From: Oculina patagonica
Taxonomy: Eukaryota
Reading direction: 5' to 3'
Assembly (NCBI RefSeq): GCF_052425735.1
Contig: NC_135770.1
Location: forward strand, 12,710,001 to 12,774,000
DNA length: 64,000 bases
In this document: in pieces, positions 1 to 64,000 of the stretch
Position numbering within the stretch: the first letter of the stretch is position 1
Layout of the letters: every line of letters begins with the position of its first letter
Translations under genes and position numbers: made by a program
The notes under the pieces: model-generated
Seen by the model: the letters and a program-made list of their open reading frames with translations, nothing else
Databases searched by the model: none
Told to the model about the DNA's origin: nothing

Positions 1-244
1 ACTGAATAGCAACAGAGAGGAGTGAGGGCTCTGGGAACGCAATTGGATTGAATTTCATAAGTCGTACTCTATGAATCTTCACAGCGGTCAAACGAAAAAT
101 TTTCTTTTTCTGTTTTTGAGTTGAAAGTGAGAAATTTTAAAAATTTTAAATAAAATGAAAAATTTCGGTACTGAATCTAAGGCCAGCAACGCAGGATAAC
201 GGTAGACTAAGATTTGTTTTATTAATCAGCATTATAACACTCAC

Positions 245-1977
245 AACATAGCTTCGTCCCATTGATAAAGAGCTTCAGAGAGCGGGTTGAACTTCGTATC
301 CAGGTTTGTGGCTATTGATGTGATGTAGTACCAAGTTTGTTCGTCAGTGGTTGCTTTTATGGTTAACGGCTTGCCGCTTTCAACTTTGGTCCAAACCATT
401 GCCAGGTTAGCTCGCATGCTTCCCGCTTCCTCTGTTTCGTTGACCTAATCAAGAAAAAAATATTATGAACAGACTATTTTTAACTCACGAGGACTGTCTT
501 GAGGAAATTCAGTACACCTGATAGTGATACAAGTCTATTTAAGCTGGCTTTTCCATGGCTTTCAACAAGGGCCGATACTTCTCAGCAAGAGTGTAGCCGT
601 TTCTATTTCGTCCCGCGAAAAGGGAGGAAGTAGGCCCGGGGGGGGGGGGGTATACCTCGGAATACTTGGTGGGGTATGCCGCCCGGTTTCTGACACTATC
701 TCAGACCAAAACATGCCATTTTTCACACCCGTTTTAAGACTTGGCCTAAATAAAATCCATACCCGTTTTCACCGCTCAGGTTAGAACGACAACAAAAGAT
801 TTGACAAAAATTCAGCTCAATTGATGTATTTCGGTTATTTCTCTTTCTCTTTCTTTTTCATACACGCTCTGGTGGTTTCCCTTCAAAACCATACCCGATT
901 TCAGACCATAATGGTCAAAATCACGTAAACATCAACTGAACCAACAACTGAATAAGTCCGAAGACTTCAGAACATCTCCAGAGATCAACTTATATTAAAG
1001 CTTATGCAGACCTATGCAGTAACTTGTAAAGTAAAGGGAGCGAGACCTCAGTGGAATCTTCCCGGGGTCTCTATTTACGAAGTTAGCGTTGTGTGACACT
1101 AACGTGACACCAACGGTACCCGATCGCGTGACATAATTACTCAAGCATGACTATCTCTTTACTACAGCACTATTAAAATCACTGAAATCAGGCACGACAT
1201 TTACATCAGGGATATACACACAGTGTACTTAGCTAAATTAACTACCAAACTATGCAAAGAATATAATAGCTAATGCGATCATGTTTTGATAAGACTCGTA
1301 CTACCTTTGTTGCATTACCCTACTGTAATCAGTATAATAATACACTATTTTAGCTTATTTTTAACCCCTACCAAGCCAACGGCTGCCAAAGCTTCAGATC
1401 GATTTGACTCGGCTGCCATGAACTCAATATCCACTGAAGAATCTCCGCGATCTGAAGACACACTCATTAAGAACTCTTTGCCGGCATTGTTCTTTGCAGA
1501 TATCTCCACAATCAACAAATTCTTTCGGGATCGGTGCGCGTATATTCTCTGCTCTACTTTTAAGTTGTCGGCCGTGAACCATTTGTAGAACACTCCTTCT
1601 AGCACATCCAATGCATACGAGGTTTTTCCTTGAATCCCTGCCACTTTGAAGTCGATAGCAGCGGTGGAAGGAATTCTAGCGCGGTGGGCGTGTTGGTAAA
1701 AATACACTGGGTAGACTTTTTTCTTCTTCGGATATGCCTTACCATTGAATACCCCAGAAACATGCACAGAATCGCTGTAGATCACTGTTCCTATGTATCC
1801 ATTAGCCACTGAAGGCATAATAGTTCCATTTTTACTCTGGCGAACGGTAACTCGCTGGCGATCTGTAGGTAAAGTATCCGTGACAAATCTAGTTGGGGTT
1901 CCCGCCGTCATGGCCGAACGAACAGTCGCTCCTAAACCTACAAGGAAAGCAAGCGCGATCCCGTGACAAATGGTCAT
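245..1977 (-). CDS. PGGHG/ATHL1-like glycoside hydrolase family 65 protein, first two coding exons; continues past the window start
   Basis: Exon 1977-1372 (MTICHGIALAFLVGLG signal-like start, SVANGYIGTVIYSDSVHVSGVFNG, HRARIPS, QRIYAHR) joins in phase 0 by GT-AG to exon 444-245 (VNETEEAGS...WDEAM), which ends at a GTGAGT donor. The motifs resemble the PGGHG N-terminal region. Confidence 0.75.
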
Positions 1978-2637
1978 TCTAGAGCTCAGATTCCCAGAAT
2001 GGTCCTTTGGAAGAATAGTCTGTAGTCGCGTAATGGTCTTTCCGATGTCGCTAAATATTTCCAAAAGGAGCGCGTCAAGATTTGAGCATATTTCAGGGGC
2101 TTTATAATCTGCTCAAGTAAAATACTGTCATTTTAGTTGACAAGCATTTGACATGTGTTGATTCAGCTTTCAATCTTTAATACGATCATCCATCAGTAAT
2201 TTTATCATTTATATCAATTACATAAATATATCGTTTTGTTTTAGCATGGAAAAATGAATACCTTCTAATACTTTCTTTCCCATTGATTCGCACTCCACTC
2301 CACTTCCTCTGGAGCCATTTTCATAATTTTTTGTTCTTTTGTTATGTCACGCAATGCTGGGAGAAGGTGTGGACGATATAACCTGCGATGGCGTTTTTGG
2401 GGGGGGGGGGTTGTGCTCACGATAGGTCACGCAAATCGATGTGACCATTAATTTTGGAAAAAATCAGAAAAACGTTTCCAGTTTTTCTGCCGTACGCAGC
2501 ATTTAAAGTGTAGGCAAAAATTTGCATTCGATAAGCAACATAGACAAAATATGTTATTCAGCAGGCAACAAAGCTTGTTCTCAATTGACGGTAAAAAAAG
2601 TGAAAATATGATATCAATTTTTGTTGCCATATTTCAT

Positions 2638-3313
2638 CACAGGGCACAGAGGAGTCAAGTTTGTCCCAATTCAAAATCTCTACCGTGCAAAACGACCTTC
2701 AAAAGCTTTTCAAAGCGATCGTGTAAGCCGTACGTGATACAGCGCCGCATGTGATACTTGTTTGTCAGAACAGCCCGGGGGGGGGGGGGGTACTCAAAAA
2801 GTTTTATACGGGGAGGCTCCGCCCCAAGTTCTAACCCCTTACCCTTTTATATACCATTTTTGACAGAAATTGTACCCCTTCGTATACCTTTAACTGAAAA
2901 AAGGTACCCCTTTCATATACCTAAGAGACATGGCATGACTTAAAATGTCTTGTCATTTTTATGCAGCGCTTAATAAATTAAAATAATACAGCCACAAATT
3001 GCGTTTGTTCGAAATATTTTAATTAAAGGCCCTTTTAAATAGCCAAATGACAGATTTCCATACCCTTCATATACTTAAACTCGTGAAATCCCTACCCTTT
3101 TATATACCTGAAGCCTGAAAAGGACCCCTTTCGGGCGGAGCCTCCCCGTATAGGCCATATAGGGAGTACCCCCCCCCCCGGGCAGAACAGACGATCTGCA
3201 AACAAGTATCGCATGACGGTGCTGTATCACGTACGCTTACACGATCGCTTTGAAGGTCGTTGCACGGTAGAGATTTTGAATTGCAGACAAACTTGACTCC
3301 TCTGTGCCCTGTG
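2638..3313. mobile_element. MITE with ~130-bp TIRs (CACAGGGCACAGAGGAGTC...) and 7-bp TSD ATTTCAT
   Basis: Inverted termini at 2638 and 3313; ATTTCAT at 2631-2637 and 3314-3320. Confidence 0.85.
2774..3182. mobile_element. Nested MITE (CCCGGGGG...CCCCCGGG termini) with 8-bp TSD CAGAACAG
   Basis: CAGAACAG at 2766-2773 and 3183-3190; inverted termini containing GGGAGGCTCCGCCC. Related fragments near 634-925 and 15880-15975. Confidence 0.85.
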
Positions 3314-3499
3314 ATTTCATCTTATGATTCAGAAATTAAATAAACCCCCCGCCCCTCCCCGCCTGCTTCCTTGCTTCCCCCCCTCCCTCCTCTCTCTCCA
3401 TGCCCGCCCAGCGCAGTCCCCAGCGCACTGGCTGCCTGATTTGTCACGCAACGATTACCGTGACGACCACTCACGTGACTTCACTTGACTCGTTCAATC

Positions 3500-6400
3500 A
3501 TGGCCGCCGGCAGTCCATTCTTTCTGATGCGCCTCGTATCTTCATCAGTAGCAGTGGCTAATCGAGCGGGAGGAATTATCCGTAGTATCATGAAAACAGG
3601 AAGCCTTGGTGTAGTGGACAAGGTTTGTTCATCTTATGTTTGACATTGTCAATGTTTGGGAATTGAAAGTGGTAATTATTAACAGCTGGTCACCGGTGTG
3701 ACCAAGCTAGCGGTATGAACTGAATGAAAGAAACCAGTTTGATCGCGCTCTATATCTGTGCTCTTGTACATTGTCTTGTAAAATGAAACTATATGGTGAC
3801 TATTTTTTTCTTTTTTTATCACTGCGTTTGTTTTGGAGAAAAAGTTTGGATGTTCATTTCTTTATCGGAAAGACTCTGGCATACAGCTTTTGTAGTGTCA
3901 TAATTTATTTATGAATTTATAAACTTATAAAATATGAATTTATGAGTCAGAGCAGAATACTAGGCGGCAAATTAAAAATGATAGTATCTTGGGTAATAGC
4001 CTACTTAGTATACTAAAAATCCCTGTCAGAAGTGAATCTAGGGGGAGGATGCAGGGGATGCATTCCCCCCCCCCCCACCAAGATGATCTGCGGCTTTTTA
4101 AAAAATGCAACTGGTATTATGGAAAAAAGGCGAAACATCATTCTTTAGCTTTAAAAAAAATTAGAACCAGAGAAAATTTCTTGAAAAAATCTTACCCACC
4201 AATACACTGAAGCAATTTTGTCTGACTGGAACTAAGTCCTGATATTTTCTTGCTCAGCCAGTCTGTTATAAACTTGTTATCATATTAAATTGCATCTGTT
4301 TGAGCATAGAGTTAAGTTAACGTTTAAATGATTTTTTAGGGAGATGGTGGTGAATATGACCCTCAGACTGAAGCAGATCGCGCATCACAGAAATGTATCA
4401 TTGGTTCACTCCTTAAAATGTATCCAACTCTCAGAATTATTGGCGAGGAAGAGGTTTGTTGCATAATTTTATTAAAATTTCATTGTGTTGTCCCAGAAAA
4501 TATCCAGCATATACCCTCCCTTTCTGGTTTTTTTTTAATTTTTTTTTTTTTTTTTCTTTTATTTTTTTCTTGTTTTTTATTTCTTTTTTCCCCCTATTTT
4601 TTTTTTTTTCCGGGGGGTATGGATATTCCCTAAAACTGAACATTGATACAAGGTTGAAATATACCCTGTTATCTGTATTAATTTTATACAATGTACATTG
4701 CTTTGAGTATATGAATTCTGATATATATAATGTACATGTAAATACACTTCAGGATATTCATTTGGATGACGTGAAAGAAGAGTTTATTGAAATATCTCAA
4801 GATGCTGCAGTGCTTTCAAAATCCTGCCCAGAAGATCTTACTTCAGTGAAACCAGAAGAGGTAAGTTAGTTTTGAATCCTTGATGCCACTGTTCAGAGTA
4901 CCGATATACAAAATTAATGAGTACTTTTTCTCCCTCTTTTCGCCAAAACTATTATTTAATAGTGTTAACTGGACATCATGCTTATAATTTTATACCACAG
5001 CAAAATAGTGATCAAATGTTCGAGAAATGCATAAAATGGCATTTTCTGTTCACATGTTCTTGATGAGTAAAAACCAAACACTTAGTTACCACTTGTACTG
5101 GTTTGTAAGATCCACAACTAGCTATTACTGAGCCTTTCTGATCAATAGCGCACAAACTCTGAAGTTAAAAACCCAACTAGTATGATTGCGTTGTTCACTG
5201 CTGTCAGTCATAATAATTGAAGGACCGAGGGCAAGATCAACACTTTGAGTTTTTGCTAAACTAAACATTCTCACAAACAACTAAAAGGATCCTAGCGTCA
5301 ACCCTTGGGGTTAGGGTGTAAAGACAAAAATATTATGTACATGTACAGTTTGTCTAAATAATAAATCTTCAATTAAGTTGAGCCTATTTTAAAACACACT
5401 TGGACACTTTGGCCTATTCTTGCACATTTTATTATCTTTTAGGTGACTGTATGGGTGGACCCACTAGATGGTACAAGAGAGTTTACTGAAGGTATGTCTT
5501 GCAATTGATTCATTTTGTGGAAAATTCTGCTCTGTTGCTGTGATTAATCATGTCATTAAAAGTCTTCTCAGAGTTGATTTTCTTATCTGCTTAAATGTGT
5601 TTTTTTTTCTTGTCTGTACAGTATGAATAGATTAAGTTATACACAGGCAGATTAAACAGGGGGCTGCAGCCCCCTTCTTCTTTGGATTTGTTTAAAAAAT
5701 ATAGTCAACCATCTTTCTAGAGTTCGTTGTGGGTTTTGGGCGAGGTTGCTGCCTTGCTCAAATGTTTGCAGCCCCCCCCCCCCTTTTTCTGAATTTTTCT
5801 AGATCTGCCCCTGTAAAAATTCTTTTTTTTTTCAAATGTATACAAACATACACATTGTACAAATTTTGCCAAGCCTGATGCTACGCGCCAGAATGTCCAT
5901 ATAAAAAACTGATTTTGGCAGATTTTGTACCATGTAACTGTTCTATGCAAAAAGCCCATTGTTTTAGTCTTGACTGTTGTAATCTATGCTAGGTCTGTAC
6001 GATCATGTGACAGTTCTCATTGGTATTTCAATGAATGGCAAGCCTGTAGCAGGAGTCATCCATCAGCCATTTTATGGCTACGAGAAGGAACCCCAAGGAA
6101 TCACACTGGGTAGAACCATGTGGGGTGTGAAAGGGCTTGGTACATTTGGCTTTACTCACGTCACCCCACCGACAGGACGACGTGTCATTACCACAACCCG
6201 CTCTCATTCCAACAAGACCGTAATAGAAGCAATAGAAGCCATGAAGCCTGATAAAATATTAAGGGCAGGTGGGGCAGGCTACAAAGTGTTGCTACTACTA
6301 GAGGGTACAGCTGATGCATACGTGTTTGCAAGTGCAGGGTGTAAACGTTGGGATACCTGTGCTTGTGAGGCACTTCTTGAGGCTGTGGGTGGCACTCTTA

Positions 6401-6549
6401 CAGATGTCTGCGGCGAGCACATCACGTATGATGGACAAGCAGACAGTTATGTCAACAAGATAGGTGTCCTGGGATCTCTAAAGGACCATAGGTTTTATGT
6501 AGACATGATTCCTGAGTCTATTAAAAGTAGTTTACTTGGAAAATTATAA
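3500..6549 (+). CDS. BPNT1: 3'(2'),5'-bisphosphate nucleotidase 1 (inositol monophosphatase superfamily)
   Basis: Exons 3500-3622, 4340-4453, 4753-4860, 5443-5491, 5993-6549, all GT-AG and in phase. Motifs DPQTEADR, IIGEE, VWVDPLDGTREFTEG, VTVLIGI, GGAGYKV, KRWDTCA. Confidence 0.93.
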
Positions 6550-6888
6550 TTAAACTGTAATATTCATTGTTCTTTGAAAGAGTTTTGTCATTTTCTAGAT
6601 TATTTTTGGTGATCCACACAATTACTGTCAATTTGAAGGAAACCCTAAAACAAGTGGCTCTGGAGACACATGATTTGATTGGGGAGATCTTTAACAAAGG
6701 AAATTTAAATTAAGCAATAGGGTCTCAGTGGATTCGTTAAGGTTTGGAGCAGGTGGTAATCAGGGCGTTGCAGGCCAAGTTGTGTTTACAGCTTGTCAAT
6801 TTGCCCAGTGCCTGGCCCTTAATTAAACCCCAAATCAAACTGTGTAACAGTCTTGACAAACACAAATAAGCCTCAATTTTTAATTAGT

Positions 6889-7106
6889 CAACCCTCCAAG
6901 TTAAGACCATTTTAGTCGCCATGGCGACTAAAATTTTGGAGCTGGCGACTAAATTGGAATTGAAGTTGCCAGCCTGGCGACTAAAATTGAGAAGAAGCAT
7001 TGAAAGCGTGAGCTTAATTTGGCGACTAAAAGTTTTCACTGGCGACCAAACTTGGGCAGTTGGTGGCCAAATGGCCACTAAGGAAAAAAATAAACTTGGA
7101 GGATTG
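6889..7106. mobile_element. Small MITE with internal TGGCGACTAAA repeats
   Basis: TIR CAACCCTCCAAGTT / AACTTGGAGGATTG, flanked by TTAGT on both sides. Confidence 0.7.
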
Positions 7107-8457
7107 TTAGTACTTGTATTTACAAGAAAGATTCTTATTCTTGAAATAAAGGCAGGATAAAACCTTCATTATCACATTTACAGCGGCAATAATTTACGTA
7201 ACTGATACCAAAGGTAGAAATATGCCCGATAATTATTATGATACACAATTATTTCTATCACAACTAATGAATTTACAGTAAATTATATCAAAATATTGTT
7301 ATACATGCCATTTAAGTTGTACTATTCTTTGACCATAAGCCATTTAAATAAGTTTACAGTTTGCCATGGAAGAAAAAGGTTTTCTGACAATCAGGCAACT
7401 AGACTAAATAACTTATTATTATTTACAAGGTATATTATTGTGGTCAAAACAAGGGAAAATGTTGGCAAAAATAAAAGCATCACAATAATTATTTACTGTC
7501 TTCTTGAATTGAATGACTGAAAGTACACACTTAGAGTGACTGTGTTGAGAAACATCTTGTGCTATGTATGAATGCAATGCTCTCTCACAATGTACCCTGT
7601 AGCTTTGCAATTCACAACTGGAAATGATAACAAAAAAGCATGGGTGGCTAGACAGTCATATAGAAATGCAAATTGTTGGTAAATTTAGCCAATTCTCAAT
7701 TGATTATAGAGCCCTGTTCCATTACTCTTCCTACCCTCAAAATCAACACAGTCGAGTCACTAATGAAAAAATTAGCCTTCTGGGTCAGGGTGGATAATGC
7801 TATCCACAGAAAAAATCACTAGATATATCACTAACAAGTAAATGGTGTTGTTTGTTTTGTCAGCACTTATTCATTGGATAGCAATTTATCAGAAAACAGT
7901 GTTATCCATCCTTTGAACAACTCTCCCCAAGTTAAAATGGTCTTTGTTGGGTGCCAGAGTTTCTATTTTTGGTTGCAAGGACTGGTGACACCATGATGAC
8001 ATCAACAGCCATGATTGCAAAAATCACAGAAAAATAAAGACTGGCACCCAGGGTTATAATTACAGTGTGACTACTCGAACCGGGGCACCCTGAACAAAAT
8101 TAACCAATCACAGTGTTAATTGAAAACAAAGGATAATGACATTTTTTGCAACGGACCAATAACGTTCTAGAATGTAAACAAAAGACTACCTACAAAATTT
8201 GAACTGTCAATGTTACAAACAGATGGGGACCTCTCAGGAAACATGCCTTCTATTTGATTAGTCGCACTGTAATTTATTATGAGGCGTAGCTTTTTGAACA
8301 ACCCTATAAACTGATTGAGGTTCTCTGTACAGTGCAAGCATGATTAGTGTTGATAGGTTTAACCCCAACGTTCTAAATCTTTCCATTTATATCTTTGTGT
8401 TATCTGCATTATATGTATTCTTAGATATCTTTTTTGTACTTGTACAAAATCTGCAGA

Positions 8458-10293
8458 TTATTTTGTGTGAATTTTATTCCTCTCCCTTCTTGGCCGTAGA
8501 TTATGACCTTTACTTCTTGTCGTCATTCCTCCTGTTGTTTTGTCAGTTACAAGATCAAAATGTTTCTTTGAATGACTCCTCAGTGTCATGGGACTTTCAA
8601 ATGAATCATCCAGACCTTTCCTTTTCACTGGTTTAGACTTTGGACATTTTCTACAGACAAAAAGTAAAACAAAATGTCAGACCTTTAACAAAAAAGACTC
8701 TGGTTGACCATTTTTATCACAAAGTTACCACATGACCTAGATCCATTTTGGCACATGGATTATTGTATAAGCAAGTTTTCTTATTGTGTGGGCAAAAAAC
8801 AAGCAGCCATACTGCAGAACAAGGACACAACTTTTAACTTGTTGTTAAAACAATTCAATATTTAGATTAACAAGAACTTAGCTCACAATCATTTACTGTC
8901 GACAAAATAAGACTGTTTAGCTTGTTTCCAAAAGACCAGAACCCAAATGAGGTTGAAAAAATTTTGAAAATTAATGTAAGGGATTAGATAATTTATATAA
9001 TGTGATGACTATGATAAACAAAACATCCCACAGGTTTGAAGCACACTACAATTCAATACAGAGACACCACATAAAAACATTGGCCAATACCACAAATATG
9101 CAAACTAAATGGCCCCTCTAAATAGGGCTACGCACATAGGAGCAAGAGCGCCCATCCCCCACAGGGTATTTGTGGATGATCAAAACAGGACACTTAGAAA
9201 GTCCACTAAAATGGTCAAAAGTCCCCACCATGGGCAGACAATTGCTTTTAAACCCCCTGCTAATGCCCACCCTCCCCCACTGTGGCTTCAAATTGATAGG
9301 TGCATTACCTCAAGTCAAATACCTGGTGTACAGTGTTTGCCCAGGGAGAAGGGGTCATGGGTATTCTTCAGGGTCTGCCAGGGTTTTAAGGTATATGTTT
9401 ATGGTTATAAAGTATACAATGTTTTCCAAATTTTTTTGAGGGGAAATTTTGGATAAGCTTACTGGGTTCATGTTTTTCAGGCATGTTGGTTTACATGTAT
9501 CTCTTACCCCCTTCGCTGACTCTGACTCTTGGATTTTTACTGATGCATAAGGCCTACTTGACTGTTTATTAAAACATAGGTTACTTCACTTAACATAGCT
9601 TTAATACTAGTCTTGGTACACAACGTTGCTTTACCAATGCAAAATTACCTCCATGTAAGCTTGTATTAAAAAGAAGTTTTAAGCTTACATGTCCGCTTAT
9701 GTACGTAAACTGTACATGTGCACGTGGACATGTACACCAAAAAAAAAAAAACTTTCAAAAACTTTTAAGTTTCCAATCCATTTGTTATCCTGGCTGTTAA
9801 ACTTTGTTGCATGTGTCGTGAAAAAAGACCATTAACATTGATCAAATTTTCAACATGTCCTAGCGCTTAGCTATAGTAGTTAGTGACATGTGGTCACTGA
9901 ATAGAGTTTCTGTGTCTGAAGACTCTGAGGACGGCCGCCTTTAAGAAAAAAAAGACAAACTTACTGCAAATGGTCTGGTACTTCCCAGTGCCACATCTGC
10001 AACTTGCAGCGACTATTGGGGCATTTCCTGACTCCTAGCTGAACTTGAATCTCGATATTGTCCTCGGGTATATCTGGTCGTGTGACGGGAAAAGCATTTT
10101 CTCTTTGGCAAGTAGGACATCTTTCCAGCCCAAATCTCCTGTTTCCCTCTGTGTCATACAGGCAGTTCTCGCACAAACGATGCTGACAAGACCCGTAAAT
10201 CATTCGCAGATTCGGAGCCCAGCATATCAAGCAGTTAAACCGTTGCTCAAACGAAATAGTCGAGGAGAACCCAAAATTATCGCTGTCCACCAT
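8458..10293 (-). CDS. Small RING finger plus TRAF-type zinc finger protein with basic tail (~173 aa)
   Basis: Exon 10293-9965 (CLIC...CQHRLCENC...CPTC RING; CPNSRC...HLQ) joins in phase 2 to exon 8650-8458 (KCPKSKPVKRKG...TK*), completing the C-x4-C...H-x3-C finger. Confidence 0.75.
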
Positions 10294-10531
10294 ATTGCAA
10301 ACCTTTTCTTTTCCCGCCGTTGTTTTGCGTCTCCATGTGAGAAGCATTGTGATTGGTTCGTTCGGTAATTAGCCGAAATTTGATTGGCTCTCTGTTGTCT
10401 CTCATCTGTCCCGTGAAGAAGACGGCCTGGGAATTTTAAAAACTTCGGGACGGGATTCGGGATTGGGGATTGGATAAAAACGTCCTCGGTCGCCGGTTTC
10501 TTTTCGTCACGTGAATATTGACAAAATCAAT
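10294..10531. promoter_or_regulatory. Compact bidirectional promoter with four CCAAT boxes
   Basis: 238 bp between divergent ATGs; ATTGG at 10352, 10383, 10462 and 10469. Confidence 0.55.
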
Positions 10532-13500
10532 ATGGAGGACTCCAAAATAAAAGCTGGAGAAAGAATTGAGGAGTCGCCGCACGTATCGATACCGACAAGC
10601 GAACACTCATTTGTAAGAAGAACTGTAAAAAATGTAGTATCTGGAACATTCAGTGGTATTGCCGTGTGTCTGGTAGGTCATCCATTTGACACGCTCAAAG
10701 TTCGTCTCCAAACCCAGCCCGTGGATCGACCGGTATACAAAGGACTTTTGGATTGTTTTGTGAAAACCATGAAATGGGAAGGGATTGGAGGATTATACAA
10801 AGGAGTCGGTGGGTAGTCTTGTTTTGATACATTTAAGATTATGGATGGTGATATTAATTTAAAGCTTACGTACATAAATAAAGCGTACCGGTATTTAATT
10901 TTATGATTAGTTCAAGGGCGCGTCTGACATTTGCAGACTGCAGACTGGAAACTGCAGACTAAAGTTAGGCACATACTAGGGGACTAGTCGCAGGGACTTA
11001 TCCCTTAGTGTGTACTGGTGAAAAATTGACCGATTTGTGGGACTATTGGTCCCTGTGACTTGTCCCCTGAAATCAAACCAGCTTAATTCGTGGGACTAGT
11101 CGCAGGGACCAAAATGTGGTCCCTGCGACTAGAATTTCGATGCAAAATACGTACGAGTACACACTAGGGGGCTGGTCCCTGAAGCAAGCCCCGGCGACAA
11201 GTCCCTGGACTAGTCCCCTAGTTGTGCCAACCTTAAAAGTATATTTTGTTTTTTTTTTTTTTTTTTTGTTTTTTTTTTTTTTGGGGATAAGAAAAAAAAA
11301 AAAAAAAAAAATTCAACTACCGACAGCGACGGGAAGTGCGGTAAAACAGCGACACGGGGCATTTTTAAATTTAGACAACCAACACGGGATCCCTCTCTGG
11401 CAGGGCCTCTTGTCTGCAAGCCTGCATGAGCAGTCTGCATTTTCGCTGTCTGACATTTGCAAACTGCAGACTAGCAGACTTGCAGACTTTTACTCAGTTT
11501 AGCCTACTACGCACTCTGGTTAGCCTACTATTCATTCCGGTTAGCCTGAATAGTACTTCGGGTAGCCTGTTCATGGTTAACTCTCAATAATGGTAATGGT
11601 AACACAATTATATAATTCTCTCAGTCCTTAGTCTGTTGTTTGCAGTCTGCAAATGTCAGACACAGTTGTCAGACCGTTATCAGACAGCCCTCTTAAGATG
11701 AGCCCAGTAGCCAGGCTCGCCTGGTTTTCAGGATGACCTTTTGTCTCTTCATATGGAAAATTTCAGCCAGGTTCCCAGCATAAAAATGTGTGAAATGTGG
11801 TTTGCACAACTTAAAACCAAAAAAACTAGTTTGCTCTCAAAATATTTAAGAAACAAAATAAAGACAAAAAGGGTCCACACAATAATCTGCATCATTCGCA
11901 CTTGTCATTCCCTGCTAGCAGCTGACATAACAGGGAAAAAAAGACCTCTGCCCTGAGACAAGGTGGAAAATAGCTATATTATGCATGCAGCATGGTTTCT
12001 TAGCCGCCGACTGTCACATGATGTTCTTTTAGGCAATGAGGGCTCAAATAGCAGTGGAGTTATGTAAAGAAATGCACAAGACACAACAGGCTCCAGTTGC
12101 AGTCAGCAAAAAATGCAAGAAGCATGCATTTTGAAAAGAGCCATTCAAGACCATGGACGGTGGTTGAATAAAAGCTGTTTTCTACCCAGGGCACAGGTCT
12201 CTTTTCCCCTGTTCTGACAGCTAAGTGAACACAAGGGGAAAATGGCCTCTGCTAGCAGAGAAACCTGTCATAGCTACCAGCAATCAACAGTTATTGTAGC
12301 TTCACTGCTACAGCTAAATGGTATACTTCTGATGAGGGAAATACAGCAGACAAGCAAAACTGATGCCATCTGCAAGTTGTCCTGTTGTAGAAGCAAAGCT
12401 AATTTTGTTCCTCCCGGAAATTAGGTTGGAGTTTTCATATGGGACATATAATTACAATTTACAATTGGCAGTTTTTGTCTAATCATAATAACTGTTTATT
12501 GTCACAGGATCTCCTATTGTAGGTCAGATGTTTTTTAGAGCAACTCTCTTCACTTCCTATTATCAGGCAAGTTGATTCTATCAGTGCTGTAGCTGCGAGT
12601 GCCAGTAAGGGAATAATTTTGGTCAAATTTCATGGGTCCATCTTAATCTCAAATTTCCGTGACTTTATCTCAAAGTCTTGATTTCTTTTGCAAAGTCTCA
12701 GGCTTGCAGAAAAGAAATTTAGTCTTGCCATCCACAAAGTCTCAAAGTTTGTACATTTGCCACACCTAGCGTAAGGTATTGTGTGCAAAGCTGCTGTATC
12801 CTAATCCCTTCACAAACTTCTTGATAACTTGAACCAAAAGTCATCAGATTTGCTTCACTTAGTCAAGCACTGCAGTTTTTACTATACCTCTGATTTCTTG
12901 AACTCCTGATTTATTGAACCAATTGTCATTTCTCTTGAAGTTTTCCCTTGTAACTAGTGTTGTATCAAAGGCATGTAATGCCTTCTGGTGGCCTTATGTA
13001 CCTAATATACATGTCAATTGATTTTAATAATACTAATCCCTTAAAAGTAACAGCCCCTGAAGCCTGCATATTGGCCGTTCCGAGGTTGCGCAGGGAACTG
13101 GGGCGAGTTTTTAATTTTAAGCAATCAATAATCTATACATTTTGATACCACCACATGAAAGAACTCGGTGAGATTGGATATTTAACCAAGCTTGACACTT
13201 TAAGGATGAACAAAGGCGAAGTTATGGGCCTTGAAACATGGCTAAAAATCCATACAAACGTCTCTTTTTTTGAGACAGCGTCCCCCAAAACCATATAAAC
13301 TCTTAAATTTTTTATGATTTTTGTGATATTCTTTAAAATGAGCAAACATAGTGATTTTCATCTTAGTTTCTTTCAAATAATGGGTCTTTGGTAGAATTTT
13401 ACAGCTGTCACAAAACAGATAAAAATTTTAAGAGTTTATGTGGTTTTGGGGGACGCTGGCTTTCAATTAGAGACGTTTGTGTGGATTTTTAACCATGTGT

Positions 13501-16500
13501 CAAGACCCATAACTTCGTTTCTGTTCATCCTAAAAGTGTCAAGCTTGGTCAAATGACCAATCTCACCGTGATCTTTCATGTGGTTGTGTCAGATTATTGA
13601 TTACTTAAAATTTGAAACTCGCCCCAGTTCCCTGCGCAACCTCGGAACGGCCAATAAGAAGGTTTCTCTTTTCACACAGTCATGCTCTTCGCTCACTCAA
13701 CTTGTCAGATTCAATAAAATTACAATAAGTGTTTGCTTCAATGAACAACATCTTTAAACTAACAGGATCTTATACCTGTCAACCTCGCACGCCTAGGCAC
13801 AAGTCTCAAGCCTCAAGCCAAAAATATCAATCGTGCTTGCTGATGCCACATCAATCGGTCTAACTGATAGTGTTAGCAACAACCTGGAAAGGAAAGAAGT
13901 CATAACGGTGGTGCACCCAACGAGCAATACGGGATGTGCCGTGAGGGGTATGGTCAAGGAGTAAGGGAAGGGAAGAGAGAGCTGCTAGAATGGGTATCAT
14001 TTGCCGGGAAATAATAAGTGGTATGAAGAACAAAGTCCAGAATAGGAAAAGAAACTCATAAGAGAAAGAAGCTTTCCTAAATGTAAATAAAATCATACAT
14101 ACATAAACTTTATTTAAGTGTCATGGTATTTAGCTAAATAGCTAATTGGGGACACTAAAATAAATATACAATATAAAATATATAAATATTATTATTTATA
14201 TATATATATATAATATAAAATATAAAAATACTAATATTATATAAATAGATAAATAGATATAAAATATATAAATACTAATATTATAAGAATAGATATGTAG
14301 ATAGATAGTTGAAATGATACAAATATCTTGGCAACGTTGTTGACAGATGGTTTTCCAGTAAAAACACTATATTGATACAGTTCTAGAACAAAACAAGTCT
14401 GGGATAAGGTAGGGATTTTTGGTGTTTAGTCTAGTATAGGGTTACAAGATCAGGTGAACGTGGTGTGGGATAGGGTAAGGGTCTCAGAGCCCTCCCACCA
14501 AAATAATTTAGAATTTGATTGATTGTTGCTCTGTTAAAAATAATATTATTATAATCCGTATGCAAGTTTCACAGATTAATTTTTTTTTATGACCTTCTTT
14601 CTCCTCACAGACAACTGCATTTTTCGCTGGTAAAGATCGTTTAGGTCAACGACTCACAATTCCAGAGTACTTTTTGTGTGGCATGTTAACAGGTTCAGTG
14701 GCTGCAGTGGTTGAGGGACCCATTGATTTGGTGAGAAAAAAATAACGGCCGGTCAACGGATAATGTTCGGTCAACATGACCATTTGTCTGGACAAAGTTT
14801 CAGTTTACCAATCCTTTTGACTGGTCACATACACGGCTTTTAAAATAATAACTGATGACCAGAAAAATAAATAACTTTTTTGATACCATTAAGTGTTAAC
14901 TCTTATTCTAACGACTTTTTGAACAAGTGAAGCGATATTACTATCTCTTATTCTTTGCTACCTTTTAACTATAAGTATTTGCCAACAACATATCTGTAGT
15001 ACAGCCAGCAGAATGTGAAGCAAGAGGCCGTTTAAACGATGACGTAGTCAACGCTTTACAGCTGTAGGTGGTGGGCCTTGACCGGTTCTTTCTGATCGAC
15101 CAACTGAAAAGGACTGGGAACTAACTACAGGGAACAATGAGAGGCGTGTTGCTTGCGAGAAGTAACATATAATTATCGTATATCGAATGTCACGCTACAA
15201 GATAATGCACCTTTTTGAAGCTGTCAGCTCCTTTTATTTACGTTAATGTTTGACAAATTTCCTGAAAAAATTTTTAAGACCCCCTTGGAAAATGTCATCG
15301 CTTCTTCATGCATTGCATGCCGTTTATTTCTTTTTTTTTTTGATTTTCTACAGTTTAAATCAAAGATGCAAATCCAGATAATAAGGGCCAAATCAGGAGA
15401 GCCAGTCTTGTACAAGAACGTGTTCCACGCAGCTTATGTTATTGTTAAGAAACATGGAATTCGAGGAGCTTACCAGGGTCTACCTGCCACATGGCTCAGA
15501 AATATCCCAGCAAATTCGGCTTTCTTTGGTGAGTTCAAAAACACAACTTTTAAGTAACTTCTCAAGCATTGCTGGTGTTTACTAGTGACCCCTTCGGCCT
15601 TGTTTTCTGGGTGTACTTACCAAAGTTTCCAGAAGATGCTCCACCCTGAGCCCCAAACCCTCACCCTTAAAGGACCCTTGTCAGTCGCACCTTTGTTATT
15701 GTTTACATACGAGAATTTCGGTATTATATTTCACTCAGAGCGTGTCTTAATGAAACAGATCACTGCGATACTGTTAAAGGTAATTAAACAGACTTCCAGT
15801 AACACAACTTACAGCAATGCAATAACATTTTGCTTCACCAAACAATAATTTTCCCCAACTTTTTTTATACGCCAACTCGTGGAACCCCTACCCTTTTATA
15901 TACCTCCAGCCTGAAGAAGGTACTCCTTTCGGGTAGTTCCTCCAGGAATAGTCCAATATAGGGCTCCCTCTCCCAACGACCCTCGTTGAACCAGCCTTGG
16001 TATTTTGTTTCACTTCTGTAAACGTATACAATTTTTTTTCGTTCACCCGAATCAGGCGATTGTTTACGTATCATTTACGCCTGGCCACACATAAACGGTG
16101 AACAGATAAGTAACTGCTCAAATATCTATCAAACGAGGACGCCTGGGTACGAGCTTGACGTCAACGTTTACAAATGTTTCCGTTTATGTTTGTCCACGCG
16201 AGAATACGTAAAAGTACAGAGATACGGGTAGTTTTCCATTTACGCATTTTTCCACTTTGGAGAGCTTTTACGAAAATATGTTACAGCGACAGTTTAATGT
16301 CGTTTACGAGTGGACAAAAGGTGTAAATGAACAACAATTATCCGTTTAAAGACGTGTGGACGGGGCTAATTCCACTGTTATCATTCTAAAGCTGTCCATA
16401 GCAGTGACAGCATCGTGTCTGTTTGAAATTATACAAGAATGATTTTGTTGCCACTTTAGACTACATCAACAAACTATTCATTTTGCTTTTCTTCTTTTAG

Positions 16501-16841
16501 GCTTCTACGAATTATGTCGAACTATGGCGATACCAGAGGGTGGTACGGTAATTGACGTGTCTCCGATGGCATTACTGGCTGCCGGGGGAACAGGGGGGTT
16601 CCTCTATTGGTTCCTTACATACCCCACAGACGTTATAAAGTCATCCATGCAGGCGGATGACTCTATTGTGGAAAAGAGACGTTTCAAAAGCATCAGACAC
16701 TGCATAAAGACATTGTACTACAATGAAGGTGGATGGAAGAGATTCTACAGGGGATTTACACCGTGCTTAATGCGGTCCATTCCTGCGAACGCTACTTTGT
16801 TCTTTGTAGTTGAAACAATAAGAAAGTATTTTCCTCTTTAG
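10532..16841 (+). CDS. SLC25 mitochondrial carrier, carnitine/acylcarnitine-basic amino acid carrier-like
   Basis: Exons 10532-10808, 12508-12566, 14611-14730, 15354-15528, 16501-16841. Three carrier signatures: HPFDTLKVRLQ, GPIDLFKSKMQ, YPTDVIKSSMQ. Intron 2 has a GC donor. Confidence 0.9.
10921..11663. mobile_element. Nested MITEs in SLC25 intron 1
   Basis: Outer inverted termini TCTGACATTTGCAGACTGCA / TGCAGTCTGCAAATGTCAGA; inner element ~10962-11234 with GGCACA..CTAGGGGACTAGTC inverted ends. Confidence 0.65.
13071..13654. mobile_element. Near-palindromic foldback MITE flanked by TA
   Basis: TTGGCCGTTCCGAGGTTGCGCAGGGAACTGGGGCGAGTTT at the left and its exact reverse complement at the right; arms similar over ~240 bp. 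Confidence 0.85.
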
Positions 16842-17239
16842 GTATCATCAGACCTGTTAGTACCAGGAGTGGGACCTACATAATTTTTAAAGTAGTTTCT
16901 AGATAGCGTTTATAATATAATTTCTGGTAGTTGATGAAATATATACGCACGCACATAAATGGCTGTGCCTAAAAACTCTACTTCAGTCTTGCGCTTTTTC
17001 ATATCAGATATTGTCTTTTTCATAGCATTTTATAAATCACCATATAAAAAGTGAAATTACATTACTACTGCCATGCTACGTCAGGTGATTTTTGTTACTT
17101 GTGACATGCAGATGAACTATGATTTTGCAGTAATATTCTACGAAGTATTTACCTATTCAAGTGTAATTTACGTTCATATAGACAAGACACAAGACTTAAC
17201 CAAATTTATACCTTACGGCATCAATACTTTAAAAGAATA

Positions 17240-19404
17240 CCGTAGAATTCCGGTTATAAGCCCTGGGCTTATAGCGGAGCTCCCACGCGCCGAAGGCGCG
17301 CGAGCGGAGCATCCATGGCAGGCAAATGGTATCCTATCGAACCGAGAAATTTTGGGAGTCGCCTACGTCCGTCGTACGTACGCCCGTACGCACGGATTAG
17401 GCCTGGGGACGAGGTTGCCCGCGCGTGGCTAAAGAAAAGTAAGGAAATACAAACAGCAAATAAAGCTCGCAAGGCAAGACAAAATGTACACAAGGGGTAA
17501 AATTACAGTGATACTACAAGCAAAATATTAGAGTTTATTAACCAACTGCTCTTTTTTGTTAGTCTTTTTTCGTGTGTGAGTGTTATGTATCGAAGCCTTT
17601 ACGCCAAAAAAAACAATAGCTATGCTCTCGTTCGATCGCTACACGGTTAAATTAATTTATTGTCTCTGGTCGCATTTTTCGTAACCGTAAAACGAGAATT
17701 GACGTTATCTTCTATCGACTGGATGATGTGGACGTTTCAGTTTGATCTAAACGAAGTAATGTTATGAAAACGCGGGAAAATGTGTTGCGCGGTGTTCACT
17801 GTGTAGGCGATGACCGAGGGTATAAAAAAGAGCGAAGAGAAGAGAACTTTCTTACCGTAATATTTCTCGCACGATGTCCTCAAAAGTCACCTATATCCGT
17901 GAAATTGTAGATAAAGAAGAGGGGAGAGACCCGGAATAATGCGGATATCCTTGTCACGTAGTTTGCTATTTTTTTTCGGATGAATCTTCGGCCGTCAACA
18001 AAGAATACACATAGCAATGATCGTGTAAAAACGAAGCTAAACACTGCATGCATCAAGTCCGCTGAAGAAAGAAAGGAATCAAGGTACAACCTGTAGGCGA
18101 GGAGAAGAAATTATATTTTATAAATTAACTTTTTTCTAAGCGCAGTTTGATAGATTTTGTCGGTAAAGTTTAATCTTTCCTTAACTTAAGCAATATACTT
18201 TGCCCCTTTAAGTCGCTTTAACTGTAACTTGTAGTACATTTAGCTTACGCTTACATGTCAGTTCATTTTTTTGTTCCCCTGAGTTGGTTTTATTTGCTAT
18301 GACTAACCGATTATCTATTGCCGTAAGTTGATTTTTTTGGGCGCAATAAAGTCTTCTAATCCCTTGCCGTAGAGTTTTTTCTGATTTATTCCGACTTTCA
18401 GCCTACATTTTCTCGGCGGAAGAAACAAAGTATAAGTGACGTTTTCGAGGCTAAACGACGACAAAGCAAAAAGCCGAAAAAATTTATTTAACTAAACTTG
18501 CTCTGAAAAACATGTTTACCCCATCTCAGGCTCGAGCGCGAGGTGAAAAATAAACGACCATATTTTTAATATTCAAACATTTTTTTTTGCTTTAGTGTAG
18601 TCCACTTTACACTGAATAATTACACTGAATAGAGATGATTTAGTGTACGTTTAAATTTTTTAAATTTTCACACGGTAAAGAAATAAAAGATAAGTTTTAA
18701 ATTTGCGTACGTGACTGAGCAACCCTTTTCCGTACGCCGATGTTAAGACAAATACAGAAAGAAAAGAAGACGGGAATATCCTGCTATTTTCTATTCTTAG
18801 AAAGCAGACAATAAACTCTTAATTATTTTTAGGCCATGAGTTGTATTAAAGCAAAACGATAAGAGGATCGTAAAATTATTTACTATTCTTTAGAAAGGAG
18901 AGAATAAATTCTTAATTAATTTTTTGTCCATTAGTTGTTCTGCCTCGAGATTATGATGGATTTATATTTGTCTTGCACCTATGGGCCAGTGTATACATAA
19001 AAGCTTTGACCGCATATTTATCAAAATGAAAACATTGTAACTCCAGCAAAGATTAAATAAATTAAAGGGAAGCTCCGCTTTTAGGCTTGCCTAAATCTAT
19101 ATATTACAACTTTGTAAGGGTTTTTGGGTGGGCTTATAAGCGGAGGGGCTTATATTCGGGAGGGCTTATAAGCGGAAGGAAAAAAACGTTTCGAAACAAG
19201 CCTAGAGAGTGTTGATCGAAATACGTTTTTAAGTTAAAAACGCACAAGAAAGCAACATTTAGCCCTGTTCAGTACTGTCATCGGGTAGAGGGGGGCTTAT
19301 ATCCGGGGGGGCTTATAACCGGATGTATTTTTTTGTTTCCAGGTTGATGGGTCTATAACCGGGGGGGCTTATAAGCGGGGGGGCTTATAACCGGAATTTT
19401 ACGG
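17240..19404. mobile_element. TA-flanked Tc1/mariner-like MITE (CCGTA.AATTCCGGTTATAAGCCC termini) interrupted by an insertion
   Basis: TA|CCGTAGAATTCCGGTTATAAGCCC ... GGGCTTATAACCGGAATTTTACGG|TA; related copy at ~61191-61524. Confidence 0.75.
17272..19104 (+). mobile_element. Non-autonomous Helentron/Helitron2-like element
   Basis: Asymmetric subterminal IRs AGCGGAGCTCCC (5') and GGGAAGCTCCGCT (19067-19079), followed by hairpin TTTAGGC-TT-GCCTAAA (19080-19095); 5' CGCGCC-GAA-GGCGCG hairpin; no clear TSD. Confidence 0.6.
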
Positions 19405-20818
19405 TATGCCAACTCCATTATTTCGAAACCCTGCTCTGTCGAACAATTTTTCTTTTTCCTTTGGGAGGTCGAGATAGCGCGGTCCTACTGTAGTTATAAG
19501 AGAATCCTGATGAATTGCTATTCTCCGACGAGGAAATTGACAAACGTCTGGGGAATGAAATGTGATGCGTTCCAAATATTTAATAATTGTAGCTTTGAAG
19601 GTAATATGAAAAAATTCTAGATAACGTTTAATAATATATTTTCTGGCAGGTAGATTAGGATTTAGCTCGTGAACATGCTCACTCAGTAGGGTATAGGACG
19701 AGAACAAAAAAAAAATCGCCTCGCCTCCCTGATATTTTTTCCCCTGTACGCCACTGGGAGAGCCTGCTCGCACTCTATATAAATCTACGCGCACACGCAA
19801 CCGGCTGTGCCTAAAATGTATTCAAATCGTACAGTTTTTCCTTTTCAGAGATTGTATTTTTATAGCGTTTATAAAATCAGAGTTTTATAAGATGAATCAC
19901 CATGTAAAAAGTGAAATTAGTTAAAAGAGAATCCTCAATGATTGCCAGTCCTCTCTGATGAGGAAAGTGATTGGTGAAGGGAATGAGATGTATTCCACAT
20001 TTTATCTTCTTTGAAAAATAAAACCGCTGAAAGCCTTGCTAGACGGTAAACTCAAATGTTTTTTTTTTGGCTTCTGATAGCCAATGATTCTCAATACCAG
20101 ATTAGACATACGTTTTGGAAGAAAACCTCGCTAAACAAGCTAATCAGAACAGTTTTATCATGTGGTCTTTTCATGATAATAATCACATGCAGACCCCAGT
20201 TGTTCAAAGAATGGATAACTCTATGCAACGGATAAATCACTATCCAGTGGTTAGCGTGGTTTGTTTTGTTAACCCTTTTCGCTGGATAGCGCTATCCTTT
20301 CGTTGAATAACCGGGCTCGGTTATGTAACCAGTCGATAGTTCATAGACGGCGGGGAAAAGTTTCTCTCACAGAAAAAAAAAAAAAAAAAAAAAACCAAAA
20401 AAAAGATCTGTAGAAATGTCTTACGTGTTCATCTGACAGACATGTCTTGTTGGACCTTGTTGGGCGTTGGACATCTCTCCTTGGATCCCGAAAGCGCCTG
20501 GCGCGGTCTGACATCCGAACAGGAACTATCATACCGATTGCGTAGCCCCAGGCCGGAGACCGGGCAGTGTCTAATTAGTTGTTTCTGAAGTTCTTGTAAA
20601 GAAACATCATTTATTTCTGTATAGCTTTGTCGTCGGTGAGAACTTTTTCGGCTCCGAATCTGACGACGACTCAGGTTCTCTTAGGCTGCAAGCCAGTTTT
20701 CACTCTTGTGTAAGTTAGTCGGACAAACTTGTGTCAATTTCATGTTTATCTCGGCAGTGAAAACTGTTAAAGCATCGCTGGTTTTGTATCAACAAAACTG
20801 TTTAGCCATGTTCACAGT

Positions 20819-23800
20819 TTACTGGTAGACATGAATACAATGTTTATTTAAATCACATACCAGGACGTGACCGTTGTTTGTAACTGCGACCGACATGGGA
20901 TGTTCCATTCCTTCGTTAACAGAGTTAACAAACTTTCCATCTAGTGTGAACACTTGTAGTCTGGTGTTATGACTGTCGCAGACAACCAAATGGTTGTTGA
21001 ACTTGTCGATTGCCACTCCTCTGGGATAACACAGCTGCCCACAGCCAACGTTATACAGAAACTCGCCTTCCTCATTGAACACTCTTATGCGATGGATTTC
21101 ACCATAGGACACAAAGAACATGCCCTGGTGATGAACAGCGGACCATGGGGACTCGGCGCAGTCTGGATCACTAAAGGACTGCAGCAATTCTGTACCGTCA
21201 GGGGAGAGGACCTTGACTGATTTGTCGCCTCGATCGCACACGATCATGTGACCATCATTTGTGATGGAAACTCTCCATGGGTCAATAAGAAGCTCACCGG
21301 TGTGTTTAATAAACTGACCATGTTCAGTAAATACGGACATTCTGTATGCCTTTGGAACCTCTCTATGAAGGACTATGACGTCATCAGATGGTGTAAATGC
21401 CACTGACATCGGCTTGCCTATTCTCTCGGCACCAGTTCCCTTGTCTCCTATCGTTCTTATGTATTTCCATTCAGGATCAAACAGCTGGACTCGCTTGTTT
21501 TTACAATCTGCTATGGCAATGTTCCCAGATTTTTCACTCACTGCAATGCTTCGCGGCTTGTCAAATTCTTCTCGGCCTTTCCCACGTGATCCAAATGAAT
21601 AAAGGGGTTTGAACTCGTGTGGAGTGACCAGGACACCCCAGGGACTACCGGTCAGCGGCTTTCCATTAACCTCGACTGCTATGTCATGTAGACCAACACT
21701 GTTTGGCTTGTACCTCACCGTGTAGGTGCCATCTCTGCAATCTTCAACATTCAGTTTCTCATCTTTGCCAGCTGGGGAGAAGATTTTCACGGTTACTTGG
21801 TCGTGATCATAAAACAGATTTCCTTGTGAATCTCGTGTCGTGACTGTAAAATAAGCTTCTGCGCCCAATTCCGCTTCTTCTAAACCTTTTCCTTCGGCCA
21901 CCGATTGTGAAGGGTCGGTGTGAACAGCCACAAGCTGACCAGGTACCAAGCGTCTTATATCATTCACAATCTCTTTTCTTGCAAGATAATTGACACGCCG
22001 TGGTTTAAAGATCGTTATTTCCTGAGTTTTTAAAAGTTCTTCACAACGACCAAAGACAGTCTGCTCTGCTTGCAGAATCTCAGAGCATATTCCTTTTTGC
22101 ACGATAGCCTCGCCATATTCAACGGACATTCTCAGTTCAGAAGCGAACGACTGAAACTCTTCCAGTTTAGCCGTATGACCTCTCTGTTGCGCTTCATTAA
22201 TTTGAGCTAACTCTGTTTTTATGGCCATTTCATGTTCTCTCAAGACTTGAATAAGTTCTTCTACAGTTTCTGTCAGCTTCGTAAGCGCAGAAGAAATTTG
22301 CTCTTGGCTTCTCTTCATCAGTTCAGTTTGTTTCTCTATCTTTGTTTCAACAAGGCCAATTTTTGTCTTGACTTTTTCAAACACTTGCGACATTTGCACT
22401 TTTCGCTCTTCTGCAGCTTGTTGGATTTCTATCTTGTCATGACCATCATGACTTGTCTGACCACACTTGAGGCATATGCAAGCTTTGCATTCTTCACAAT
22501 AATATTCCACTGTTTCATTCTCGTGATATTTCTCTTTACATGTGACAGGTCTGTGCGTCGTCTCCCTTTGTGTCGACCATTTCCCTTAAAAACAAAGGTA
22601 TACAATAAATAATACTTATTAAGATTCATTCTCGCCCCCAAAGCCGCCTATCATATACTCCCTCTTACCCGGCAGGGCCAGTGCACGAGGAATAGGTGGT
22701 CTGGGGACGCATGATGTGATTGGCTAGACTTTAGCAAAAGGAGTTTAAAATCTAGCTGATCAAATCAATTTCTTTTTAATCCCTTTGTAATGTTTTGCCG
22801 GCTAAGACGGGGATGCAGCTCTAAAAACGAAAATGGTGAAGATTCAGATACGTTATTAGGTCCTCGTCCTCAAAGGCCGCAACGCTCTTGGTCAGCACCA
22901 AGATTTGTTGCTGGTTCCATTTTTAATCTTCGCTTGTAACCAGTGGACAGGTGCATGTTTTTTAAAGCTTGGCTTGTATAACCAATTGGGCAGGCTTGTA
23001 ATGTTTCGTTCTTATCTTGGCTGGTATAACCGGTTTGACAGGCACCACAATGGAAATGTGGTGGGGGCTGTGAAGTTCAACAATGGAATTGCGATGGTGC
23101 TGGTGGTGGAGAAATAGATTGCGCAATAATTTAACCGCTACTGTGACAAAAAACGAATTCTTACAAACCGGATATATAAGCCAAGATAAAAAGAAAACAT
23201 AAGAAACTTATCCAACTGGATATAAGATAATTAGATTCCATAGCATTTTATTCATGAGTCTATGACGTCATCGGCAATGACGTATTCCTGTCCACGCTAA
23301 TGAGATTGCTGCCCAAAAACCCGGCCTAAAATATTCCTACTATACTACTGAGGTAGGATCGAAATTCAGTTCAAATATTGTTCACTTTTCCGTGCATAAC
23401 GAGAGGAAGTTCATTGAAGCAAAGAATGATCCAAAACTGAACTATTTTTAACCACTCTTGGGAAAAACGCCAACTAACAGTAGTGTGACACATAAAGCCC
23501 CATGCAAACTAAAAGGTCACAAGCAGCCCCAAGTTTGACTGACAAAAGGAAAGTTACTAGTAGCCTTCAAGTTAGCCTCCCGACATGTGAAACTCGGTAA
23601 GAGGTAGTGAAAACAGTTGTTTTTAAAAGAATTTTTCAGAGAATGGTGGGATGTATTTTTGCAGCCCAACTAACCGAACGCCTGGAAAAGGCTACTGGAA
23701 GAGGCTGATTGCCGCGAGCCACGTGTCTAGACAGAGGCTTTTTAAAAGGATTTTGAGGGAACTGAAAGCCTTTGGGGAGATCTGATTTCGCAGCAGGATT

Positions 23801-24656
23801 CGAATCACAGTATGTACCACTAAAGATAACTTAGATTTCTTTTAGGAGAGAGGTGACTCTCAATGGACCACCGACTTCTCCACAAAAGCCAATCTCATTC
23901 TCTCGGGCTTTTCTCGTGGAAGGGAAAAGCCCTGGGAATGAGGTAGCACACAAACTAACCTTCAAAAGTAATTTCCTTTTTAATGGTAAGTTGCAAGTCA
24001 TCGAGCTTTTTCATGACATGTTTGATGCCGCTTCCAATTTCACTAAGTTGATCTTTAACATTGTCCTCATCCTTCTTCCACTGAGTGAGAAGTTCTTTGT
24101 AGTGATCTTCAAGTTCAGGGTCCATGCACTCACTCTTCAGATGTTCTATAGCTGTTTTGTAATTAGCCCCTCCCAGTCTTACCAGAGTATTCTGGATGTC
24201 CTGCCAGTAGCAATTGAACGTTGAGTCGTCCACCGAAGCGTGCTCGGCATGAGCGTACACGGTGTTTCTAAAGTACTTAACACGAGCGATATCCGCTTCC
24301 CGACTGGTGTCTGCTAGGGCAGGGAGGTCGTCCCAGCCAGTTATTGGCGCTGTAAAGCCACATATGTTTCTTAACAAAACCATCAAAAGAGTAATGTCAA
24401 ATTTTGTTGAAGACACTGAAGTTGACATGGCAGGAAAAAGCTTTCCCCATTGTGTTGCATTGATGATTTTCCTTGCCCTGAGTGATTGCAACGTGCTTTT
24501 ATTTCCCGCCAAAACTGTGTGAAGATTTGCGGGTGTGTGGATGGTATCAAAAGTGTCTTTCAGGGCCTGGGTTCCAACATCAACCAACAGACGACACAAG
24601 CGAGCGTAGTTTGTTGTCTCCCTGGTGGAAGAAGTTGTTGATGATGCACAAGCCAT
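20819..24656 (-). CDS. Chimeric DZIP3-type HEPN + B-box + coiled-coil + filamin + NHL-repeat protein (~820 aa, RING-less TRIM-NHL)
   Basis: Exon 24656-23960 (NYARLCRLL, FDITLLMVLLRN, RNTVYAH; donor G|GTTAGT, phase 1) joins exon 22584-20819 (acceptor TTTTAAG|GG; B-box CKEKYHE..YYCEECKACICLKC..H..H; filamin DGTYTVRY..GSP; NHL repeats). Confidence 0.75.
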
Positions 24657-24814
24657 GGGAAGTTTCTGTCGTTTAATATTGGTATTAACTGTATTAATTT
24701 ACGTTTTCAGCGAGAGCTCTATGGGAGGGGCCTAGGGAAGAAAAGTCCGATCCTATCTCCCCCCTCTCCACTTTGATCGCGCTTGAATCCGTCACTGATA
24801 TCAGAGATTATTAA

Positions 24815-24976
24815 AAGAACTATCCACGGTATACTACAATTCTTGAGTTTTGATTGGTTTACAGGCCATAGTATATGAGCTCATATACCATGAGCCACAA
24901 ATATGGTACATGCACGCGTCAGCGAGAACAGCCGGGAAGCTCAACTATCAAAATTCTATGGGTGTTTTTAATAAAA

Positions 24977-25010
<34 letters not shown>

Positions 25011-25590
25011 AGTTATAGCCAACTCACATCCAACGCGCGCTAATGGAATAATTGTTAATTATAGTTCGCCCCAAATATTCTCTGATTCTGGTTGGTTTAA
25101 ATTGATCACGTGACGCGATAATGTTCATCCGTGGAGATAATCATTCAGGGTGCCCGTCTGAGAAAAATATCTGGATGGATAGTACTCGTCCGTGAATTTT
25201 TTTTGTAAAGAAGCGAGCCTAAGGAGAAAAAACACTGAATTCACTGCGTCGAGTAGATGTCTTGTCTGGTTTAGTTTCGTTTGTTACATTTCGGTTTTCA
25301 AGTGTTTCATCCTAAAACGTAAAAAGAATTTAAGATGCTTATTTTTGAATGGGTGTGTGGAAGAAAATTTAGTGGTGAGCATTAAAGGTAATAGAGCCGC
25401 GTTTCTGACTCGGAACTATCGGTCCGATAGTTGCCCCTTGGAAATTTGATGTTCTTAAAACTACATGTAGCATATAAGCCCTCAAAGCTTTGCTTCTCGG
25501 GCTGGTATTTGTTTTAAGAACATCAAATTTCCGCGGGACAACTATCAGCCGATGGTTCCTCGACAAAACCACCCTATTGTTTAATTATTA
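24815..25590. repeat. Interspersed repeats with terminal palindromes (possibly non-autonomous Crypton-type)
   Basis: Palindromes ACAATTATTCCA...TGGAATAATTGT (24973-25060) and GGAAATTTGATGTTCTTAAAAC...GTTTTAAGAACATCAAATTTCC (25440-25532). Similar architecture at 40780-41540 and 55335-57460. Family assignment is uncertain. Confidence 0.45.
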
Positions 25591-25729
25591 ACTGTCTTCC
25601 TCCCATCGCGATGCAATATTTCGGCTCTATTACAGAGTATTTCCAGTATGAGTATCCTTGTATTAAAGGTCTGTAAGGTTCTTATGAGGTTTGCTAAGGT
25701 TCTTTTGAACTGCACTGTTGATTCGTTTC

Positions 25730-26590
25730 CTGATCATAAGATACATTTCCTAGATCGTCTAATTAATAAGAACCTTACAGACCTTTATTACAAGGAAACA
25801 CATACTGGACAGTACACGTCGTTTTCTAGTTTTACCCCTTGGCGTCTTAAAACTGCGTGGGTTAAAGCATTGTATTCTAGAGCTTACAAAATTTGCAGCA
25901 ATTGTAAACTTTTTCAGGGCCAAGTTAAACGTATTGATAAGTTTTTGTCATGGAATAATTTTTCTAAGAGAGTTCGTCGTTCTATTCTCAACCGTCTTAG
26001 GAAAAACACCAACAATCCCAAACGAACCGACAAACTTGTGGAAGACAATGGTGCCAAAACAATCTGGCTTAAATTACCTTACGGTGGTAAAAAGAGGTGA
26101 AGGGTTAGTTAACAAATGTATCAAGAAACTTAATAGACTACTTGGTAAAAAGGTTAAGTATATAATACGTTATGATACCACCAAAATTTCACATTTCTTT
26201 TCCAACAAGGACCCAGTTCCTACATTGCAAAAATCTAGCGTTATTTATAAACTTTCTTGTCCTGATTGTTCTCAACAATATACAGATCGCTCTTTGGCCT
26301 TTAGGTTAAATGGGCACGCCACAAGGCCTGAACAACCCATGTATCACCATCTGGCTAATTGCAACGCCTTAAATGAACTAGTCATGCAGCTTTCATGGAT
26401 TACCTGATTGTTTCAATGACCAACTAACGCCCTCCGTAAGTTTTTAAAGACCATATTCGTAACGCAGTTTACAACAACTTCGAAGTAATTGACTATAATT
26501 ACAATTGGTCACAATTAGCGTTCCTGGACGCCTTTCATATCAAGAATCTTAAGCCTAGCATTAATGAAGGACTCAAAGACCTCAAAGCCT
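25730..26590 (+). mobile_element. Degenerate Penelope-like retroelement fragment (RT thumb plus GIY-YIG endonuclease)
   Basis: IHFLD..TDLYYKETHTGQY..SRAYKICS, then after a frameshift KSSVIYKLSCPDCSQQY..TDRSLAFRLNGH. Frameshifts, a stop and loss of the YIG residues indicate decay. Confidence 0.85.
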
Positions 26591-26627
26591 CCAGAGAGTT
26601 TTCTCTGATTACCAATATTTCTATAAT

Positions 26628-27212
26628 GCAGATGAATTTTTCAACATGACACGAGCATGGGACAAAGAAAAATTCTGAGTCCCCGACGGGAATCGAACCC
26701 ATGGCCTCCCAGATACCGGTTGGGCGCTCTAACCAACTGAGCTACGAGAGACTCGTGGTGAGCTGGGCCATTTACTAGGTTGATATGTGACATGCGTCCT
26801 GCATACTGCTAGGATCAGCAATGTCAAAATCATCAAGTGTGTAATCTGTTGTAAATAATAAAGATGGTAAATTTTAAAAGCTCGGTGATAAATAATGAAG
26901 ATGAATTTTTCAACAATGACACCAGCATGGGACAAAGAAAAATTCCGGTTGGGCGCTCTAACCAACTGAGCTACGAGAGACTCGTGGTGAGCTGGGCCAT
27001 ATACTAGGTTGATATGTGACATGCGTCCTGCATACTGCTAGGATCTCTCGTAGCTCAGTTGGTTAGAGCGCCCAACCGGTATCTGGGAGGCCATGGGTTC
27101 GATTCCCGTCGGGGACTCAGAATTTTTCTTTGTCCCATGCTTGTGTCATTGTTGAAAACTTCATCTTCATTATTTATCACCGAGCTTAAAATTTACCATC
27201 TTTATTATTTAC
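26628..27212. repeat. tRNA-derived repeat in partial-tandem plus inverted arrangement
   Basis: ~265-bp unit with A box TAGCTCAGTTGG, B box GGTTCGATTCC and a T5 run; ~1.5 copies on - followed by an inverted copy on +. Confidence 0.8.
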
Positions 27213-29107
27213 AATATTTCTATACTTTATTACGTAACATCAACAAGCCTTAGATATTTAAGTTTCCTCTTGTAAAATATTAAAATATTAAAATATTAGC
27301 CGAAATATTGTATTAAATCAAATTTTCTTGTAATAAACCAAAACTTGGTTTTTACAATGATTACGCTTACGGCCTTGCCTTCTTTATGTTATGTTCATCA
27401 GTATTTCATTCGTGATTTAAAATCACGCTTACGCTCACGGCGCCATCGATTTGTTTTACACAGCCGGAAGTGATTGTACATGCGATTTTATCGACTAAAC
27501 AAGCTTTGTGAGTTTCTAGCATCGCGTGATAAAAGTGACGTATTCTTGTACGTGCGATTGCTTCTTGTCACGCAATACTAGCGCTTCGCTCACTCTGCAC
27601 GAGAACCAACAAGATCTGTTTGGGGAGAGACGAAACCCTTAGCTTTCTACGTTCACAACTGCATAACAATACGATATATATCAAAGTTCAATTGTTGGTA
27701 CCAAACAAAAGACATTCTCGACATACAAGAATAGCCCTTGGTCGTGCATGGTAGCACAAATCTAACTTTGTAAACTTTCGTGACTTTCTTAGCTGATCTA
27801 GTAAACAAATGATCACAAATTAAATAGTGCGTGCGTTTACAAGATCAAAGTAATGAAACTCTGACGCCCTCTTTCTACAGAAACTCAAACAACATATTAA
27901 ACAGGAAAAAACGCGCAGAACAGTCAATCAATTACCGTATATTCTGTATATTGAGCAATTAGATGACTTAGATCAAGATTTCGAAAAGTGGTCACTGTAA
28001 AGCAAGTTTTGCGATTAAGATTAAATGCTACTGAATCGCTAAAAAAATAGGTTGTGCTAATAGCAACAGCTTATACAACAGGGAATGGTCATGATACCTC
28101 TTTTACAAACAACAGCAAGCGTACATACCTGTGATCTTGACTAGAATACTGTTATCTCCTGTTGTGTCACAGTGTTACTCAAACACAATCGAAACACAAA
28201 GTAGTTTGTAGAACTAGTAAAAACTCGGTACCGTTTGAGAGTTCTGACAGTGAGCACAATTAAGTGAAGGATAACCCCAACTTTTTCTCTGTCTTCCAGT
28301 AACAATCGCCCGCCAATTTCAGCAGTTCATTTGGAGACGGGCACAAATACGCAAGGAGTCGAGAAACTTGATGATGGCATGAAATAATGTTTTTTGTCAG
28401 AGGGGTGGGGGGTAAAGTACTAAACGGCACGCAATGCATGCAGAAGCCATGAACTTTCCCAACAATCCCAAGGGAGTCTAAAAATCCTTCAAAGGAATTT
28501 CGCTTGCCAACATTAAGCGTTGACGTCATAAAGACATCATCCCTTAAAAATCTGGAAGGTACTGTAACTCATCAGTAAATAGAAGGAAATTCCGAAGCAA
28601 TTGCTGATTACATTGAAAGCAGTCTCTTTTGCAGTGGTAATTTCATTTCGCTTGCATCGAAGGATCTGGGGTGGGGTGGCAGGGGGCGAAGGTGACATTG
28701 TAAGCCATGGGCTGACATATGTTACGTACGTTCGAGTAAAACATAGAATTAATCGAGGGTCATCATGGAGGCTAAGCATGAACGACAAATGGTTTAAAAT
28801 GACGCTTTGACTGTAAACTGTTGTTGCAAATAAATTCCTTTTGACCCCGTTTGTTAAATTATCCATTTTGTAATTGGGGGGGGGGGGGGGGGTAGTTACC
28901 ATTTCATAAGATCATTAGCTTCATTAATTCCTCATATTCTACAGTGTGATGGATTGAGTTTCAATCCTCTCTCGAGATTAACTTACTTTGGTCAGAATGG
29001 GCACTCAGGCAAACGAAACTTGCTGAAAAACTGACCAAATGACCAAAATGTTGAAATAGTTGAATGACATACCTTTGTGCAATTTGTTTTTCTAAGTATG
29101 TAAGAAT

Positions 29108-29327
29108 AGGCCTTATGCATGATAACGTCATATGCTCAAAATTCACCACCAAGCCTCGTTTACGCAAATTATTCTCAACCCTCCGCCACCTTCATGCAGT
29201 TTTCACGTGGGTATTCTTTTCAACTTTGCTGCTTTGGGAATTGGTTCGTGATAAAATTTACAAGTTTGCACTTCGAAAGCGAGGCTTGGTGGTGAAACCA
29301 GTCTGACGTAAACATGCATAAGGGCTA
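29108..29327. mobile_element. Small MITE
   Basis: Inverted termini AG.CCTTATGCATG...ACGTCA / TGACGT...CATGCATAAGG.CT; internal inverted CACCACCAAGCCTCG. Confidence 0.6.
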
Positions 29328-31382
29328 TTGTTTAAATAATGGAAATGGAACGCATAAATTGAAATTGTTGAGAACCTGTTGTTTGTGAAAAATCAAAGGT
29401 TTTTTCAATCACGTGTACAAACAGTAGCAAAAAAGAACTCATCTAAGTGCAAGTAATTGACGCGCGAATGGCGTAGGTGTCCAATAACAAGAATTCAATT
29501 ACAATTTGTAACTGGACAGGTGTAATTGGACACCCACGTGATCGCCCACCGCAGAACGAATCAAAGTCGAGAATTTTGTTATAGGCACGATTACGTCTTG
29601 AACTGTTACATTATCTACGGCGGTCCAATTACCTTAGAAGTTCTACAACTCAGAATAACTGACTCAGAGCCATTGCTTTACCTTCCGTTTATTGACTGGT
29701 AAACTTTGTACAATTAGAAATTAAATAAACTCTGTGGAGCTCAAAGCTTAAGTAAACATTCTAGATAAACATTCAACAAAACATAACGTCTACAGTTGAA
29801 TTTTTGTAAAATTACATTTGTACATGTATTTGTATAATGGACATAAAACTAAAACTAATATAATTTGAAAAAACCCAATTAGATTTCGAGAAGGGGATTT
29901 TCGATGTCGCACAGTATTTGCGTGAAACGCGTTTATTACCGGGAACATATTACGTAGTTTAGCGTCACTTGCTGACCAGAGCACGTTAGTAACAACAACA
30001 ATAAAATGCAATATATCATTAAATGCAAAAAATGCATTAAAAAACTTACAACAGATAAAATAAAAAAGCTATATATAATATTAGGTAAAGGAGGTTACTG
30101 TAATACAGATATTTTTTTTTCGTTACTTATTATGGAATTACTTATTCCTATTGGAATCCACTATACTTTATCTTGCTTTTAAAGCTCTCGATGTAAATTG
30201 CCCATAACAGATCATGTGATATTCTCTTGAAAATTCTTCCTTACCAATCTAAAAATTGTTCATTCATTTCCACGTGAATACGTTGGAATTTGAAAGAAAC
30301 CTCAAGGGTAACATCACCTGGTCTGAATGAGGCAATAAACAAAAGAAGCTAAAGAGGTCTTTAGTCCAAATACTGACCAATATTAACACAGAGAAACTGG
30401 TCTATGTCTGTGTACTAACACAGGAAGTTTTAGAACCTTTCCTGATGATCAAGTCATTTCTTACTGTTAGATAACAATTATAGTAATATATGTTTTTTTA
30501 CATGGGTTTTCATGTTGAATTAGCGCCCCTATTCATAAAGCAGCCTGCCGCCATTAAGCGCCTTCTATTGAGCTTCAGATTCTTGATTTGCAAGTGACGT
30601 CATTTCCGCCCTGTTGATGGTCAAAAGATTTCTACTTACAATCGAACTTATCCTTACAGACACTCTACAACACGGCCACTTTCCTATTATGGACAGTTTA
30701 CCTGGTCCGACAGAGACAAGAACTCATAGAAAACTCTCCCTCTGTAATACGGACACCTCATAAAACAGACAATGACTTGTCCTATTGATGTCCGTATAAG
30801 AGAGGTTTGGTTGTAGCTTCCAACATGGCCACCACACCATTGTCATCAAATCCTTCCTTTCCTTACCTCAAATTAATTTGCAAACTACTAAAGCAGTACT
30901 TTTGTTATTTTTTACTGGTATATTACAAATCATCATGGTAAGTTTGGAGACTAACTCGAAAACCTAGCGGTTCATTTAGCCTCCAGACCCATGAATAATT
31001 AGTAAATAATAATTGTTTTATCACATAAACTTTTACCCAATATTCTAGTTCTTTATATTTTTCTCCAATATATTTTTATTTCTGGCTTAAACAATTAGAG
31101 ATAATTACAATGAGAAAGACGTAACGTTCATCATGACACCAGTGTGAGTGGGAGCGCGAGTGCCGTTGGGGACTCAGATTTTTTCATGTCCCACGCTCGT
31201 GACATGACGAACATTACATCTTTCTTATCTCATTACCGAGCTTAAAATTTTGTCATCTTTCTGTATTTGTCAGATTATTACCACAAACAAAACAACAGAA
31301 GATTGCAATATTAAAGGTTATTTAGCGTCGCAGCCTCAAAGAAAAATTGGTAATTAACGGTATTGTCTACCTTGTTGTGACT

Positions 31383-34300
31383 TCAAGATTCATACACTTG
31401 ATGAAATTGAGTAATTTTTTGTCTGCATACTGGACAGATTTTTGTGCTTTGATGTAATTCTTTGGCACATGTCATACAGACACCCAAATGACCGCATGGA
31501 ATCAGAACACTGTTACGCGGATTGTCCATACATATGATACATTCCTTTTGTTGTTCTGCGGACGTAAAAAGCAGTACAATCACTGATTAGAAAAGCCTGG
31601 TGTAAAGGAAGACTCCTTTGCAATAAGACAAAAAAAACATGGTAACAAGAATAGTTGGCACTACCTTACATAAGAAACTTGATTGGCACTACCTTACATA
31701 AAAAAATGCGATTCAGAGCTCTCGCATGAAAAAAATGTTACATGAAGAGCGAGTCATTGAAAGGTTGTGAGCTACTTAGTCCAAAATGTCAGGCGGAATC
31801 GTTGCCATTGCGAACTATTGCAAATAAACTGCTTGCAAACGTGTGAGTTTGGTACACTCTGCTGAAAGTAATTTAGGTGTCGAATTATGTTTAAGTTGAA
31901 AATGAGCTTCTGTGTGGACTATCGGAAGCTTAATGCAGAAATTTTTGCCGTGTCAAATCGCACAAGGTAGCTTAGACATGACATTACTGCAGTAGTGATG
32001 TCCCACTTAAATCCGGCATCAAGACTTAAACTGACAAAACAAACACCGAACTCCAGACGAATCCTAACTGAAAATTCGCAGTGGCAACATAAAATAAACA
32101 TTGCCAAGACAACAGAAAAGTGTGTTAGATTGAAATTTCTACAAGGATGATCAAACACTGAAAATCAGGGTATGCATGGTTAATTTTCATTATGTAGGCA
32201 TCAATGATCGTCATGAAGGAATAGGAAAGTCCTTAGTAACTAGCATGATGTGCTGTCACCAATTCCCAAATAGTCAAATGATGATGCTAATCGTACCCTC
32301 CTTAGTAACCTGCATGCTGCTTTAGCCAGATTAATGATGATTTTTTCCGCAACACACTTGCCTTTAATAAAAAGTTGACCTAATTTATACAATTTATACA
32401 ACACTTTTGTACAAAAACGAATTTAGAATTGACATTGCTGCACCCACCTTGAGGCTGTTGTGCTGTTTTTGGTGGGTCACTGGTGGGTGGTGGTTGTTGC
32501 TGTGCCGTCCTTGTTAGATCACCAGAGGGTTGCGGTTGCTGTTGTGTTAGACTTTGGCTTCTAGTTTCCGGTGGTTTACTATATACTGGTGGAGAGCTTC
32601 CAAAAAGGGTACACAAAATACGAAGAAAAGATGTAATGTCAGATGTTTTCTGAAAAGACAAACGCAACGTCTTATTATTTTTCTCAGATAATACAAGTGC
32701 CACATACTTGTCCAATCAGAAGAAAAACCAAAACCAATCAGTGTGACTCACTCGCACACTTTTTCCCGTGCTTAACGCTGGCTACATGTATTTGCTTTCG
32801 AGTTTTGATTGGTTCACGGGACTGCCTAATGTGATTAGCCAGAGAGATTACCTAATGGTTTTGGTTTTATGCGATGAATTAATAATTTCTCGACTAATAT
32901 TACTTATAATTAAGAACAGTCATTTTTTCCACAACATTCAAGACACAGGATATTAAATTATTTCCTTTACATACATTATTCCATTTATGAAGGTAAGGAT
33001 GATACACTCTGCCATTTGTGTCGACAAATTCTGACTCCTTGATTGCCATTGAGCTTGTTGGCCTGACATACACCAGAGGTGGAACCTCAGGATGGTTCTC
33101 TTGTAACCATACAACTACTGGAATGTTGTATATTACACCTGCAATGAAGTTCTGATCTCAACATAAATGCTCCAAAGATACATTTATTTTTATTTATGAG
33201 GTTTTGCCTTTACGGTTGCAAGAATGTGCTTAAGCTATCCTATGGAAATGACTTTTGGTTTTGAGTAATTGGAAAGGTTGGAGTAGTAAGTACATAGTAG
33301 CAAGGGTAAAATAAGTGGGGGGCACGCGAGCGCCGGCCTAAGAAATCAATGCTTATATATATAATATATATTAAGACATTGCGATTCCACTGTACAGGTG
33401 TTTGGCTTGTTAGTTTTGGAAGAACTTAAATTTTAGATTATGTGCAGCAGATCAAATCAATAAAAAGAATAGATACAGACAAATAGTAGAAAAAAACCTC
33501 TATCCTTACCTCTGAAATTAACTGGGATTGTCCCTTCCAAGGTAAATAACTCTTTTTGTATCCCATTATTATATGCTGTAATGAAAATGGCATGCAAATT
33601 ATTGTAACATTAATTTGCACACTGTTTAACTTACAAAATATATTAATAAAGTGAAGAAATTATTCAACATGACACAAGCGTGGGACAAAGAAAAAATCTG
33701 AGTCCCCGACGGGAATCGAACCCATGGCCTCCCAGATACAGGTTGGGCGCTCTAACCAACTGAGCTACGAGAGACTCGTTATGAGCTGGGCCATTTACTA
33801 GGTTAATATGTGACACGTGTCCTGCATACTGCTAGGATCAGCAATGTCGAAATCATCAAATGTGTAGTAAATAATAAAGATGGTAAATTTCAAGCTCGGT
33901 GAAAAATAGTGAAGAAATTATTCAACATGACACGAGCAGATGGGAGGCCATGGGTTTGATTCCCGTTGGGGACTTATATTAGAGTTTTTCTTTGTCCCAT
34001 GCTCGAGTCATGTTGAATAATTTCTTCACTATTTATCACCGAGGTTGAAATTTACCATCTTTATTATTTACTACACATTTGATGATTTCGACATTGCTGA
34101 TCCTAGCAGTATGCAGGACGCGTGTCACATATCAAACTAGTAAATGGCCCAGCTCACAAAGAGTCTCTCGTAGCTCAGTTGGTTAGAGCGCCCAACAGGT
34201 ATCTGGGAGGTTATGGGTTTGATTCCCATTCTTTGTCCCACGCTCGTGTCATGTTGAATAATTTCTTCAATATTTATCACCGAGCTTGAAATTTACCATC

Positions 34301-35332
34301 TTTATTATTTACTATATTAATAAACCGATAGAAGTAAATACAAGTTTAGTATATTATTCAGGATCATGTACTTTTGAGTGAGTTTTCCAAGGGGAATTTT
34401 TAACAATCTTTGCATTTGAATCTCATATGGAATGCAGTTCCTAACCAAAACAACTTATTATAATAAGACTATGACATAAATTATGTTATAAAGGAAAAAA
34501 ATTACAAACAGCTAGATTATAACTTACTAAATTTTTGTAACTCAGGCCTTAAGCCTGGGAAATACTTTAACACCTGGTCAACTTCCTGAACACATGAGTT
34601 TGCTTTTTTCTAGAAATTGAACAAGAAAAAATGTTTCTTTATTAGTCAAGTCTTCTTTGCTATAAAAGGAGTCAGGCCTACCAATGAGTTGTTTTTGTTA
34701 TTGTTGTTGTCATTATAGTTATAATGTATTCTAGCTAGTATAGTATGCCATGTTTGAGATAAATATTTAATTTCATTAAATTTCATTTACAGTGTACTTA
34801 AATTCATATAATTAAGTTGTAATGAGCTTAAAAGATTATTCAATAAAATTTGTATAGTAATGAGCAGCAGAGAATTAAGGCCCTTTTTTGGTAGACATAA
34901 TTATTAATGATAAACAATTGATTTAACCAGACTGATTCCAAAAGCGACGACTTTTGTTACTTCCAAATGGGCAGCCTTTTTCGATCACCATACTATTGAA
35001 GGGCAGCAACTTTCAGGCAGCTAAAACATGTACCATATGTGTTCAAACCAATCCATCTTAATAATAAAAAATAATAAATTATAAAATGTTTTCAATATTA
35101 ACATACAGAGCTGACAAGGGATAAGATATTTTTGGAAATTTAATTATCTGCAACAATACTTTATCCTTTTCAGCTCTGCAAATATTTTTTGAAATTTTAC
35201 ATAACATTAACACAGGGTAAATACTCCTAGGTTTGTGACATTTGTACCTTTGCCGTTCTGTGTTAAGTTCGGTCTTCCGACCTTATTTGCTTCTGACTTC
35301 TTTTTGAGGGTACTGTTTTTATTTGGAGGCAT
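31383..35332 (-). CDS. TSG101-like UEV domain + Pro/Gln linker + C-terminal RING-HC protein (~245 aa)
   Basis: Exons 35332-35282, 34609-34528, 33575-33510, 33138-32975, 32649-32448, 31555-31383, all GT-AG with consistent phases. [67 protein letters not shown] is a UEV; ECIICMD..PCGHLGVCMTC..CPVCRQ is a RING. Confidence 0.85.
33648..34313. repeat. Second locus of the tRNA-derived tandem/inverted repeat, in an intron of the UEV-RING gene
   Basis: Same unit as 26628-27212 (period 258 bp), ~1.1 copies on - joined to ~1.4 copies on +; another fragment at ~31105-31270. Confidence 0.8.
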
Positions 35333-35952
35333 TATGTATTGAATAGAGCCGTAAGATTGTGGCCAAGGAAGTGTGTAGAGGTCATTAGTCCGCGCTGCGT
35401 GGCTTCCGTTTGTAGAGTTGAATGACACCTCTAAATCTGTACTCTGCCACTTGTTGCGCTAGTTCAGTTTGTTTTGGCTCAATGCTTTTTGCAAGATATG
35501 CTTTAGGCTCTCAAGATGTTTGCCCTGGAAGGACAAGATATGAATGTTCCGTGAAAATGTAAACTACTTGCATTTTATTGACGCCGGGCCCGGCATTTTA
35601 ATCAATACTGTTGCAAGATGTATCGTCTTATCACGGATTATCTTGGTCCGGCTTCGCCAGAGACTGTTTCAGCTTTATGAAAAAGCTGAAAGTTGGTTTC
35701 AGAGAGACACTCTGTGTTGTAAAGGCAAGGTTTCTTGCATTATTTTGATCGAGCGCTCTGTCTTTTTAGCTCGATGTTTAGGATTTTTTTACCTCCCTTG
35801 TTCGTTGTGTTGCGTTGGCACCACATGATTCAAATATAGATTTGAAATCTTTCAAGCCCAAGTCTGTTGACTATTTTGCGTTTTGTATATGCCAGTATAT
35901 GGTTCAGTTCGAAAGCTTTGGACTAGGATTGAGTTGTTGAGATTTATTATTA

Positions 35953-36151
35953 AGATTAATATTAATCCGATTAATATTAATCTTACATAAGATTAATATT
36001 AATCCTAATGGATTAAGGCACGGCTCAAACCTCAGTAATAGATTATAATAATCTATTACCGGATTATAATAATCTATTACTGGATTATAATAATCTATTA
36101 CTGGATTGTAATAATCATTAGGATTAATATTAATCCGATTAATATTAATCC
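35953..36151. repeat. Array of short palindromes and 21-bp tandem repeats
   Basis: GATTAATATTAATC five times; GGATTATAATAATCTATTAC(C/T) about four times in tandem. Confidence 0.8.
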
Positions 36152-39074
36152 GAGTTGTCTGTTTTTATAACAAAACCCTTTAAAGGAAAAATGTTTCGTG
36201 TTTTATGGACTAGTTCCACAAAATGACCTCAATTCCCTGATACATACTGGAACCAACCGGGGGGGGGGGGGGGGGGGGGGAGGGGATTCAAGCAAGAGAT
36301 TATTGTTTTGTAATGGCTTATGTTTCTGGAGCTTCATTGGCTTAAACCAGTAATGAACTTTGCTGTGGGTTACAGAGAGATGTCTTATTTCCAATAGCAA
36401 CAATGATTGTGTTATATCTTGGCCAACCTTGAAACACTCTATGGAATTCTTTTCTATGGGCAGTAGAGCATTCCCCAAGGGTGTTTGCGTGCTTAGGTTT
36501 TTCAGTTTCAGGCCAAATGAATTAAGGCACAGTCACAGTTTATTCCCGGATTTTAATCCCGAAAGATTTGTTTGATGGTTCCAGGGCAATTATCGTGATT
36601 ACAACACAAAAATACCCGGCCACTTTTGACGACGAATGCGTTGTACGAAGCAATTATTTCAAGACAGCAGAACTCTGGTAAAGCTTTTTGATTTTAGTGT
36701 TATCAGTAAAAATATGTTCTCCCTTGAGCTAAAAAGTCTTTATCTAAGTGTCTAAATTCCCTGAGAAATTTTGAAGTTTTATATTTTATGAACATTTTTT
36801 TGTTTCTTTGCATGTCGTCGTCGGCTTATACCCAAACTAAACTCTTTTGTATACACTCGACGATGTACACTTCATCACAAGGCATTTACTTCCGCTCGGC
36901 ATACGTAACAAACTATACCGATGTTTGAATATAAACTTCAATAAGATATTAGGCATCTAGGTCACACTTTATGCTGTGAAAAATACTTGCCTTAGTTTTC
37001 TTGATCAATGCAGTCCGCCAAGAAACGGCCATTTGTCAAAAACAAGCCAATAAACTCGATAAGCTTACACCTTCGTTCATTCCTTGATTTCTTGTAAAAA
37101 GTAAAAAGTAGTATAGTACCCAGTCTTACGCGCCCGAATTGAATGCCCGAGGAGGGTGAGGAGTGTAGGGACTCTGACCACCGTTTGCACTGAAATTGGA
37201 GCAAGCCATGCCAGTATAATTTTCACCAAAAAAGCTCTGCTGGTTCATAATTAGAAGATTTTCGCACTTTTTGAAGCATTAAAGTCAATAACAATTTAGA
37301 TTCTTGCCTTTTAATGCATCAGAATAATTGCAAATTCAGTAGATCTGGGACCTAACAATATGCCGGAACATGCTCCTGTACCGGAAGTATTTTTACTTGT
37401 CCGCAGTTATTCACTACGAACTATTTACCTGTTTTAGGAAATTAACGATGCGCATATGCATGTTATTAATGCGAATTTCAAAAATTCGCGTTATTTTTAT
37501 GCACCTTTATTTACGTCATTGTATATATATTTGGGGGTTAATTTGAATCACACTATTTTACAACATCGTTATTTTAAGGCATTTATATTTCCAGCAAAGT
37601 TCGGGAAAGTTTCATCAGTAATCTTCCTCTCCATCAGAGGTCTTCAGAGTCAGTCGACACATCGTCATTCAATATTGATTTTAAAAAATGTTTTTAGTTT
37701 CGTAACGTTTGTTATCTCCAAGGGTAAATGGAGAAACCGCTCAATTCTTTTACTTTATAGACATCGCATTCCTGTCTTCCCATTTTCAGGTATTTCTGTT
37801 GCTGGTCGTTTTTGTTTTGTCTTGTCAAAAGCAAAGGAAGCTATGGAAATCATCACGCATAAAGCACCAAATTCGCGTTATAAATCAAATGTATGTGAAC
37901 GTACACCCACGGAAAAATCGCTCTAGATTAAATGCATGTAAATAGAACTTTTCGAAAATTCGCGTTAATTTTATAACGGCGATTTTGTTTGCGTTGTTTT
38001 AACAACGCAAAAGGATGTTCTTAAAATCAAAATTCATGTTCTTATAAATTTCGGTTTCAACGTTCTTATTAAAAAAAGGTTCGTTAAGTATGTGAAAGAG
38101 TGTACCCAGTCTGTACGCTTTGTTCTCCATTTTCTCAGTCTGACTGTCTTTCCACTGGGTACGCAGTCTGTCTTTCCCAAGCTGAGATTAAGAGGTGAAG
38201 CATTTTTATTTTGTTCTCCATCGTATCAAATAACCCACATTCAAATGGTCACATTCTCATCAGTTTTCTGAAAAGCCATATCATGCTAAGAACATTCAGT
38301 TTTGATTCAACCACTGCTGTAAAAGACGTTCTTATAGAAAAGTGTAGATCTGTTACAGTAGCGAGATGTAAACTGACTCGTTTTCCACTTCATGTTACCT
38401 TCCCGGTCTCCGTACAGATCATAGTAAATAACCAAATTTACGAACTAATTTGCCATTTCAGCTAAGTTTTAAAAGGTCAGTCCGTGAATTAATCAGGCTC
38501 AAATGAGGCCAGACTGTAGTTCGACTGTTTTTCCAACGACAGACTCGGTCTAAAGAGAATTCAGGATTTCTTTTTTTGTTATTTAAGAAATTCCAGCGGT
38601 GGGTACCAGATTCTTCGGTCTAGAAGTTGCATGTCTTGTGTAAATCATCATATGCTAGAAGCGAGTCAAAAACTTGAACTCATACATTTTTATTAACTGC
38701 TCTCGCACGCTTTTAGTCTTCCAGAAAACCACATAAAAACAAACTTAAACAGTGTGAAAATATTTTACTTCATTTTTATTTCAAATAAAAACTTTAAAAA
38801 GTCGATTTAAACCAGCATACAGTTAGTGAAGGCATTAAAAAAATGTCTTGGCAAGCTGTGACCACACAAACAGAGGATGGTATGCCTGTGGTGTCAACGT
38901 ACCGATCTACTGCATGGCACTTCTGAGTTCAAACCAAAGTCCATGCGATCCCATTTAATTTTACTTTGTTTTTCTGTTCAATTCCAATGGTTACATTGTT
39001 AAAGTTGCACTGAACTTGATGACAGAGATCCATATATTTAAATAGTGCGTGAGATTTGTCCACTGATCCCTCGT

Positions 39075-42000
39075 TTATGGCTGAAAGACACGAATAACCC
39101 CGGTAAAAGTCTGCCGGCATACTGGGCAAATGCCTTGATCAGCTTTTAGAGTGTCAGCACATGCTGAACAAACGCACAAATGATGGCATGGGACCAACAG
39201 ACTGTCTCTAGCACTGTCCATGCACACCACGCACTCATTCTGAGGACCTGCTGACACAAGAGGAAAAAAGGACAGTTGAATTAAACTTTACACTGAAGTA
39301 AACTGGTATGTACATGTATCATGAATGTAATCTATTTTATGACAGATATGGCACGTGTATTATGAATCCACTAACCACACCCTTTTACCAAAATGTTTCG
39401 TTAATTACCATTAAAATGACTGAAACACAAACCATCCTAGTTCGCATGAACACTGTGGTCCATTTAAACGAAACGATATCAAGTACCACAACAGATTTTT
39501 CGTATAACATAAAAGATTTCTCTGGCTTCGACTACACATTTGCACTACATTTTCGACAGTTAACTTCTATCGTTTGACATTTGAAGACTTCAGCTAGAAA
39601 AGTCAAAATTACTGGGCAGTTATTGTCTTGATACAAGTATACTTCAAAATTCTCAGAACTCACATTGAGAGAATGCATAAAAAAATCAGTAAGACGAATC
39701 AGAACATTGAGGGTATCCGGTCACATCGTTCCAAGGTTACTTCGTTCCAAGTCACATCGTTCCAACTTTCGGTCAGATCGTTCCAAAAAAAAAGTCACTT
39801 CGTTCCAACTAAAAGTTACTTCGATCGTTCCAAAATAAAACATCTAATAAAGAAATAAGATTAATTAATAAAGGGTATTACACGCAACAAAAGCAGTCGC
39901 ATATAAAACCACGCGCAGTGTGTGAAAACGCTATATAGTTTACGGTCGATTTTGTTAAGTTAGTTTTACGTTTATTTTAACCATAACAGGATTCAAATAC
40001 TTTTTCTAAGGCTCAAGGCAACCAATTTGATTTATTCTTTCTCATTTTAAGCCACGCGAAGTGCGAAAAAAAGAGCCGCGCTACCGCGAGCCAGAAAAAA
40101 TCTGATGTGGGAGAAGAGGGAGCCAAAGCGACTATCTTCACAGGGTTGTTGGAAGTGAAAAAGGGCGGGATCGAATTTTCCACGAGCACTATAGTTGGAA
40201 GAACTTTAGTTGGAACGAAGGACTTTTTTTGGAACGATCTGACCGAAAGTGGAAGATTGTCTGGAAGAAGTAACCTTGGAACGATGTGACCGCAATTCAC
40301 ATTGAGCCATACCTTCAGCTGCTGCAGATTCTGGATGTTGCTCTGTTGGTACATGTCCTGCACTACCATGCTGATGGCCAAGGTATGAACCAACCCCTCC
40401 ATAGCCGAGGCTTGGCAGCTGGCTATGAGGTGCATGACCATCCTGTAACAGAGTTCTTAGCCTGTCTCTGTGAGCTGGGATTAGAAAATGCAAATAAACT
40501 AAGAAACTAAGATCAAAGCTGGTAATTACACCCATATGCATATTTTCGTAAATGGAAAGAAAGTTGTGGAAAGAATGTCGTTTGTCACCATCTCATTCTA
40601 TGATTGCGCTGTTGGTAATTTTTGGGTCATGTCTCTTGTTGGAATTTACCCTGAAAGAGTCCCAGTAATGATCAGTGTAAACAATTCGTTTCCATGCTTC
40701 ACTTCAAACTTCCACTTTTCAAATGAAGTCCAATGAATGTCCAGTACTCAAAGACTTCACCCAATATATATATATATATGTTATATGTTATGCCGGGAGG
40801 TCCGCATTGGGAAAAACTGTACCCTCGGTCTTGAGTACGGCCCAAGATCTGCGGCCTCGGGCCGTGTTTAAGACCGAGGGTACAGATTTTCCCAATACGG
40901 ACCGATCTAGGCCGGCATATAATGTTTTTATTTTTTTCCTACTTTAATTTGTTTGGAAAAGAAACCGATAAAAAATGTGTCGCAAAATCTTTGTGTACAC
41001 GCGGATTTAATTTCAAAGTTGAGTCCGACTCGATCGACAAGCAAGAGTGAAGATTTCTGTTTGCCATCTAATTCCGAAGAAAATACCTTTGCTTAAAATG
41101 AATCGTACTCAAAAAAGGTTCGGCATATTTAATTTACACTGTACAGAGAATCAAGAAAAGCAAATGAAGTCATAAAAATGGCACAAATATGCCACAAAAC
41201 TTAACACATGAAATCGATTTTGGCTTTCCGAACAATTCCCGATATTAAAATGTTTTGAAAGTCTTGAAAGAAACTTTGCTCGCAGGGTGTTAATCTTATT
41301 TCTCTGACTCCAAAATACTCTTTGACTGAAAAGCAGTTTTACAAGCTATTCACACTCGTATTTAAAACAAATTTAACTCGTTAGACCGAAGCTACAATTA
41401 CCTACAAAATGATTTCGCGCCGTGAGCGGTCCGTACGTGGGATCCGGATGGGAAAATCCGGACCGCTGGAGCAAGTGCAATAAGCCAATCAGGTTCAAGG
41501 ATTAAGGATTCCGGACCGCTCAGATGCTTGAGAAAAAAAATAATTTATTTCATTTGCATGCAATAGAGATGTGAGAATTTGCATAGAATGACTTGCAGGT
41601 TTTCCAGTATTTGTATACATAATTATCAATGTGGATGGTATGCACACACCATTACTTCACCTAATATTTTTCATCACTCGTTTTTCTGGACCAAGGTGAG
41701 TTGTTTCGGTATTCTCAGGGAGTTGAAAGGGGAGGGGGAGGTGAAGAGAAAATATATTAAAAAAAATAATGGTGTTGACTGTACAACTGAAAAATTAAAT
41801 TTAGTAAATCATTGTACATACTAGGTCATTTTTTTTGACTATTGAATTAAGTTTAGTGAAAAAACTGTCAATTTTCATGTGCTAGAGTGACATGTCAAGC
41901 AAGACAAATAACACTCTTTACTGTTAGCAGTTCTTTCAGTCTGATACTAACGGCAGATTGTAAGATTCTAGCTCCGTGAATTATATTTTATTCCCAGCAA

Positions 42001-45000
42001 GCCTATCCCTACCTCTCTTTCTGGCTTCAACTTGTGCATGACTCAGAACAAGAGGTGTGTTTCCAGAGCGAAAGAAGAGTGTTTTACCCATTCCTTCTAA
42101 GATTTGTCGCACTAGAAACGAGACACAAGCTTATGTTTAGTAGAGGTCAACCTCAATAATTATGTACACATGTATGTACACAATAAAAGTTATAAATTTT
42201 CGGTGAGTACCCCTTCACCGGGATATATAGCATCATATCCATAGTTTAATCGCAAATGTTTTGAACTTCAAGAGAAAAAGTAACTGCTCTCTTGGTATGG
42301 GAGAGCAGAGTAATATTTGAATACCATAGACATAAAGAGAAAGAAAAGCTATAGAGCTGGAATAAGTATATATGAGCTCACCCAGATTAGGAGACATGTT
42401 TTATCTAAAGTCTATTAATGTACACAATTCAGAACACAAATTCACTGATTCATAAATTTACAAATTCAGTATTCAGGTAATATATGATCAGCTCAATTTG
42501 ACTGTCTGCAAAAATATAATATGTTCAATGTCTTAAACTAATGCAGTCAGAAAGGCAAAACCTAAAATAGATGACTGACCTTTTTGTATAGAATCCTGAC
42601 TAGTTTGCCTGGCTAATGTGATCTCAACTTCAGGGATTCCATATACAGGATAAAGGAATCGGATACCAATACAATGCTATTCAAAGAACATTAAAACAAC
42701 AAGAATTAAGTTGTAGCTGTATAGTAATTTTTAATGGAACTAGTGGTTCCCATTGCAATAAACAATAATTAACAATAGAGCTAGAACAGTTTCTGATTTA
42801 ATGTTGAATGAAATCCAAACTGCTTTGGTTTTGTTTCAGTGCAGTTTGCAACTGGCTTAAAAAAACTCTTGCTACCTATTTAAAGATGATTTCCAGTCCG
42901 TACTGCGCAATCCCGCCGAATGTTTGTGAGTCCACAAAAGAAGAATGTTACTAGCAAAAATAAAAATTCCGGAACAAAACTTACCTTTTCTTCATTATTA
43001 ATGCCAGATATCCGAAAAACAATAATGAGTAAAAGAAGCGACGGTATCACGGCGGCCATGTATTCTTGAACGAAACGATCCGTAGGCGAACTAAAAACTC
43101 AGTACGCTATCACCGAAGTGTACGTTCAACGAATTCAAAACAAAAATGAAAACATTCAAACCCTGTGTCTGCGCAGTATGGACTGGAAATCATCTTTAAC
43201 CAACTGGATGCAAAAAAAAAAAACAAAACCAATCAAACAATTTGGTCACATGCATTTTGCCTGTTCTTGGCATTGGTTACATGAATTTGCTTTAATTTCT
43301 TCACTATGACTTATTTCTCCACTATGACTGTAATTTTATGATTAGCGAGCATGGTGCTTTCTGGCAATGTGTGAGCTGTTGCCACTCTTACTTAGTCTGG
43401 ATGAAAGTAAAGAACAGCTACAACATCCATCAACAGTTGCCCAGTAGTCGTCTGACAGATGGCCATCGTTGTCTTGCAGACAATGGATGGCCTCGTTGTC
43501 TTGCAGACAATGGATGGCCTACAGAGAGCCAACAGTCAGACTGTCAGGGACCTGTCGGTAACTTGTCTGTGTCGACACACAACTGACTGTCAAATACAAG
43601 TGGGAGTTATTGTTCACAAACACAAAAGTTTCTGGCATTTTTTTGATACCTTGGCATAAAACCTAGAAGAATGACACACCTTTTTCAATTCTTTTCAACT
43701 ACTTTTTAAGGCAAAGGACGGCTTTGTAAAGGAGATGCTTATTCAAAGAGGGGGCAATTAATCCAGGATGGGCAAAGTAAGTCACGACTCTTACATTTGT
43801 ACCTCTGGATAAGCTGCCTTTGATGCAATATCACTGACATCGAGTTGAATTGTATTACTGGAGATAATAGTATCTTGTCCACAAATTCTTGATACACCTT
43901 TAAGTAAAATGCACAGGGCAGTACATATGTTAGAGAATTGTTGAAAAATGTACAGCACAGAGCCCAAAAGTGGGGCCACTTTTTAATAATTCACATTCTT
44001 TGGTAAAAATGTAAAAATGTTGTTTATAGTGGTCATGCAGTTAGTTTCATGTTTTGAAGAGATATGGTACCGGTAGTTACTAATTTACAGGTATGCCACT
44101 GGAACAGAGGAAACAAATATTTTAAATGAACATAACATAGTTTAAATTCCAACTGGCAGGAGACAGACCAGTTGGCTATATACAAAGCTTGACCGAAGAT
44201 TTGAACTCAGGATGGCCGAGAACAAAAATTCAGCTAGTGGCAGAGTGGATGGATTGAACCCGGGACCTCCAGATTACAACACCAGCACCCTAAACCACTT
44301 GGCCACACTGCCTCCCTGCTCTCCTCCTTGTGCAGTCATTATCCAATCAGAAGCCAAGAACAGCTTCCAGTTGACTTCTGATTGGATTAAATCTGCACAA
44401 AAGAATGTGAATCAATTAAAAATGGTGACCTTACATGCCCCCGCCCCCCCCCCCACCTTTTTGTATTTCTGAAATAAAAAAAAAATCAACTATGGATCAA
44501 TTTTTTTATCATCACGTCATGCACGGTATTTAACAGAAAAAGTTTAAATTATTACCTATCTCACATGCGACAGCAGCGACTCGAGGACCCAGAAGTGACC
44601 CCAAAACAGTAAAAACAGTAAACAAAACAATATACACAGAACAAAACATAAGGTACAACAGTCAATCCCAGGCCCACGACGAAGCGAGAGAGGACGCGGA
44701 GAGAAACAAAGGCGACGAAAGAGTGGAGAAACTAATGGACAAAATTAAACAAAAAACACTAAACATGAAGCTCAGACTTTAGAATAATCATATAAAACAC
44801 ATTGAGTTTCTTATTTTTTAAATTATCAGTACGATATTAAATTTCGCGATTAAACTCGCGTGCCTATTCGCGAGTATAAATTCGCATTTTAAAACGGAAA
44901 CGGAATTAGTACCGCGAAATTAAGTGAGAATAAGGTAGTCTACCTACTTTCAAAAAGATTCTGTTTCACATTTAGGTCTTCAAAAACTGCTTCGAAGACG

Positions 45001-45867
45001 AATCTTGCATTTCGGACACAATTTTCAAGGTCTTCAGTAAATGTGACAGTACCCTGAGAAGGGAGTAACCAAAGGTCTGTGTGTGTTAAAAAGTAGTTAG
45101 GTTATTTTATGGAAAGACCCTAATGACCTCAACTGTCTCCCCACTCCCCCTCCCTCCCAAATCTTCTGTAAGGGGAGACTCAGGGTTTGAGATATTTTAA
45201 TTTTTTTTTTTTTTCCGGCAAGGTATCAGTAAGGAATTTTAACAGCTCAAATTCCCAATGATCTCCGGACAGCAAGTAAATTATTTAAGTTTTCTATTAA
45301 CTTGTTGGATCAGGTTTTTGTTCCGAGACCCCTCTCTTATAATTTTGGAACTCTGGAACTCTCTTTATTTGGACCTCCCATGTTGAAGTGATGGGGACAC
45401 TTTTGGAATTCGAAGTTTTAAAAGGCGCCCCTAAAGGTTCCAGGATCTTGTTTTGTTAATTAGTGTGGTTAAAAAATTTAGTTTTACTGACGTTCATTTG
45501 TTGTATCAAACACAATGGGGCTTAATAAACCTTCTCATGCCTCCCTTAACTTACCACAAAGTTCCCAGTAATCATCCGTTCTTCTCGTCTGAGCTGTTCT
45601 TTGTGTTCTTCCAGTACATTTCTTGCTCTTTCAAGTGCTTGGTTACTTCGGTCATACACCTTCACACGATGTCCATGGTAAGCTAACTCGCCTAAAACAA
45701 GATAGCCACAGCTCAGGATAGTCAGGATAAGAATTCACATGGATCCGATCGATAACACATGAAAACGCTGGAAAACGTTGATTATGTTCTACGGTCGCTT
45801 TACCTGCAATGCATGTGCCCATTAAACCGGCTCCCAATACCGCCACTTCTTGTGCATCACGAAACAT
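39075..45867 (-). CDS. 3-hydroxyacyl-CoA dehydrogenase NAD-binding-domain (pseudoenzyme) fused to C-terminal RING-HC (~311 aa)
   Basis: Exons 45867-45804, 45691-45555, 45053-44948, 43897-43803, 42676-42580, 42111-42013, 40474-40313, 39250-39075, all GT-AG with matching phases. VAVLGAGLMG, VYDRS, FVFEAVFEDLNVK, SSNTI, PEHCIGIRFLYPV..EVEI, MGKT; RING ECVVCMD..PCHHLCVCSAC..CPVCRQ. Confidence 0.85.
39718..40292. mobile_element. MITE with modular TIRs built from GTCAC(A/T)TCGTTCCAA subrepeats
   Basis: CGGTCACATCGTTCCAAGGTTACTTC at the left and its reverse complement ending at 40292; lies 20 nt from a splice donor. Confidence 0.75.
40780..41540. repeat. Interspersed repeat with large terminal hairpin (possibly non-autonomous Crypton-type)
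   Basis: GGTCCG.ATTGGGAAAA.CTGTACCCTCGGTCTT ... AAGACCGAGGGTACAG.TTTTCCCAATACGGACC palindrome; AGCCAATCAG motif near the other end. Confidence 0.5.
44136..44315 (-). mobile_element. tRNA-derived SINE
   Basis: The reverse strand begins GGAGGCAGTGTGGCCAAGTGGTTTAGGGTGCTGG...CCCGGGTTCAATCC (A and B boxes). Confidence 0.65.
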
Positions 45868-48196
45868 TGCCACCCTTACCAATGGCTAAGTTCTTGAGAC
45901 TCGGAGTTCGTTAAGGCGGCCCTGACAAGTTTAGTTAGAGCTGCCATTTTCTGTACCCTGTTTACTAATATCTGGACGCCATGTTGTAGCCTCTTTTTGA
46001 TGTTGGGAAGGACAGTGCACAGGTCTACCACACTAAATATGCCACCTCACATTTCACAGGTCTACATCTTAAAAAAAAATATTCAGTACCCTGATCTGAC
46101 CTTATGCCTTTCTGGTCCCAAACACTAAGATTAGAAGCAGCAAGGGCTAAACGTTTTCCAGGAGCCTGTAACTCCTGACATCAAGTGCAACAAGGAATAG
46201 AAAATGGCTCCAAATAGACATCACTTTACTGTGTTTACTGGCTTCATCCCGCACCTGGGGGCAAGGAACCAAGCTTACTGTGTTTATTCTGTGGTGAGAT
46301 AGGGGCAGTAACTCTGAACAACAGGATAAAAATGGGTGGGAAGTGTTATTCCCAAGGTGAAGAGAAATGGGAAAAATTTGCAAAACATTTTGCAACGTCA
46401 CAAAAAAATAATATGTCACAATAGAAATGGGACCACCAAGAAGGAAGGGGCAGGATCATGGGTTCTTGGCGGGAAGCAGGAGTAAAAGGTATGGGGAGCA
46501 GTATGATCAGACCGCTGCCTCATTCCCCTCCTCACTAGTCTAGAACTGTCAATCTCCCTTGATAACTGTGAATGAATTGCCTGTGTACAGAAAAATCAGG
46601 GGAGGGGGACAGATGTACACAGGCTACTGGTATCAATGAACAGATCAACCACAAAAAAAAACTTAGATGTATAAAATTAAAAATGATCTCTCTCCCTCCT
46701 TTTAATGCATCTGTAGCAACTATACACCTGCATTAAATCCTTTTATTATCTTAAGCTATAATTTTTCCTATGAAATGTTTTCTTAATTATTATTAACTAT
46801 TGTAATCAAGCAAGCCTAATAATTTATTATAAGCTGTGTGGATTCCTAAATAATTCTTATGGTTAGTTTTCACTCTCATGAGGCTAGATATGAGGCTACA
46901 CGAGAGCTGACAAAAATAACAAGCAAAAACTTAAGTCAACTAGCACAAACATTTGAACAGGTTCAAATTCCACCCTGTTTTAATTATAGGCAGATTTCAG
47001 TGTCATTTGAGACAAATGATTAGCACATGTCAATTGACAAAATAATATGTGCTATCCAAGTAAGATAATAATTAACATATGATATAACAATTTAAATAAT
47101 TTATTATACTTTAAATAATTACATAGTTTCTCCTAAAATATGTTTAATAAATTACTACTATTTTTGAAGACTGATGCCCAATTATAATAAATTTTACAAT
47201 GTAAGTGATGGCCTGTTTAGAGCAGTTATCAGTCAAGTGTTGTAAAACACAAACCAAACCAAAGCAATAACAAGAACCCAACACTGTGGATGTAAACAAC
47301 ATGTTGTACTTAAAGCAAATGCAGTTAACTTGAACCAAGTGCTGGAAAATGTGGGTGATCAGTTCATGATTGGTCTTGGTTTTGCATCTGACTAGTTAAA
47401 GCGCTTTTTGATTGAGTGTTGAAATTAATTCATGTTTGCTTTGGTTTTGCATTACGTATGCTTAGTGATTGGTAAAAAACACACATGCCACTTTTTCAGC
47501 CAATCAAAAGTAAAACCAAAAGCAATTATCGTTATTTTCTTGTGCACATTAATCCCCATGCTTTTTGCTGGCTACATGTATTGGATCACTGCATTGTTAA
47601 TGGCATCCTTTGTGATTGGGCAGAGTTATTACTTTGGTTTTAGTTTTATGACACACGGTTGAAAACTGCTTTAATTAGCTAGTGAAAGTTTTTTAAAGCC
47701 ATTGTAGAGCATAGTTATGCAAAACTAAAGCAATTCCATAATCTTTCATCATTTAATTGAAAACCACTCAGTCTATATTTCAGAGTTTAAAGAATTCTAC
47801 AATTGTGAAGTGAAGCTTTTTAGTAACATAAGGAACATTGGTCGCAAACTGTACATGACTGTAAATTGCACACCGATGTGTGGAGATGAATGTGTTTATA
47901 CTTCAGCTGAACTTTGGTCTAAAAAAAATGGGAGCTATACAGACAATGAAAGGGATTGGTGCTAAAGAAAGCTTCACATGCAAAACTGTTGACATTGTTC
48001 CATCACTTTAGAAAGTAATTACATTAAATATTTATTTTGAACATTTTTGGCTATAAAATTAACCCAATAAATAATATAACTGGGAGACAGTTGTTGAATA
48101 AATTGAGAATTGTGTATACTTAATGAATATATTCTTCTGTAAAGAAAATCAAAAGTTATCATAAACTATTCCTCGGACAAGGAATTTGTCCTGTGT

Positions 48197-50650
48197 TTAA
48201 TCATCACTACCACTGTTATCACCATCAATTGGAGGAGCCTGTACTCCTTCAATGAAAAATTGCTCAGGAGAATCAATGGATTCACAATCAATCTGCTCAC
48301 TGTAGCCTACTGATTTATTCGGCACCAATAAATATTTTTGTTCATTATTAAGACTACTTGGGCCTGTATGTTCACAGGCATCAGTTTTCACTTCTGTTTC
48401 ATCCTCAACTGATTTAGACTTGTTGGTATCATGCTGTGACAAATGCATTATGCTACCCTCACTAGGAGGCCTTGGAGAGTTTGTCAAAAGCTGCTCTTTG
48501 TATCCAGAAAGCTCTGCAGAGATACTTGGATCATCAGAAGAACGCTGTTTTTTTTTTTTTCAGGAGCACACTGTTCTGTTGTTGCCTCTGTTACCATCCA
48601 AGCAGACTCATCCTCAGCAGCAGTTTCTGTGGATTCATTGATGCTTGGAGAGTTTGCCAAAAGCCACTCTTTGTATCCACTAAACTCTGCAGAGATATTT
48701 GGATCATGAGAATAAAAAGGAACATACTGTTCTTCTGCTTCCTTTGTTCCCATCAGAGTAGACTCATCATCAACAACAGTTTCTGTGGATTCAAGATCAG
48801 CCTGTGGACATTCTCTGGTACTTTCGTCAACTGTCTTGCCTGCTCCTCCGTCAATGCAGAAATCACTTATAGCACCCACTTCCATTTGGTCCTGTTCATT
48901 GGCATCAAATGAAAGGCGTCGGATGTTACCACTTAACATCTCATCCTCCCCACTGTAGTATGACCAGTTGAAAGGAAGCTCCTTGTCGGCAATCTCACCT
49001 TCATCTGGGTCAATAACCATGCTGTAGCTTTGAATGCTTGATGCACCTTCTATACCAGAGTCGTCATCACTTTCTGGGGGACCAAACAAGTTGAAGCTGT
49101 GAGAACGACTAGGAAGCAAATCTTCACTCATGTTACTGTCACCAAGTGTATAATCAGGGCTGCTGCTAGCACGTAATTTGGTAGGGTAAGACCTCAGTTT
49201 ATTTCTTTCTTTTGGCGTTATAGGCTTCTTGTCAAGGATTATCTCTTTACCTTTGAAGTAAGACAGAACAACAATCCTGTACGGCTTTACCCTCGCAAAA
49301 GGATTTCCAGAAACTGAAAGGTACTTTAAATGGGAACTCAAACACAACTTAGAAATTTCATGGACCACGCGGATTTGATTATGGCTGAGGTCCAATTCAA
49401 TGAGTCCTGTGAGACAGTCCAAGCCACTGACAGTCTCGAGATTGTTGTGACTAAGAATGAGGGATTTCAAGTGTGCCAACTCTCCAGGCATTCCCGTAAT
49501 GAAGTGAATGTTGTTGTGTGACAAATTTAAGCATTTAAGACTTGGGCAGCATAACTGCTGCAGATCCAAATGAACAAACTCATTATAGCTCATGTCCAGG
49601 TTTTGCAAGACGGGCAAAAGTTTAAGGGAGGTGTCAAACACTGCTAGTTTGTTGTGTGTTACGTTAAGATTTGTAAGCTGACACCAGGGCTGAACAACCA
49701 CTCGATTTTGCATCAACCTAGCTGTGGTGAGACCCCTCCATGACTCCACAGGGCCCTTGATCCTGGGCGCCAAACGTTTCTCTGCTGCGCAGTCAACAAG
49801 TAGTTCTTTCAATGTCGTCAAGCAGTATCTTGCTGTCAGATTTGTGATCTGAGCTTGAACTTTTGACAGGTTGTTGATTAAAGTCAGAGGGACAGCCATC
49901 AATGATCAGACAGTTCAGTGCCTTAAACAACGAAATATCAAACTCTAGGTGGCTAGATAGCTCCTGTGAAGTTGTAGCCTTGGTGACAATGCTACTTACA
50001 CAAAGTGATTTCAGCTGATATATAAAATCATAAAGACTTCCCAAATCTGCAGCATCAACATCATCCACCCCATTGGTTGGCTCTGGTAACTGCAACTGAC
50101 GGGTAATACAGTATAGCTGAGTGGGAACTAAAGTGAAACTTTCACCCTTCGCTAGCACGTCTTCGCCATTTTGAGCCAATTCCTTTGCCAGCGCTTTTGT
50201 TACCGACATAACATCATGCCGTTGAACTTCTAAAAACTCAACAATTTCAGGAGAACTTGACACATACGTGCTGCTGTTAACTAGTCGTTGTAGATAATGT
50301 TCTAAGGCAGCTTTTCGCTTCTCCAATACACACAGCGCCATATTCGACATGAATTTCTTCGGCGGTAGCATGTCTTTGGGAATGCCATAGAGGCTCACAA
50401 GTTTTTTGTGGAGTTCATTAAATTCACGGTACCTTCGAAACACAAACCAGTGGTTAGACTTGGTCATTACATCGATTTTGTAGAGTGCATGGGGAGAAGG
50501 AAAGCTTCTTTGCCAAACTTCCCTAATGACGACATGTTTGATTGCAGGCGACGAACCGTTATCACTTTCTGAAGTTAAACGACCACGGTCTTTCCTCCAT
50601 AAAGCACTCCCAGCTGGTGGAAGGAAGCCCTTCAATGAAGTCATTTTCAT
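48197..50650 (-). CDS. Nischarin-like PX-LRR protein, intronless coding region with two frameshifts (assembly error or pseudogene)
   Basis: PX domain (HWFVFRRYREF..LPPKK..LEKRKAALEHYLQ) and NISCH-like TQLYCITRQLQ and DLGSLYDF, then LRRs. Frame changes at GGG 49889-49891 and at the T13 run 48548-48560. Confidence 0.8.
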
Positions 50651-52349
50651 AAACTAAAATAGACAAAATTTCCGAAGATTTCTTTTTCTTGAAGACGCCA
50701 TGATAACTTTCTGTGTTTATTCATCACAAGACGTTTCATCCCATGATTCCATGCGACTTAGCACTCTGCCCAAGTCTTTCTCGACGTCGACATTCAAGAG
50801 TCTGGATCGGGAAAACTGCGTGATGCGCGTGATGCGATTTTCGCGGTTTTCAAAAAATCGCGAAATTAAAGACCCGCGAAAATTAATTTTAAGCGCTTTC
50901 TATTGTATTTTTATGCTAATTAGGTATTTTTGACCAAATCGCGAAAATTAAGTCTCGCGAAATATTCCCGTTCCATTTTCGCGAAATTAAGTTCCCGCGA
51001 AAATAAATAACAATAAGCATAAGGTATATTTTTCTGTGATCTTTATATCGCCACCCCCACTCTGTTTTCACTCCTCGAATTCCCTCAGTCCTCCTTCTAA
51101 CCCCTTCCCCTTTTACGCTTGCTACGCAGGTTAATCTTATCGAGAATTAAAGTGTGCCCTGTCTCAGACCAAAACAGGTCATATACAGGTAACCTGCGAT
51201 CAGGCGTTTTTTTCCCTTGCAAAGTGGTAAGTAGGGAGGGAGGGCATGATCTCAGGTTAATATACAGGCGAACGCCATACCCTTAGCTTTGGGGAGAAAA
51301 TCCTCGATAAATTTTAACAAAAGATAACAAACCCCTACCTCTAGCAGTCGGATTGAAAGTATAAAGTGAGAGAGGGTCGAAATTGCTCCAGGCTTTTTGC
51401 CAAAAACATAATTAAAAAATTAAATTGTATAAATATAAAGCTGGTTCACTGAGTTAAAGATTGGCAAGGGCAAACGTGAAATTTGAAATAAGCGCTCCGA
51501 TCTGGGGGCTTAGTCAAGGAAATACGGTATTCCATTTTCATTTCATACACTCCCTGTGATGTTGCTTGATCGGGCTTTGTTTCCTTATCCTAGCCTACAT
51601 AAGATTCAGCACGTCTCGTAAGTTCGTCTCCGTGGTTATAAGGAAGCGGCATTGCTTTACCATTACACGTATGCCACTTCGACTTCCTTATTTTCAGTTT
51701 CTAAAATATTAAAATGACAACATGAGTGAACCCACGCTAAACTCGATACCGTTCTGGCAACAGTCAGTACTTTCCGTTTGGATTGTGTGAAAACAATGCA
51801 ATGCTCAGTATGTTTTCGAAAGTTGTTCGTATTTTCGGTTTGTGGTCGTGCATTCCCGATCGAATTGGGATTTGGAAGTGTTGATTTTTGAGGAGGGAGG
51901 TAAACGGACAACCAAGAAAAACGCACAGAGCAAGGACGAAAACCAACAACAAACTCAACCCACATGAAGGCTACATAACATGACACCCGTCACATGGCCC
52001 AGATTCCAACCCGGTCCACATTGGTAGGAGCTAGAGAGTACTCTAACGGTGTCCGACATTTGCAGAATGTAGACTGCCCCATCTATGCTTCCCTACCCTT
52101 TACTGAAAATACGCTGACATGTAGCTGAATCTAGGAAAACAATTTACCCCCAGCACATCATAAGTAAATAACTTTACTTTTTTATTTAATAACAAGCAGT
52201 TTTTATCATTCAAAATAACTTCTGTACAAACTAGACTTCACTTATATTGACATTAAAAACACTATGCACAATACGTGTAAACTTCCATTTCCAAGAAAGT
52301 GTGCATTCTATAATACAGGTATGATTACAATGATTTCTACACTGATTTC

Positions 52350-55300
52350 TCAAGGTGGTAAAGGTATTCCTCTTGGGTCAGCTAAGGTTGGATCTTGTAA
52401 ATTCTTCATTAACTGGCTGAGCCATCGTTTGGTGGAAGCATCATCCTTTAAACAGTTTGAAAACGTGCCATCCTTCAGCTGGTCTGGAAGGCATTGTCGG
52501 AGAGCTTCACGGGCCCTGACAGGAAACAAGAGAACGGTGAGGAACCTACATGTAGCTTTTACTCACAACATAAACGTGTTTGTGTACATGTAGAAGAAAC
52601 CATTCTACATTTCTCTGACCAAAGAAGGTGGGTAGTACAGTATATCAACACAAGAGAATTTCGACACATTTTCAGACACCAAGGAAGACAGTTAAAAAAC
52701 CAAGCACAGCACAGTATTTTGATGAACTTTGAGGTGTTTGGAAAATGTGACAAAACAGCTCTTCCCAGTTGAAACTTAATTGGAGAAATAGAAATCGAAA
52801 AAAAAAAAAAACTAAGATAAATATGACAAGATTACTGATATCCAAACAACCGCCATGGAGATGAATTCCCTTGTTTTTAAAAGAAAAGGTTAATTGCGAA
52901 CAGTAAATTAATTCTACAGACACCAATATTTAATGTAGAAAGGAGCAGTTACACAATGATTGGCTTAAAGTCCTAGGGCTGTTGTGTTGTGATTAAGTGC
53001 CTCTTTCTGTCTTGGTAATGTAACCTTAAATAGCAATTCTAGGTATTCTGTGATTAGCTAATGTCACATCCAGAGGAAGTTTGTCCATATGACATTTCTA
53101 TTCACAAGTTAATAGGCAAGTGCCAAAAACTAATCTTTTTTACCTAGGATTGTCTGAGAGCCTAAGATAACACCGCACAACATGTTTCAGCAGCCTCGCT
53201 GACTGGTCCTTGGCTAAAGCTAACACCATTTTCCCCTAAAACCCAAATGAAATAATCAACTAATAATTAGTAATCGTACCTCACCTGCATGTATTAATTG
53301 ATCAAACAATTAAGAATCTTGGAAACAAGGTAACTAGAGTGTTAATGATCTTAATGCAATGATGTCCCCTGGAAATTTGCATTCCTTGCCAACCAGACTA
53401 TGCAAAGTCATAGGTGAAATAATTTTATTTTAGTATGTATGCATGCATGCCTGTTCTGCTACACACAACGGTGAGGCAATAATTATACACACCCTGAATG
53501 GTCAATAGGTACTGACTATGACAAGGAAATAATACACTTTTTTTAAAAAAAAGTAATATAAATAATATCTTGTATGTCTATGGTAATGATACAGCAACCC
53601 AGATGATAGAAAACCTCTTGATAAAGTTGTACTTGTATTCAGATCGTAAGGCACTTGTGTTTGTTACAATTTCATCCCAGAAGCCTCTTTTGTTTTGATC
53701 AGCACCAAAAACATGGACAAGTCAACTTGGACAGAGTGTGCATTCTTGGCGTAGACCAAAAGAAAAGTGAGCCCTGGGGACGAAATTGTGTTACTACATA
53801 GGACTGCTACACTCAGTGATCACCAAACTATTGCACTTACCAAGATCATAGCCACATGGGAAAACCTCTCATATGTTTGGCAGATGTAAGATAGACCTGT
53901 CTCGTCCAGGAGAATTTTTTGCAAGATAAATGTGGCTACCTGCAAACAGAGACAAGTACAAATGACTTGAAGCTGGGAAAGTCACTTTATTACAAAATAT
54001 GCCTAGGAGCGGGAAATTAATGTGTACAATAAGAAGTACAAAAGAAATCAACTCAAAATTCATTTTTTTGGGGGGGGGGGGGGGGGGGGGGGGAGGGGGC
54101 ATTTTCTCCCTAAAGATTGTGGAACACTCTTCATTGTAAAACGTTTGCAGTTGTACATGTGTAGCCTGTAGAAATTTTTAAATCACGACTAAATAACCTT
54201 TTTAATTTTCTTGGCTTTCATTAATTTTAAAAAATAATTAGTTTACAAGTAATAACTTTTATCTTAAAAGATCAAGTTTTAATTAAGTTTCACATAATTA
54301 CCGGTATGTCGTATCTAGGTGCACTTGAATATTTCATACAGAAAACATGCATGTGTAACAATTTTTTATTATCATTTATTAATTAATTTCTTAACAATAG
54401 TTATATCAGTAAGATTACATCTAAAAATGACTTACTGTTTTTGAGAGTTCACTACCAGATTCCATAATCCTTAAGCATAGAGGAATAATCTCTGTTGTGA
54501 GGAGGAAATTAATAACTTCTGCTTCATCAGTCTGGATAAGAAAAATAAATCTGTTAGCATAGACATCAATTGATCTGAAGAATAATCAATGGTAATTTTT
54601 GTAAACTTACCTTGACTAGAGCTCCTACAACTCCCAGACTTGTTAGTCTCAGATATTCAAATGGCCTTGTTTTACTCGTGGTGTGAAGAAATGGATAGAG
54701 GAACAGAGGAATGTGTGCTAAAAGAACAAATTGAAACAAATTATAGAGACAAACTTCATCAAGGCTTACCATTGGAGATTGGACATTGTTGGGTGTGTGT
54801 TTGTTTATAAAGTACATGTATGTAGTGGAATAGGTACTTACAATATTATTGAAATAAAAAGGATTGTAATGTTTGGAGGCAGGTTTCAGGGTATCTCTTT
54901 TATTGCTGTTTTTTATTAGATGCTCAGAAGTAGTCTCCTAGTCTTTTTCCCGTCAAAACTACATGTTTGTTATTTCATAAGTCATTTAGTCAAATGTTTA
55001 TTTTTATGCTTTATGAAATTTGTTCTATCTTAACAACAATTAAACTGCAAAAGTCAGTAATAAAAGCCCCTCGGGAACCTAGGTACATTTTAAAGTATTA
55101 CATACTTAGTACTAACAGGAAGGTAAAGGGTAAAAGTAACTTTTGCTGTCACAAATCCTAGACTGAGGGCAGAGGTTATTTTAAACTGTTACCTTGTAGA
55201 AATGCTGATCTAGTCTCAGGATGAGAAGCAACACACTGCAGAAGAGCCAGTGCATTGCACACACGATTTGATTGGTGAGCCTGAAAATAAAGCAGAGCAT

Positions 55301-58300
55301 TTCATTTACTGACAGTACTCTTAGTTGATTTGTATACGTAATTGGACTACATGCTGTCCCATTTGGAAATAATTTGATGAAAAAATTCCAGCGCAGCCAA
55401 AATTGGACGAGGCCGTAGGCCGAGTAATTTCTGTCAGAGGAATTTTTTGAATTTATTTCAAAATTAAACTATCGTTATATTAATTATATAGCTTGTAGTC
55501 AGTCAATCCAGCGTAAACAATGAACTTTTTTATATGTCCAGAACGGGAAAAACATTCAACAATAGTAGGAATAACACAGCCCATGCAACTCACTCAAAGT
55601 ATTGTCTTCACGAATAAAACTTAAACAAAACAGTGCAATTTTATTCACCTGAGTTTGCGAAGCTTGCTACAAAGTGAGTAAAAACACTGCATCAATCAAT
55701 TAAAGTCGTAAACAAAGTGTCCGAAGAGCTTTACAACTTTTAATCTGACATACTCCTTTCCACTATATCGTTCGTACTTCATCGCCGTCTTTTCTTTTCG
55801 AATTTCAGCAAAAAACGACAAAGAATTGCATCTAGCTCATGGCGATGAATATCTGACAGATTTCTTGCTTCGCTTCGCTGCACTTAGGTTCACCCAAGTT
55901 TTGTACTATTGGAGGTTTTTTTGCTCTTGGTTTTTGCTTCTTAGAATAGCTAGCTCCTCTTCTGACAACCTAGAAAATTTCTCTTTGCTGTTACTATTGC
56001 TGAAAAGCTCAAAAGAAATAGAAAAACGTAGCAAACTTGCCATATAAAATTCCGCCATTGTCGACTAAAACAGGACAAGTTTACAGGGCTGACGCTATGC
56101 TTTGTGCTAATAGCGTCGCGCACAAATGACGTCACCAAAATTGAGACCCCCCACTTGACTCAGACAAACTACAAGAGCGAATGAAGAAATTATGTCGCTG
56201 GCGAGCACTCGCTTCGGTCTTTGGCCGTTCTTACGCAAGATGATGGCGTTCCTGCCTCGAAATTTGAAAGTAAAGCAGAGAACTAACTGTGGATCAGTTA
56301 AAATGATGGCTGAAGTGCAGAGGGCTAAAATTAAGCGGAAAACGACAACCCTTCGTCACGACCTTAATTGTGAAACGTGTTACGGAATGTATAAAGGCTG
56401 GACTACTATCGAACCGTAAAAATCGTATTACTAAACACTAATCACGAACCTAGCGTCACATTAGAATTGACCGAAAATAGCTATTTTGATCGGCTTGAAA
56501 TAATTTTATCGGCAAAAATGTAGCTGAACGGTATAGCAGTCATTTGCATAATCACAGTTGTCAGCGTTTGTCACCCGAAAGATAACACATTCCCCGCAAA
56601 TAAATGCCACAAATTCATGAACCTTCTGTGAAGCTTTTATTCGATCTTAATAAACGTTCGCCATGTTAAAAAACAGACTTTTAATCCATTCGTTTGAAGA
56701 AAGCATGACAAACGTGACCATCGCGACCTTTATTAGCTTTTATTTACAACCTGGCGCGCCGGGCGGCCAAAAATAAATTCTTTCGCGACGCGACAAGTTT
56801 CGATTCAAAAGCAGGCATCACATTTATCCTTCGGGCAAACCTGGGTCGACTTATCAAGACTTATACCTGTTTTGCAATCAATGTTTATTTGCCCCATTCA
56901 ATATCTTTTGCAATATTTTTACCTCAGTACCGTTTCGCAAAGGAACCGTTTCGCAATTCGTACCGTAAGCCGAATGGAATGAAGACTTTCTTCCCCGATT
57001 CCTCCAGCTCTAAGAGCGATTTTGGCCAATGTTCAGGATACTTTGAGTCAGTTTTGCACTCATCATGACAGCAGTGCTTTGTACTAACCATTCTTGACCC
57101 TTTGAGAAAGCATACACTCCGATTTACCTAACTTTTCACATGTTTTCTTCACGTATTGACGCTCTCTCGCATACATTCGCTTATGGCCGACTGCAATGTT
57201 TGTCTGAGTCACGCGGGGGGTCTCATAAACCAAATCTATTTTTAGAATTTGTGCGCGACGCTATTGGCTAATATCTGTCATTCGATTTGATTGGCTGAGA
57301 CGAAACTGTCCAATTTTTCTTAAATTGGACAGATTGTGAATTTTACCTGAAAGTCCTAATTGAAACTATCCAAATTTAATCCCAAATTGGACAGTTCCCA
57401 GAAATTAAGGAAAAATAGCTGCGCTGACAATATAGGATTTACTGACGGCTATATAATTAATGTAAAAAAAGGTTTCTTATGAAACAAAATTGTATAATGT
57501 TCTCTTCAGATGGAATACATTTCATACAGACGAAACATGAGGTTATGTTATGAAGAAAACAAGTACCGGTAATTACTTTGTCACACAAGTTTTATCCTTA
57601 CAACATTTTTTTTTTTCAAAATCTAAATTGATCATATAAACGTAAAGACTGCCATGCAATGTACCAAGACTCCTCTTAAACATACATGTACATGTTGCAG
57701 TTAATTTTTGATCTCAGTTAATTATTTATTTTAACTAGTTAGTTTTTTCTAACTAGTTGATTTTTTTTAACTAGTTAAATAATGGGGTTAGGGTAAGGGT
57801 ATCATATATTAGTGGTTCACCCAACGTTTCCTACGTGGCAAAGTGGATAAGGGGTTGGACAGCAAATCCAGAGGTTGAGAGTTCAAATCCAGTGCAGGTT
57901 AGTAAAAAAATAAAAATAAAATAAATGATAGTACTTAGGGGAGGGGGATAATAGCAGATAGTAGGGAAGGGTTAGTAAGGATGGGGGGGGAGGGTATGAG
58001 ATATCAAGGGAGGGGAGGTGTTCTACTTTTTCTACTTATTAACCTGGAATAAAAAAAAACTAGTTAGAAAAAAAAAACTAACTAGTTAGAAAAAAATCAA
58101 CTAGTTAAACTAAAAAATTAACTGAGATCAAAAATTAACTGCAACATACATACCAACCTTACTCTGATCATTCTACAGCTGTAAAATAATGTATATTTTT
58201 TTGACAACATAAACAACTTACCGTAAGATTGGGAGGGTTTATTACTGGATAGATATTAACTATTTCTTGTAGCAATGCTGCAATGGTTCCTGCGAAACAA

Positions 58301-59294
58301 AAACACCACAATAATTTAAGAGAGAACCTGTTTAACGTGGATGAATGGAATTTAGGATAAATTAAATGCAAAACAATGCTTGTCAGCAGTCTCCCTCAGG
58401 GTTGGTGTGCACACTGGTAGTGGGGTTGTGTGCAGGGGCCCTGTGTGTGTTAACAGCTTGGCTTCGGATGTCAATTCATTCTGCATGTGTTTCGTTACTA
58501 GACTCTATCAATTTACTGGTCCACCCCTCTCTCTTTTTCAGGGTAAGTATGTTGTAAGTATCCTTGTTTCCACTGTTTTTCAGTGTGACGGTGCCCCTAC
58601 GCACTTGGCTCAGATTCCTTGTTGCTCCACCATCCTTTCCAGGCACTATTCCCCAAGCTCATCTATAATATTATTGTTGTTTAGGGGGAGCAGGGATGGC
58701 ATGGTAGTGAGAGCGCTCGCCTCCCACCAATGTGGCCCAGGTTCAATTCCCAGACCCGACTTCATATGTGGGTTGAGTTTGTTGTTGGTTCTTGTCCTTG
58801 CTCCAAGGGTTTTTCTACTGGTTCTTCGGTTTTCCTTCCTCCATAAAAATCAACACTTCTAAATTCCAATTCAATCGGGATCCGAGGGCCACAGGTTTGT
58901 TAGTCGCAAGACTATTACGTGCTACTCTCGTAAAATATAGACAATTTATTTATTTATTTAACATGTAGTTACAGTACATGTTTAATTTTACACATTAAAA
59001 ACAATCATCTACCAAGAAGGTCCAAACAATTATTTAAGCTTACCAAATGAATGCCACAGCATGGGTGCCAAGTCAGGAACAACTTCCCTTTTTTTGCTAT
59101 AACAAAAGGAAGATAAAATCAACCTGGTTTAAAATAATTTGCACTAAACAAAATAATATAACAACAACAATAATGTAACGACAGTAAGAGTGATAGGCAG
59201 GCAGCTTCACATACCTGAGTTCCAGGAGAGCATGTTCTCTTGTGTCAGGGCTGGATAGCTCAAGCACCCAGGTGTAGATTTTCTCTCTTTCCAT
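52350..59294 (-). CDS. CNOT9: CCR4-NOT complex subunit 9 (Rcd1/Caf40)
   Basis: Exons 59294-59215, 59096-59044, 58289-58222, 55280-55193, 54717-54611, 54531-54436, 53939-53841, 53235-53144, 52515-52350. [56 protein letters not shown]. The start could extend upstream; a probable non-coding first exon ends at 60629. Confidence 0.95.
55335..57460. repeat. ~2.1-kb non-coding interspersed element in a CNOT9 intron
   Basis: Terminal GGCCGTAGGCC-centred imperfect palindrome at the left; repeated AATTGGACAG/CTGTCCAATT and GATTGGCT motifs at the right; CpG-rich relative to flanks. Confidence 0.45.
57693..58146. mobile_element. MITE with TGTTGCAGTTAATTTTTGATCTCAGTTAA TIRs carrying an internal tRNA-like segment
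   Basis: Perfect 29-bp inverted termini, AACTAGTT subrepeats, tRNA-like stretch at 57830-57898. Confidence 0.8.
58684..58960 (+). mobile_element. tRNA-derived SINE with (TTTA)n tail
   Basis: GGGAGCAGGGATGGC..GTAGTGAGAGCGCTCGCC..GGTTCAATTCC head and ATTT-repeat tail; related fragments on - at ~51860-52050 and ~59530-60120. Confidence 0.75.
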
Positions 59295-60628
59295 TTCAGA
59301 CAAGTTTGATGACTGGGTAGGGTGGGTATGGGGAGGAAATCCTCTCTGTGGGATGTAAAAATAAAACGTTTTTTTTTTTTCCCGTCCATTTACAGTGTGA
59401 AAGAGCAGTTGTACATGAGCTTAAGTTTTCAACTCACTGCCTGACATGCAATCATTTATGACATAAATTGGCAAGCAGCTTCAAGACTTACGAATCTGTT
59501 ATAAAGTGTACATACACAACTGTACAAGATCAAATTGGAATTTGGAGTGTTGGTTTCTGTGGAAAGGAGAAACTAGAGAAAACCCCTCAGAACAAGGATG
59601 AGAACCAACAAAAAACTTAACCCACATACACTGTATAGGGGTGGCTAGTGGTCATTCATAAAAATAATGCGCATCTCACAGAATTTTAGACAATATTTCA
59701 GGGGTCTTGCGGTCTCAATTTTTTCTGGCCTGCCTTTTCAGAGTCTGGACTTCCTTTGCAAGGGTTACAGAAAGGCTGTTTTTCACATCAGAAAAAATTG
59801 GGTACAGAGCGTTACAAAATCTGTCTGGACCCAATCACGTTTGTAGAGAAACAGTCAAGTTGTAGCAGGGGACTGTTTTTCTACAAAAGTAGTTGGGTCC
59901 AGACCAATTTTTTGACGGGTCTGTACCAAATTTTCTCTGTAGTGTAAACGTGCTTAAGTATCAGGCTTGCGGAAAAGATATTAGTCTTGCCATCTCGCCA
60001 AGTCTCAAATTTACCATTCAACATCCCTACGTATGATGCTAGGTCCAGAATTGGAACCAGGTTCACACTGGTGGGAGTTCTACGCGAGCACTCTCACCAC
60101 TGCACCTTATATCCCTACTCCTCTGTATACTGGCCAACAAATAGTCATTCAGAAAGGAGAATTTACTGCCCTAATCAGTAATTACTAATTGATCGAATTT
60201 AAAGTGTCGACACATTTCACATGATCAAAAAATATTAATGTTCAACAGAATGCAGCTTCGCTTGTTCGCAAATGTTTAAAGTCTTGCTGCAAACTACAGC
60301 AAGTTAAAAAACCAAAACAGCTTAAGACACACAAAAAACAAACTTATACATGAAGACAAGTGAAGTAAATATAAAGAAGCTTTGTCATATCCAACAAAAG
60401 AAATATGGCTGTTGAGTGCTTTATCTTACCACACTAGACCTACTTCAATTTACAGCTTAGAAAGTTTAAATTACAAATGCCTTTCTGCGTTAGAAGGCAT
60501 TCAAACGTATACTAGCCTGTTGTCCAAGCTGATGCATCATATTTCTTGACTCCTAAACAATTCTGTGTGCGTTTTTCAAAACACACCTTCTTTCACAAAA
60601 CAGCAAACATGGCTGCCCAAACTAATAC

Positions 60629-60785
60629 CTGAGCCCGTGATTGTGTAGTCCAGAGGTGAACTTCCGGTTGCGAGTACTGGGTACTAGTTAGCCACGAAGA
60701 CAAGACACGATTGATTTTAGAGAAAAATATGGGGTGAAGTTTCTTCTTTTTCTGATCTACAATTCGCTTATTTGCTCATTATAAA
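60629..60785. promoter_or_regulatory. Bidirectional promoter CNOT9/SCYL1
   Basis: Putative CNOT9 first-exon donor (CAG|GTATTA on -) lies ~157 bp from the SCYL1 ATG; ETS-type ACTTCCGG at 60660. Confidence 0.5.
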
Positions 60786-61066
60786 ATGCAGGGTTTATGG
60801 AGCTTAATAGGGAAGATTGGAACTGGTGCTGAAAAGAATTTTCCCTATGAAATCGGTGATAAAGTAGGGAATCTGGAAGACAAGTCTGTATGGACATTAC
60901 ATGAGGGAAAAAAGAAAGTAAGTTAGGCTCGCTTTAAATTTCGAATATCTTACTAAGTATACCTGGAAATTCACAAATAATAATCTGTTATATTGTTTAT
61001 GTTAAGGGCACTGGAGAAACTGTGTCAGTGTTTGTTCACGATGTCAAGTCATCTTCTGAGGAAAAG
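60786..61066 (+). CDS. SCYL1: SCY1-like pseudokinase 1, first two exons; continues beyond the window
   Basis: Exons 60786-60917 (MQGLWSLIGK..NFPYEIG..SVWTLHEGKKK) and 61007-61066 (GTGETVSVFVHDVKSSSEEK) resemble the SCYL1 N-terminus (FPFE..[23 protein letters not shown]). Confidence 0.8.
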
Positions 61067-61710
61067 GTATTATGACATACATGTACCTGTATTTTACAAA
61101 TTTGATCAATATTCACATGTTTAATGACAATTTTGATCATGTTTTATATATACTATGGGTAACAAGTCTCGTCCGATATGTTGATCAATACCGTCAAATT
61201 CTGGTTATAAGCCCCTCCCCCTCCCCCCTTCCTGGAAACAAAAAAACTTCATCTTTTGGTTATAGCCACCCCCCCCCCCCCTCCGGGTACAAGCCCCCCT
61301 CTTCTAGATGACAGTAATGAACAGGAATAAATGTTGATTTATCGTGACTTTTTAACTTAGAAACGTATTTCTATCAACATTGCCCTGGCTCACTTTGAAA
61401 TGTTTTTTATTTCTATTCTGCTTATATGCCCTCCCGGATATAAGTCCCTCCATTTATAAGCCCACCCAAAACCCCTTTCAAAGCTATATCAGTAAGCTTA
61501 GGGCTTAAAACCAAAATTTTACGGTATATCGGTCAACAGTTGATTGACATGACAACAGATAGTCGTCCAGCAGTCGGTCAACACTTGGTCAATAGTCAGT
61601 CAATATAAATTATATCTGTCAATTATTGGCCTAATGTGTAGTTCCAGAAAATATCCATACTCCCCCCCACAGAAGAGATTGGAAATTTCCTGGGGGGTGA
61701 GGGGTCTTAA

Positions 61711-62205
61711 AGGAGAAGTTCACCCAGAATCCATTTATTTTCTTGACGCCAATAAAAAGTTTATACAAAGATATTTATTTACCAAAATTCAGCCTCCAAC
61801 GTGCGCTATAACCCTACAAAATCTTTCCCAAAACTCGACACTGAACGCCGCCATCTTGGAGCTGGTAATGTATGCGTGACGTCAAGAGCTCAGCCTGAAG
61901 TTTGACGGGATATTTAAAATACTCGAAACTCTTTGTTTCTTCGTAGTGGTTTGTTTGTCAAAATGCCTGTTTGTGCATCTCCATTTTGCTCAAACAGAGC
62001 TCCAAGAAATACATAAAACAAGGAGTTTCGACTATTAAAATTTTCCCGCCAAACTTCAGGCTGGCCTGACGTCCGCCACCAGCCCAGATGGGATTTTGGG
62101 AAGGCGTAGAGTTAAAGCGCACGTTGAGGCTTTTAAATAAAATTTTGTATAAACGTTTTATTGGAATAAAGAAAATAAATGGTCATTCTGGAGTGAACTT
62201 CTTCT
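61711..62205. mobile_element. Kolobok-like MITE with TTAA TSD, nested in another MITE (~61635-62325)
   Basis: TTAA|AGGAGAAGTTCAC.CCAGAAT ... ATTCTGGAGTGAACTTCTTCT|TTAA; the host has GAAAATATCCATAC / GTATGGATATTTT termini. Confidence 0.75.
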
Positions 62206-62984
62206 TTAAAGACCAAAAATTTTAAAGAAATATATGAAAATAAACAGGAATTTCCAGAGGGGTGGGGTGTGCTTTTAAAAAATCCCTTCCATGGGGGAGG
62301 TATGGATATTTTATGAAACTATACAATGTCAGTGGACTATAGGACCGACTGTTGACCAACTTCTGACTATCGACTGACTCTTGACCAACTATTGAGAGTT
62401 GGCAGATGGCCGATAGTTGGTTGACACTCTGCCAATAATCGACTAAGTGTTGGTCGACTGTCAGCAGACTATTGACTGACACGTCACCTGACAGTTGGCT
62501 GACTATTGACTGATGTGTCGCCGACAGTTGGAAAACTATAGATAAATCTGTCAGCTGGCAGTTGGCCGACTATTGAATGATGTGTTGGTTGACTGTCAGC
62601 GGATTATTGGCTGATATACTGAGTAACATATCAGGCAAGATTACCTTTAGTAAACAATGCAATTTTTAGGTCAAATTAGTGTTCCAGAAAATATCCATAT
62701 CCTTCACACCTCTCCAGAAATTGCAGTTACACTGTAAACTCCATACTTTCCTTTAAAAATGTGTTTTTTTTAGACCCCCGCCACCTTGGAATTTTCAAAT
62801 GATCTTCCATTGGGTGGGTATGGATATTTTCTGGAACTGCTCATTAGACAGTAATTGACTAGTGAAAGAATTGTAATGAGTAATTGGTTTTTAAAGTCCA
62901 TCATTTTAAACCATTGTGATTTGTTGGGCCTTGCTGTGACACATGTAAGTGAACATAGCTTGGTACAACACGCTGGCCTGTTGT

Positions 62985-64000
62985 TGTAATATCCAACATC
63001 AGGTTGCGCATGCGCATGAACATCTTTTGTAGTGCCATGTGCAGATGTAGTCAGGACAGTTGTTATTAAAAGCGTTATTCAAGAGAAAGACTCGCGGTTA
63101 TTACACTGGCGACGAGGAAAAACACGCTCGACGAAGCACCAGTAGCAGAGAAGAAAGCAAGAGAAACCTAAAAAGAGAGGTTTGAAGCCCAGCGAGAGAG
63201 GCAAGCAAGAAAAATACTGCAACGCGTGAATCAATCGATCGACAAAACATGCCTGACCCAGAAGAAGCACCCGCCGCTCAAGCAACTCCAGCAGCTCCAG
63301 TGCAATTTATTACAGCAACGAGAACCCTAAAATCTCAACCATTTAACCCAGGTGACGATCCGATAGCTACAGGACAAGCGTGGGACGACTGGCTCGAAGA
63401 AATCGAACGGGAATTCAGATATTTTAAGATTACGGAGCCACTCGACAAGAAAGATGCACTCATCATTTATGGCGGTAAAGAAATCGCTCGCCTGGAGAAA
63501 AGTTTGCCAAACCCGACAGATGGCGGTGACGACTACGGAAAGTTAGGAAAGAAGCTGAATGACTACTTCAAGCCGAAGAAAAATAAACACCACGCAAGAT
63601 ATGTATTCCTCAAAATGAGACCGGCACATGGCGAAGCAACGAATGCGTATGCTGCTCGTTTAAGAGAGAAAGCCAACGACTGCGAATTCGGAACTAACTG
63701 CGATGAACGAATCTTGGAACACCTCATCCAGACAACACAGAATCGAACTCTTATCCAAAAAGCCATCAACAAGAAATGGGATTTGACACAGTTTTTAACC
63801 GAAGCTGCCCAAATCGAAGATACATCACTTCAAATAAGCGACATGAAAATTCCTCAAGATGTAAAGAAGGTTGGAGGACAGTCTGGAAAGTGGCGTCCAC
63901 CCAAGAACAGACAAAGTGGTCGGAGAAAACAACCCTGCGGATACTGCGGACAAACAGGCACACACGAGGAAGGCAAGAACTGTCCAGCCTATGGAAAAAA
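62985..64000 (+). mobile_element. Gypsy (Mag-like) LTR retrotransposon: 5' LTR, PBS and gag
   Basis: 121-bp LTR TGTAATA...TATTACA (62985-63105); PBS TGGCGACGAGGA (63107-63118), complementary to the tRNA-Ser(GCT) 3' end; gag follows. Confidence 0.88.
63249..64000 (+). CDS. Gag(-Pol) polyprotein N-terminus, open to the window end
   Basis: MPDPEE..WDDWLEEIE..YAARLREKANDCEFG..CGYCGQTGTHEEGKNCPAYGK (zinc knuckle); absent from the ORF track because there is no stop in the window. Confidence 0.85.
   Translation, partial: MPDPEEAPAAQATPAAPVQFITATRTLKSQPFNPGDDPIATGQAWDDWLEEIEREFRYFKITEPLDKKDALIIYGGKEIARLEKSLPNPTDGGDDYGKLGKKLNDYFKPKKNKHHARYVFLKMRPAHGEATNAYAARLREKANDCEFGTNCDERILEHLIQTTQNRTLIQKAINKKWDLTQFLTEAAQIEDTSLQISDMKIPQDVKKVGGQSGKWRPPKNRQSGRRKQPCGYCGQTGTHEEGKNCPAYGK

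Follow-up and report, generated by a model that had tools for sequence, protein, structure and literature searches.

HEPN ribonucleases carry an Rx4-6H motif, in which N usually follows the R, and their active site is formed at the interface of two domains; a catalytic HEPN domain is defined by the R, N and H of this motif. In DZIP3/hRUL138, the human E3 ligase that founded the HEPN_DZIP3 family (PF18738), the HEPN domain is internal (residues ~385-553) and is accompanied by TPR and a C-terminal RING. The same head is found in the HEPN_DZIP3-NACHT-LRR proteins of cnidarians and molluscs, in which a NACHT NTPase and LRRs serve as sensor and oligomeriser, and lineage-specific expansions of this type have been published (PMC8260672, PMC10236652, PMC9646362, PMC3710099). 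B-box, Filamin and NHL are absent from the partner lists of these HEPN_DZIP3 papers (PMC8260672, PMC10236652, PMC9646362, PMC3710099). The TRIM-NHL proteins (TRIM71/LIN-41, TRIM2, TRIM3, Brat, Mei-P26, Thin and TRIM32) have the order B-box2, long coiled coil, Filamin and six-bladed NHL. Solved TRIM coiled coils are antiparallel rods of ~170 A that carry an N-terminal catalytic domain at either end, and pairing of TRIM heads needs fold-back or higher-order assembly, such as the TRIM32 tetramer, in which the heads are paired at both ends (PMC4864278, PMC5076470).

The gene described here lies on the minus strand of a 64,000-nt stretch of the Oculina patagonica genome (the window) and consists of two exons (24656-23960 and 22584-20819). 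Its product shows the TRIM-NHL order of B-box2, coiled coil, Filamin and NHL (E 2e-44 to 1e-13 against solved structures); in contrast to the known TRIM-NHL proteins, however, it lacks RING and B-box1 and has a HEPN domain on a separate first exon instead. This domain belongs to the same family (PF18738) as that of DZIP3, the best structural match to the coral head, but it is N-terminal, in place of the RING, rather than internal. Where the NACHT-LRR proteins have NACHT and LRRs, the coral gene has a coiled coil and Filamin-NHL, and only the head exon is common to the coral fusion and the NLR-type HEPN receptors; the coral head is 55-71% identical to the heads of the NACHT-LRR proteins. Judged by its domain content, the protein is of the TRIM-NHL type with a predicted HEPN domain in the RING position. 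The features of the gene, in positions of the window, are as follows.

23960..24656, minus strand: exon 1, ATG at 24656, residues 1-232 and base 1 of Gly233 (transcript contigs and models)
24099..24533, minus strand: HEPN_DZIP3 core (PF18738), residues 42-186 (Pfam, own-genome match and fold match)
24249..24269, minus strand: predicted catalytic motif R130-N131-T-V-Y-A-H136 (RNTVYAH), Rx5H, inside the Rx4-6H rule
22585..23959, minus strand: single intron of 1375 nt, GT..AG, phase 1 (sequence and contig joint)
20819..22584, minus strand: exon 2, last two bases of codon 233 to residue 820, TAA stop at 20821-20819
22439..22540, minus strand: B-box2, residues 248-281 (zf-B_box, 27.6 bits against a cut-off of 24.1)
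22028..22426, minus strand: coiled-coil region, residues 286-418 (model and match to TRIM3)
21638..21919, minus strand: Filamin/ABP280 Ig-like repeat, residues 455-548 (Pfam E 5.7e-24; TRIM71 6fpt E 2.3e-44; model)
20825..21607, minus strand: NHL beta-propeller, residues 559-819 (Pfam NHL E 3.3e-22; matches to solved NHL domains; model)
20409..20818, minus strand: 3' UTR of at least ~410 nt (transcript contigs reach 20409, where mapping was halted by a repeat)

The joined exons comprise 2463 nt without any internal stop, and a Gly codon is split between them in phase 1. Their 820-aa product is identical, residue for residue, to P0001 of the NCBI annotation ('B-box type zinc finger protein ncl-1-like [Oculina patagonica]'), which bears out the earlier note, made from the sequence of this locus alone, in its joining of two ORFs through a phase-1 GT-AG intron (23959-22585). 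The first of these ORFs (24656..23955, minus strand) encodes 233 aa, and the second (22510..20819, minus strand) stays open upstream as far as 22584. The donor reads GAAG/GTTAGT (GT at 23959-23958), and the acceptor consists of a pyrimidine tract followed by TTTAAG/GG (AG at 22586-22585). Exon 1 contains the entire HEPN module and a C-terminal helix (residues 180-228), while an interspersed repeat lies within the intron (~23640-23806). Position and phase of the intron are identical in nine annotated paralogues. In addition, a 492-nt contig of run X2, which bears the same species label as the O. patagonica RNA runs, aligns to 22416-22583 and 23959-24282, skipping 1375 nt with CT..AC ends (GT..AG on the gene strand); it crosses exactly at the 23960/22584 junction, which the earlier note had proposed to check with spanning reads.

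An in-frame TAG (23957-23955) lies directly past the donor, and the locus might be read as two genes, one for a HEPN-only protein ending at this TAG and one for a TRIM-NHL protein with another N-terminus. An unspliced transcript would indeed yield the 233-aa HEPN-only protein; low-depth contigs of run X1 extend across the intron, and one X3 contig runs 215 nt beyond the acceptor and is unplaced on exon 1. However, the X1 contigs differ by numerous mismatches and indels, a pattern that DNA or pre-mRNA of another individual would give, and in runs X2 and X3 coverage falls on the exons, with essentially nothing in the intron except at the repeat. Meanwhile, the frame is preserved across a junction that recurs in the nine paralogues, intron-less transcript contigs in several species encode the complete fusion, and a collinear protein is also present in Nematostella. 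The two-gene reading is thus very improbable; the case raised in the earlier note, in which the HEPN exon ends at the TAG or splices elsewhere, is contradicted by the junction contig and the intact frame. The evidence for expression in O. patagonica consists of assembled contigs of modest depth. The agreement on the gene model is far beyond chance, and the gene is real, intact, spliced and transcribed. A search of 20000-26500 against Rfam gave one sub-threshold palindromic miRNA-like match only.

The head matches the HEPN_DZIP3 profile over positions 1-144 of 144 (E 8.2e-65, 217.4 bits against a cut-off of 27), and its match in its own genome lies at C13:12734099-12734533 (218 bits). All four families that the earlier note had named for the protein, HEPN_DZIP3, zf-B_box, Filamin and NHL, are matched in Pfam. 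The RNTVYAH motif that it had called intact (24249-24269) corresponds to residues 130-136. Of 120 coral homologues, 119 retain the R, 119 the N and 119 the H, and none of the three varies in the 100-row alignment A1; in Nematostella the motif is RNDLYAH, at an overall identity of 28%. The predicted structure of the head (pLDDT 84) is an all-alpha HEPN bundle, and the head thus combines the PF18738 profile, the Rx4-6H motif and the HEPN bundle fold. Human DZIP3 residues 385-553 match its fold best (E 1.3e-7, TM 0.63, and over 172 residues an rmsd of 2.6 A with 27% identity); human and mouse DZIP3 (TM 0.63-0.66) are followed by CXorf38 in the fold search. Among solved structures, Csm6 is the top match (Z 7.3 and 6.4); together with the HEPN domains of AF_0298, Cas13, AbiF, Swt1 and sacsin, the matches span Z 5 to 7.3, and the Roquin HEPN domain is matched as well. 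The Z values against known HEPN RNases are only moderate for a helical bundle. A Foldseek search of the PDB with the head model gave no match at E <= 0.001, and a sequence search of the PDB with the head gave chance coiled-coil matches only and no solved DZIP3-type HEPN.

As the earlier note had seen, the body carries a single B-box and no RING: only B-box2 was found, and by Pfam neither exon matches a RING family. Pfam also gave no U-box, HECT or RBR in the 820 aa, and no NACHT/NB-ARC with LRR, TPR or WD repeats in the protein. In the RING-type relative P0002, a RING (16-60, matching zf-C3HC4 and zf-RING_UBOX) is followed by B-box1 (100-138) and B-box2 (158-197); by comparison, B-box1 is absent from the coral protein, and the HEPN exon occupies the place of RING and B-box1 together. 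The B-box2 retains all eight zinc ligands (C248, H253, C262, C265, C270, C273, H278 and H281), and these positions are invariant or nearly so among 54 relatives. In the structural model, the head is carried by a disordered tether of 19 residues, and the coiled coil consists of a 111-residue helix (286-396) and a return helix (399-418); this region matches the solved TRIM3 B-box/coiled-coil chain 8amr (E 1.2e-13). The modelled NHL domain has 24 strands, which fits six four-stranded blades, and it gives full-length matches to the solved domains of TRIM2, TRIM3, Thin, Brat, TRIM71 and Mei-P26. It is mildly acidic, with a net charge of -4 (bulk charge calculated from the sequence); therefore, RNA binding by the NHL domain cannot be assumed.

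The earlier note had described the fusion at this locus and proposed to count it across cnidarians. Proteins of this architecture are annotated in Acropora, Montipora, Stylophora, Orbicella and Nematostella, which adds five genera to Oculina; the fusion is not unique to this locus, and going by these annotations it appears to be at least Hexacorallia-wide. The collinear orthologue of Nematostella is XP_032222554.1. In the relatives, spliced contigs of 2.6-4.4 kb carry ORFs of 822-834 aa, and genomic ORF calls split into ~240 and ~590 aa. Single-exon TRIM-NHL genes with a RING are the closest relatives in corals (body identity 62-65%). In contrast to the TRIM-NHL proteins, which are single conserved orthologues, the coral family is expanded and fast-evolving; as far as its homologues tell, the design is old in cnidarians and multiplied in corals. 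Such proteins are already in public annotation under names like 'TRIM71', 'TRIM2-like' and 'TRIM3-like', which by domain content are misleading: the names are inherited from the body, and the E3 ligase label does not suit proteins with no RING, U-box, HECT or RBR. Names of this kind on RING-less proteins can mislead coral transcriptome studies. In the literature we found no paper describing a HEPN/TRIM-NHL fusion, and a feature search of the ESM Atlas returned generic cnidarian NHL, B-box and Filamin clusters only, which are uninformative on the fusion.

The Oculina genome contains at least 150 HEPN_DZIP3 domains, three of them with stops. HEPN together with a TRIM-NHL body occurs at ~15 loci, in tandem clusters and with pseudogenes; the copy in the window is a dispersed singleton outside the tandem arrays, and its neighbours are inositol monophosphatase, PX-LRR and RING genes. 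The type of HEPN first exon is shared with well over a hundred NLR-like and other genes of the genome, and the HEPN_DZIP3-NACHT-LRR genes start with the same kind of phase-1 exon: in each of nine HEPN exons of TRIM-NHL type and eight of NLR or other type, the last base is G, followed by GT(A/C/T)AGT, in phase 1. Since all mapped ones, TRIM-NHL and NLR alike, end in this phase, the HEPN first exon appears to be an exon-shuffling cassette; and because such a self-contained phase-1 head exon also starts many other genes, the fusion probably arose and spread by exon shuffling. Among ten Oculina paralogues, identity is 84% in the HEPN core and 46-54% in the coiled coil, Filamin and NHL, showing that in these predicted proteins the head is far more conserved than the body. 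This conservation could come from gene conversion or recent shuffling and not from selection on catalysis. Synonymous sites are saturated between the paralogues, at 46-61% protein identity.

A phylogenetic tree of the bodies was also rooted and used to follow the heads, the long-branch rows P0146, P0170, P0063 and P0117 and most near-duplicate RING rows being left out. At least four RING/HEPN head changes are found on it, and a single HEPN clade was rejected by the AU test (delta lnL 224, p-AU 5e-81), the p-value being descriptive because the HEPN group was named after an earlier tree was seen. A 'no N-terminus' clade, nested among the RING genes, was kept unlabelled and outside the AU test; the contig of one of its members, P0024, stops 185 nt upstream of the gene. 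In the C2 region, a RING gene (C2:28.67 Mb) has HEPN-type groups on either side, and it clusters with the HEPN-type P0129. By this tree, RING and HEPN heads have evidently replaced each other several times.

With moderate confidence, we regard an RNA-cutting HEPN head on a TRIM-NHL sensor or scaffold, in a cnidarian family spread by exon shuffling, as the best explanation of these results; RNase activity, pairing of the heads, a ligand and a role in defence are what we infer for it. The NHL/Filamin end would bind a target, either RNA or protein, and the coiled coil would form a rod-like dimer holding two HEPN heads apart. Heads from different rods would be brought together by the assembly of several molecules on a multivalent target, or by head pairing as in TRIM32, and would then form the two-domain HEPN active site, which would cleave RNA, either that of an invader or the cell's own. 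The earlier note had the coiled coil itself assembling an active HEPN dimer; as written, this finds no support, since solved TRIM coiled coils are antiparallel, with the heads at opposite ends (~170 A). Because the published coiled coils keep the heads apart in this way, activation by clustering would be more likely than dimerisation by the coiled coil alone, the geometry here being taken from homology and a monomer model. A two-copy complex prediction of the HEPN exon scored 0.28 (mark 0.32) and has no bearing either way on pairing.

The proposed working has counterparts among other systems, with which the likeness is one of operation only. In TRIM5alpha, TRIM25 and TRIM32, an antiparallel coiled coil parts heads that are active when paired, and clustering or a tetramer is needed (PMC4864278, PMC5076470); their head is a ubiquitin-chain-building RING, whereas the coral head would be an RNase. 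In RNase L, Ire1, Csm6/Csx1 and Cas13, a ligand sensor controls a two-domain Rx4-6H HEPN site, but sequence kinship with them is limited to the superfamily, and the coral protein is without kinase, ankyrin or CARF. The link to invertebrate immune-type HEPN_DZIP3 proteins drawn in the earlier note is supported by the literature (PMC3710099, PMC8260672, PMC10236652). In Nematostella 24 h after poly(I:C), the DZIP3-like NVE23351 was up by log2FC ~3 and the TRIM71/NHL-like NVE22283 by log2FC ~4.2 (PMC8476169, supplementary file S1), figures that concern other genes than the fusion orthologue and apply at the family level only. Two antiviral papers on Nematostella say nothing of HEPN, NHL or DZIP3 in their main texts.

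Two other readings of function have to be weighed. The HEPN head could be a homotypic pairing or adaptor module, as CARD, PYD and Death domains are, linking sensors into one assembly, or an RNA binder, in either case with no nuclease; human DZIP3/hRUL138 has been reported to bind RNA. The head occupies the N-terminal effector position in NLR-type proteins (PMC8260672, PMC9646362), and its occurrence on NLR-like, TPR, DED and TRIM-NHL proteins could allow pairing between them. It is conserved across architectures (55-78% identity to NLR heads), the heads group by architecture, although imperfectly, and the literature we searched gave no RNase activity for a DZIP3-type HEPN domain. However, a pure adaptor would not need R130, N131 and H136, which are kept nearly throughout the coral homologues and in Nematostella, and pairing is compatible with catalysis, as HEPN active sites form at the pair interface; we consider a head without catalysis rather unlikely.

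Quite unlikely, in our judgement, is a developmental or housekeeping post-transcriptional regulator like LIN-41/TRIM71, Brat or Mei-P26, in which HEPN would replace recruited decay factors and have no role in defence. Among solved structures, those closest to the body (TRIM71, TRIM2/3, Thin, Brat and Mei-P26) belong to proteins with RNA-binding NHL domains (PMC5908797, PMC9070667), the architecture is old and kept from anemones to corals, and the window copy stands alone, away from the tandem arrays. Against this, the NHL domain is not basic overall, and the lineage-specific expansion to ~15 loci with tandem clusters and pseudogenes, the fast divergence of the bodies, the repeated swapping of heads and a head common to NLR-type genes are hallmarks of a conflict-driven family and not of a conserved developmental regulator. 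The explanation preferred here, an RNA-cutting head on a TRIM-NHL scaffold, might be extended further, though only tentatively: RING and HEPN may be interchangeable, proximity-gated heads on one antiparallel TRIM-NHL scaffold, such that hexacorals possess 'TRIM RNases' beside TRIM E3 ligases, turned on only by the clustering of several molecules on a target from a virus or transposon. If so, 'TRIM RNases' would stand as an animal equivalent to RNase L or Csm6, with TRIM5alpha-like activation and with heads diversified by phase-1 exon shuffling.

Should the head prove to be an active RNase, TRIM-type sensors would have a second output, RNA cleavage instead of ubiquitination, and the DZIP3-type HEPN, which heads hundreds of cnidarian and mollusc immune-type genes, would gain its first defined biochemical role. 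The uniform phase-1 head exon, together with the RING/HEPN swaps, offers a concrete mechanism for the recombination of sensors and effectors in invertebrate immune repertoires, and through the orthologue in Nematostella the idea can be put to a genetic test. Tandem HEPN pairs also occur within one chain, for example in P0123 and P0122.

The gene lies on the minus strand of C13:12,710,001-12,774,000 in the assembly of the stony coral Oculina patagonica, and its features, in window coordinates, are as follows:

24656-23955 (-): ORF 1, 233 aa
24269-24249 (-): motif RNTVYAH, residues 130-136, Rx5H spacing
23959-23958 (-): GT of the splice donor, GAAG/GTTAGT
22586-22585 (-): AG of the splice acceptor, a pyrimidine tract and then TTTAAG/GG
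22584-20819 (-): open frame of ORF 2

The earlier note proposed that the two ORFs join through a phase-1 GT-AG intron. When 24656-23960 is joined to 22584-20819, the result is a 2463-nt CDS in which a Gly codon is split in phase 1. The 820-aa translation matches P0001, named 'B-box type zinc finger protein ncl-1-like' by NCBI, at every residue; this upholds the proposal and means that the gene model is already in the public annotation.

Contigs of three runs (X1, X2 and X3) were aligned to window 20300-25300, together with raw reads from one poly-A run. In X2, whose organism label is that of 2026 RNA libraries marked 'same species label', a 492-nt contig aligns to 22416-22583 and 23959-24282 and skips 1375 nt; the gap ends CT..AC on the plus strand, exactly the predicted GT..AG intron, so the expected junction-spanning transcript exists. 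Both exons have a depth of about 4-30 in X2 and X3, with the intron at zero depth apart from repeats. Contig coverage reaches 20409, so that the 3' UTR measures 410 nt or more, and the lack of any contig from the three runs over 24642-24808 indicates a short 5' UTR. The poly-A run placed only five reads on 20300-25300. Within the otherwise uncovered intron, contigs of the RNA runs reach a depth of 105-540 at 23640-23806, which is probably an expressed interspersed repeat.

Two sets of contigs depart from this picture. The low-depth intron contigs of X1 carry many mismatches and indels, suggesting that they are DNA or pre-mRNA from another individual. In X3, contig record 17 (1615 nt) covers exon 2 and continues for 215 nt beyond the acceptor (22586) without being placed on exon 1. 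This extension may be an alternative upstream exon; however, the X3 HEPN-exon contig is itself only about 95.7% identical (5/117 mismatches), and the extension is therefore probably exon 1 from a somewhat divergent organism, falling under the 95% likeness threshold.

Pfam searches identified HEPN_DZIP3 over residues 42-186 (E 8.2e-65, full 144-position model), zf-B_box above threshold, Filamin (E 5.7e-24) and NHL (E 3.3e-22), and no RING match in the product, in agreement with the single B-box without a RING that had been noticed earlier. The B-box belongs to type 2 and has its full set of eight zinc ligands. The full-length AlphaFold model (mean pLDDT 82) predicts, from the N terminus:

helical HEPN bundle, followed by a long helix, 180-228
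disordered tether, residues 225-243, across the exon junction
B-box2, after the tether
coiled coil, one 111-residue helix, 286-396, about 165 A, with a return helix
Ig-like Filamin domain, after the coiled coil
NHL domain, 24 strands, consistent with six blades

The Filamin/NHL part matches the solved Filamin/NHL domains of TRIM71, TRIM2, TRIM3, Thin, Brat and Mei-P26, and the body also matches a TRIM3 B-box/coiled-coil chain. The RING-type relative P0002 carries RING (16-60), B-box1 (100-138) and B-box2 (158-197) in one exon. Since P0002 has both RING and B-box1 ahead of B-box2, the HEPN exon replaces RING plus B-box1.

The motif RNTVYAH, earlier described as intact, is so: R, N and H are each conserved in 119/120 coral homologues and invariant in a 100-row alignment. 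The best fold match of the head model (pLDDT 84) is the human DZIP3 HEPN region (E 1.3e-7, TM 0.63, rmsd 2.6 A), followed by mouse DZIP3 and CXorf38. No solved structure of any DZIP3-type HEPN was found, and Foldseek of the head model against the PDB gave no significant match. An exhaustive structural comparison placed Csm6 HEPN domains at the top (Z 7.3 and 6.4) and also listed AF_0298, Cas13, AbiF, Swt1, sacsin and Roquin; for a helical bundle these Z values are moderate, and they are consistent with the Pfam assignment rather than independent proof of it.

The O. patagonica genome holds at least 150 HEPN_DZIP3 matches among 264 candidates, with a stop in only three; most have open frames of about 230-260 aa and lie in large tandem arrays. 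When HEPN matches were paired with body matches, about 15 loci had a HEPN exon upstream of a TRIM-NHL body exon on the same strand:

C2, 28.2-28.55 Mb: cluster of HEPN + body loci
C13, 35.84-35.98 Mb: four HEPN + body loci
C13 (the present gene and one at 2.74 Mb), C6 and C7: singletons

The body is broken in 2 of these about 15 loci, by four stops at G000:C2:28206130-28207671 and one at G000:C13:35948239-35949564, so that the clusters include decaying copies. The present gene is a dispersed singleton outside any tandem array; its neighbours are unrelated, namely PX-domain and LRR exons at 48484-50650 (-) and an inositol monophosphatase exon at 5986-6549 (+). Eleven full-length annotated proteins are of the HEPN-TRIM-NHL type, and each of the nine mapped to loci carries a single phase-1 intron (0.7-1.9 kb) at the homologous position. 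Eight HEPN exons of NLR-type or other genes end in the same way, G/GT(A/C/T)AGT with a G-initial next codon, and the HEPN first exon is thus a uniform phase-1 cassette. A distinct HEPN_DZIP3 subfamily at C9:12.45-13.53 Mb and C7:5.05-5.23 Mb (model positions 1-136, open frames of 1350-1640 aa) differs from the cassette type of about 240 aa in that a single exon encodes the head together with a long stretch downstream.

Among ten Oculina paralogues, mean identity is 84% in the HEPN core, 46% in the coiled coil, 54% in Filamin and 53.5% in NHL. In a body tree rooted on distant RING-type TRIM-NHLs of the same genome, RING forms are basal and HEPN forms make up two large groups, with a RING clade nested inside one of them; the RING gene at C2:28.67 Mb, flanked by the HEPN-type groups of the C2 region, clusters with the HEPN-type P0129. 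At least four head changes are required on this tree (rows with a known head), and a constraint to a single clade of HEPN-type bodies lowers the lnL by 224 (p-AU 5e-81). The TRIM-NHL heads cluster, with 5 label changes versus about 30 with shuffled labels, and do not form a strict single clade (p-AU 0.016). We read this as one old capture of the head exon, then head exchange among TRIM-NHL paralogues, the direction and number of exchanges being uncertain.

This architecture also appears in the annotations of Stylophora pistillata, Acropora digitifera, A. palmata, A. cervicornis, Montipora capricornis and Orbicella faveolata, usually as 'E3 ubiquitin-protein ligase TRIM71', 'TRIM2-like' or 'TRIM3-like'. 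In two further coral assemblies, ORF-level calls split the gene into a HEPN ORF (about 234 aa in the first, 150 aa in the second) and a body ORF that follows closely downstream. The joined ORF (822-834 aa) is present on JGI and Logan contigs of 2.6-4.4 kb, showing that spliced mRNA is present in several species. When cluster representatives were searched exhaustively, Nematostella vectensis XP_032222554.1 (841 aa, 'TRIM71'; EDO49287.1 is an older partial model) emerged as an end-to-end match to the coral protein (28% identity, E 2e-100). It contains HEPN_DZIP3, B-box, Filamin and NHL, and its version of the motif is RNDLYAH, so that the fusion dates back at least to the divergence of sea anemones from stony corals.

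HEPN_DZIP3 expansions and fusions to NACHT, LRR, TPR, ankyrin, CARD, Death and RING have been published; B-box, Filamin or NHL as its partner is absent from the papers that were searched. HEPN-TRIM-NHL proteins entered the databases with the first Nematostella gene set, under names implying E3 ligases, and the gene is a further member of an architecture publicly visible yet undescribed. RING-less P0419, P0255, P0264, P0270, P0146 and P0184 bear RefSeq/GenBank names such as 'E3 ubiquitin-protein ligase TRIM71' and 'tripartite motif-containing protein 2-like / 3-like'. Coral differential-expression reports of 'TRIM71' may partly concern HEPN-TRIM-NHL genes.

HEPN RNase activity depends on the pairing of two heads (RNase L, Ire1, Csm6, Cas13), and RING E3 activity is alike in this respect. 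The suggestion that the coiled coil assembles an active HEPN dimer runs against published work on TRIM proteins, whose antiparallel coiled coils set the two N-terminal heads at opposite ends, so that RING pairing requires fold-back, higher-order assembly or, in the TRIM-NHL protein TRIM32, tetramer formation (PMC4864278, PMC5076470). Because both kinds of head need pairing, the head swap would keep a proximity-gated logic, and the HEPN heads would be kept apart until the molecules cluster on a target. Tandem HEPN_DZIP3 pairs occur in one chain in other corals, in P0123 (a single 461-aa ORF), P0122 (HEPN-HEPN-Filamin) and P0124/P0126 (HEPN-HEPN, then an NLR-type body); these chains fit a domain working in pairs. 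The six HEPN_DZIP3 copies of Acropora palmata P0121, five of them equidistant from the query, look like an assembly or annotation artefact.

The NHL domains of relatives bind RNA (PMC5908797, PMC9070667); the NHL of the present gene may do so as well, but has a net charge of -4. The HEPN head is common to NLR-type genes (PMC8260672, PMC10236652, PMC9646362, PMC3710099), and in Nematostella a DZIP3-like gene and a TRIM71/NHL-like gene are up 24 h after poly(I:C), neither row being linked to the fusion orthologue (PMC8476169, file S1). A defence role is suggested by the family expansion, the head shared with NLR-type genes and the Nematostella induction.

Upstream of the gene, the palindromic stretch at 25427-25545 matches the MIR2934 precursor model on both strands with 35 bits versus a gathering score of 100, and probably represents the hairpin of a transposon, not a miRNA gene. 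Nearer the gene, about 150 bp before the start codon, 24809-25142 holds an interspersed repeat (about 255 bp) that contains an inverted repeat. This element has 3262 first-look candidates in the genome, is covered by contigs of the RNA runs at very high depth, and looks MITE- or SINE-like.

Follow-up and report, generated by a model that had tools for sequence, protein, structure and literature searches.

A TSG101-type UEV domain joined to a RING finger: a predicted ubiquitin ligase of stony corals

The window analyzed here, a stretch of 64,000 nucleotides from the genome of the coral Oculina patagonica (contig NC_135770.1), carries a minus-strand gene (span 31383-37032, six exons) whose 242-aa product begins with a TSG101-type UEV domain and ends in a RING-HC finger, the two being separated by ~40 aa of disordered linker. 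We consider it probable (about 0.6) that this locus encodes a RING-type ubiquitin ligase targeted by its TSG101-type UEV and that it originated in the ancestor of stony corals, the function being a prediction. The most likely role would be that of an E3 ligase for P(T/S)AP-bearing or ubiquitinated proteins, operating outside ESCRT-I.

Gene structure and expression

The spliced model is identical to RefSeq protein XP_078352472.1 of O. patagonica when the first exon is placed at 37032-36991. The features of the gene and its surroundings are as follows.

36991..37032, minus strand: coding exon 1, 42 nt, MAVSWRTALIKKTK; exact match to the N terminus of database proteins P0004 and P0164
34528..34609, minus strand: exon 2, 82 nt; UEV N-terminal helix
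33510..33575, minus strand: exon 3, 66 nt; UEV beta-hairpin ("tongue"), Pfam UEV
32975..33138, minus strand: exon 4, 164 nt; UEV core with most P(T/S)AP-groove residues, Pfam UEV (5e-20)
32448..32649, minus strand: exon 5, 202 nt; last UEV helix and groove wall, then the linker
32649-32566, minus strand: UEV end within exon 5 (PPVYSKP; aa 119-146); last helix and groove wall
32565-32448, minus strand: Q/P-rich disordered linker within exon 5 (pLDDT <50; dN/dS 0.93)
31383..31555, minus strand: exon 6, 173 nt, terminal; whole RING-HC, tail and stop, Pfam zf-C3HC4_3 (1e-18)
35248..35332, minus strand: 85-nt segment taken as exon 1 in an earlier note; not part of the UEV-RING gene
39081..39250, minus strand: terminal RING exon of the upstream neighbor, a dehydrogenase-like RING gene; tblastn 50% identity

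Intron 1 is of the GC-AG type (donor gcaagt), and exon 1 is homologous to the first exon of the Pocillopora ortholog, while exons 2 to 6 all have AG/GT borders. Exon 6 is preceded by a phase-1 intron, its first bases being codon positions 2 and 3; the stop codon (TGA) lies at 31385-31383, and the 3' untranslated region reaches at least position 31000.

Spliced contigs from three runs belonging to three studies, presumed to be RNA, contained the joints 34528|33575, 33510|33138, 32975|32649, and 32448|31555, exactly at the predicted GT-AG borders. The last of these, for which the earlier note had sought transcript support, connects the UEV to the RING and was present in all three runs. The contigs are likely to derive from RNA because they skip introns exactly at GT-AG borders and no intronless copy of the gene exists in the Oculina genome. 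Their joints cover exons 2 to 6, with 88 to 96 unplaced nucleotides 5' of exon 2, and a shallow run of raw polyA reads had no reads on the UEV-RING exons. Eleven coding variants were found among the RNA contigs, eight of them synonymous, and all three nonsynonymous ones fell in the linker. The UEV-RING gene is real, spliced, and expressed.

The outline drawn in the earlier note, with six exons and internal ones of 82, 66, and 164 nt, was confirmed except for its first exon and hence its outer coordinate, 35332. The segment 35332-35248 would put exon 2 out of frame, no contig links the two, and it sits inside an intronic repeat (35163-36248). RNA depth over this repeat was ~1000 in the 35163-35343 bin and 41 to 269 elsewhere, compared to 36 to 116 over the UEV-RING exons, and the depth of the repeat holding the segment was roughly 7 to 28 times that of the gene. 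Two versions using other donors in the same open reading frame (51 and 108 nt) were dropped after the true exon 1 had been found. The GenBank model KAL9953028.1 (P0004) was also rejected; in that model, 31481-31397 is spliced out of the terminal exon and a further exon is placed at 30609-30568, whereas an RNA contig runs unbroken over 31000-31555.

Domain architecture and structure

Pfam searches with the 242-aa product matched UEV (PF05743; 3.9e-40, 136.9 bits with a cut-off of 27) and zf-C3HC4_3 (PF13920; 2.3e-17, 63 bits) and found neither the stalk coiled coil nor the Vps23_core/steadiness box (PF09454), in agreement with the architecture first read from the DNA. Likewise, the C-terminal half of the coral TSG101 had no phmmer match in the UEV-RING protein. 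TSG101/Vps23 has a Pro-rich region, the stalk, and the Vps23_core/steadiness box, whereas the coral protein lacks all of them and has a RING instead. The stalk coiled coil and the Vps23_core/steadiness box bind VPS28, VPS37, and MVB12, and since both are missing, the coral protein is predicted to be unable to build ESCRT-I. The linker had been described as containing a duplicated TAQQ element; two short TAQQ motifs are indeed present, but they lie in a low-complexity stretch and are not conserved among orthologs.

The best sequence match of the UEV in the PDB was the human TSG101 UEV (1e-36), to which it is 40 to 42% identical. In the AF2 model, pLDDT was >90 across the UEV and 68 to 83 across the RING, with the linker disordered (<50); a single-sequence AlphaFold model (pLDDT of 44) was discarded. 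Foldseek aligned the UEV with TSG101 UEV structures, including complexes with PTAP, PSAP, and ubiquitin, at TM scores of 0.88 to 0.96 and rmsd of 1.4 to 2.5 Å, while matches to true E2s were weaker. The UEV has the E2-like fold without an active-site cysteine, and the residue aligned to human Tyr110, which marks the vestigial active site, is Tyr109. With TSG101/Vps23, the coral protein thus shares the UEV fold (TM of about 0.9), the P(T/S)AP-groove residues and, in the case of the coral TSG101, the intron positions.

The groove residues of human TSG101 have been listed previously (PMC11670305). In human numbering, T58, V61, Y68, N69, I70, P71, T92, M95, P139, and V141 are identical in Oculina, and the changes are Y63 to F and F142 to Y; over the set Y63, Y68, I70, P139, F142, S143, T58, N69, P71, T92, M95, and V141, 10 of 12 are identical. 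The groove is therefore not degenerate; a degenerate groove would, according to the earlier note, have refuted its reading. Seven positions (T58, Y68, I70, P71, T92, M95, and V141) were invariant in 10 coral orthologs, N69 and P139 were each altered in one Acropora sequence, S143 varied (S/A/T), and Y63 was F or I in some. The coral canonical TSG101 carries the same Y63 and S143 changes. Judged by these alignments, the UEV-RING protein and the canonical TSG101 of the coral have retained the residues lining the P(T/S)AP groove to about the same degree.

The picture is different for the ubiquitin surface. In UEVs of the TSG101 type, ubiquitin is contacted by the hairpin and by the surroundings of the vestigial active site (PMC9944984). 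The ubiquitin-contacting hairpin (human V43-S48) is present in Oculina, with the lip residue F88 changed to Y. Among coral orthologs, however, the position of N45 is N, D, E, P, or S and that of D46 is N, D, H, or S, and ubiquitin reading may be weakened by this variation. Of the functional patches in the coral family, the P(T/S)AP groove shows the strongest conservation and the hairpin the weakest.

The RING finger

The eight zinc ligands (C191, C194, C206, H208, C212, C215, C226, and C229) follow the cross-brace spacing and were invariant in 14 family members. The nearest PDB sequences were MDM2 (2e-9) and cIAP2 (8e-9), with MEX3C, MGRN1, and XIAP also found. The residue after the first RING Cys is aliphatic (I, V, L, or K) in most family members, all of them have Pro227, and at least 90% have Arg230 after the last Cys; these three positions are sequence hints of E2 binding. 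With all of its zinc ligands in place, the domain is classified from its sequence as a RING-HC (C3HC4) of the PF13920 type and is a predicted E3 ligase. The IAP/MDM2 class provides the best RING matches, and the coral CPVCRQ.I motif and the aromatic Tyr240, three residues from the C terminus, resemble the tails of that class, which mediate dimerization and activation of E2~Ub. The coral protein differs in having no BIR or p53-binding domains.

Origin of the two halves

A separate canonical TSG101, whose existence the earlier note had left to be confirmed, was found on another chromosome (C2) and is the only PF09454 locus in the Oculina genome. The intron positions and phases of the UEV exons are identical in both genes, and the 66- and 164-nt exons, which had been proposed to equal those of TSG101, do have the same sizes in the coral's own canonical gene. 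Exon 2 (82 nt) corresponds to 85 nt in TSG101, with the same phases. In the tree, the coral UEV-RING clade adjoins coral TSG101. The identical intron positions indicate that the UEV half arose by partial duplication of TSG101 at the DNA level, as had been suggested. Two extra UEV units on C1 have no RING, caspase, or TSG101 C-terminal exons within about 12 kb.

For the RING exon, the best genome-wide match to exon 6 was the terminal RING exon of the upstream neighbor listed above (55.5 bits versus 40.7 for the next). Its acceptor has the same phase and lies five residues before the first Cys, and its RING shares with exon 6 a long C6-C7 loop. A tree of the RING (57 columns) gave no resolution, and the adjacency of the two genes was not seen in Pocillopora and Stylophora, where a PIK3R4-like kinase gene is located upstream. 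From these comparisons, we regard copying of the RING exon from the neighboring dehydrogenase-RING gene as plausible.

The proposed history would then be that, in the stony-coral ancestor, a DNA-level duplication copied the first five TSG101 exons, and the Q/P-rich linker exon of the duplicate acquired a terminal RING exon, perhaps from the dehydrogenase-RING gene that still adjoins it in Oculina.

Distribution and selection

Orthologs were found across stony corals (Acropora, Montipora, Stylophora, and Pocillopora), with an intact open reading frame in both main lineages and downstream synteny retained with Pocillopora. The UEV had a dN/dS of 0.28 to 0.34, the RING one of 0.14, and the linker one of 0.93, which points to purifying selection on both domains and a nearly neutral linker. 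The value of ~0.3 for the UEV is not very low. None of the outcomes that the earlier note had named as refutations was observed: the UEV-RING joint is seen in transcripts, the locus is expressed and constrained, and the groove is intact.

Lamprey, amphioxus, the acorn worm Saccoglossus, and the brittle star Amphiura have UEV-RING fusions of their own, of the same design, in which a PF13920 RING at the C terminus is preceded by one TSG101-type UEV or by two; the brittle-star version carries added UBA domains. The C6-C7 loop is shorter than in the coral in lamprey, Saccoglossus, and Amphiura and equally long in amphioxus. A single ancient animal UEV-RING family was rejected, as these UEVs fall outside the coral clade in the tree and one common clade is rejected (AU test, P = 0.0004). 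They are not orthologs of the coral gene, and the trees indicate more than one origin of the design among animals, which argues that it is useful rather than accidental. A UEV-caspase model is also present in Ptychodera.

Searches of the literature on UEV-RING fusions or coral TSG101-like genes returned nothing relevant, and none of the noncoral models has been characterized. The statement in the earlier note that no UEV-RING protein had been characterized agrees with these searches, but the architecture itself, which seems to have escaped study so far, is already represented in RefSeq/UniProt by entries from many corals, lampreys, amphioxus, and Saccoglossus that bear names such as TSG101-like, ELC-like, or "uncharacterized protein."

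Possible function

The TSG101 UEV is the gateway into the ESCRT pathway for cargo and for many enveloped viruses, and all the biology of TSG101-type UEVs known to us belongs to the ESCRT-I context or to the poorly understood UEVLD. In the coral protein, the UEV would bind other proteins by their P(T/S)AP motifs and possibly by ubiquitin; the RING would recruit E2~ubiquitin through Pro227, Arg230, and the conserved hydrophobic residue that follows its first Cys; and the flexible linker would allow the RING to ubiquitinate whatever the UEV holds. Because it would not assemble into ESCRT-I, the protein could share its ligands with TSG101 and work either alongside it or in opposition to it, candidates being PSAP proteins of the ESCRT-0/HRS type, ALIX or arrestin-like adaptors, and Gag-like proteins. 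A UEV reader coupled to a ligase outside ESCRT-I predicts tagging, rather than sorting, of P(T/S)AP-bearing proteins and would have a natural parallel to the N-terminal TSG101 fragments that were engineered as dominant negatives.

The same axis is used in the opposite direction by two ligases with RINGs of the same C-terminal type (PF13920), LRSAM1 (TAL) and MGRN1. The former is reportedly a P(T/S)AP-bearing RING ligase acting on TSG101. MGRN1 binds and ubiquitinates TSG101 (PMC4670916). In both, the P(T/S)AP motif docks on the UEV of TSG101, whereas the coral protein bears the UEV itself, and its 242-aa sequence contains neither a PTAP nor a PSAP motif. Another parallel is vertebrate UEVLD, likewise a partial TSG101 duplicate with a UEV and a foreign C-terminal domain, which has been listed as a product of domain shuffling (PMC11788884). 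Its partner is a lactate/malate-dehydrogenase-like domain; the coral protein has a RING and no Ldh_1_N or Ldh_1_C match.

As a special case of the main reading, which is the one proposed in the earlier note, the protein might be an innate-immune decoy of TSG101. It would capture the P(T/S)AP late domains of enveloped viruses or of Gag proteins from retroelements and mark these by ubiquitination to be destroyed, sparing ESCRT-I. Retention of the groove with loss of the ESCRT-I assembly parts would suit such a role, as would the existence of further UEV paralogs in corals and a dN/dS for the UEV above that of the RING. UEV-effector fusions have moreover recurred independently (lamprey, amphioxus, Saccoglossus, and Amphiura, and with a caspase in Ptychodera), and repeated fusion of one domain to effectors is typical of immune domain shuffling. 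However, cellular PSAP/PTAP proteins such as HRS are equally good targets, we know of no viral P(T/S)AP ligand in corals, and the gene is a single, syntenic copy, whereas most immune families of corals are expanded. We thus hold this narrower role to be unlikely. Similarly speculative is its extension to other marine animals, in which UEVs would have been repeatedly and independently wired to a RING or, in Ptychodera, a caspase as sensors or traps of P(T/S)AP late domains, an innate defense of the entry into ESCRT against budding viruses and Gag-bearing retroelements through ubiquitination or cell death. The independent UEV-RING origins provide several separate test systems.

A different possibility, to which we give a similarly low probability, is that the UEV does not choose substrates but binds acceptor or donor ubiquitin beside the RING, making chain formation more processive or linkage specific, loosely like Mms2/Uev1a with Ubc13 or the ubiquitin-binding domains of other E3s. 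TSG101-type UEVs are not known to partner the active site of an E2 in the manner of Mms2. They do bind ubiquitin (PMC9944984), and the UBA domains added in the brittle-star version would fit a ubiquitin-directed role. The predicted complex of the UEV with the coral's own ubiquitin scored 0.60 (best control, 0.00), which lends weak support here and to ubiquitin binding in the main reading, given that passes at or below 0.60 comprised only 5 of 78 solved complexes and all 4 of the mismatches that passed. Runs agreed in at least 95% of contacts, with a partner pLDDT of at least 87; nevertheless, a similar complex has already been solved, so that a pass at 0.60 may reflect memory and is not counted as evidence of binding. 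The conservation pattern described above, in which the ubiquitin hairpin is the least and the P(T/S)AP groove the best conserved functional patch, argues against this role. Finally, a locus without function of its own, either a partial duplicate in decay or an artifact of chimeric gene modeling, as the mis-spliced RING of KAL9953028.1 and the neutrally evolving linker might suggest, is very improbable in view of the spliced transcripts in three runs, the intact open reading frame across both main stony-coral lineages, the dN/dS well below 1 in the UEV and RING, and the invariant zinc ligands.

The finding also corrects misleading "TSG101-like" annotation in coral, lamprey, and amphioxus genomes; for the coral protein, this RefSeq name masks the lack of the ESCRT-I assembly regions and the presence of a RING.

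Structure and transcription of the UEV-RING gene

The UEV-RING gene lies on the minus strand, spans 31383-37032 and has six coding exons that encode a product of 242 aa.

Coding exons of the UEV-RING gene
Exon 1: 37032-36991 (-), encodes the N-terminus MAVSWRTALIKKTK; GC donor after it
Exon 2: 34609-34528 (-), 82 nt, AG/GT borders
Exon 3: 33575-33510 (-), 66 nt, AG/GT borders; Pfam UEV in the piecewise scan
Exon 4: 33138-32975 (-), 164 nt, AG/GT borders; Pfam UEV, 5e-20
Exon 5: 32649-32448 (-), 202 nt, AG/GT borders
Exon 6 (RING): 31555-31383 (-), 173 nt, TGA end; Pfam zf-C3HC4_3, 1e-18

The spliced model that includes exon 37032-36991 equals the RefSeq protein XP_078352472.1 letter for letter. 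A homologous first exon occupies the same relative place in the Pocillopora orthologue, and in a transcript from a related coral this N-terminus is likewise joined to exon 2. Intron 1 is a GC-AG intron (donor AAG/gcaagt at 36985-36991). The earlier note had given the internal UEV exons their correct sizes and had placed exon 1 at 35332-35248 (85 nt), which has to be abandoned: its 85 nt, spliced to an exon 2 that begins in phase 0, would shift the entire UEV out of frame, and no contig over 31000-36400 joins it to exon 2. The open reading frame in question is part of a transcribed repeat in intron 1 (35163-36248) with many differences among contigs and an RNA depth that reaches ~1000 in one bin (35163-35343) and is 41-269 over the rest of the repeat, versus 36-116 on the exons.

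Read evidence over 31000-36400 came from three contig sets (X1, X2 and X3, with three organism labels from three studies) and one shallow polyA raw-read run, which had no reads on the exons and was uninformative. The joints 31555/32448, 32649/32975, 33136(+2)/33508(+2) and 33575/34528 were found in one contig of each of the three runs, and all four skips have CT..AC ends on the plus strand and hence GT..AG ends in the direction of the gene. Since the contigs skip the introns exactly, UEV and RING exons are carried by a single spliced molecule; the earlier note had made its case depend above all on this joining, and joint 31555/32448 was seen in 3/3 runs. The contig runs are presumed to be RNA by guess only, and a DNA origin is unlikely because the introns are removed exactly and a genome-wide search found no intronless UEV copy in Oculina. 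Contigs of X1 and X2 extend 88-96 nt further 5' of exon 2, with sequence placed nowhere inside 31000-36400, and the X3 contig only ~30 nt.

The 164-nt exon, used as query in an exhaustive protein search, gave a 100% identical match to a 233-aa O. patagonica protein, KAL9953028.1, which clusters with XP_078352472.1 (annotated "tumor susceptibility gene 101 protein-like"). In the KAL9953028.1 model, 31481-31397 is excised from within the RING exon and a further exon is placed at 30609-30568, so that the RING is lost. This splicing is contradicted by the X1 contig, which runs unbroken from 31555 to 31000, so that the RING exon has no internal splicing and the 3' UTR measures at least 380 nt. Both XP_078352472.1 and the RNA contigs back the unspliced exon.

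The introns hold further repeats. Intron 2 has several tRNA-derived SINE-like copies in both orientations (33660-34290, with an ARAGORN call of tRNA-Thr(tgt) at 33700-33775), which RNA contigs cover to a depth of thousands and with numerous joints in inverted orientation. A short repeat in intron 4 (32730-32820) reaches a contig depth of up to ~100,000 in one run, with many loose ends, and probably represents all or part of a highly abundant mobile element.

Domain architecture, binding surfaces and selection

Across the whole protein, Pfam identified a UEV (residues 21-140, 136.9 bits) and a zf-C3HC4_3 RING (residues 188-235, 63 bits), with no other substantial domain among the 242 aa. Among PDB sequences, residues 11-144 match the human TSG101 UEV (1e-36), and the RING is closest to those of MDM2, cIAP2/1, MEX3C, CGRRF1, MGRN1, XIAP and MUL1. 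AlphaFold, run on an alignment of 32 rows, gave a model with pLDDT of >90 for residues 20-140, <50 for ~151-187 and 68-83 for the RING. By Foldseek, the UEV superimposed on human TSG101 UEV structures, including the PTAP, HRS-PSAP and ubiquitin complexes, with TM scores of 0.88-0.96 and rmsd of 1.4-2.5 Å. A phmmer search with the C-terminal half of coral TSG101 detected neither stalk nor steadiness box in the UEV-RING proteins, which agrees with the absence of both from the first reading of the gene.

We compared the P(T/S)AP groove with the residues described for human TSG101 (PMC11670305; human residue = coral residue + 1 in the alignment). T58, V61, Y68, N69, I70, P71, T92, S94, M95, K98, P139, V141, S143 and P145 are unchanged in Oculina, and the substitutions are Y63 to Phe, F142 to Tyr and R144 to Lys. 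In all ten coral orthologues T58, Y68, I70, P71, T92, M95 and V141 are invariant and position 142 is Tyr or Phe; one Acropora sequence differs at each of N69 and P139. Positions 63 (F/I) and 143 (S/A/T) take the same states in the coral's canonical TSG101. With its residues largely kept across the ten orthologues, the groove is not degenerate, a decay that the earlier note had named as telling against its reading.

The ubiquitin-contacting hairpin of the TSG101 UEV lies in the V43-S48 region (PMC9944984), of which positions N45 and D46 are variable in the coral orthologues, unlike the groove. When the UEV was modeled in complex with ubiquitin from the coral itself, support was weak (score 0.60 versus 0.00 for the best control). 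Only 5/78 solved complexes, and all four passing mismatches, pass at 0.60 or less. Contacts agreed at ≥95% between runs with partner pLDDT of ≥87, and the pass may reflect memorization by the model because a like complex has already been solved.

In the RING, 8/8 zinc ligands and Pro227 are kept, Arg230 follows the last Cys in ≥90% of members, and the tail closes with ...QVYES, in which the third residue from the end is aromatic. Such features are hallmarks of active, often dimeric, RINGs of the IAP/MDM2 class.

Compared with the transcript of a related coral, whose UEV is 78% identical, the gene had dN/dS values of 0.28-0.34 in the UEV, 0.14 in the RING and 0.93 in the linker. Among the 11 coding differences listed between the three RNA contigs on the window, eight were synonymous and the other three (codons 146, 153 and 161) all fell in the linker. 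Neutral evolution, a possibility raised in the earlier note, does not hold for the gene.

Origin of the UEV and RING exons

The Oculina genome has four UEV loci. The one on contig C2 has the genome's only Vps23_core match, and its nine exons align to full-length coral TSG101, at ~100% to Oculina's 439-aa TSG101 (P0239); a separate canonical TSG101 is therefore present, as the earlier note had expected. Its UEV exons measure 85, 66 and 164 nt, compared with 82, 66 and 164 nt in the UEV-RING gene, with the same borders and phases, and the following exon begins at the same codon in both. The equality of the last two sizes with TSG101 exons, proposed in the earlier note, holds within this coral, and the shared borders and phases favor duplication at the DNA level over retroposition as the source of the UEV half. 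The nine coral UEV-RING sequences grouped as one clade (100/88) in a maximum-likelihood tree covering 56 UEV domains, and coral TSG101 was their weakly supported sister (92/47).

Two more TSG101-type UEV units stand in tandem on the same strand, ~6.3 kb apart, at C1:27411800-27422400, with no RING, caspase or TSG101 C-terminal exons within ~12 kb. As Porites lobata has a 375-aa UEV-UEV protein (P0229), the pair may be one UEV-UEV gene.

Genome-wide, the RING exon is most closely related to the last exon, likewise a RING, of the upstream dehydrogenase-like neighbor (39242-39081; 55.5 bits, ~50% identity; next-best match, 40.7 bits). The neighbor's exon has the same intron phase as exon 6, five residues ahead of the first Cys, and the two RINGs share a long loop between ligands six and seven. 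Acquisition by local shuffling from this gene may be suggested, as an unproven origin: the RING tree lacked resolution, the two RINGs diverge about as much as Oculina and Acropora orthologues do, and Pocillopora and Stylophora have a PIK3R4-like kinase gene upstream instead. Downstream, a Mito_carr gene and the next gene are conserved (window 9946-16851; 19042-25465 in the Pocillopora verrucosa stretch), which confirms orthology with the Pocillopora gene. The distance from the Mito_carr gene to the UEV-RING gene is ~14 kb longer in Oculina than in P. verrucosa and holds a TRIM-NHL/HEPN gene (20819-24656).

Distribution and recurrent fusion

Both main lineages of stony corals have full-length UEV-RING proteins (213-248 aa): Acropora digitifera, A. 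millepora, A. palmata, Montipora capricornis, M. foliosa, Stylophora pistillata, three Pocillopora species, O. patagonica and several further transcript assemblies. Databases name them "TSG101-like", "protein ELC-like" or "RING-type domain-containing protein". In Nematostella the profile search found canonical TSG101 only, and the family range is a lower bound in which absence is not proven. Fusions outside corals were found as gene models only.

UEV fusions outside corals (gene models only)
Lampreys: UEV + RING, 281-283 aa
Amphioxus: UEV-UEV-RING
Saccoglossus: UEV-UEV-RING
Brittle star Amphiura filiformis, XP_072034169.1: UEV-RING + UBAP1-like UBA domains
Acorn worm Ptychodera flava, XP_070532603.1: UEV-caspase (Peptidase_C14, 8e-51)

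Their UEVs fall outside the coral clade, that of Amphiura pairing with a canonical TSG101 (99/87). The AU test rejected a single clade of all RING-bearing UEVs (p = 0.0004) and one of corals and Amphiura alone (p = 0.0015). The RINGs of lampreys, Saccoglossus and Amphiura are of a shorter-looped subtype, and amphioxus has a loop that matches the coral one in length. Given the rejection of one clade, the failure of the UEVs to group and the differing RING subtypes, the fusion is recurrent in animals.

Putative function

The stable, expressed protein combines a TSG101-like P(T/S)AP reader with an intact RING on a floppy tether and lacks any part needed to enter ESCRT-I. We consider it probable (about 0.6) that it acts as a generic E3 ligase, which would ubiquitinate proteins that display P(T/S)AP motifs, perhaps with a preference for those already ubiquitinated, in parallel to or in competition with TSG101. 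Candidate ligands would be cellular PSAP proteins such as HRS, which recruits TSG101 via PSAP (PMC2172688), or viral or retroelement Gag. An antiviral trap, a special case of the ligase reading close to the decoy first proposed, is unlikely. Similarly doubtful is a role for the UEV as an in-cis ubiquitin-binding helper, for which the predicted ubiquitin contact and the variable hairpin are both to be weighed. That the locus has no function is very improbable beside its spliced transcripts and dN/dS values.

If the protein is a ligase, it would be the mirror image of TAL/LRSAM1, a ligase that carries the motif and docks onto the TSG101 UEV. MGRN1 (PMC4670916) likewise carries the motif and docks onto the TSG101 UEV, whereas the coral ligase would carry the UEV itself.

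A full-text literature search, of incomplete coverage, yielded no publication on UEV-RING proteins or these coral genes, in line with the earlier note. Public annotation and precomputed Pfam domain lists already show the architecture, and UEV and RING are each well known; the protein would be a RING E3 whose targeting domain is unusual and well defined, and it is not categorically new. The finding is worthwhile, not extraordinary. Its worth lies in the recurrent origin and the clean history of duplication and putative exon capture, and standard peptide-binding and ubiquitination assays allow direct testing.

Large clusters of divergent ubiquitin-like repeats in long open frames, with >100 Pfam ubiquitin matches, were also seen on contig C11 (19.21-19.35 and 21.60-21.79 Mb) and on C1232, separate from the canonical polyubiquitin gene at C6:2511546-2512907.

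Follow-up and report, generated by a model that had tools for sequence, protein, structure and literature searches.

Gene structure and transcript support

The window analysed in this study (the whole stretch of 64,000 nucleotides of Oculina patagonica contig NC_135770.1, positions 12,710,001 to 12,774,000) carries on its minus strand, between positions 45867 and 39075, a gene of eight exons that encodes a Rossmann domain of the 3-hydroxyacyl-CoA dehydrogenase type (3HCDH_N), a linker and a C-terminal RING. The spliced open reading frame (936 nt, 311 codons) contains neither internal stops nor frameshifts, and every intron is bounded by GT..AG.

Exon 1 (45804-45867, on the minus strand like all those that follow) begins with the ATG at 45867, seven codons downstream of an in-frame TAG, and ends at a GT donor; it encodes strand beta-1 and the GxGxxG loop (GAGLMG), corresponding to positions 1-15 of the 3HCDH_N profile. 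Helix alpha-1, strand beta-2 with Asp35 at its end, and a long helix are supplied by exon 2 (45555-45691; profile 18-55), and the EAVFEDLNVK block with the family-invariant Glu88 and Lys97 by exon 3 (44948-45053; profile 66-98, 7e-07). Exon 4 (43803-43897; profile 101-129) encodes the SSNTI block, with Ile at the substrate-Ser position of canonical SNTS. The former active-site strand, GIRFLYPVYGIPEVEI, is the product of exon 5 (42580-42676; profile 132-161), where Arg140 stands for the catalytic His and Glu152, the dyad partner of this His, is retained. Exon 6 (42013-42111) contributes the final Rossmann strand (GKTLFFRSG) and opens a long basic helix (residues 191-211), which is completed by exon 7 (40313-40474) ahead of a disordered Gly/His-rich linker with the short conserved motif P-x-L-x-H-x-G. 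The phase 1 exon 8 (39075-39250, with an alternative acceptor at 39247) encodes the C-terminal C3HC4 RING, a V-F-Q-P tail and the stop codon. Each of exons 1-5 matches the Pfam 3HCDH_N profile (length 180) singly and in colinear order, and exon 8 alone matches zf-C3HC4_3 (8.5e-16).

The translated model is 100% identical to a RefSeq protein of the same coral (XP_078349544.1 / KAL9953029.1, 311 aa). Isoform X2 (310 aa) differs only in the absence of Ala254, which results from use of the second acceptor 3 nt downstream (39247); the corresponding joint (39247/40313) was also seen in contigs. Five of the seven junctions (39250/40313, 40474/42013, 42111/42580, 42676/43803 and 43897/44948) are present, each as CT..AC on the plus strand, in contigs of three sequencing runs, which are presumed to be RNA, intron-skipping contigs being otherwise hard to explain. 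The junctions between exons 1 and 2 and between exons 2 and 3 are based on the RefSeq model and the colinear Pfam matches. The contigs are short, and none of the records spans all eight exons; expression in one raw poly-A run was very low. The two joints through which the dehydrogenase part is connected with the RING exon are found in contigs of all three runs, which places the Rossmann exons and the RING exon on one transcript.

The preliminary description of this locus had proposed eight phase-compatible exons forming one 311-aa protein and had singled out the junctions 43803-42676, 42013-40474 and 40313-39250 for verification. The exon structure agrees with the RefSeq model, and all three junctions occur in the contigs of the three runs. 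The alternative that two adjacent genes, or a decaying pseudogene, have been read as one is effectively refuted: the joints 42013/40474 and 40313/39250 are among those in the intron-skipping contigs, stops and frameshifts are absent, and the same length and architecture recur in about 70 proteins of many phyla. Mis-joining of two separate genes is ruled out by the junction-spanning contigs together with the RefSeq-identical model. The 3HCDH_N-RING gene is thus a real, expressed coral gene.

The remodelled Rossmann domain

In the complete protein, Pfam 3HCDH_N (PF02737) was matched by residues 7-177 (7.6e-42, 143.7 bits, profile 1-173 of 180) and zf-C3HC4_3 by residues 256-303 (2.6e-14); the RING of exon 8 scored 57.9 bits against the PF13920 cut-off of 27. 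The C-terminal domain of the dehydrogenases (3HCDH, PF00725), which is present in RING-less relatives, was not matched in a Pfam search of five family members. In the predicted structure (pLDDT 84.7; above 90 in the Rossmann domain) the Rossmann fold deviates from Hbd by no more than 1.5-2 A and is followed by a strand (177-180), a single helix (191-211), a disordered linker (216-253, pLDDT below 50) and the RING. The best match among solved proteins, both in sequence (9.6e-24, 27% identity) and in structure (6.4e-18), was 4om8, the FHMPC 5-dehydrogenase of Mesorhizobium; 6aa8 superimposed with an rmsd of 1.5 A over 180 columns.

The cofactor-binding features noted earlier (GAGLMG, Asp35 after strand 2, EAVFEDLNVK and SNT) were all recovered in the translation, together with SNTI and GIRFLYP. 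The Arg of the latter motif aligns (HMMER) with the His of GMHWSNP, GMHFFSP, GLHFFNP and GMHFFNP in 4om8, 6ium, 3mog and 6aa8, respectively; this catalytic His of GxHFxNP is His158 of human HADH. The counterpart of SNTI is SNTS in 6ium, 3mog and 6aa8, and SDTS in 4om8. The proposed loss of the catalytic His and of the Ser of SNTS is therefore borne out, and so is the presence of a RING where the dehydrogenases have their C-terminal domain.

These substitutions are characteristic of the family as a whole. Arg140 is present in every RING-bearing relative in the alignment (54/54), which answers the question of whether the His-to-Arg exchange is fixed in orthologues. Position 119, the substrate Ser in HAD, is occupied by Leu in 35 sequences, Met in 13 and Ile in six, and the Asn of HFxNP is replaced by Tyr, Phe or His. 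Glu152, which aligns with the Glu of "vev" or "iev" in the solved enzymes, is invariant (55/55). Among environmental matches, GxRFLxP was found in 18 of the 18 sequences that continue towards or into the RING; five RING-less ones carry GxHFFNP or GxHFFSP, and the motif search returned nothing in three further RING-less matches. A search with the Rossmann part alone yielded no RING-less close relative with the Arg. Three apparent cases were rejected as truncated models, two of which (P0281 and P0282) stop inside the RING, while the third (P0198) has a divergent 3' end.

Compared with HADH, Hbd and PaaH (3HCDH_N plus 3HCDH), the coral protein shares the N-terminal Rossmann domain, GxGxxG, the Asp at the end of strand 2, both residues of the E...K pair, and the dyad Glu. 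It differs in having Arg for His, Ile (Leu or Met in relatives) for Ser, and Tyr (Phe or His) for Asn, and in that a linker and a RING take the place of the C-terminal helical domain responsible for substrate binding and dimerisation. Unlike the coral protein, 4om8 retains both the His (GMHWSNP) and the C-terminal domain, and a role in vitamin-B6 degradation cannot be transferred from the FHMPC dehydrogenase to the coral gene. The RefSeq name is nevertheless derived from this very enzyme, as had been anticipated when labelling as a plain dehydrogenase was predicted. The Rossmann module is probably a "dead" enzyme, but there are enzymes in which arginine serves in general acid-base catalysis.

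The residues required for holding a dinucleotide are well conserved: G12, G14 and G17 of GxGxxG in 48/49, 49/49 and 50/52 sequences, Asp35 in 53/56, and Glu88 and Lys97 in 56/56 each, the SNT block being weaker (Asn117 37/54, Thr118 39/54). Since these motifs have been conserved, binding of NAD(H) by the domain is plausible. Sensing of acyl-CoA, the other input to ubiquitination suggested in the preliminary description, is less likely, because the cleft that accommodates the acyl-CoA in HAD enzymes is built in part from the C-terminal domain, and this domain is absent here.

The strongest family-specific conservation falls elsewhere, on the former active-site strand (R-F-L-x-P-V-Y-x-I-P-E-V-E) and on the short linker motif, which is alignable across phyla and in which P220 and L222 are conserved in at least 90% of sequences. 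A peak of conservation away from the dinucleotide site could mark a protein interface, or else a pocket newly devoted to catalysis or to a small molecule; the strand and the linker motif are as compatible with a surface for protein binding as with a sensor of small molecules. This bears on two alternatives. According to the first, the Rossmann domain is a mere scaffold for protein interaction or substrate recognition, in which NAD is structural or absent and no metabolite signal is read. The most conserved elements (the above two and GKTLFFRSG-x-x-P-L-I-L-S) are indeed surface-forming and specific to the family, and the strand and the GKTLFFRSG block face, in canonical enzymes, the domain that is missing here, so they should be newly exposed. 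However, the retention of GxGxxG, Asp35, Glu88 and Lys97 in cnidarians, bilaterians and the environmental clade is hard to explain without a bound dinucleotide, and we regard a pure scaffold as unlikely, although it deserves serious consideration.

The second alternative is a neo-enzyme, in which NAD and the Arg-Glu pair would support new chemistry, possibly together with the RING: a Deltex-like reaction coupling ubiquitin with NAD or ADP-ribose, for example, or the oxidation of some new small substrate. Arg140 and Glu152 are invariant within the most conserved block, the dinucleotide motifs are intact, and the closest solved relative, the FHMPC dehydrogenase, acts on a carboxylated pyridine and not on an acyl-CoA. 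Such an enzyme would, however, lack a domain possessed by every HAD-family enzyme, the second one, by which the active site is closed, as well as the substrate-polarising Ser and (by our reading of the alignment) the Asn, and its chemistry would have no known precedent in the 3HCDH_N fold. We therefore consider it improbable.

The RING domain and the distribution of the family

The eight zinc ligands of the RING (C259, C262, C274, H276, C280, C283, C294 and C297; C3HC4) are each conserved in 56 of 56 sequences, as are R298, which follows the last Cys, and Ile or Val at position 261; P295 is present in 55/56. By analogy with other RING domains, we take R298 to be the E2~Ub "linchpin", and P295 and I/V261 to belong to the E2 surface. 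The closest RING is that of MGRN1 (3.7e-14 to PDB 9qru), with an identity of about 55-60% to vertebrate MGRN1/RNF157. The likeness to these proteins is confined to the RING: their N-terminal domain (PF26192) is absent from the coral protein, in which the RING, unlike that of MGRN1, lies at the extreme C-terminus. The next-best PDB matches were cIAP1/2, XIAP, MDM2/MDMX and MUL1, whose non-RING parts are unrelated to the coral protein, and whose RINGs dimerise through C-terminal tails.

An aromatic residue (Tyr or Phe) occupies the position -3 from the C-terminus in 54/56 sequences, and the coral protein, as in RINGs of this type, stops two residues past it. A homodimer was predicted for the coral RING (score 0.59, best control 0.00), with at least 96% contact agreement between runs and a partner pLDDT of at least 84; its interface brings residues 305-310 of the tail against 274-278. 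The score passes a mark that is reached by 21 of 30 solved one-chain pairs and by none of 23 solved single chains. Among eukaryotic proteins the mark is reached by 17/29, but by only 1/7 of those without an older solved relative, and for this reason the pass may reflect memory of solved IAP-like RING dimers.

Canonical HADH-type genes with the His and SNTS are present elsewhere in the O. patagonica genome, so the 3HCDH_N-RING gene is not needed for beta-oxidation. A Pfam 3HCDH_N search of this genome returned three canonical loci only; the gene described here was missed owing to its divergence and exon size, and not through absence. The adjoining gene within the window encodes a UEV-RING fusion, whose RING is, of the paralogues in the genome, the one most similar to that described here (50% identity), and the RING exons of both genes are in phase 1. 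Recent local exon shuffling of the RING from this neighbour is ruled out, because bilaterians and an environmental clade have the 3HCDH_N-RING fusion as well, and because the neighbours of the Nematostella gene differ (TRIM-like and DM-domain genes, no UEV-RING).

The same two-domain architecture was found in about 70 proteins (280-330 aa) of at least ten animal phyla, with representatives in Cnidaria, Hemichordata, Echinodermata, Mollusca, Annelida, Nemertea, flatworms, rotifers, chelicerates and myriapods, and also in the environmental clade; sea urchins and ticks are among the animals that share it with corals. All 152 members of an ESM Atlas cluster carry both domains and are eukaryotic. 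Our searches revealed no vertebrate, insect or nematode member, Drosophila and C. elegans included, and literature searches retrieved no paper on this architecture. In the tree, the RING-bearing sequences lie on one side of a branch with support of 100/99, and within the animal clade (96/87) the cnidarians stand apart from the bilaterians. The fusion forms a single old clade, which predates the cnidarian-bilaterian split and has been inherited roughly along the animal tree. One environmental member (P0285) is encoded by a single 996-nt open reading frame on a gene-dense 32-kb contig of 60% GC whose sample bears the label "centipede".

Possible function and significance

There is good support for assigning the protein as a pseudo-dehydrogenase RING E3. 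The explanation that we favour, with confidence slightly better than even, is a soluble RING E3 whose HAD-type Rossmann module no longer acts as a dehydrogenase and still has the residues that hold a dinucleotide. Through the C-terminal tail, the RING would pair with that of another molecule of the protein, in the fashion of IAPs and MDM2, and it would recruit E2~ubiquitin. A recognition or regulatory role would fall to the Rossmann domain, which probably carries NAD(H), with the remodelled strand and the conserved linker motif as the putative functional surface.

A further step, which we regard as possible but doubtful, is that occupancy by NAD+ or NADH switches ligase activity or the choice of substrate. 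Exchange of the two forms might cause the RING dimer to change shape or to pair differently, or make the linker motif more or less accessible; in a bolder variant, ubiquitin would be transferred onto the bound nucleotide in a Deltex-like manner.

Related concepts are known from other proteins. In RNF146, binding of iso-ADP-ribose to a WWE domain switches on the RING, while CtBP and NmrA/HSCARG are NAD(P)H sensors with a dehydrogenase fold; NmrA/HSCARG also resembles the coral protein in being a Rossmann fold minus a catalytic residue. What is shared with these proteins is the principle of a nucleotide-binding module steering a non-metabolic output; their folds and families differ from those of the coral protein, and the relationship is one of analogy and not of membership. 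Another parallel is UEVLD of vertebrates, in which a UEV domain is fused to a lactate/malate-dehydrogenase-like domain with no assigned function, and which thus also combines a ubiquitin-system domain and an NAD-dehydrogenase-fold domain in one protein. However, the dehydrogenase-like part of UEVLD comes from another family, UEVLD lacks a RING, and the resemblance may be a coincidence.

To our knowledge, few E3 ligases read a metabolite directly. A RING with a dinucleotide-binding pseudo-dehydrogenase as its sole partner would be a simple and testable candidate for coupling NAD(H) state to protein turnover. The fullest version of this proposal, a redox- or NAD-gated ubiquitin ligase that is ancient in animals and was lost in vertebrates, insects and nematodes, is one that we consider speculative and unlikely. 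If it were true, protein ubiquitination would be tied directly to the redox state of the cell, and the losses would explain why the family has never been studied.

The family was found in none of the classical models (vertebrates, Drosophila and C. elegans) and has therefore been overlooked. In databases its members bear names such as "3-hydroxybutyryl-CoA dehydrogenase-like", "L-carnitine dehydrogenase" and "FHMPC dehydrogenase-like", and such enzyme names inflate the beta-oxidation and vitamin-B6 pathways inferred for invertebrate genomes. A 3HCDH_N-RING protein is encoded by Nematostella vectensis (XP_001633345.1) and by Strongylocentrotus purpuratus, which makes the family experimentally tractable. 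Redox and NAD metabolism are central to the biology of stress and bleaching in reef corals, and the 3HCDH_N-RING gene is therefore also of applied interest.

Structure and transcription of the fusion gene

Scripted splicing and translation of the minus-strand gene at 39075-45867 yielded eight exons with a spliced length of 936 nt and 311 open codons, all introns being bounded by GT..AG; the coordinates, exon count, length and motifs quoted in the preliminary description were all reproduced in this way. When translated singly, exons 1-5 matched the 180 positions of the Pfam 3HCDH_N profile colinearly (1-15, 18-55, 66-98, 101-129 and 132-161, respectively), and the last exon (39250-39075) matched zf-C3HC4_3 (8.5e-16). 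Five colinear matches to 3HCDH_N together with a RING in one open frame rule out chance. The deduced protein is identical in every residue to the RefSeq entry of Oculina patagonica XP_078349544.1 / KAL9953029.1, so the window derives from that species or one very closely related to it.

Contigs of three sequencing runs (X1, X2 and X3, carrying three organism labels) were compared with positions 39060-45059 of the window. Their joints (39250/40313, 40474/42013, 42111/42580, 42676/43803 and 43897/44948) skip exactly the predicted introns, and in every case they are flanked by CT..AC on the plus strand. These include the three junctions whose verification had been proposed (43803-42676, 42013-40474 and 40313-39250), all of which were found in contigs of the three runs. 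The basis for the junctions of exons 1-2 and 2-3 is the RefSeq model. That the runs represent RNA is a guess, and some intronic depth is present in them; intron-skipping contigs with canonical splice sites are hard to explain in any other way. We regard the explanation that the gene model is an artefact as negligible.

A second joint (39247/40313), located 3 nt further in X2 and X3 contigs, reveals that the last intron has tandem acceptors of the NAGNAG type. The choice between 39250 and 39247 adds or removes Ala254, which matches RefSeq isoforms X1 and X2; the latter (XP_078349545.1, 310 aa) differs by the loss of Ala254 only and results from use of 39247. A single raw poly-A run contained only a handful of reads on the gene, which indicates its low expression in that run.

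In each of the three contig runs, word depth reached the thousands over two intronic stretches (42860-43259 and 44060-44459), where loose ends and indels were numerous. Both lie outside the exons and are probably dispersed repeats. The second includes a tRNA-like sequence, with no ARAGORN call there.

An altered dehydrogenase module joined to a RING

In the full-length protein, Pfam detected 3HCDH_N at residues 7-177 (7.6e-42) and zf-C3HC4_3 at residues 256-303 (2.6e-14), with no match to the 3HCDH C-terminal domain. An AlphaFold2 model built from the 56-sequence family alignment (mean pLDDT 84.7) was confident for both the Rossmann domain and the RING, which are separated by the last Rossmann strand (177-180), a single long basic helix (191-211) and a disordered segment (216-253). 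Foldseek matched the N-terminal domain to FHMPC dehydrogenase (4om8, 6.4e-18), as well as to Hbd, HADH and MFE1, and its rmsd from Clostridium Hbd with NAD+ was 1.5 A over 180 columns. The nearest relative of the RING was that of MGRN1 (3.7e-14), followed by those of cIAP, MUL1, MDM2 and XIAP. No signal, transit or membrane segment was visible in the sequence. The linker is variable, yet it keeps the motif hydrophobic-P-x-L-x-H-x-G (residues 218-226; about 40385-40411, minus strand), often followed by N...P-x-Q-D-D in most bilaterians and alignable from corals to molluscs and echinoderms; the motif might serve in docking or autoregulation.

In human HADH and clostridial Hbd, the His of GxHFxNP acts as the base and is oriented by a Glu, the Ser of SNTS and an Asn polarise the substrate, and the C-terminal domain closes the acyl-CoA cleft and makes the dimer. 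HMMER alignments with four solved enzymes placed an Arg of the studied family opposite the catalytic His, an Ile opposite the Ser (SNTS in 6ium, 3mog and 6aa8, SDTS in 4om8) and a Tyr opposite the Asn or Ser of HFxNP; the Glu is retained. Among the 56 family members, Arg140 was present in 54/54, as were Phe141, Leu142, Pro144 and Val145, while Tyr146 was found in 51/54 and Glu150, Val151 and Glu152 in 54-55/55; only Leu, Met or Ile occurs at position 119. All 18 additional profile-search matches running towards or into a RING carry GxRFLxP, so that the check suggested in the preliminary description, whether the His-to-Arg replacement is fixed in orthologues, comes out in favour. The RING-less matches have GxHFFNP or GxHFFSP in the five cases where the motif search succeeded, and no motif was found in three more; in the sequences compared, Arg and RING co-occur without exception.

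The same genome contains three canonical 3HCDH_N loci: an HADH-like one at C9:5987589-5989771 (SNTSS, GLHFFNP) and a multifunctional-enzyme-like one at C3:5515514-5517339 (GMHYFSP), both with the catalytic His kept, and a third at C6:16758304-16758939. Owing to the ordinary HADH-type genes on C9 and C3, metabolism is independent of the studied gene. Three defining features, namely the catalytic His, the substrate Ser and the C-terminal domain, are missing, so the protein is not a functional member of the HAD enzyme family. It is probably dead as a dehydrogenase, with the reservation that some other enzymes use Arg in catalysis and that the block around Arg140 is too strongly conserved for a relic. 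An alternative is a neo-enzyme with a new catalytic role, possibly exerted together with the RING, which we consider improbable.

The three glycines of GxGxxG are near-invariant in the 56-member family, the Asp after strand 2 occurs in 53/56, and in the EAxxE...K block Glu88 and Lys97 are present in 56/56, with Glu or Asp at position 92 in all; their HADH equivalents hold the NAD riboses. Such wide conservation of a dinucleotide site speaks for continued NAD(H) binding. A Rossmann domain serving purely as a protein-binding scaffold is unlikely in our estimation.

The RING keeps its eight zinc ligands throughout, together with a Pro ahead of the seventh Cys in 55/56 members and an Arg following the last Cys in 56/56. 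A Tyr or Phe stands two residues before the protein end in 54/56 members, a pattern typical of RINGs that pair via C-terminal tails. A complex predictor gave a homodimer of residues 248-310 a score of 0.59 (best control 0.00), with contact agreement of at least 96% among three runs, partner pLDDT of at least 84 and an interface of tail 305-310 against 274-278. The predictor's mark was reached by 21/30 proteins solved as same-chain pairs and 0/23 solved as single chains; for eukaryotes the figures were 17/29 overall and 1/7 among those without an older solved relative, and the pass may therefore reflect memory of IAP-like dimers. The predicted homodimer is a sign of likeness, not of binding.

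Distribution and origin of the fusion

A search with the RING exon against 1.84 billion representatives recovered full-length proteins of identical layout. Word-indexed searches with one family protein, the Rossmann part alone and the family profile identified about 70 proteins of 280-330 aa with both domains, in Cnidaria (Oculina, Desmophyllum, Nematostella), Hemichordata (Saccoglossus, Ptychodera, Glandiceps), Echinodermata (Strongylocentrotus, Lytechinus, Patiria, Amphiura), Mollusca (oysters, clams, scallops, Octopus, Elysia, Haliotis, a chiton), Annelida (Capitella, Ridgeia, Paralvinella), Nemertea (Lineus, Tubulanus), Platyhelminthes (Macrostomum), Rotifera (Brachionus), Chelicerata (Ixodes, Amblyomma, several mites) and Myriapoda (Strigamia, Chamberlinius). 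These searches found no vertebrate, insect or nematode members, which, the index being word-based, does not amount to proven loss; vertebrate MGRN1 and RNF157 were recovered via the RING alone. A 478-aa model of the millipede Chamberlinius hualienensis (P0191) contains an additional PX domain (PF00787), which is either genuine or the result of an annotation merger of two genes.

An ESM Atlas cluster comprised 152 members, all from Eukaryota and all with both domains, and a further metagenomic clade consisted of proteins of 25-31% identity. One member of this clade (GMRFLHPVWFIDEVEL) is encoded by a single uninterrupted ORF (10001-10996) of the 32-kb ENA contig NODE_773 (sample label "centipede"). 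The contig is gene-dense, with 60% GC, and the Rossmann-RING gene adjoins OHCU-decarboxylase/transthyretin, FSH1 and patatin genes; the family may exist outside animals.

In a maximum likelihood tree of the Rossmann domains, from which P0206, P0208 and P0107 were omitted as short or aberrant, a branch with support of 100/99 separated all RING-bearing sequences from the canonical enzymes, the outgroup being six canonical matches only, mostly bacterial or metagenomic. The named animal sequences formed one clade (96/87), within which cnidarians, ambulacrarians and arthropods group roughly like the species. This pattern indicates a single origin of the fusion followed by vertical descent.

The studied gene is followed on its own strand, after approximately 3.7 kb, by a gene (31386-35330, minus strand) encoding a TSG101-like UEV domain in one exon (32975-33136; Pfam UEV, 5e-20) and a terminal RING (31386-31556; zf-C3HC4_3, 1e-18). 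The latter, with 50% identity, is the closest paralogue that the studied RING has in this genome, and its tail is of the same kind, with an aromatic residue at -3 from the end; both RING exons begin in phase 1, offset by one codon relative to the first Cys. Recent local shuffling of the RING from the UEV gene into the studied gene is ruled out, because the fusion long predates corals and the Nematostella fusion gene has other neighbours. The UEV gene may instead have copied its RING from the studied gene. An intron of the UEV gene contains a tRNA-Thr(TGT)-like sequence (33700-33775, minus strand; ARAGORN). Inspection by eye places it in one of the two arms of an approximately 300-bp inverted duplication (about 33640-34300), with a tRNA-like stretch in the other arm as well; a repeat derived from a tRNA seems more likely here than a functional tRNA gene.

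Relation to known systems and possible role

By its sequence, the studied protein fits the definition of a RING-HC E3, and it is not an MGRN1 orthologue, since the PF26192 domain is missing. We class the family as probable RING E3 ligases that carry an unusual pseudoenzyme module. By analogy rather than membership, the nearest concepts are RNF146, a ligand-activated RING, and CtBP and NmrA/HSCARG, dehydrogenase-fold readers of NAD(P)H. Family proteins are already public as predictions, under names such as "3-hydroxybutyryl-CoA dehydrogenase-like", "L-carnitine dehydrogenase", "lambda-crystallin-like", "fatty acid oxidation complex subunit alpha" and "FHMPC dehydrogenase-like", which bears out the earlier expectation that automatic annotation would probably label the Oculina protein a plain dehydrogenase. 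A full-text literature search returned no paper on this architecture.

We slightly favour a view in which the protein would work as a soluble E3 ligase of the RING type that dimerises by way of its RING tail, and in which a HAD-type Rossmann domain, inactive in catalysis but loaded with a dinucleotide, would be its recognition or regulatory module. In this view, the gene, its fusion, the family and the pattern of residues are established, and ligase activity, NAD(H) binding and dimerisation are inferred. Transmission of the NAD+/NADH state to ligase output is possible but seems rather doubtful; sensing of acyl-CoA is less likely, given the missing second domain. If the source of NODE_773 is a unicellular eukaryote, the fusion would be older than animals. 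Its mechanism is still conjecture; the Rossmann-RING family itself is real, ancient, unstudied and testable.
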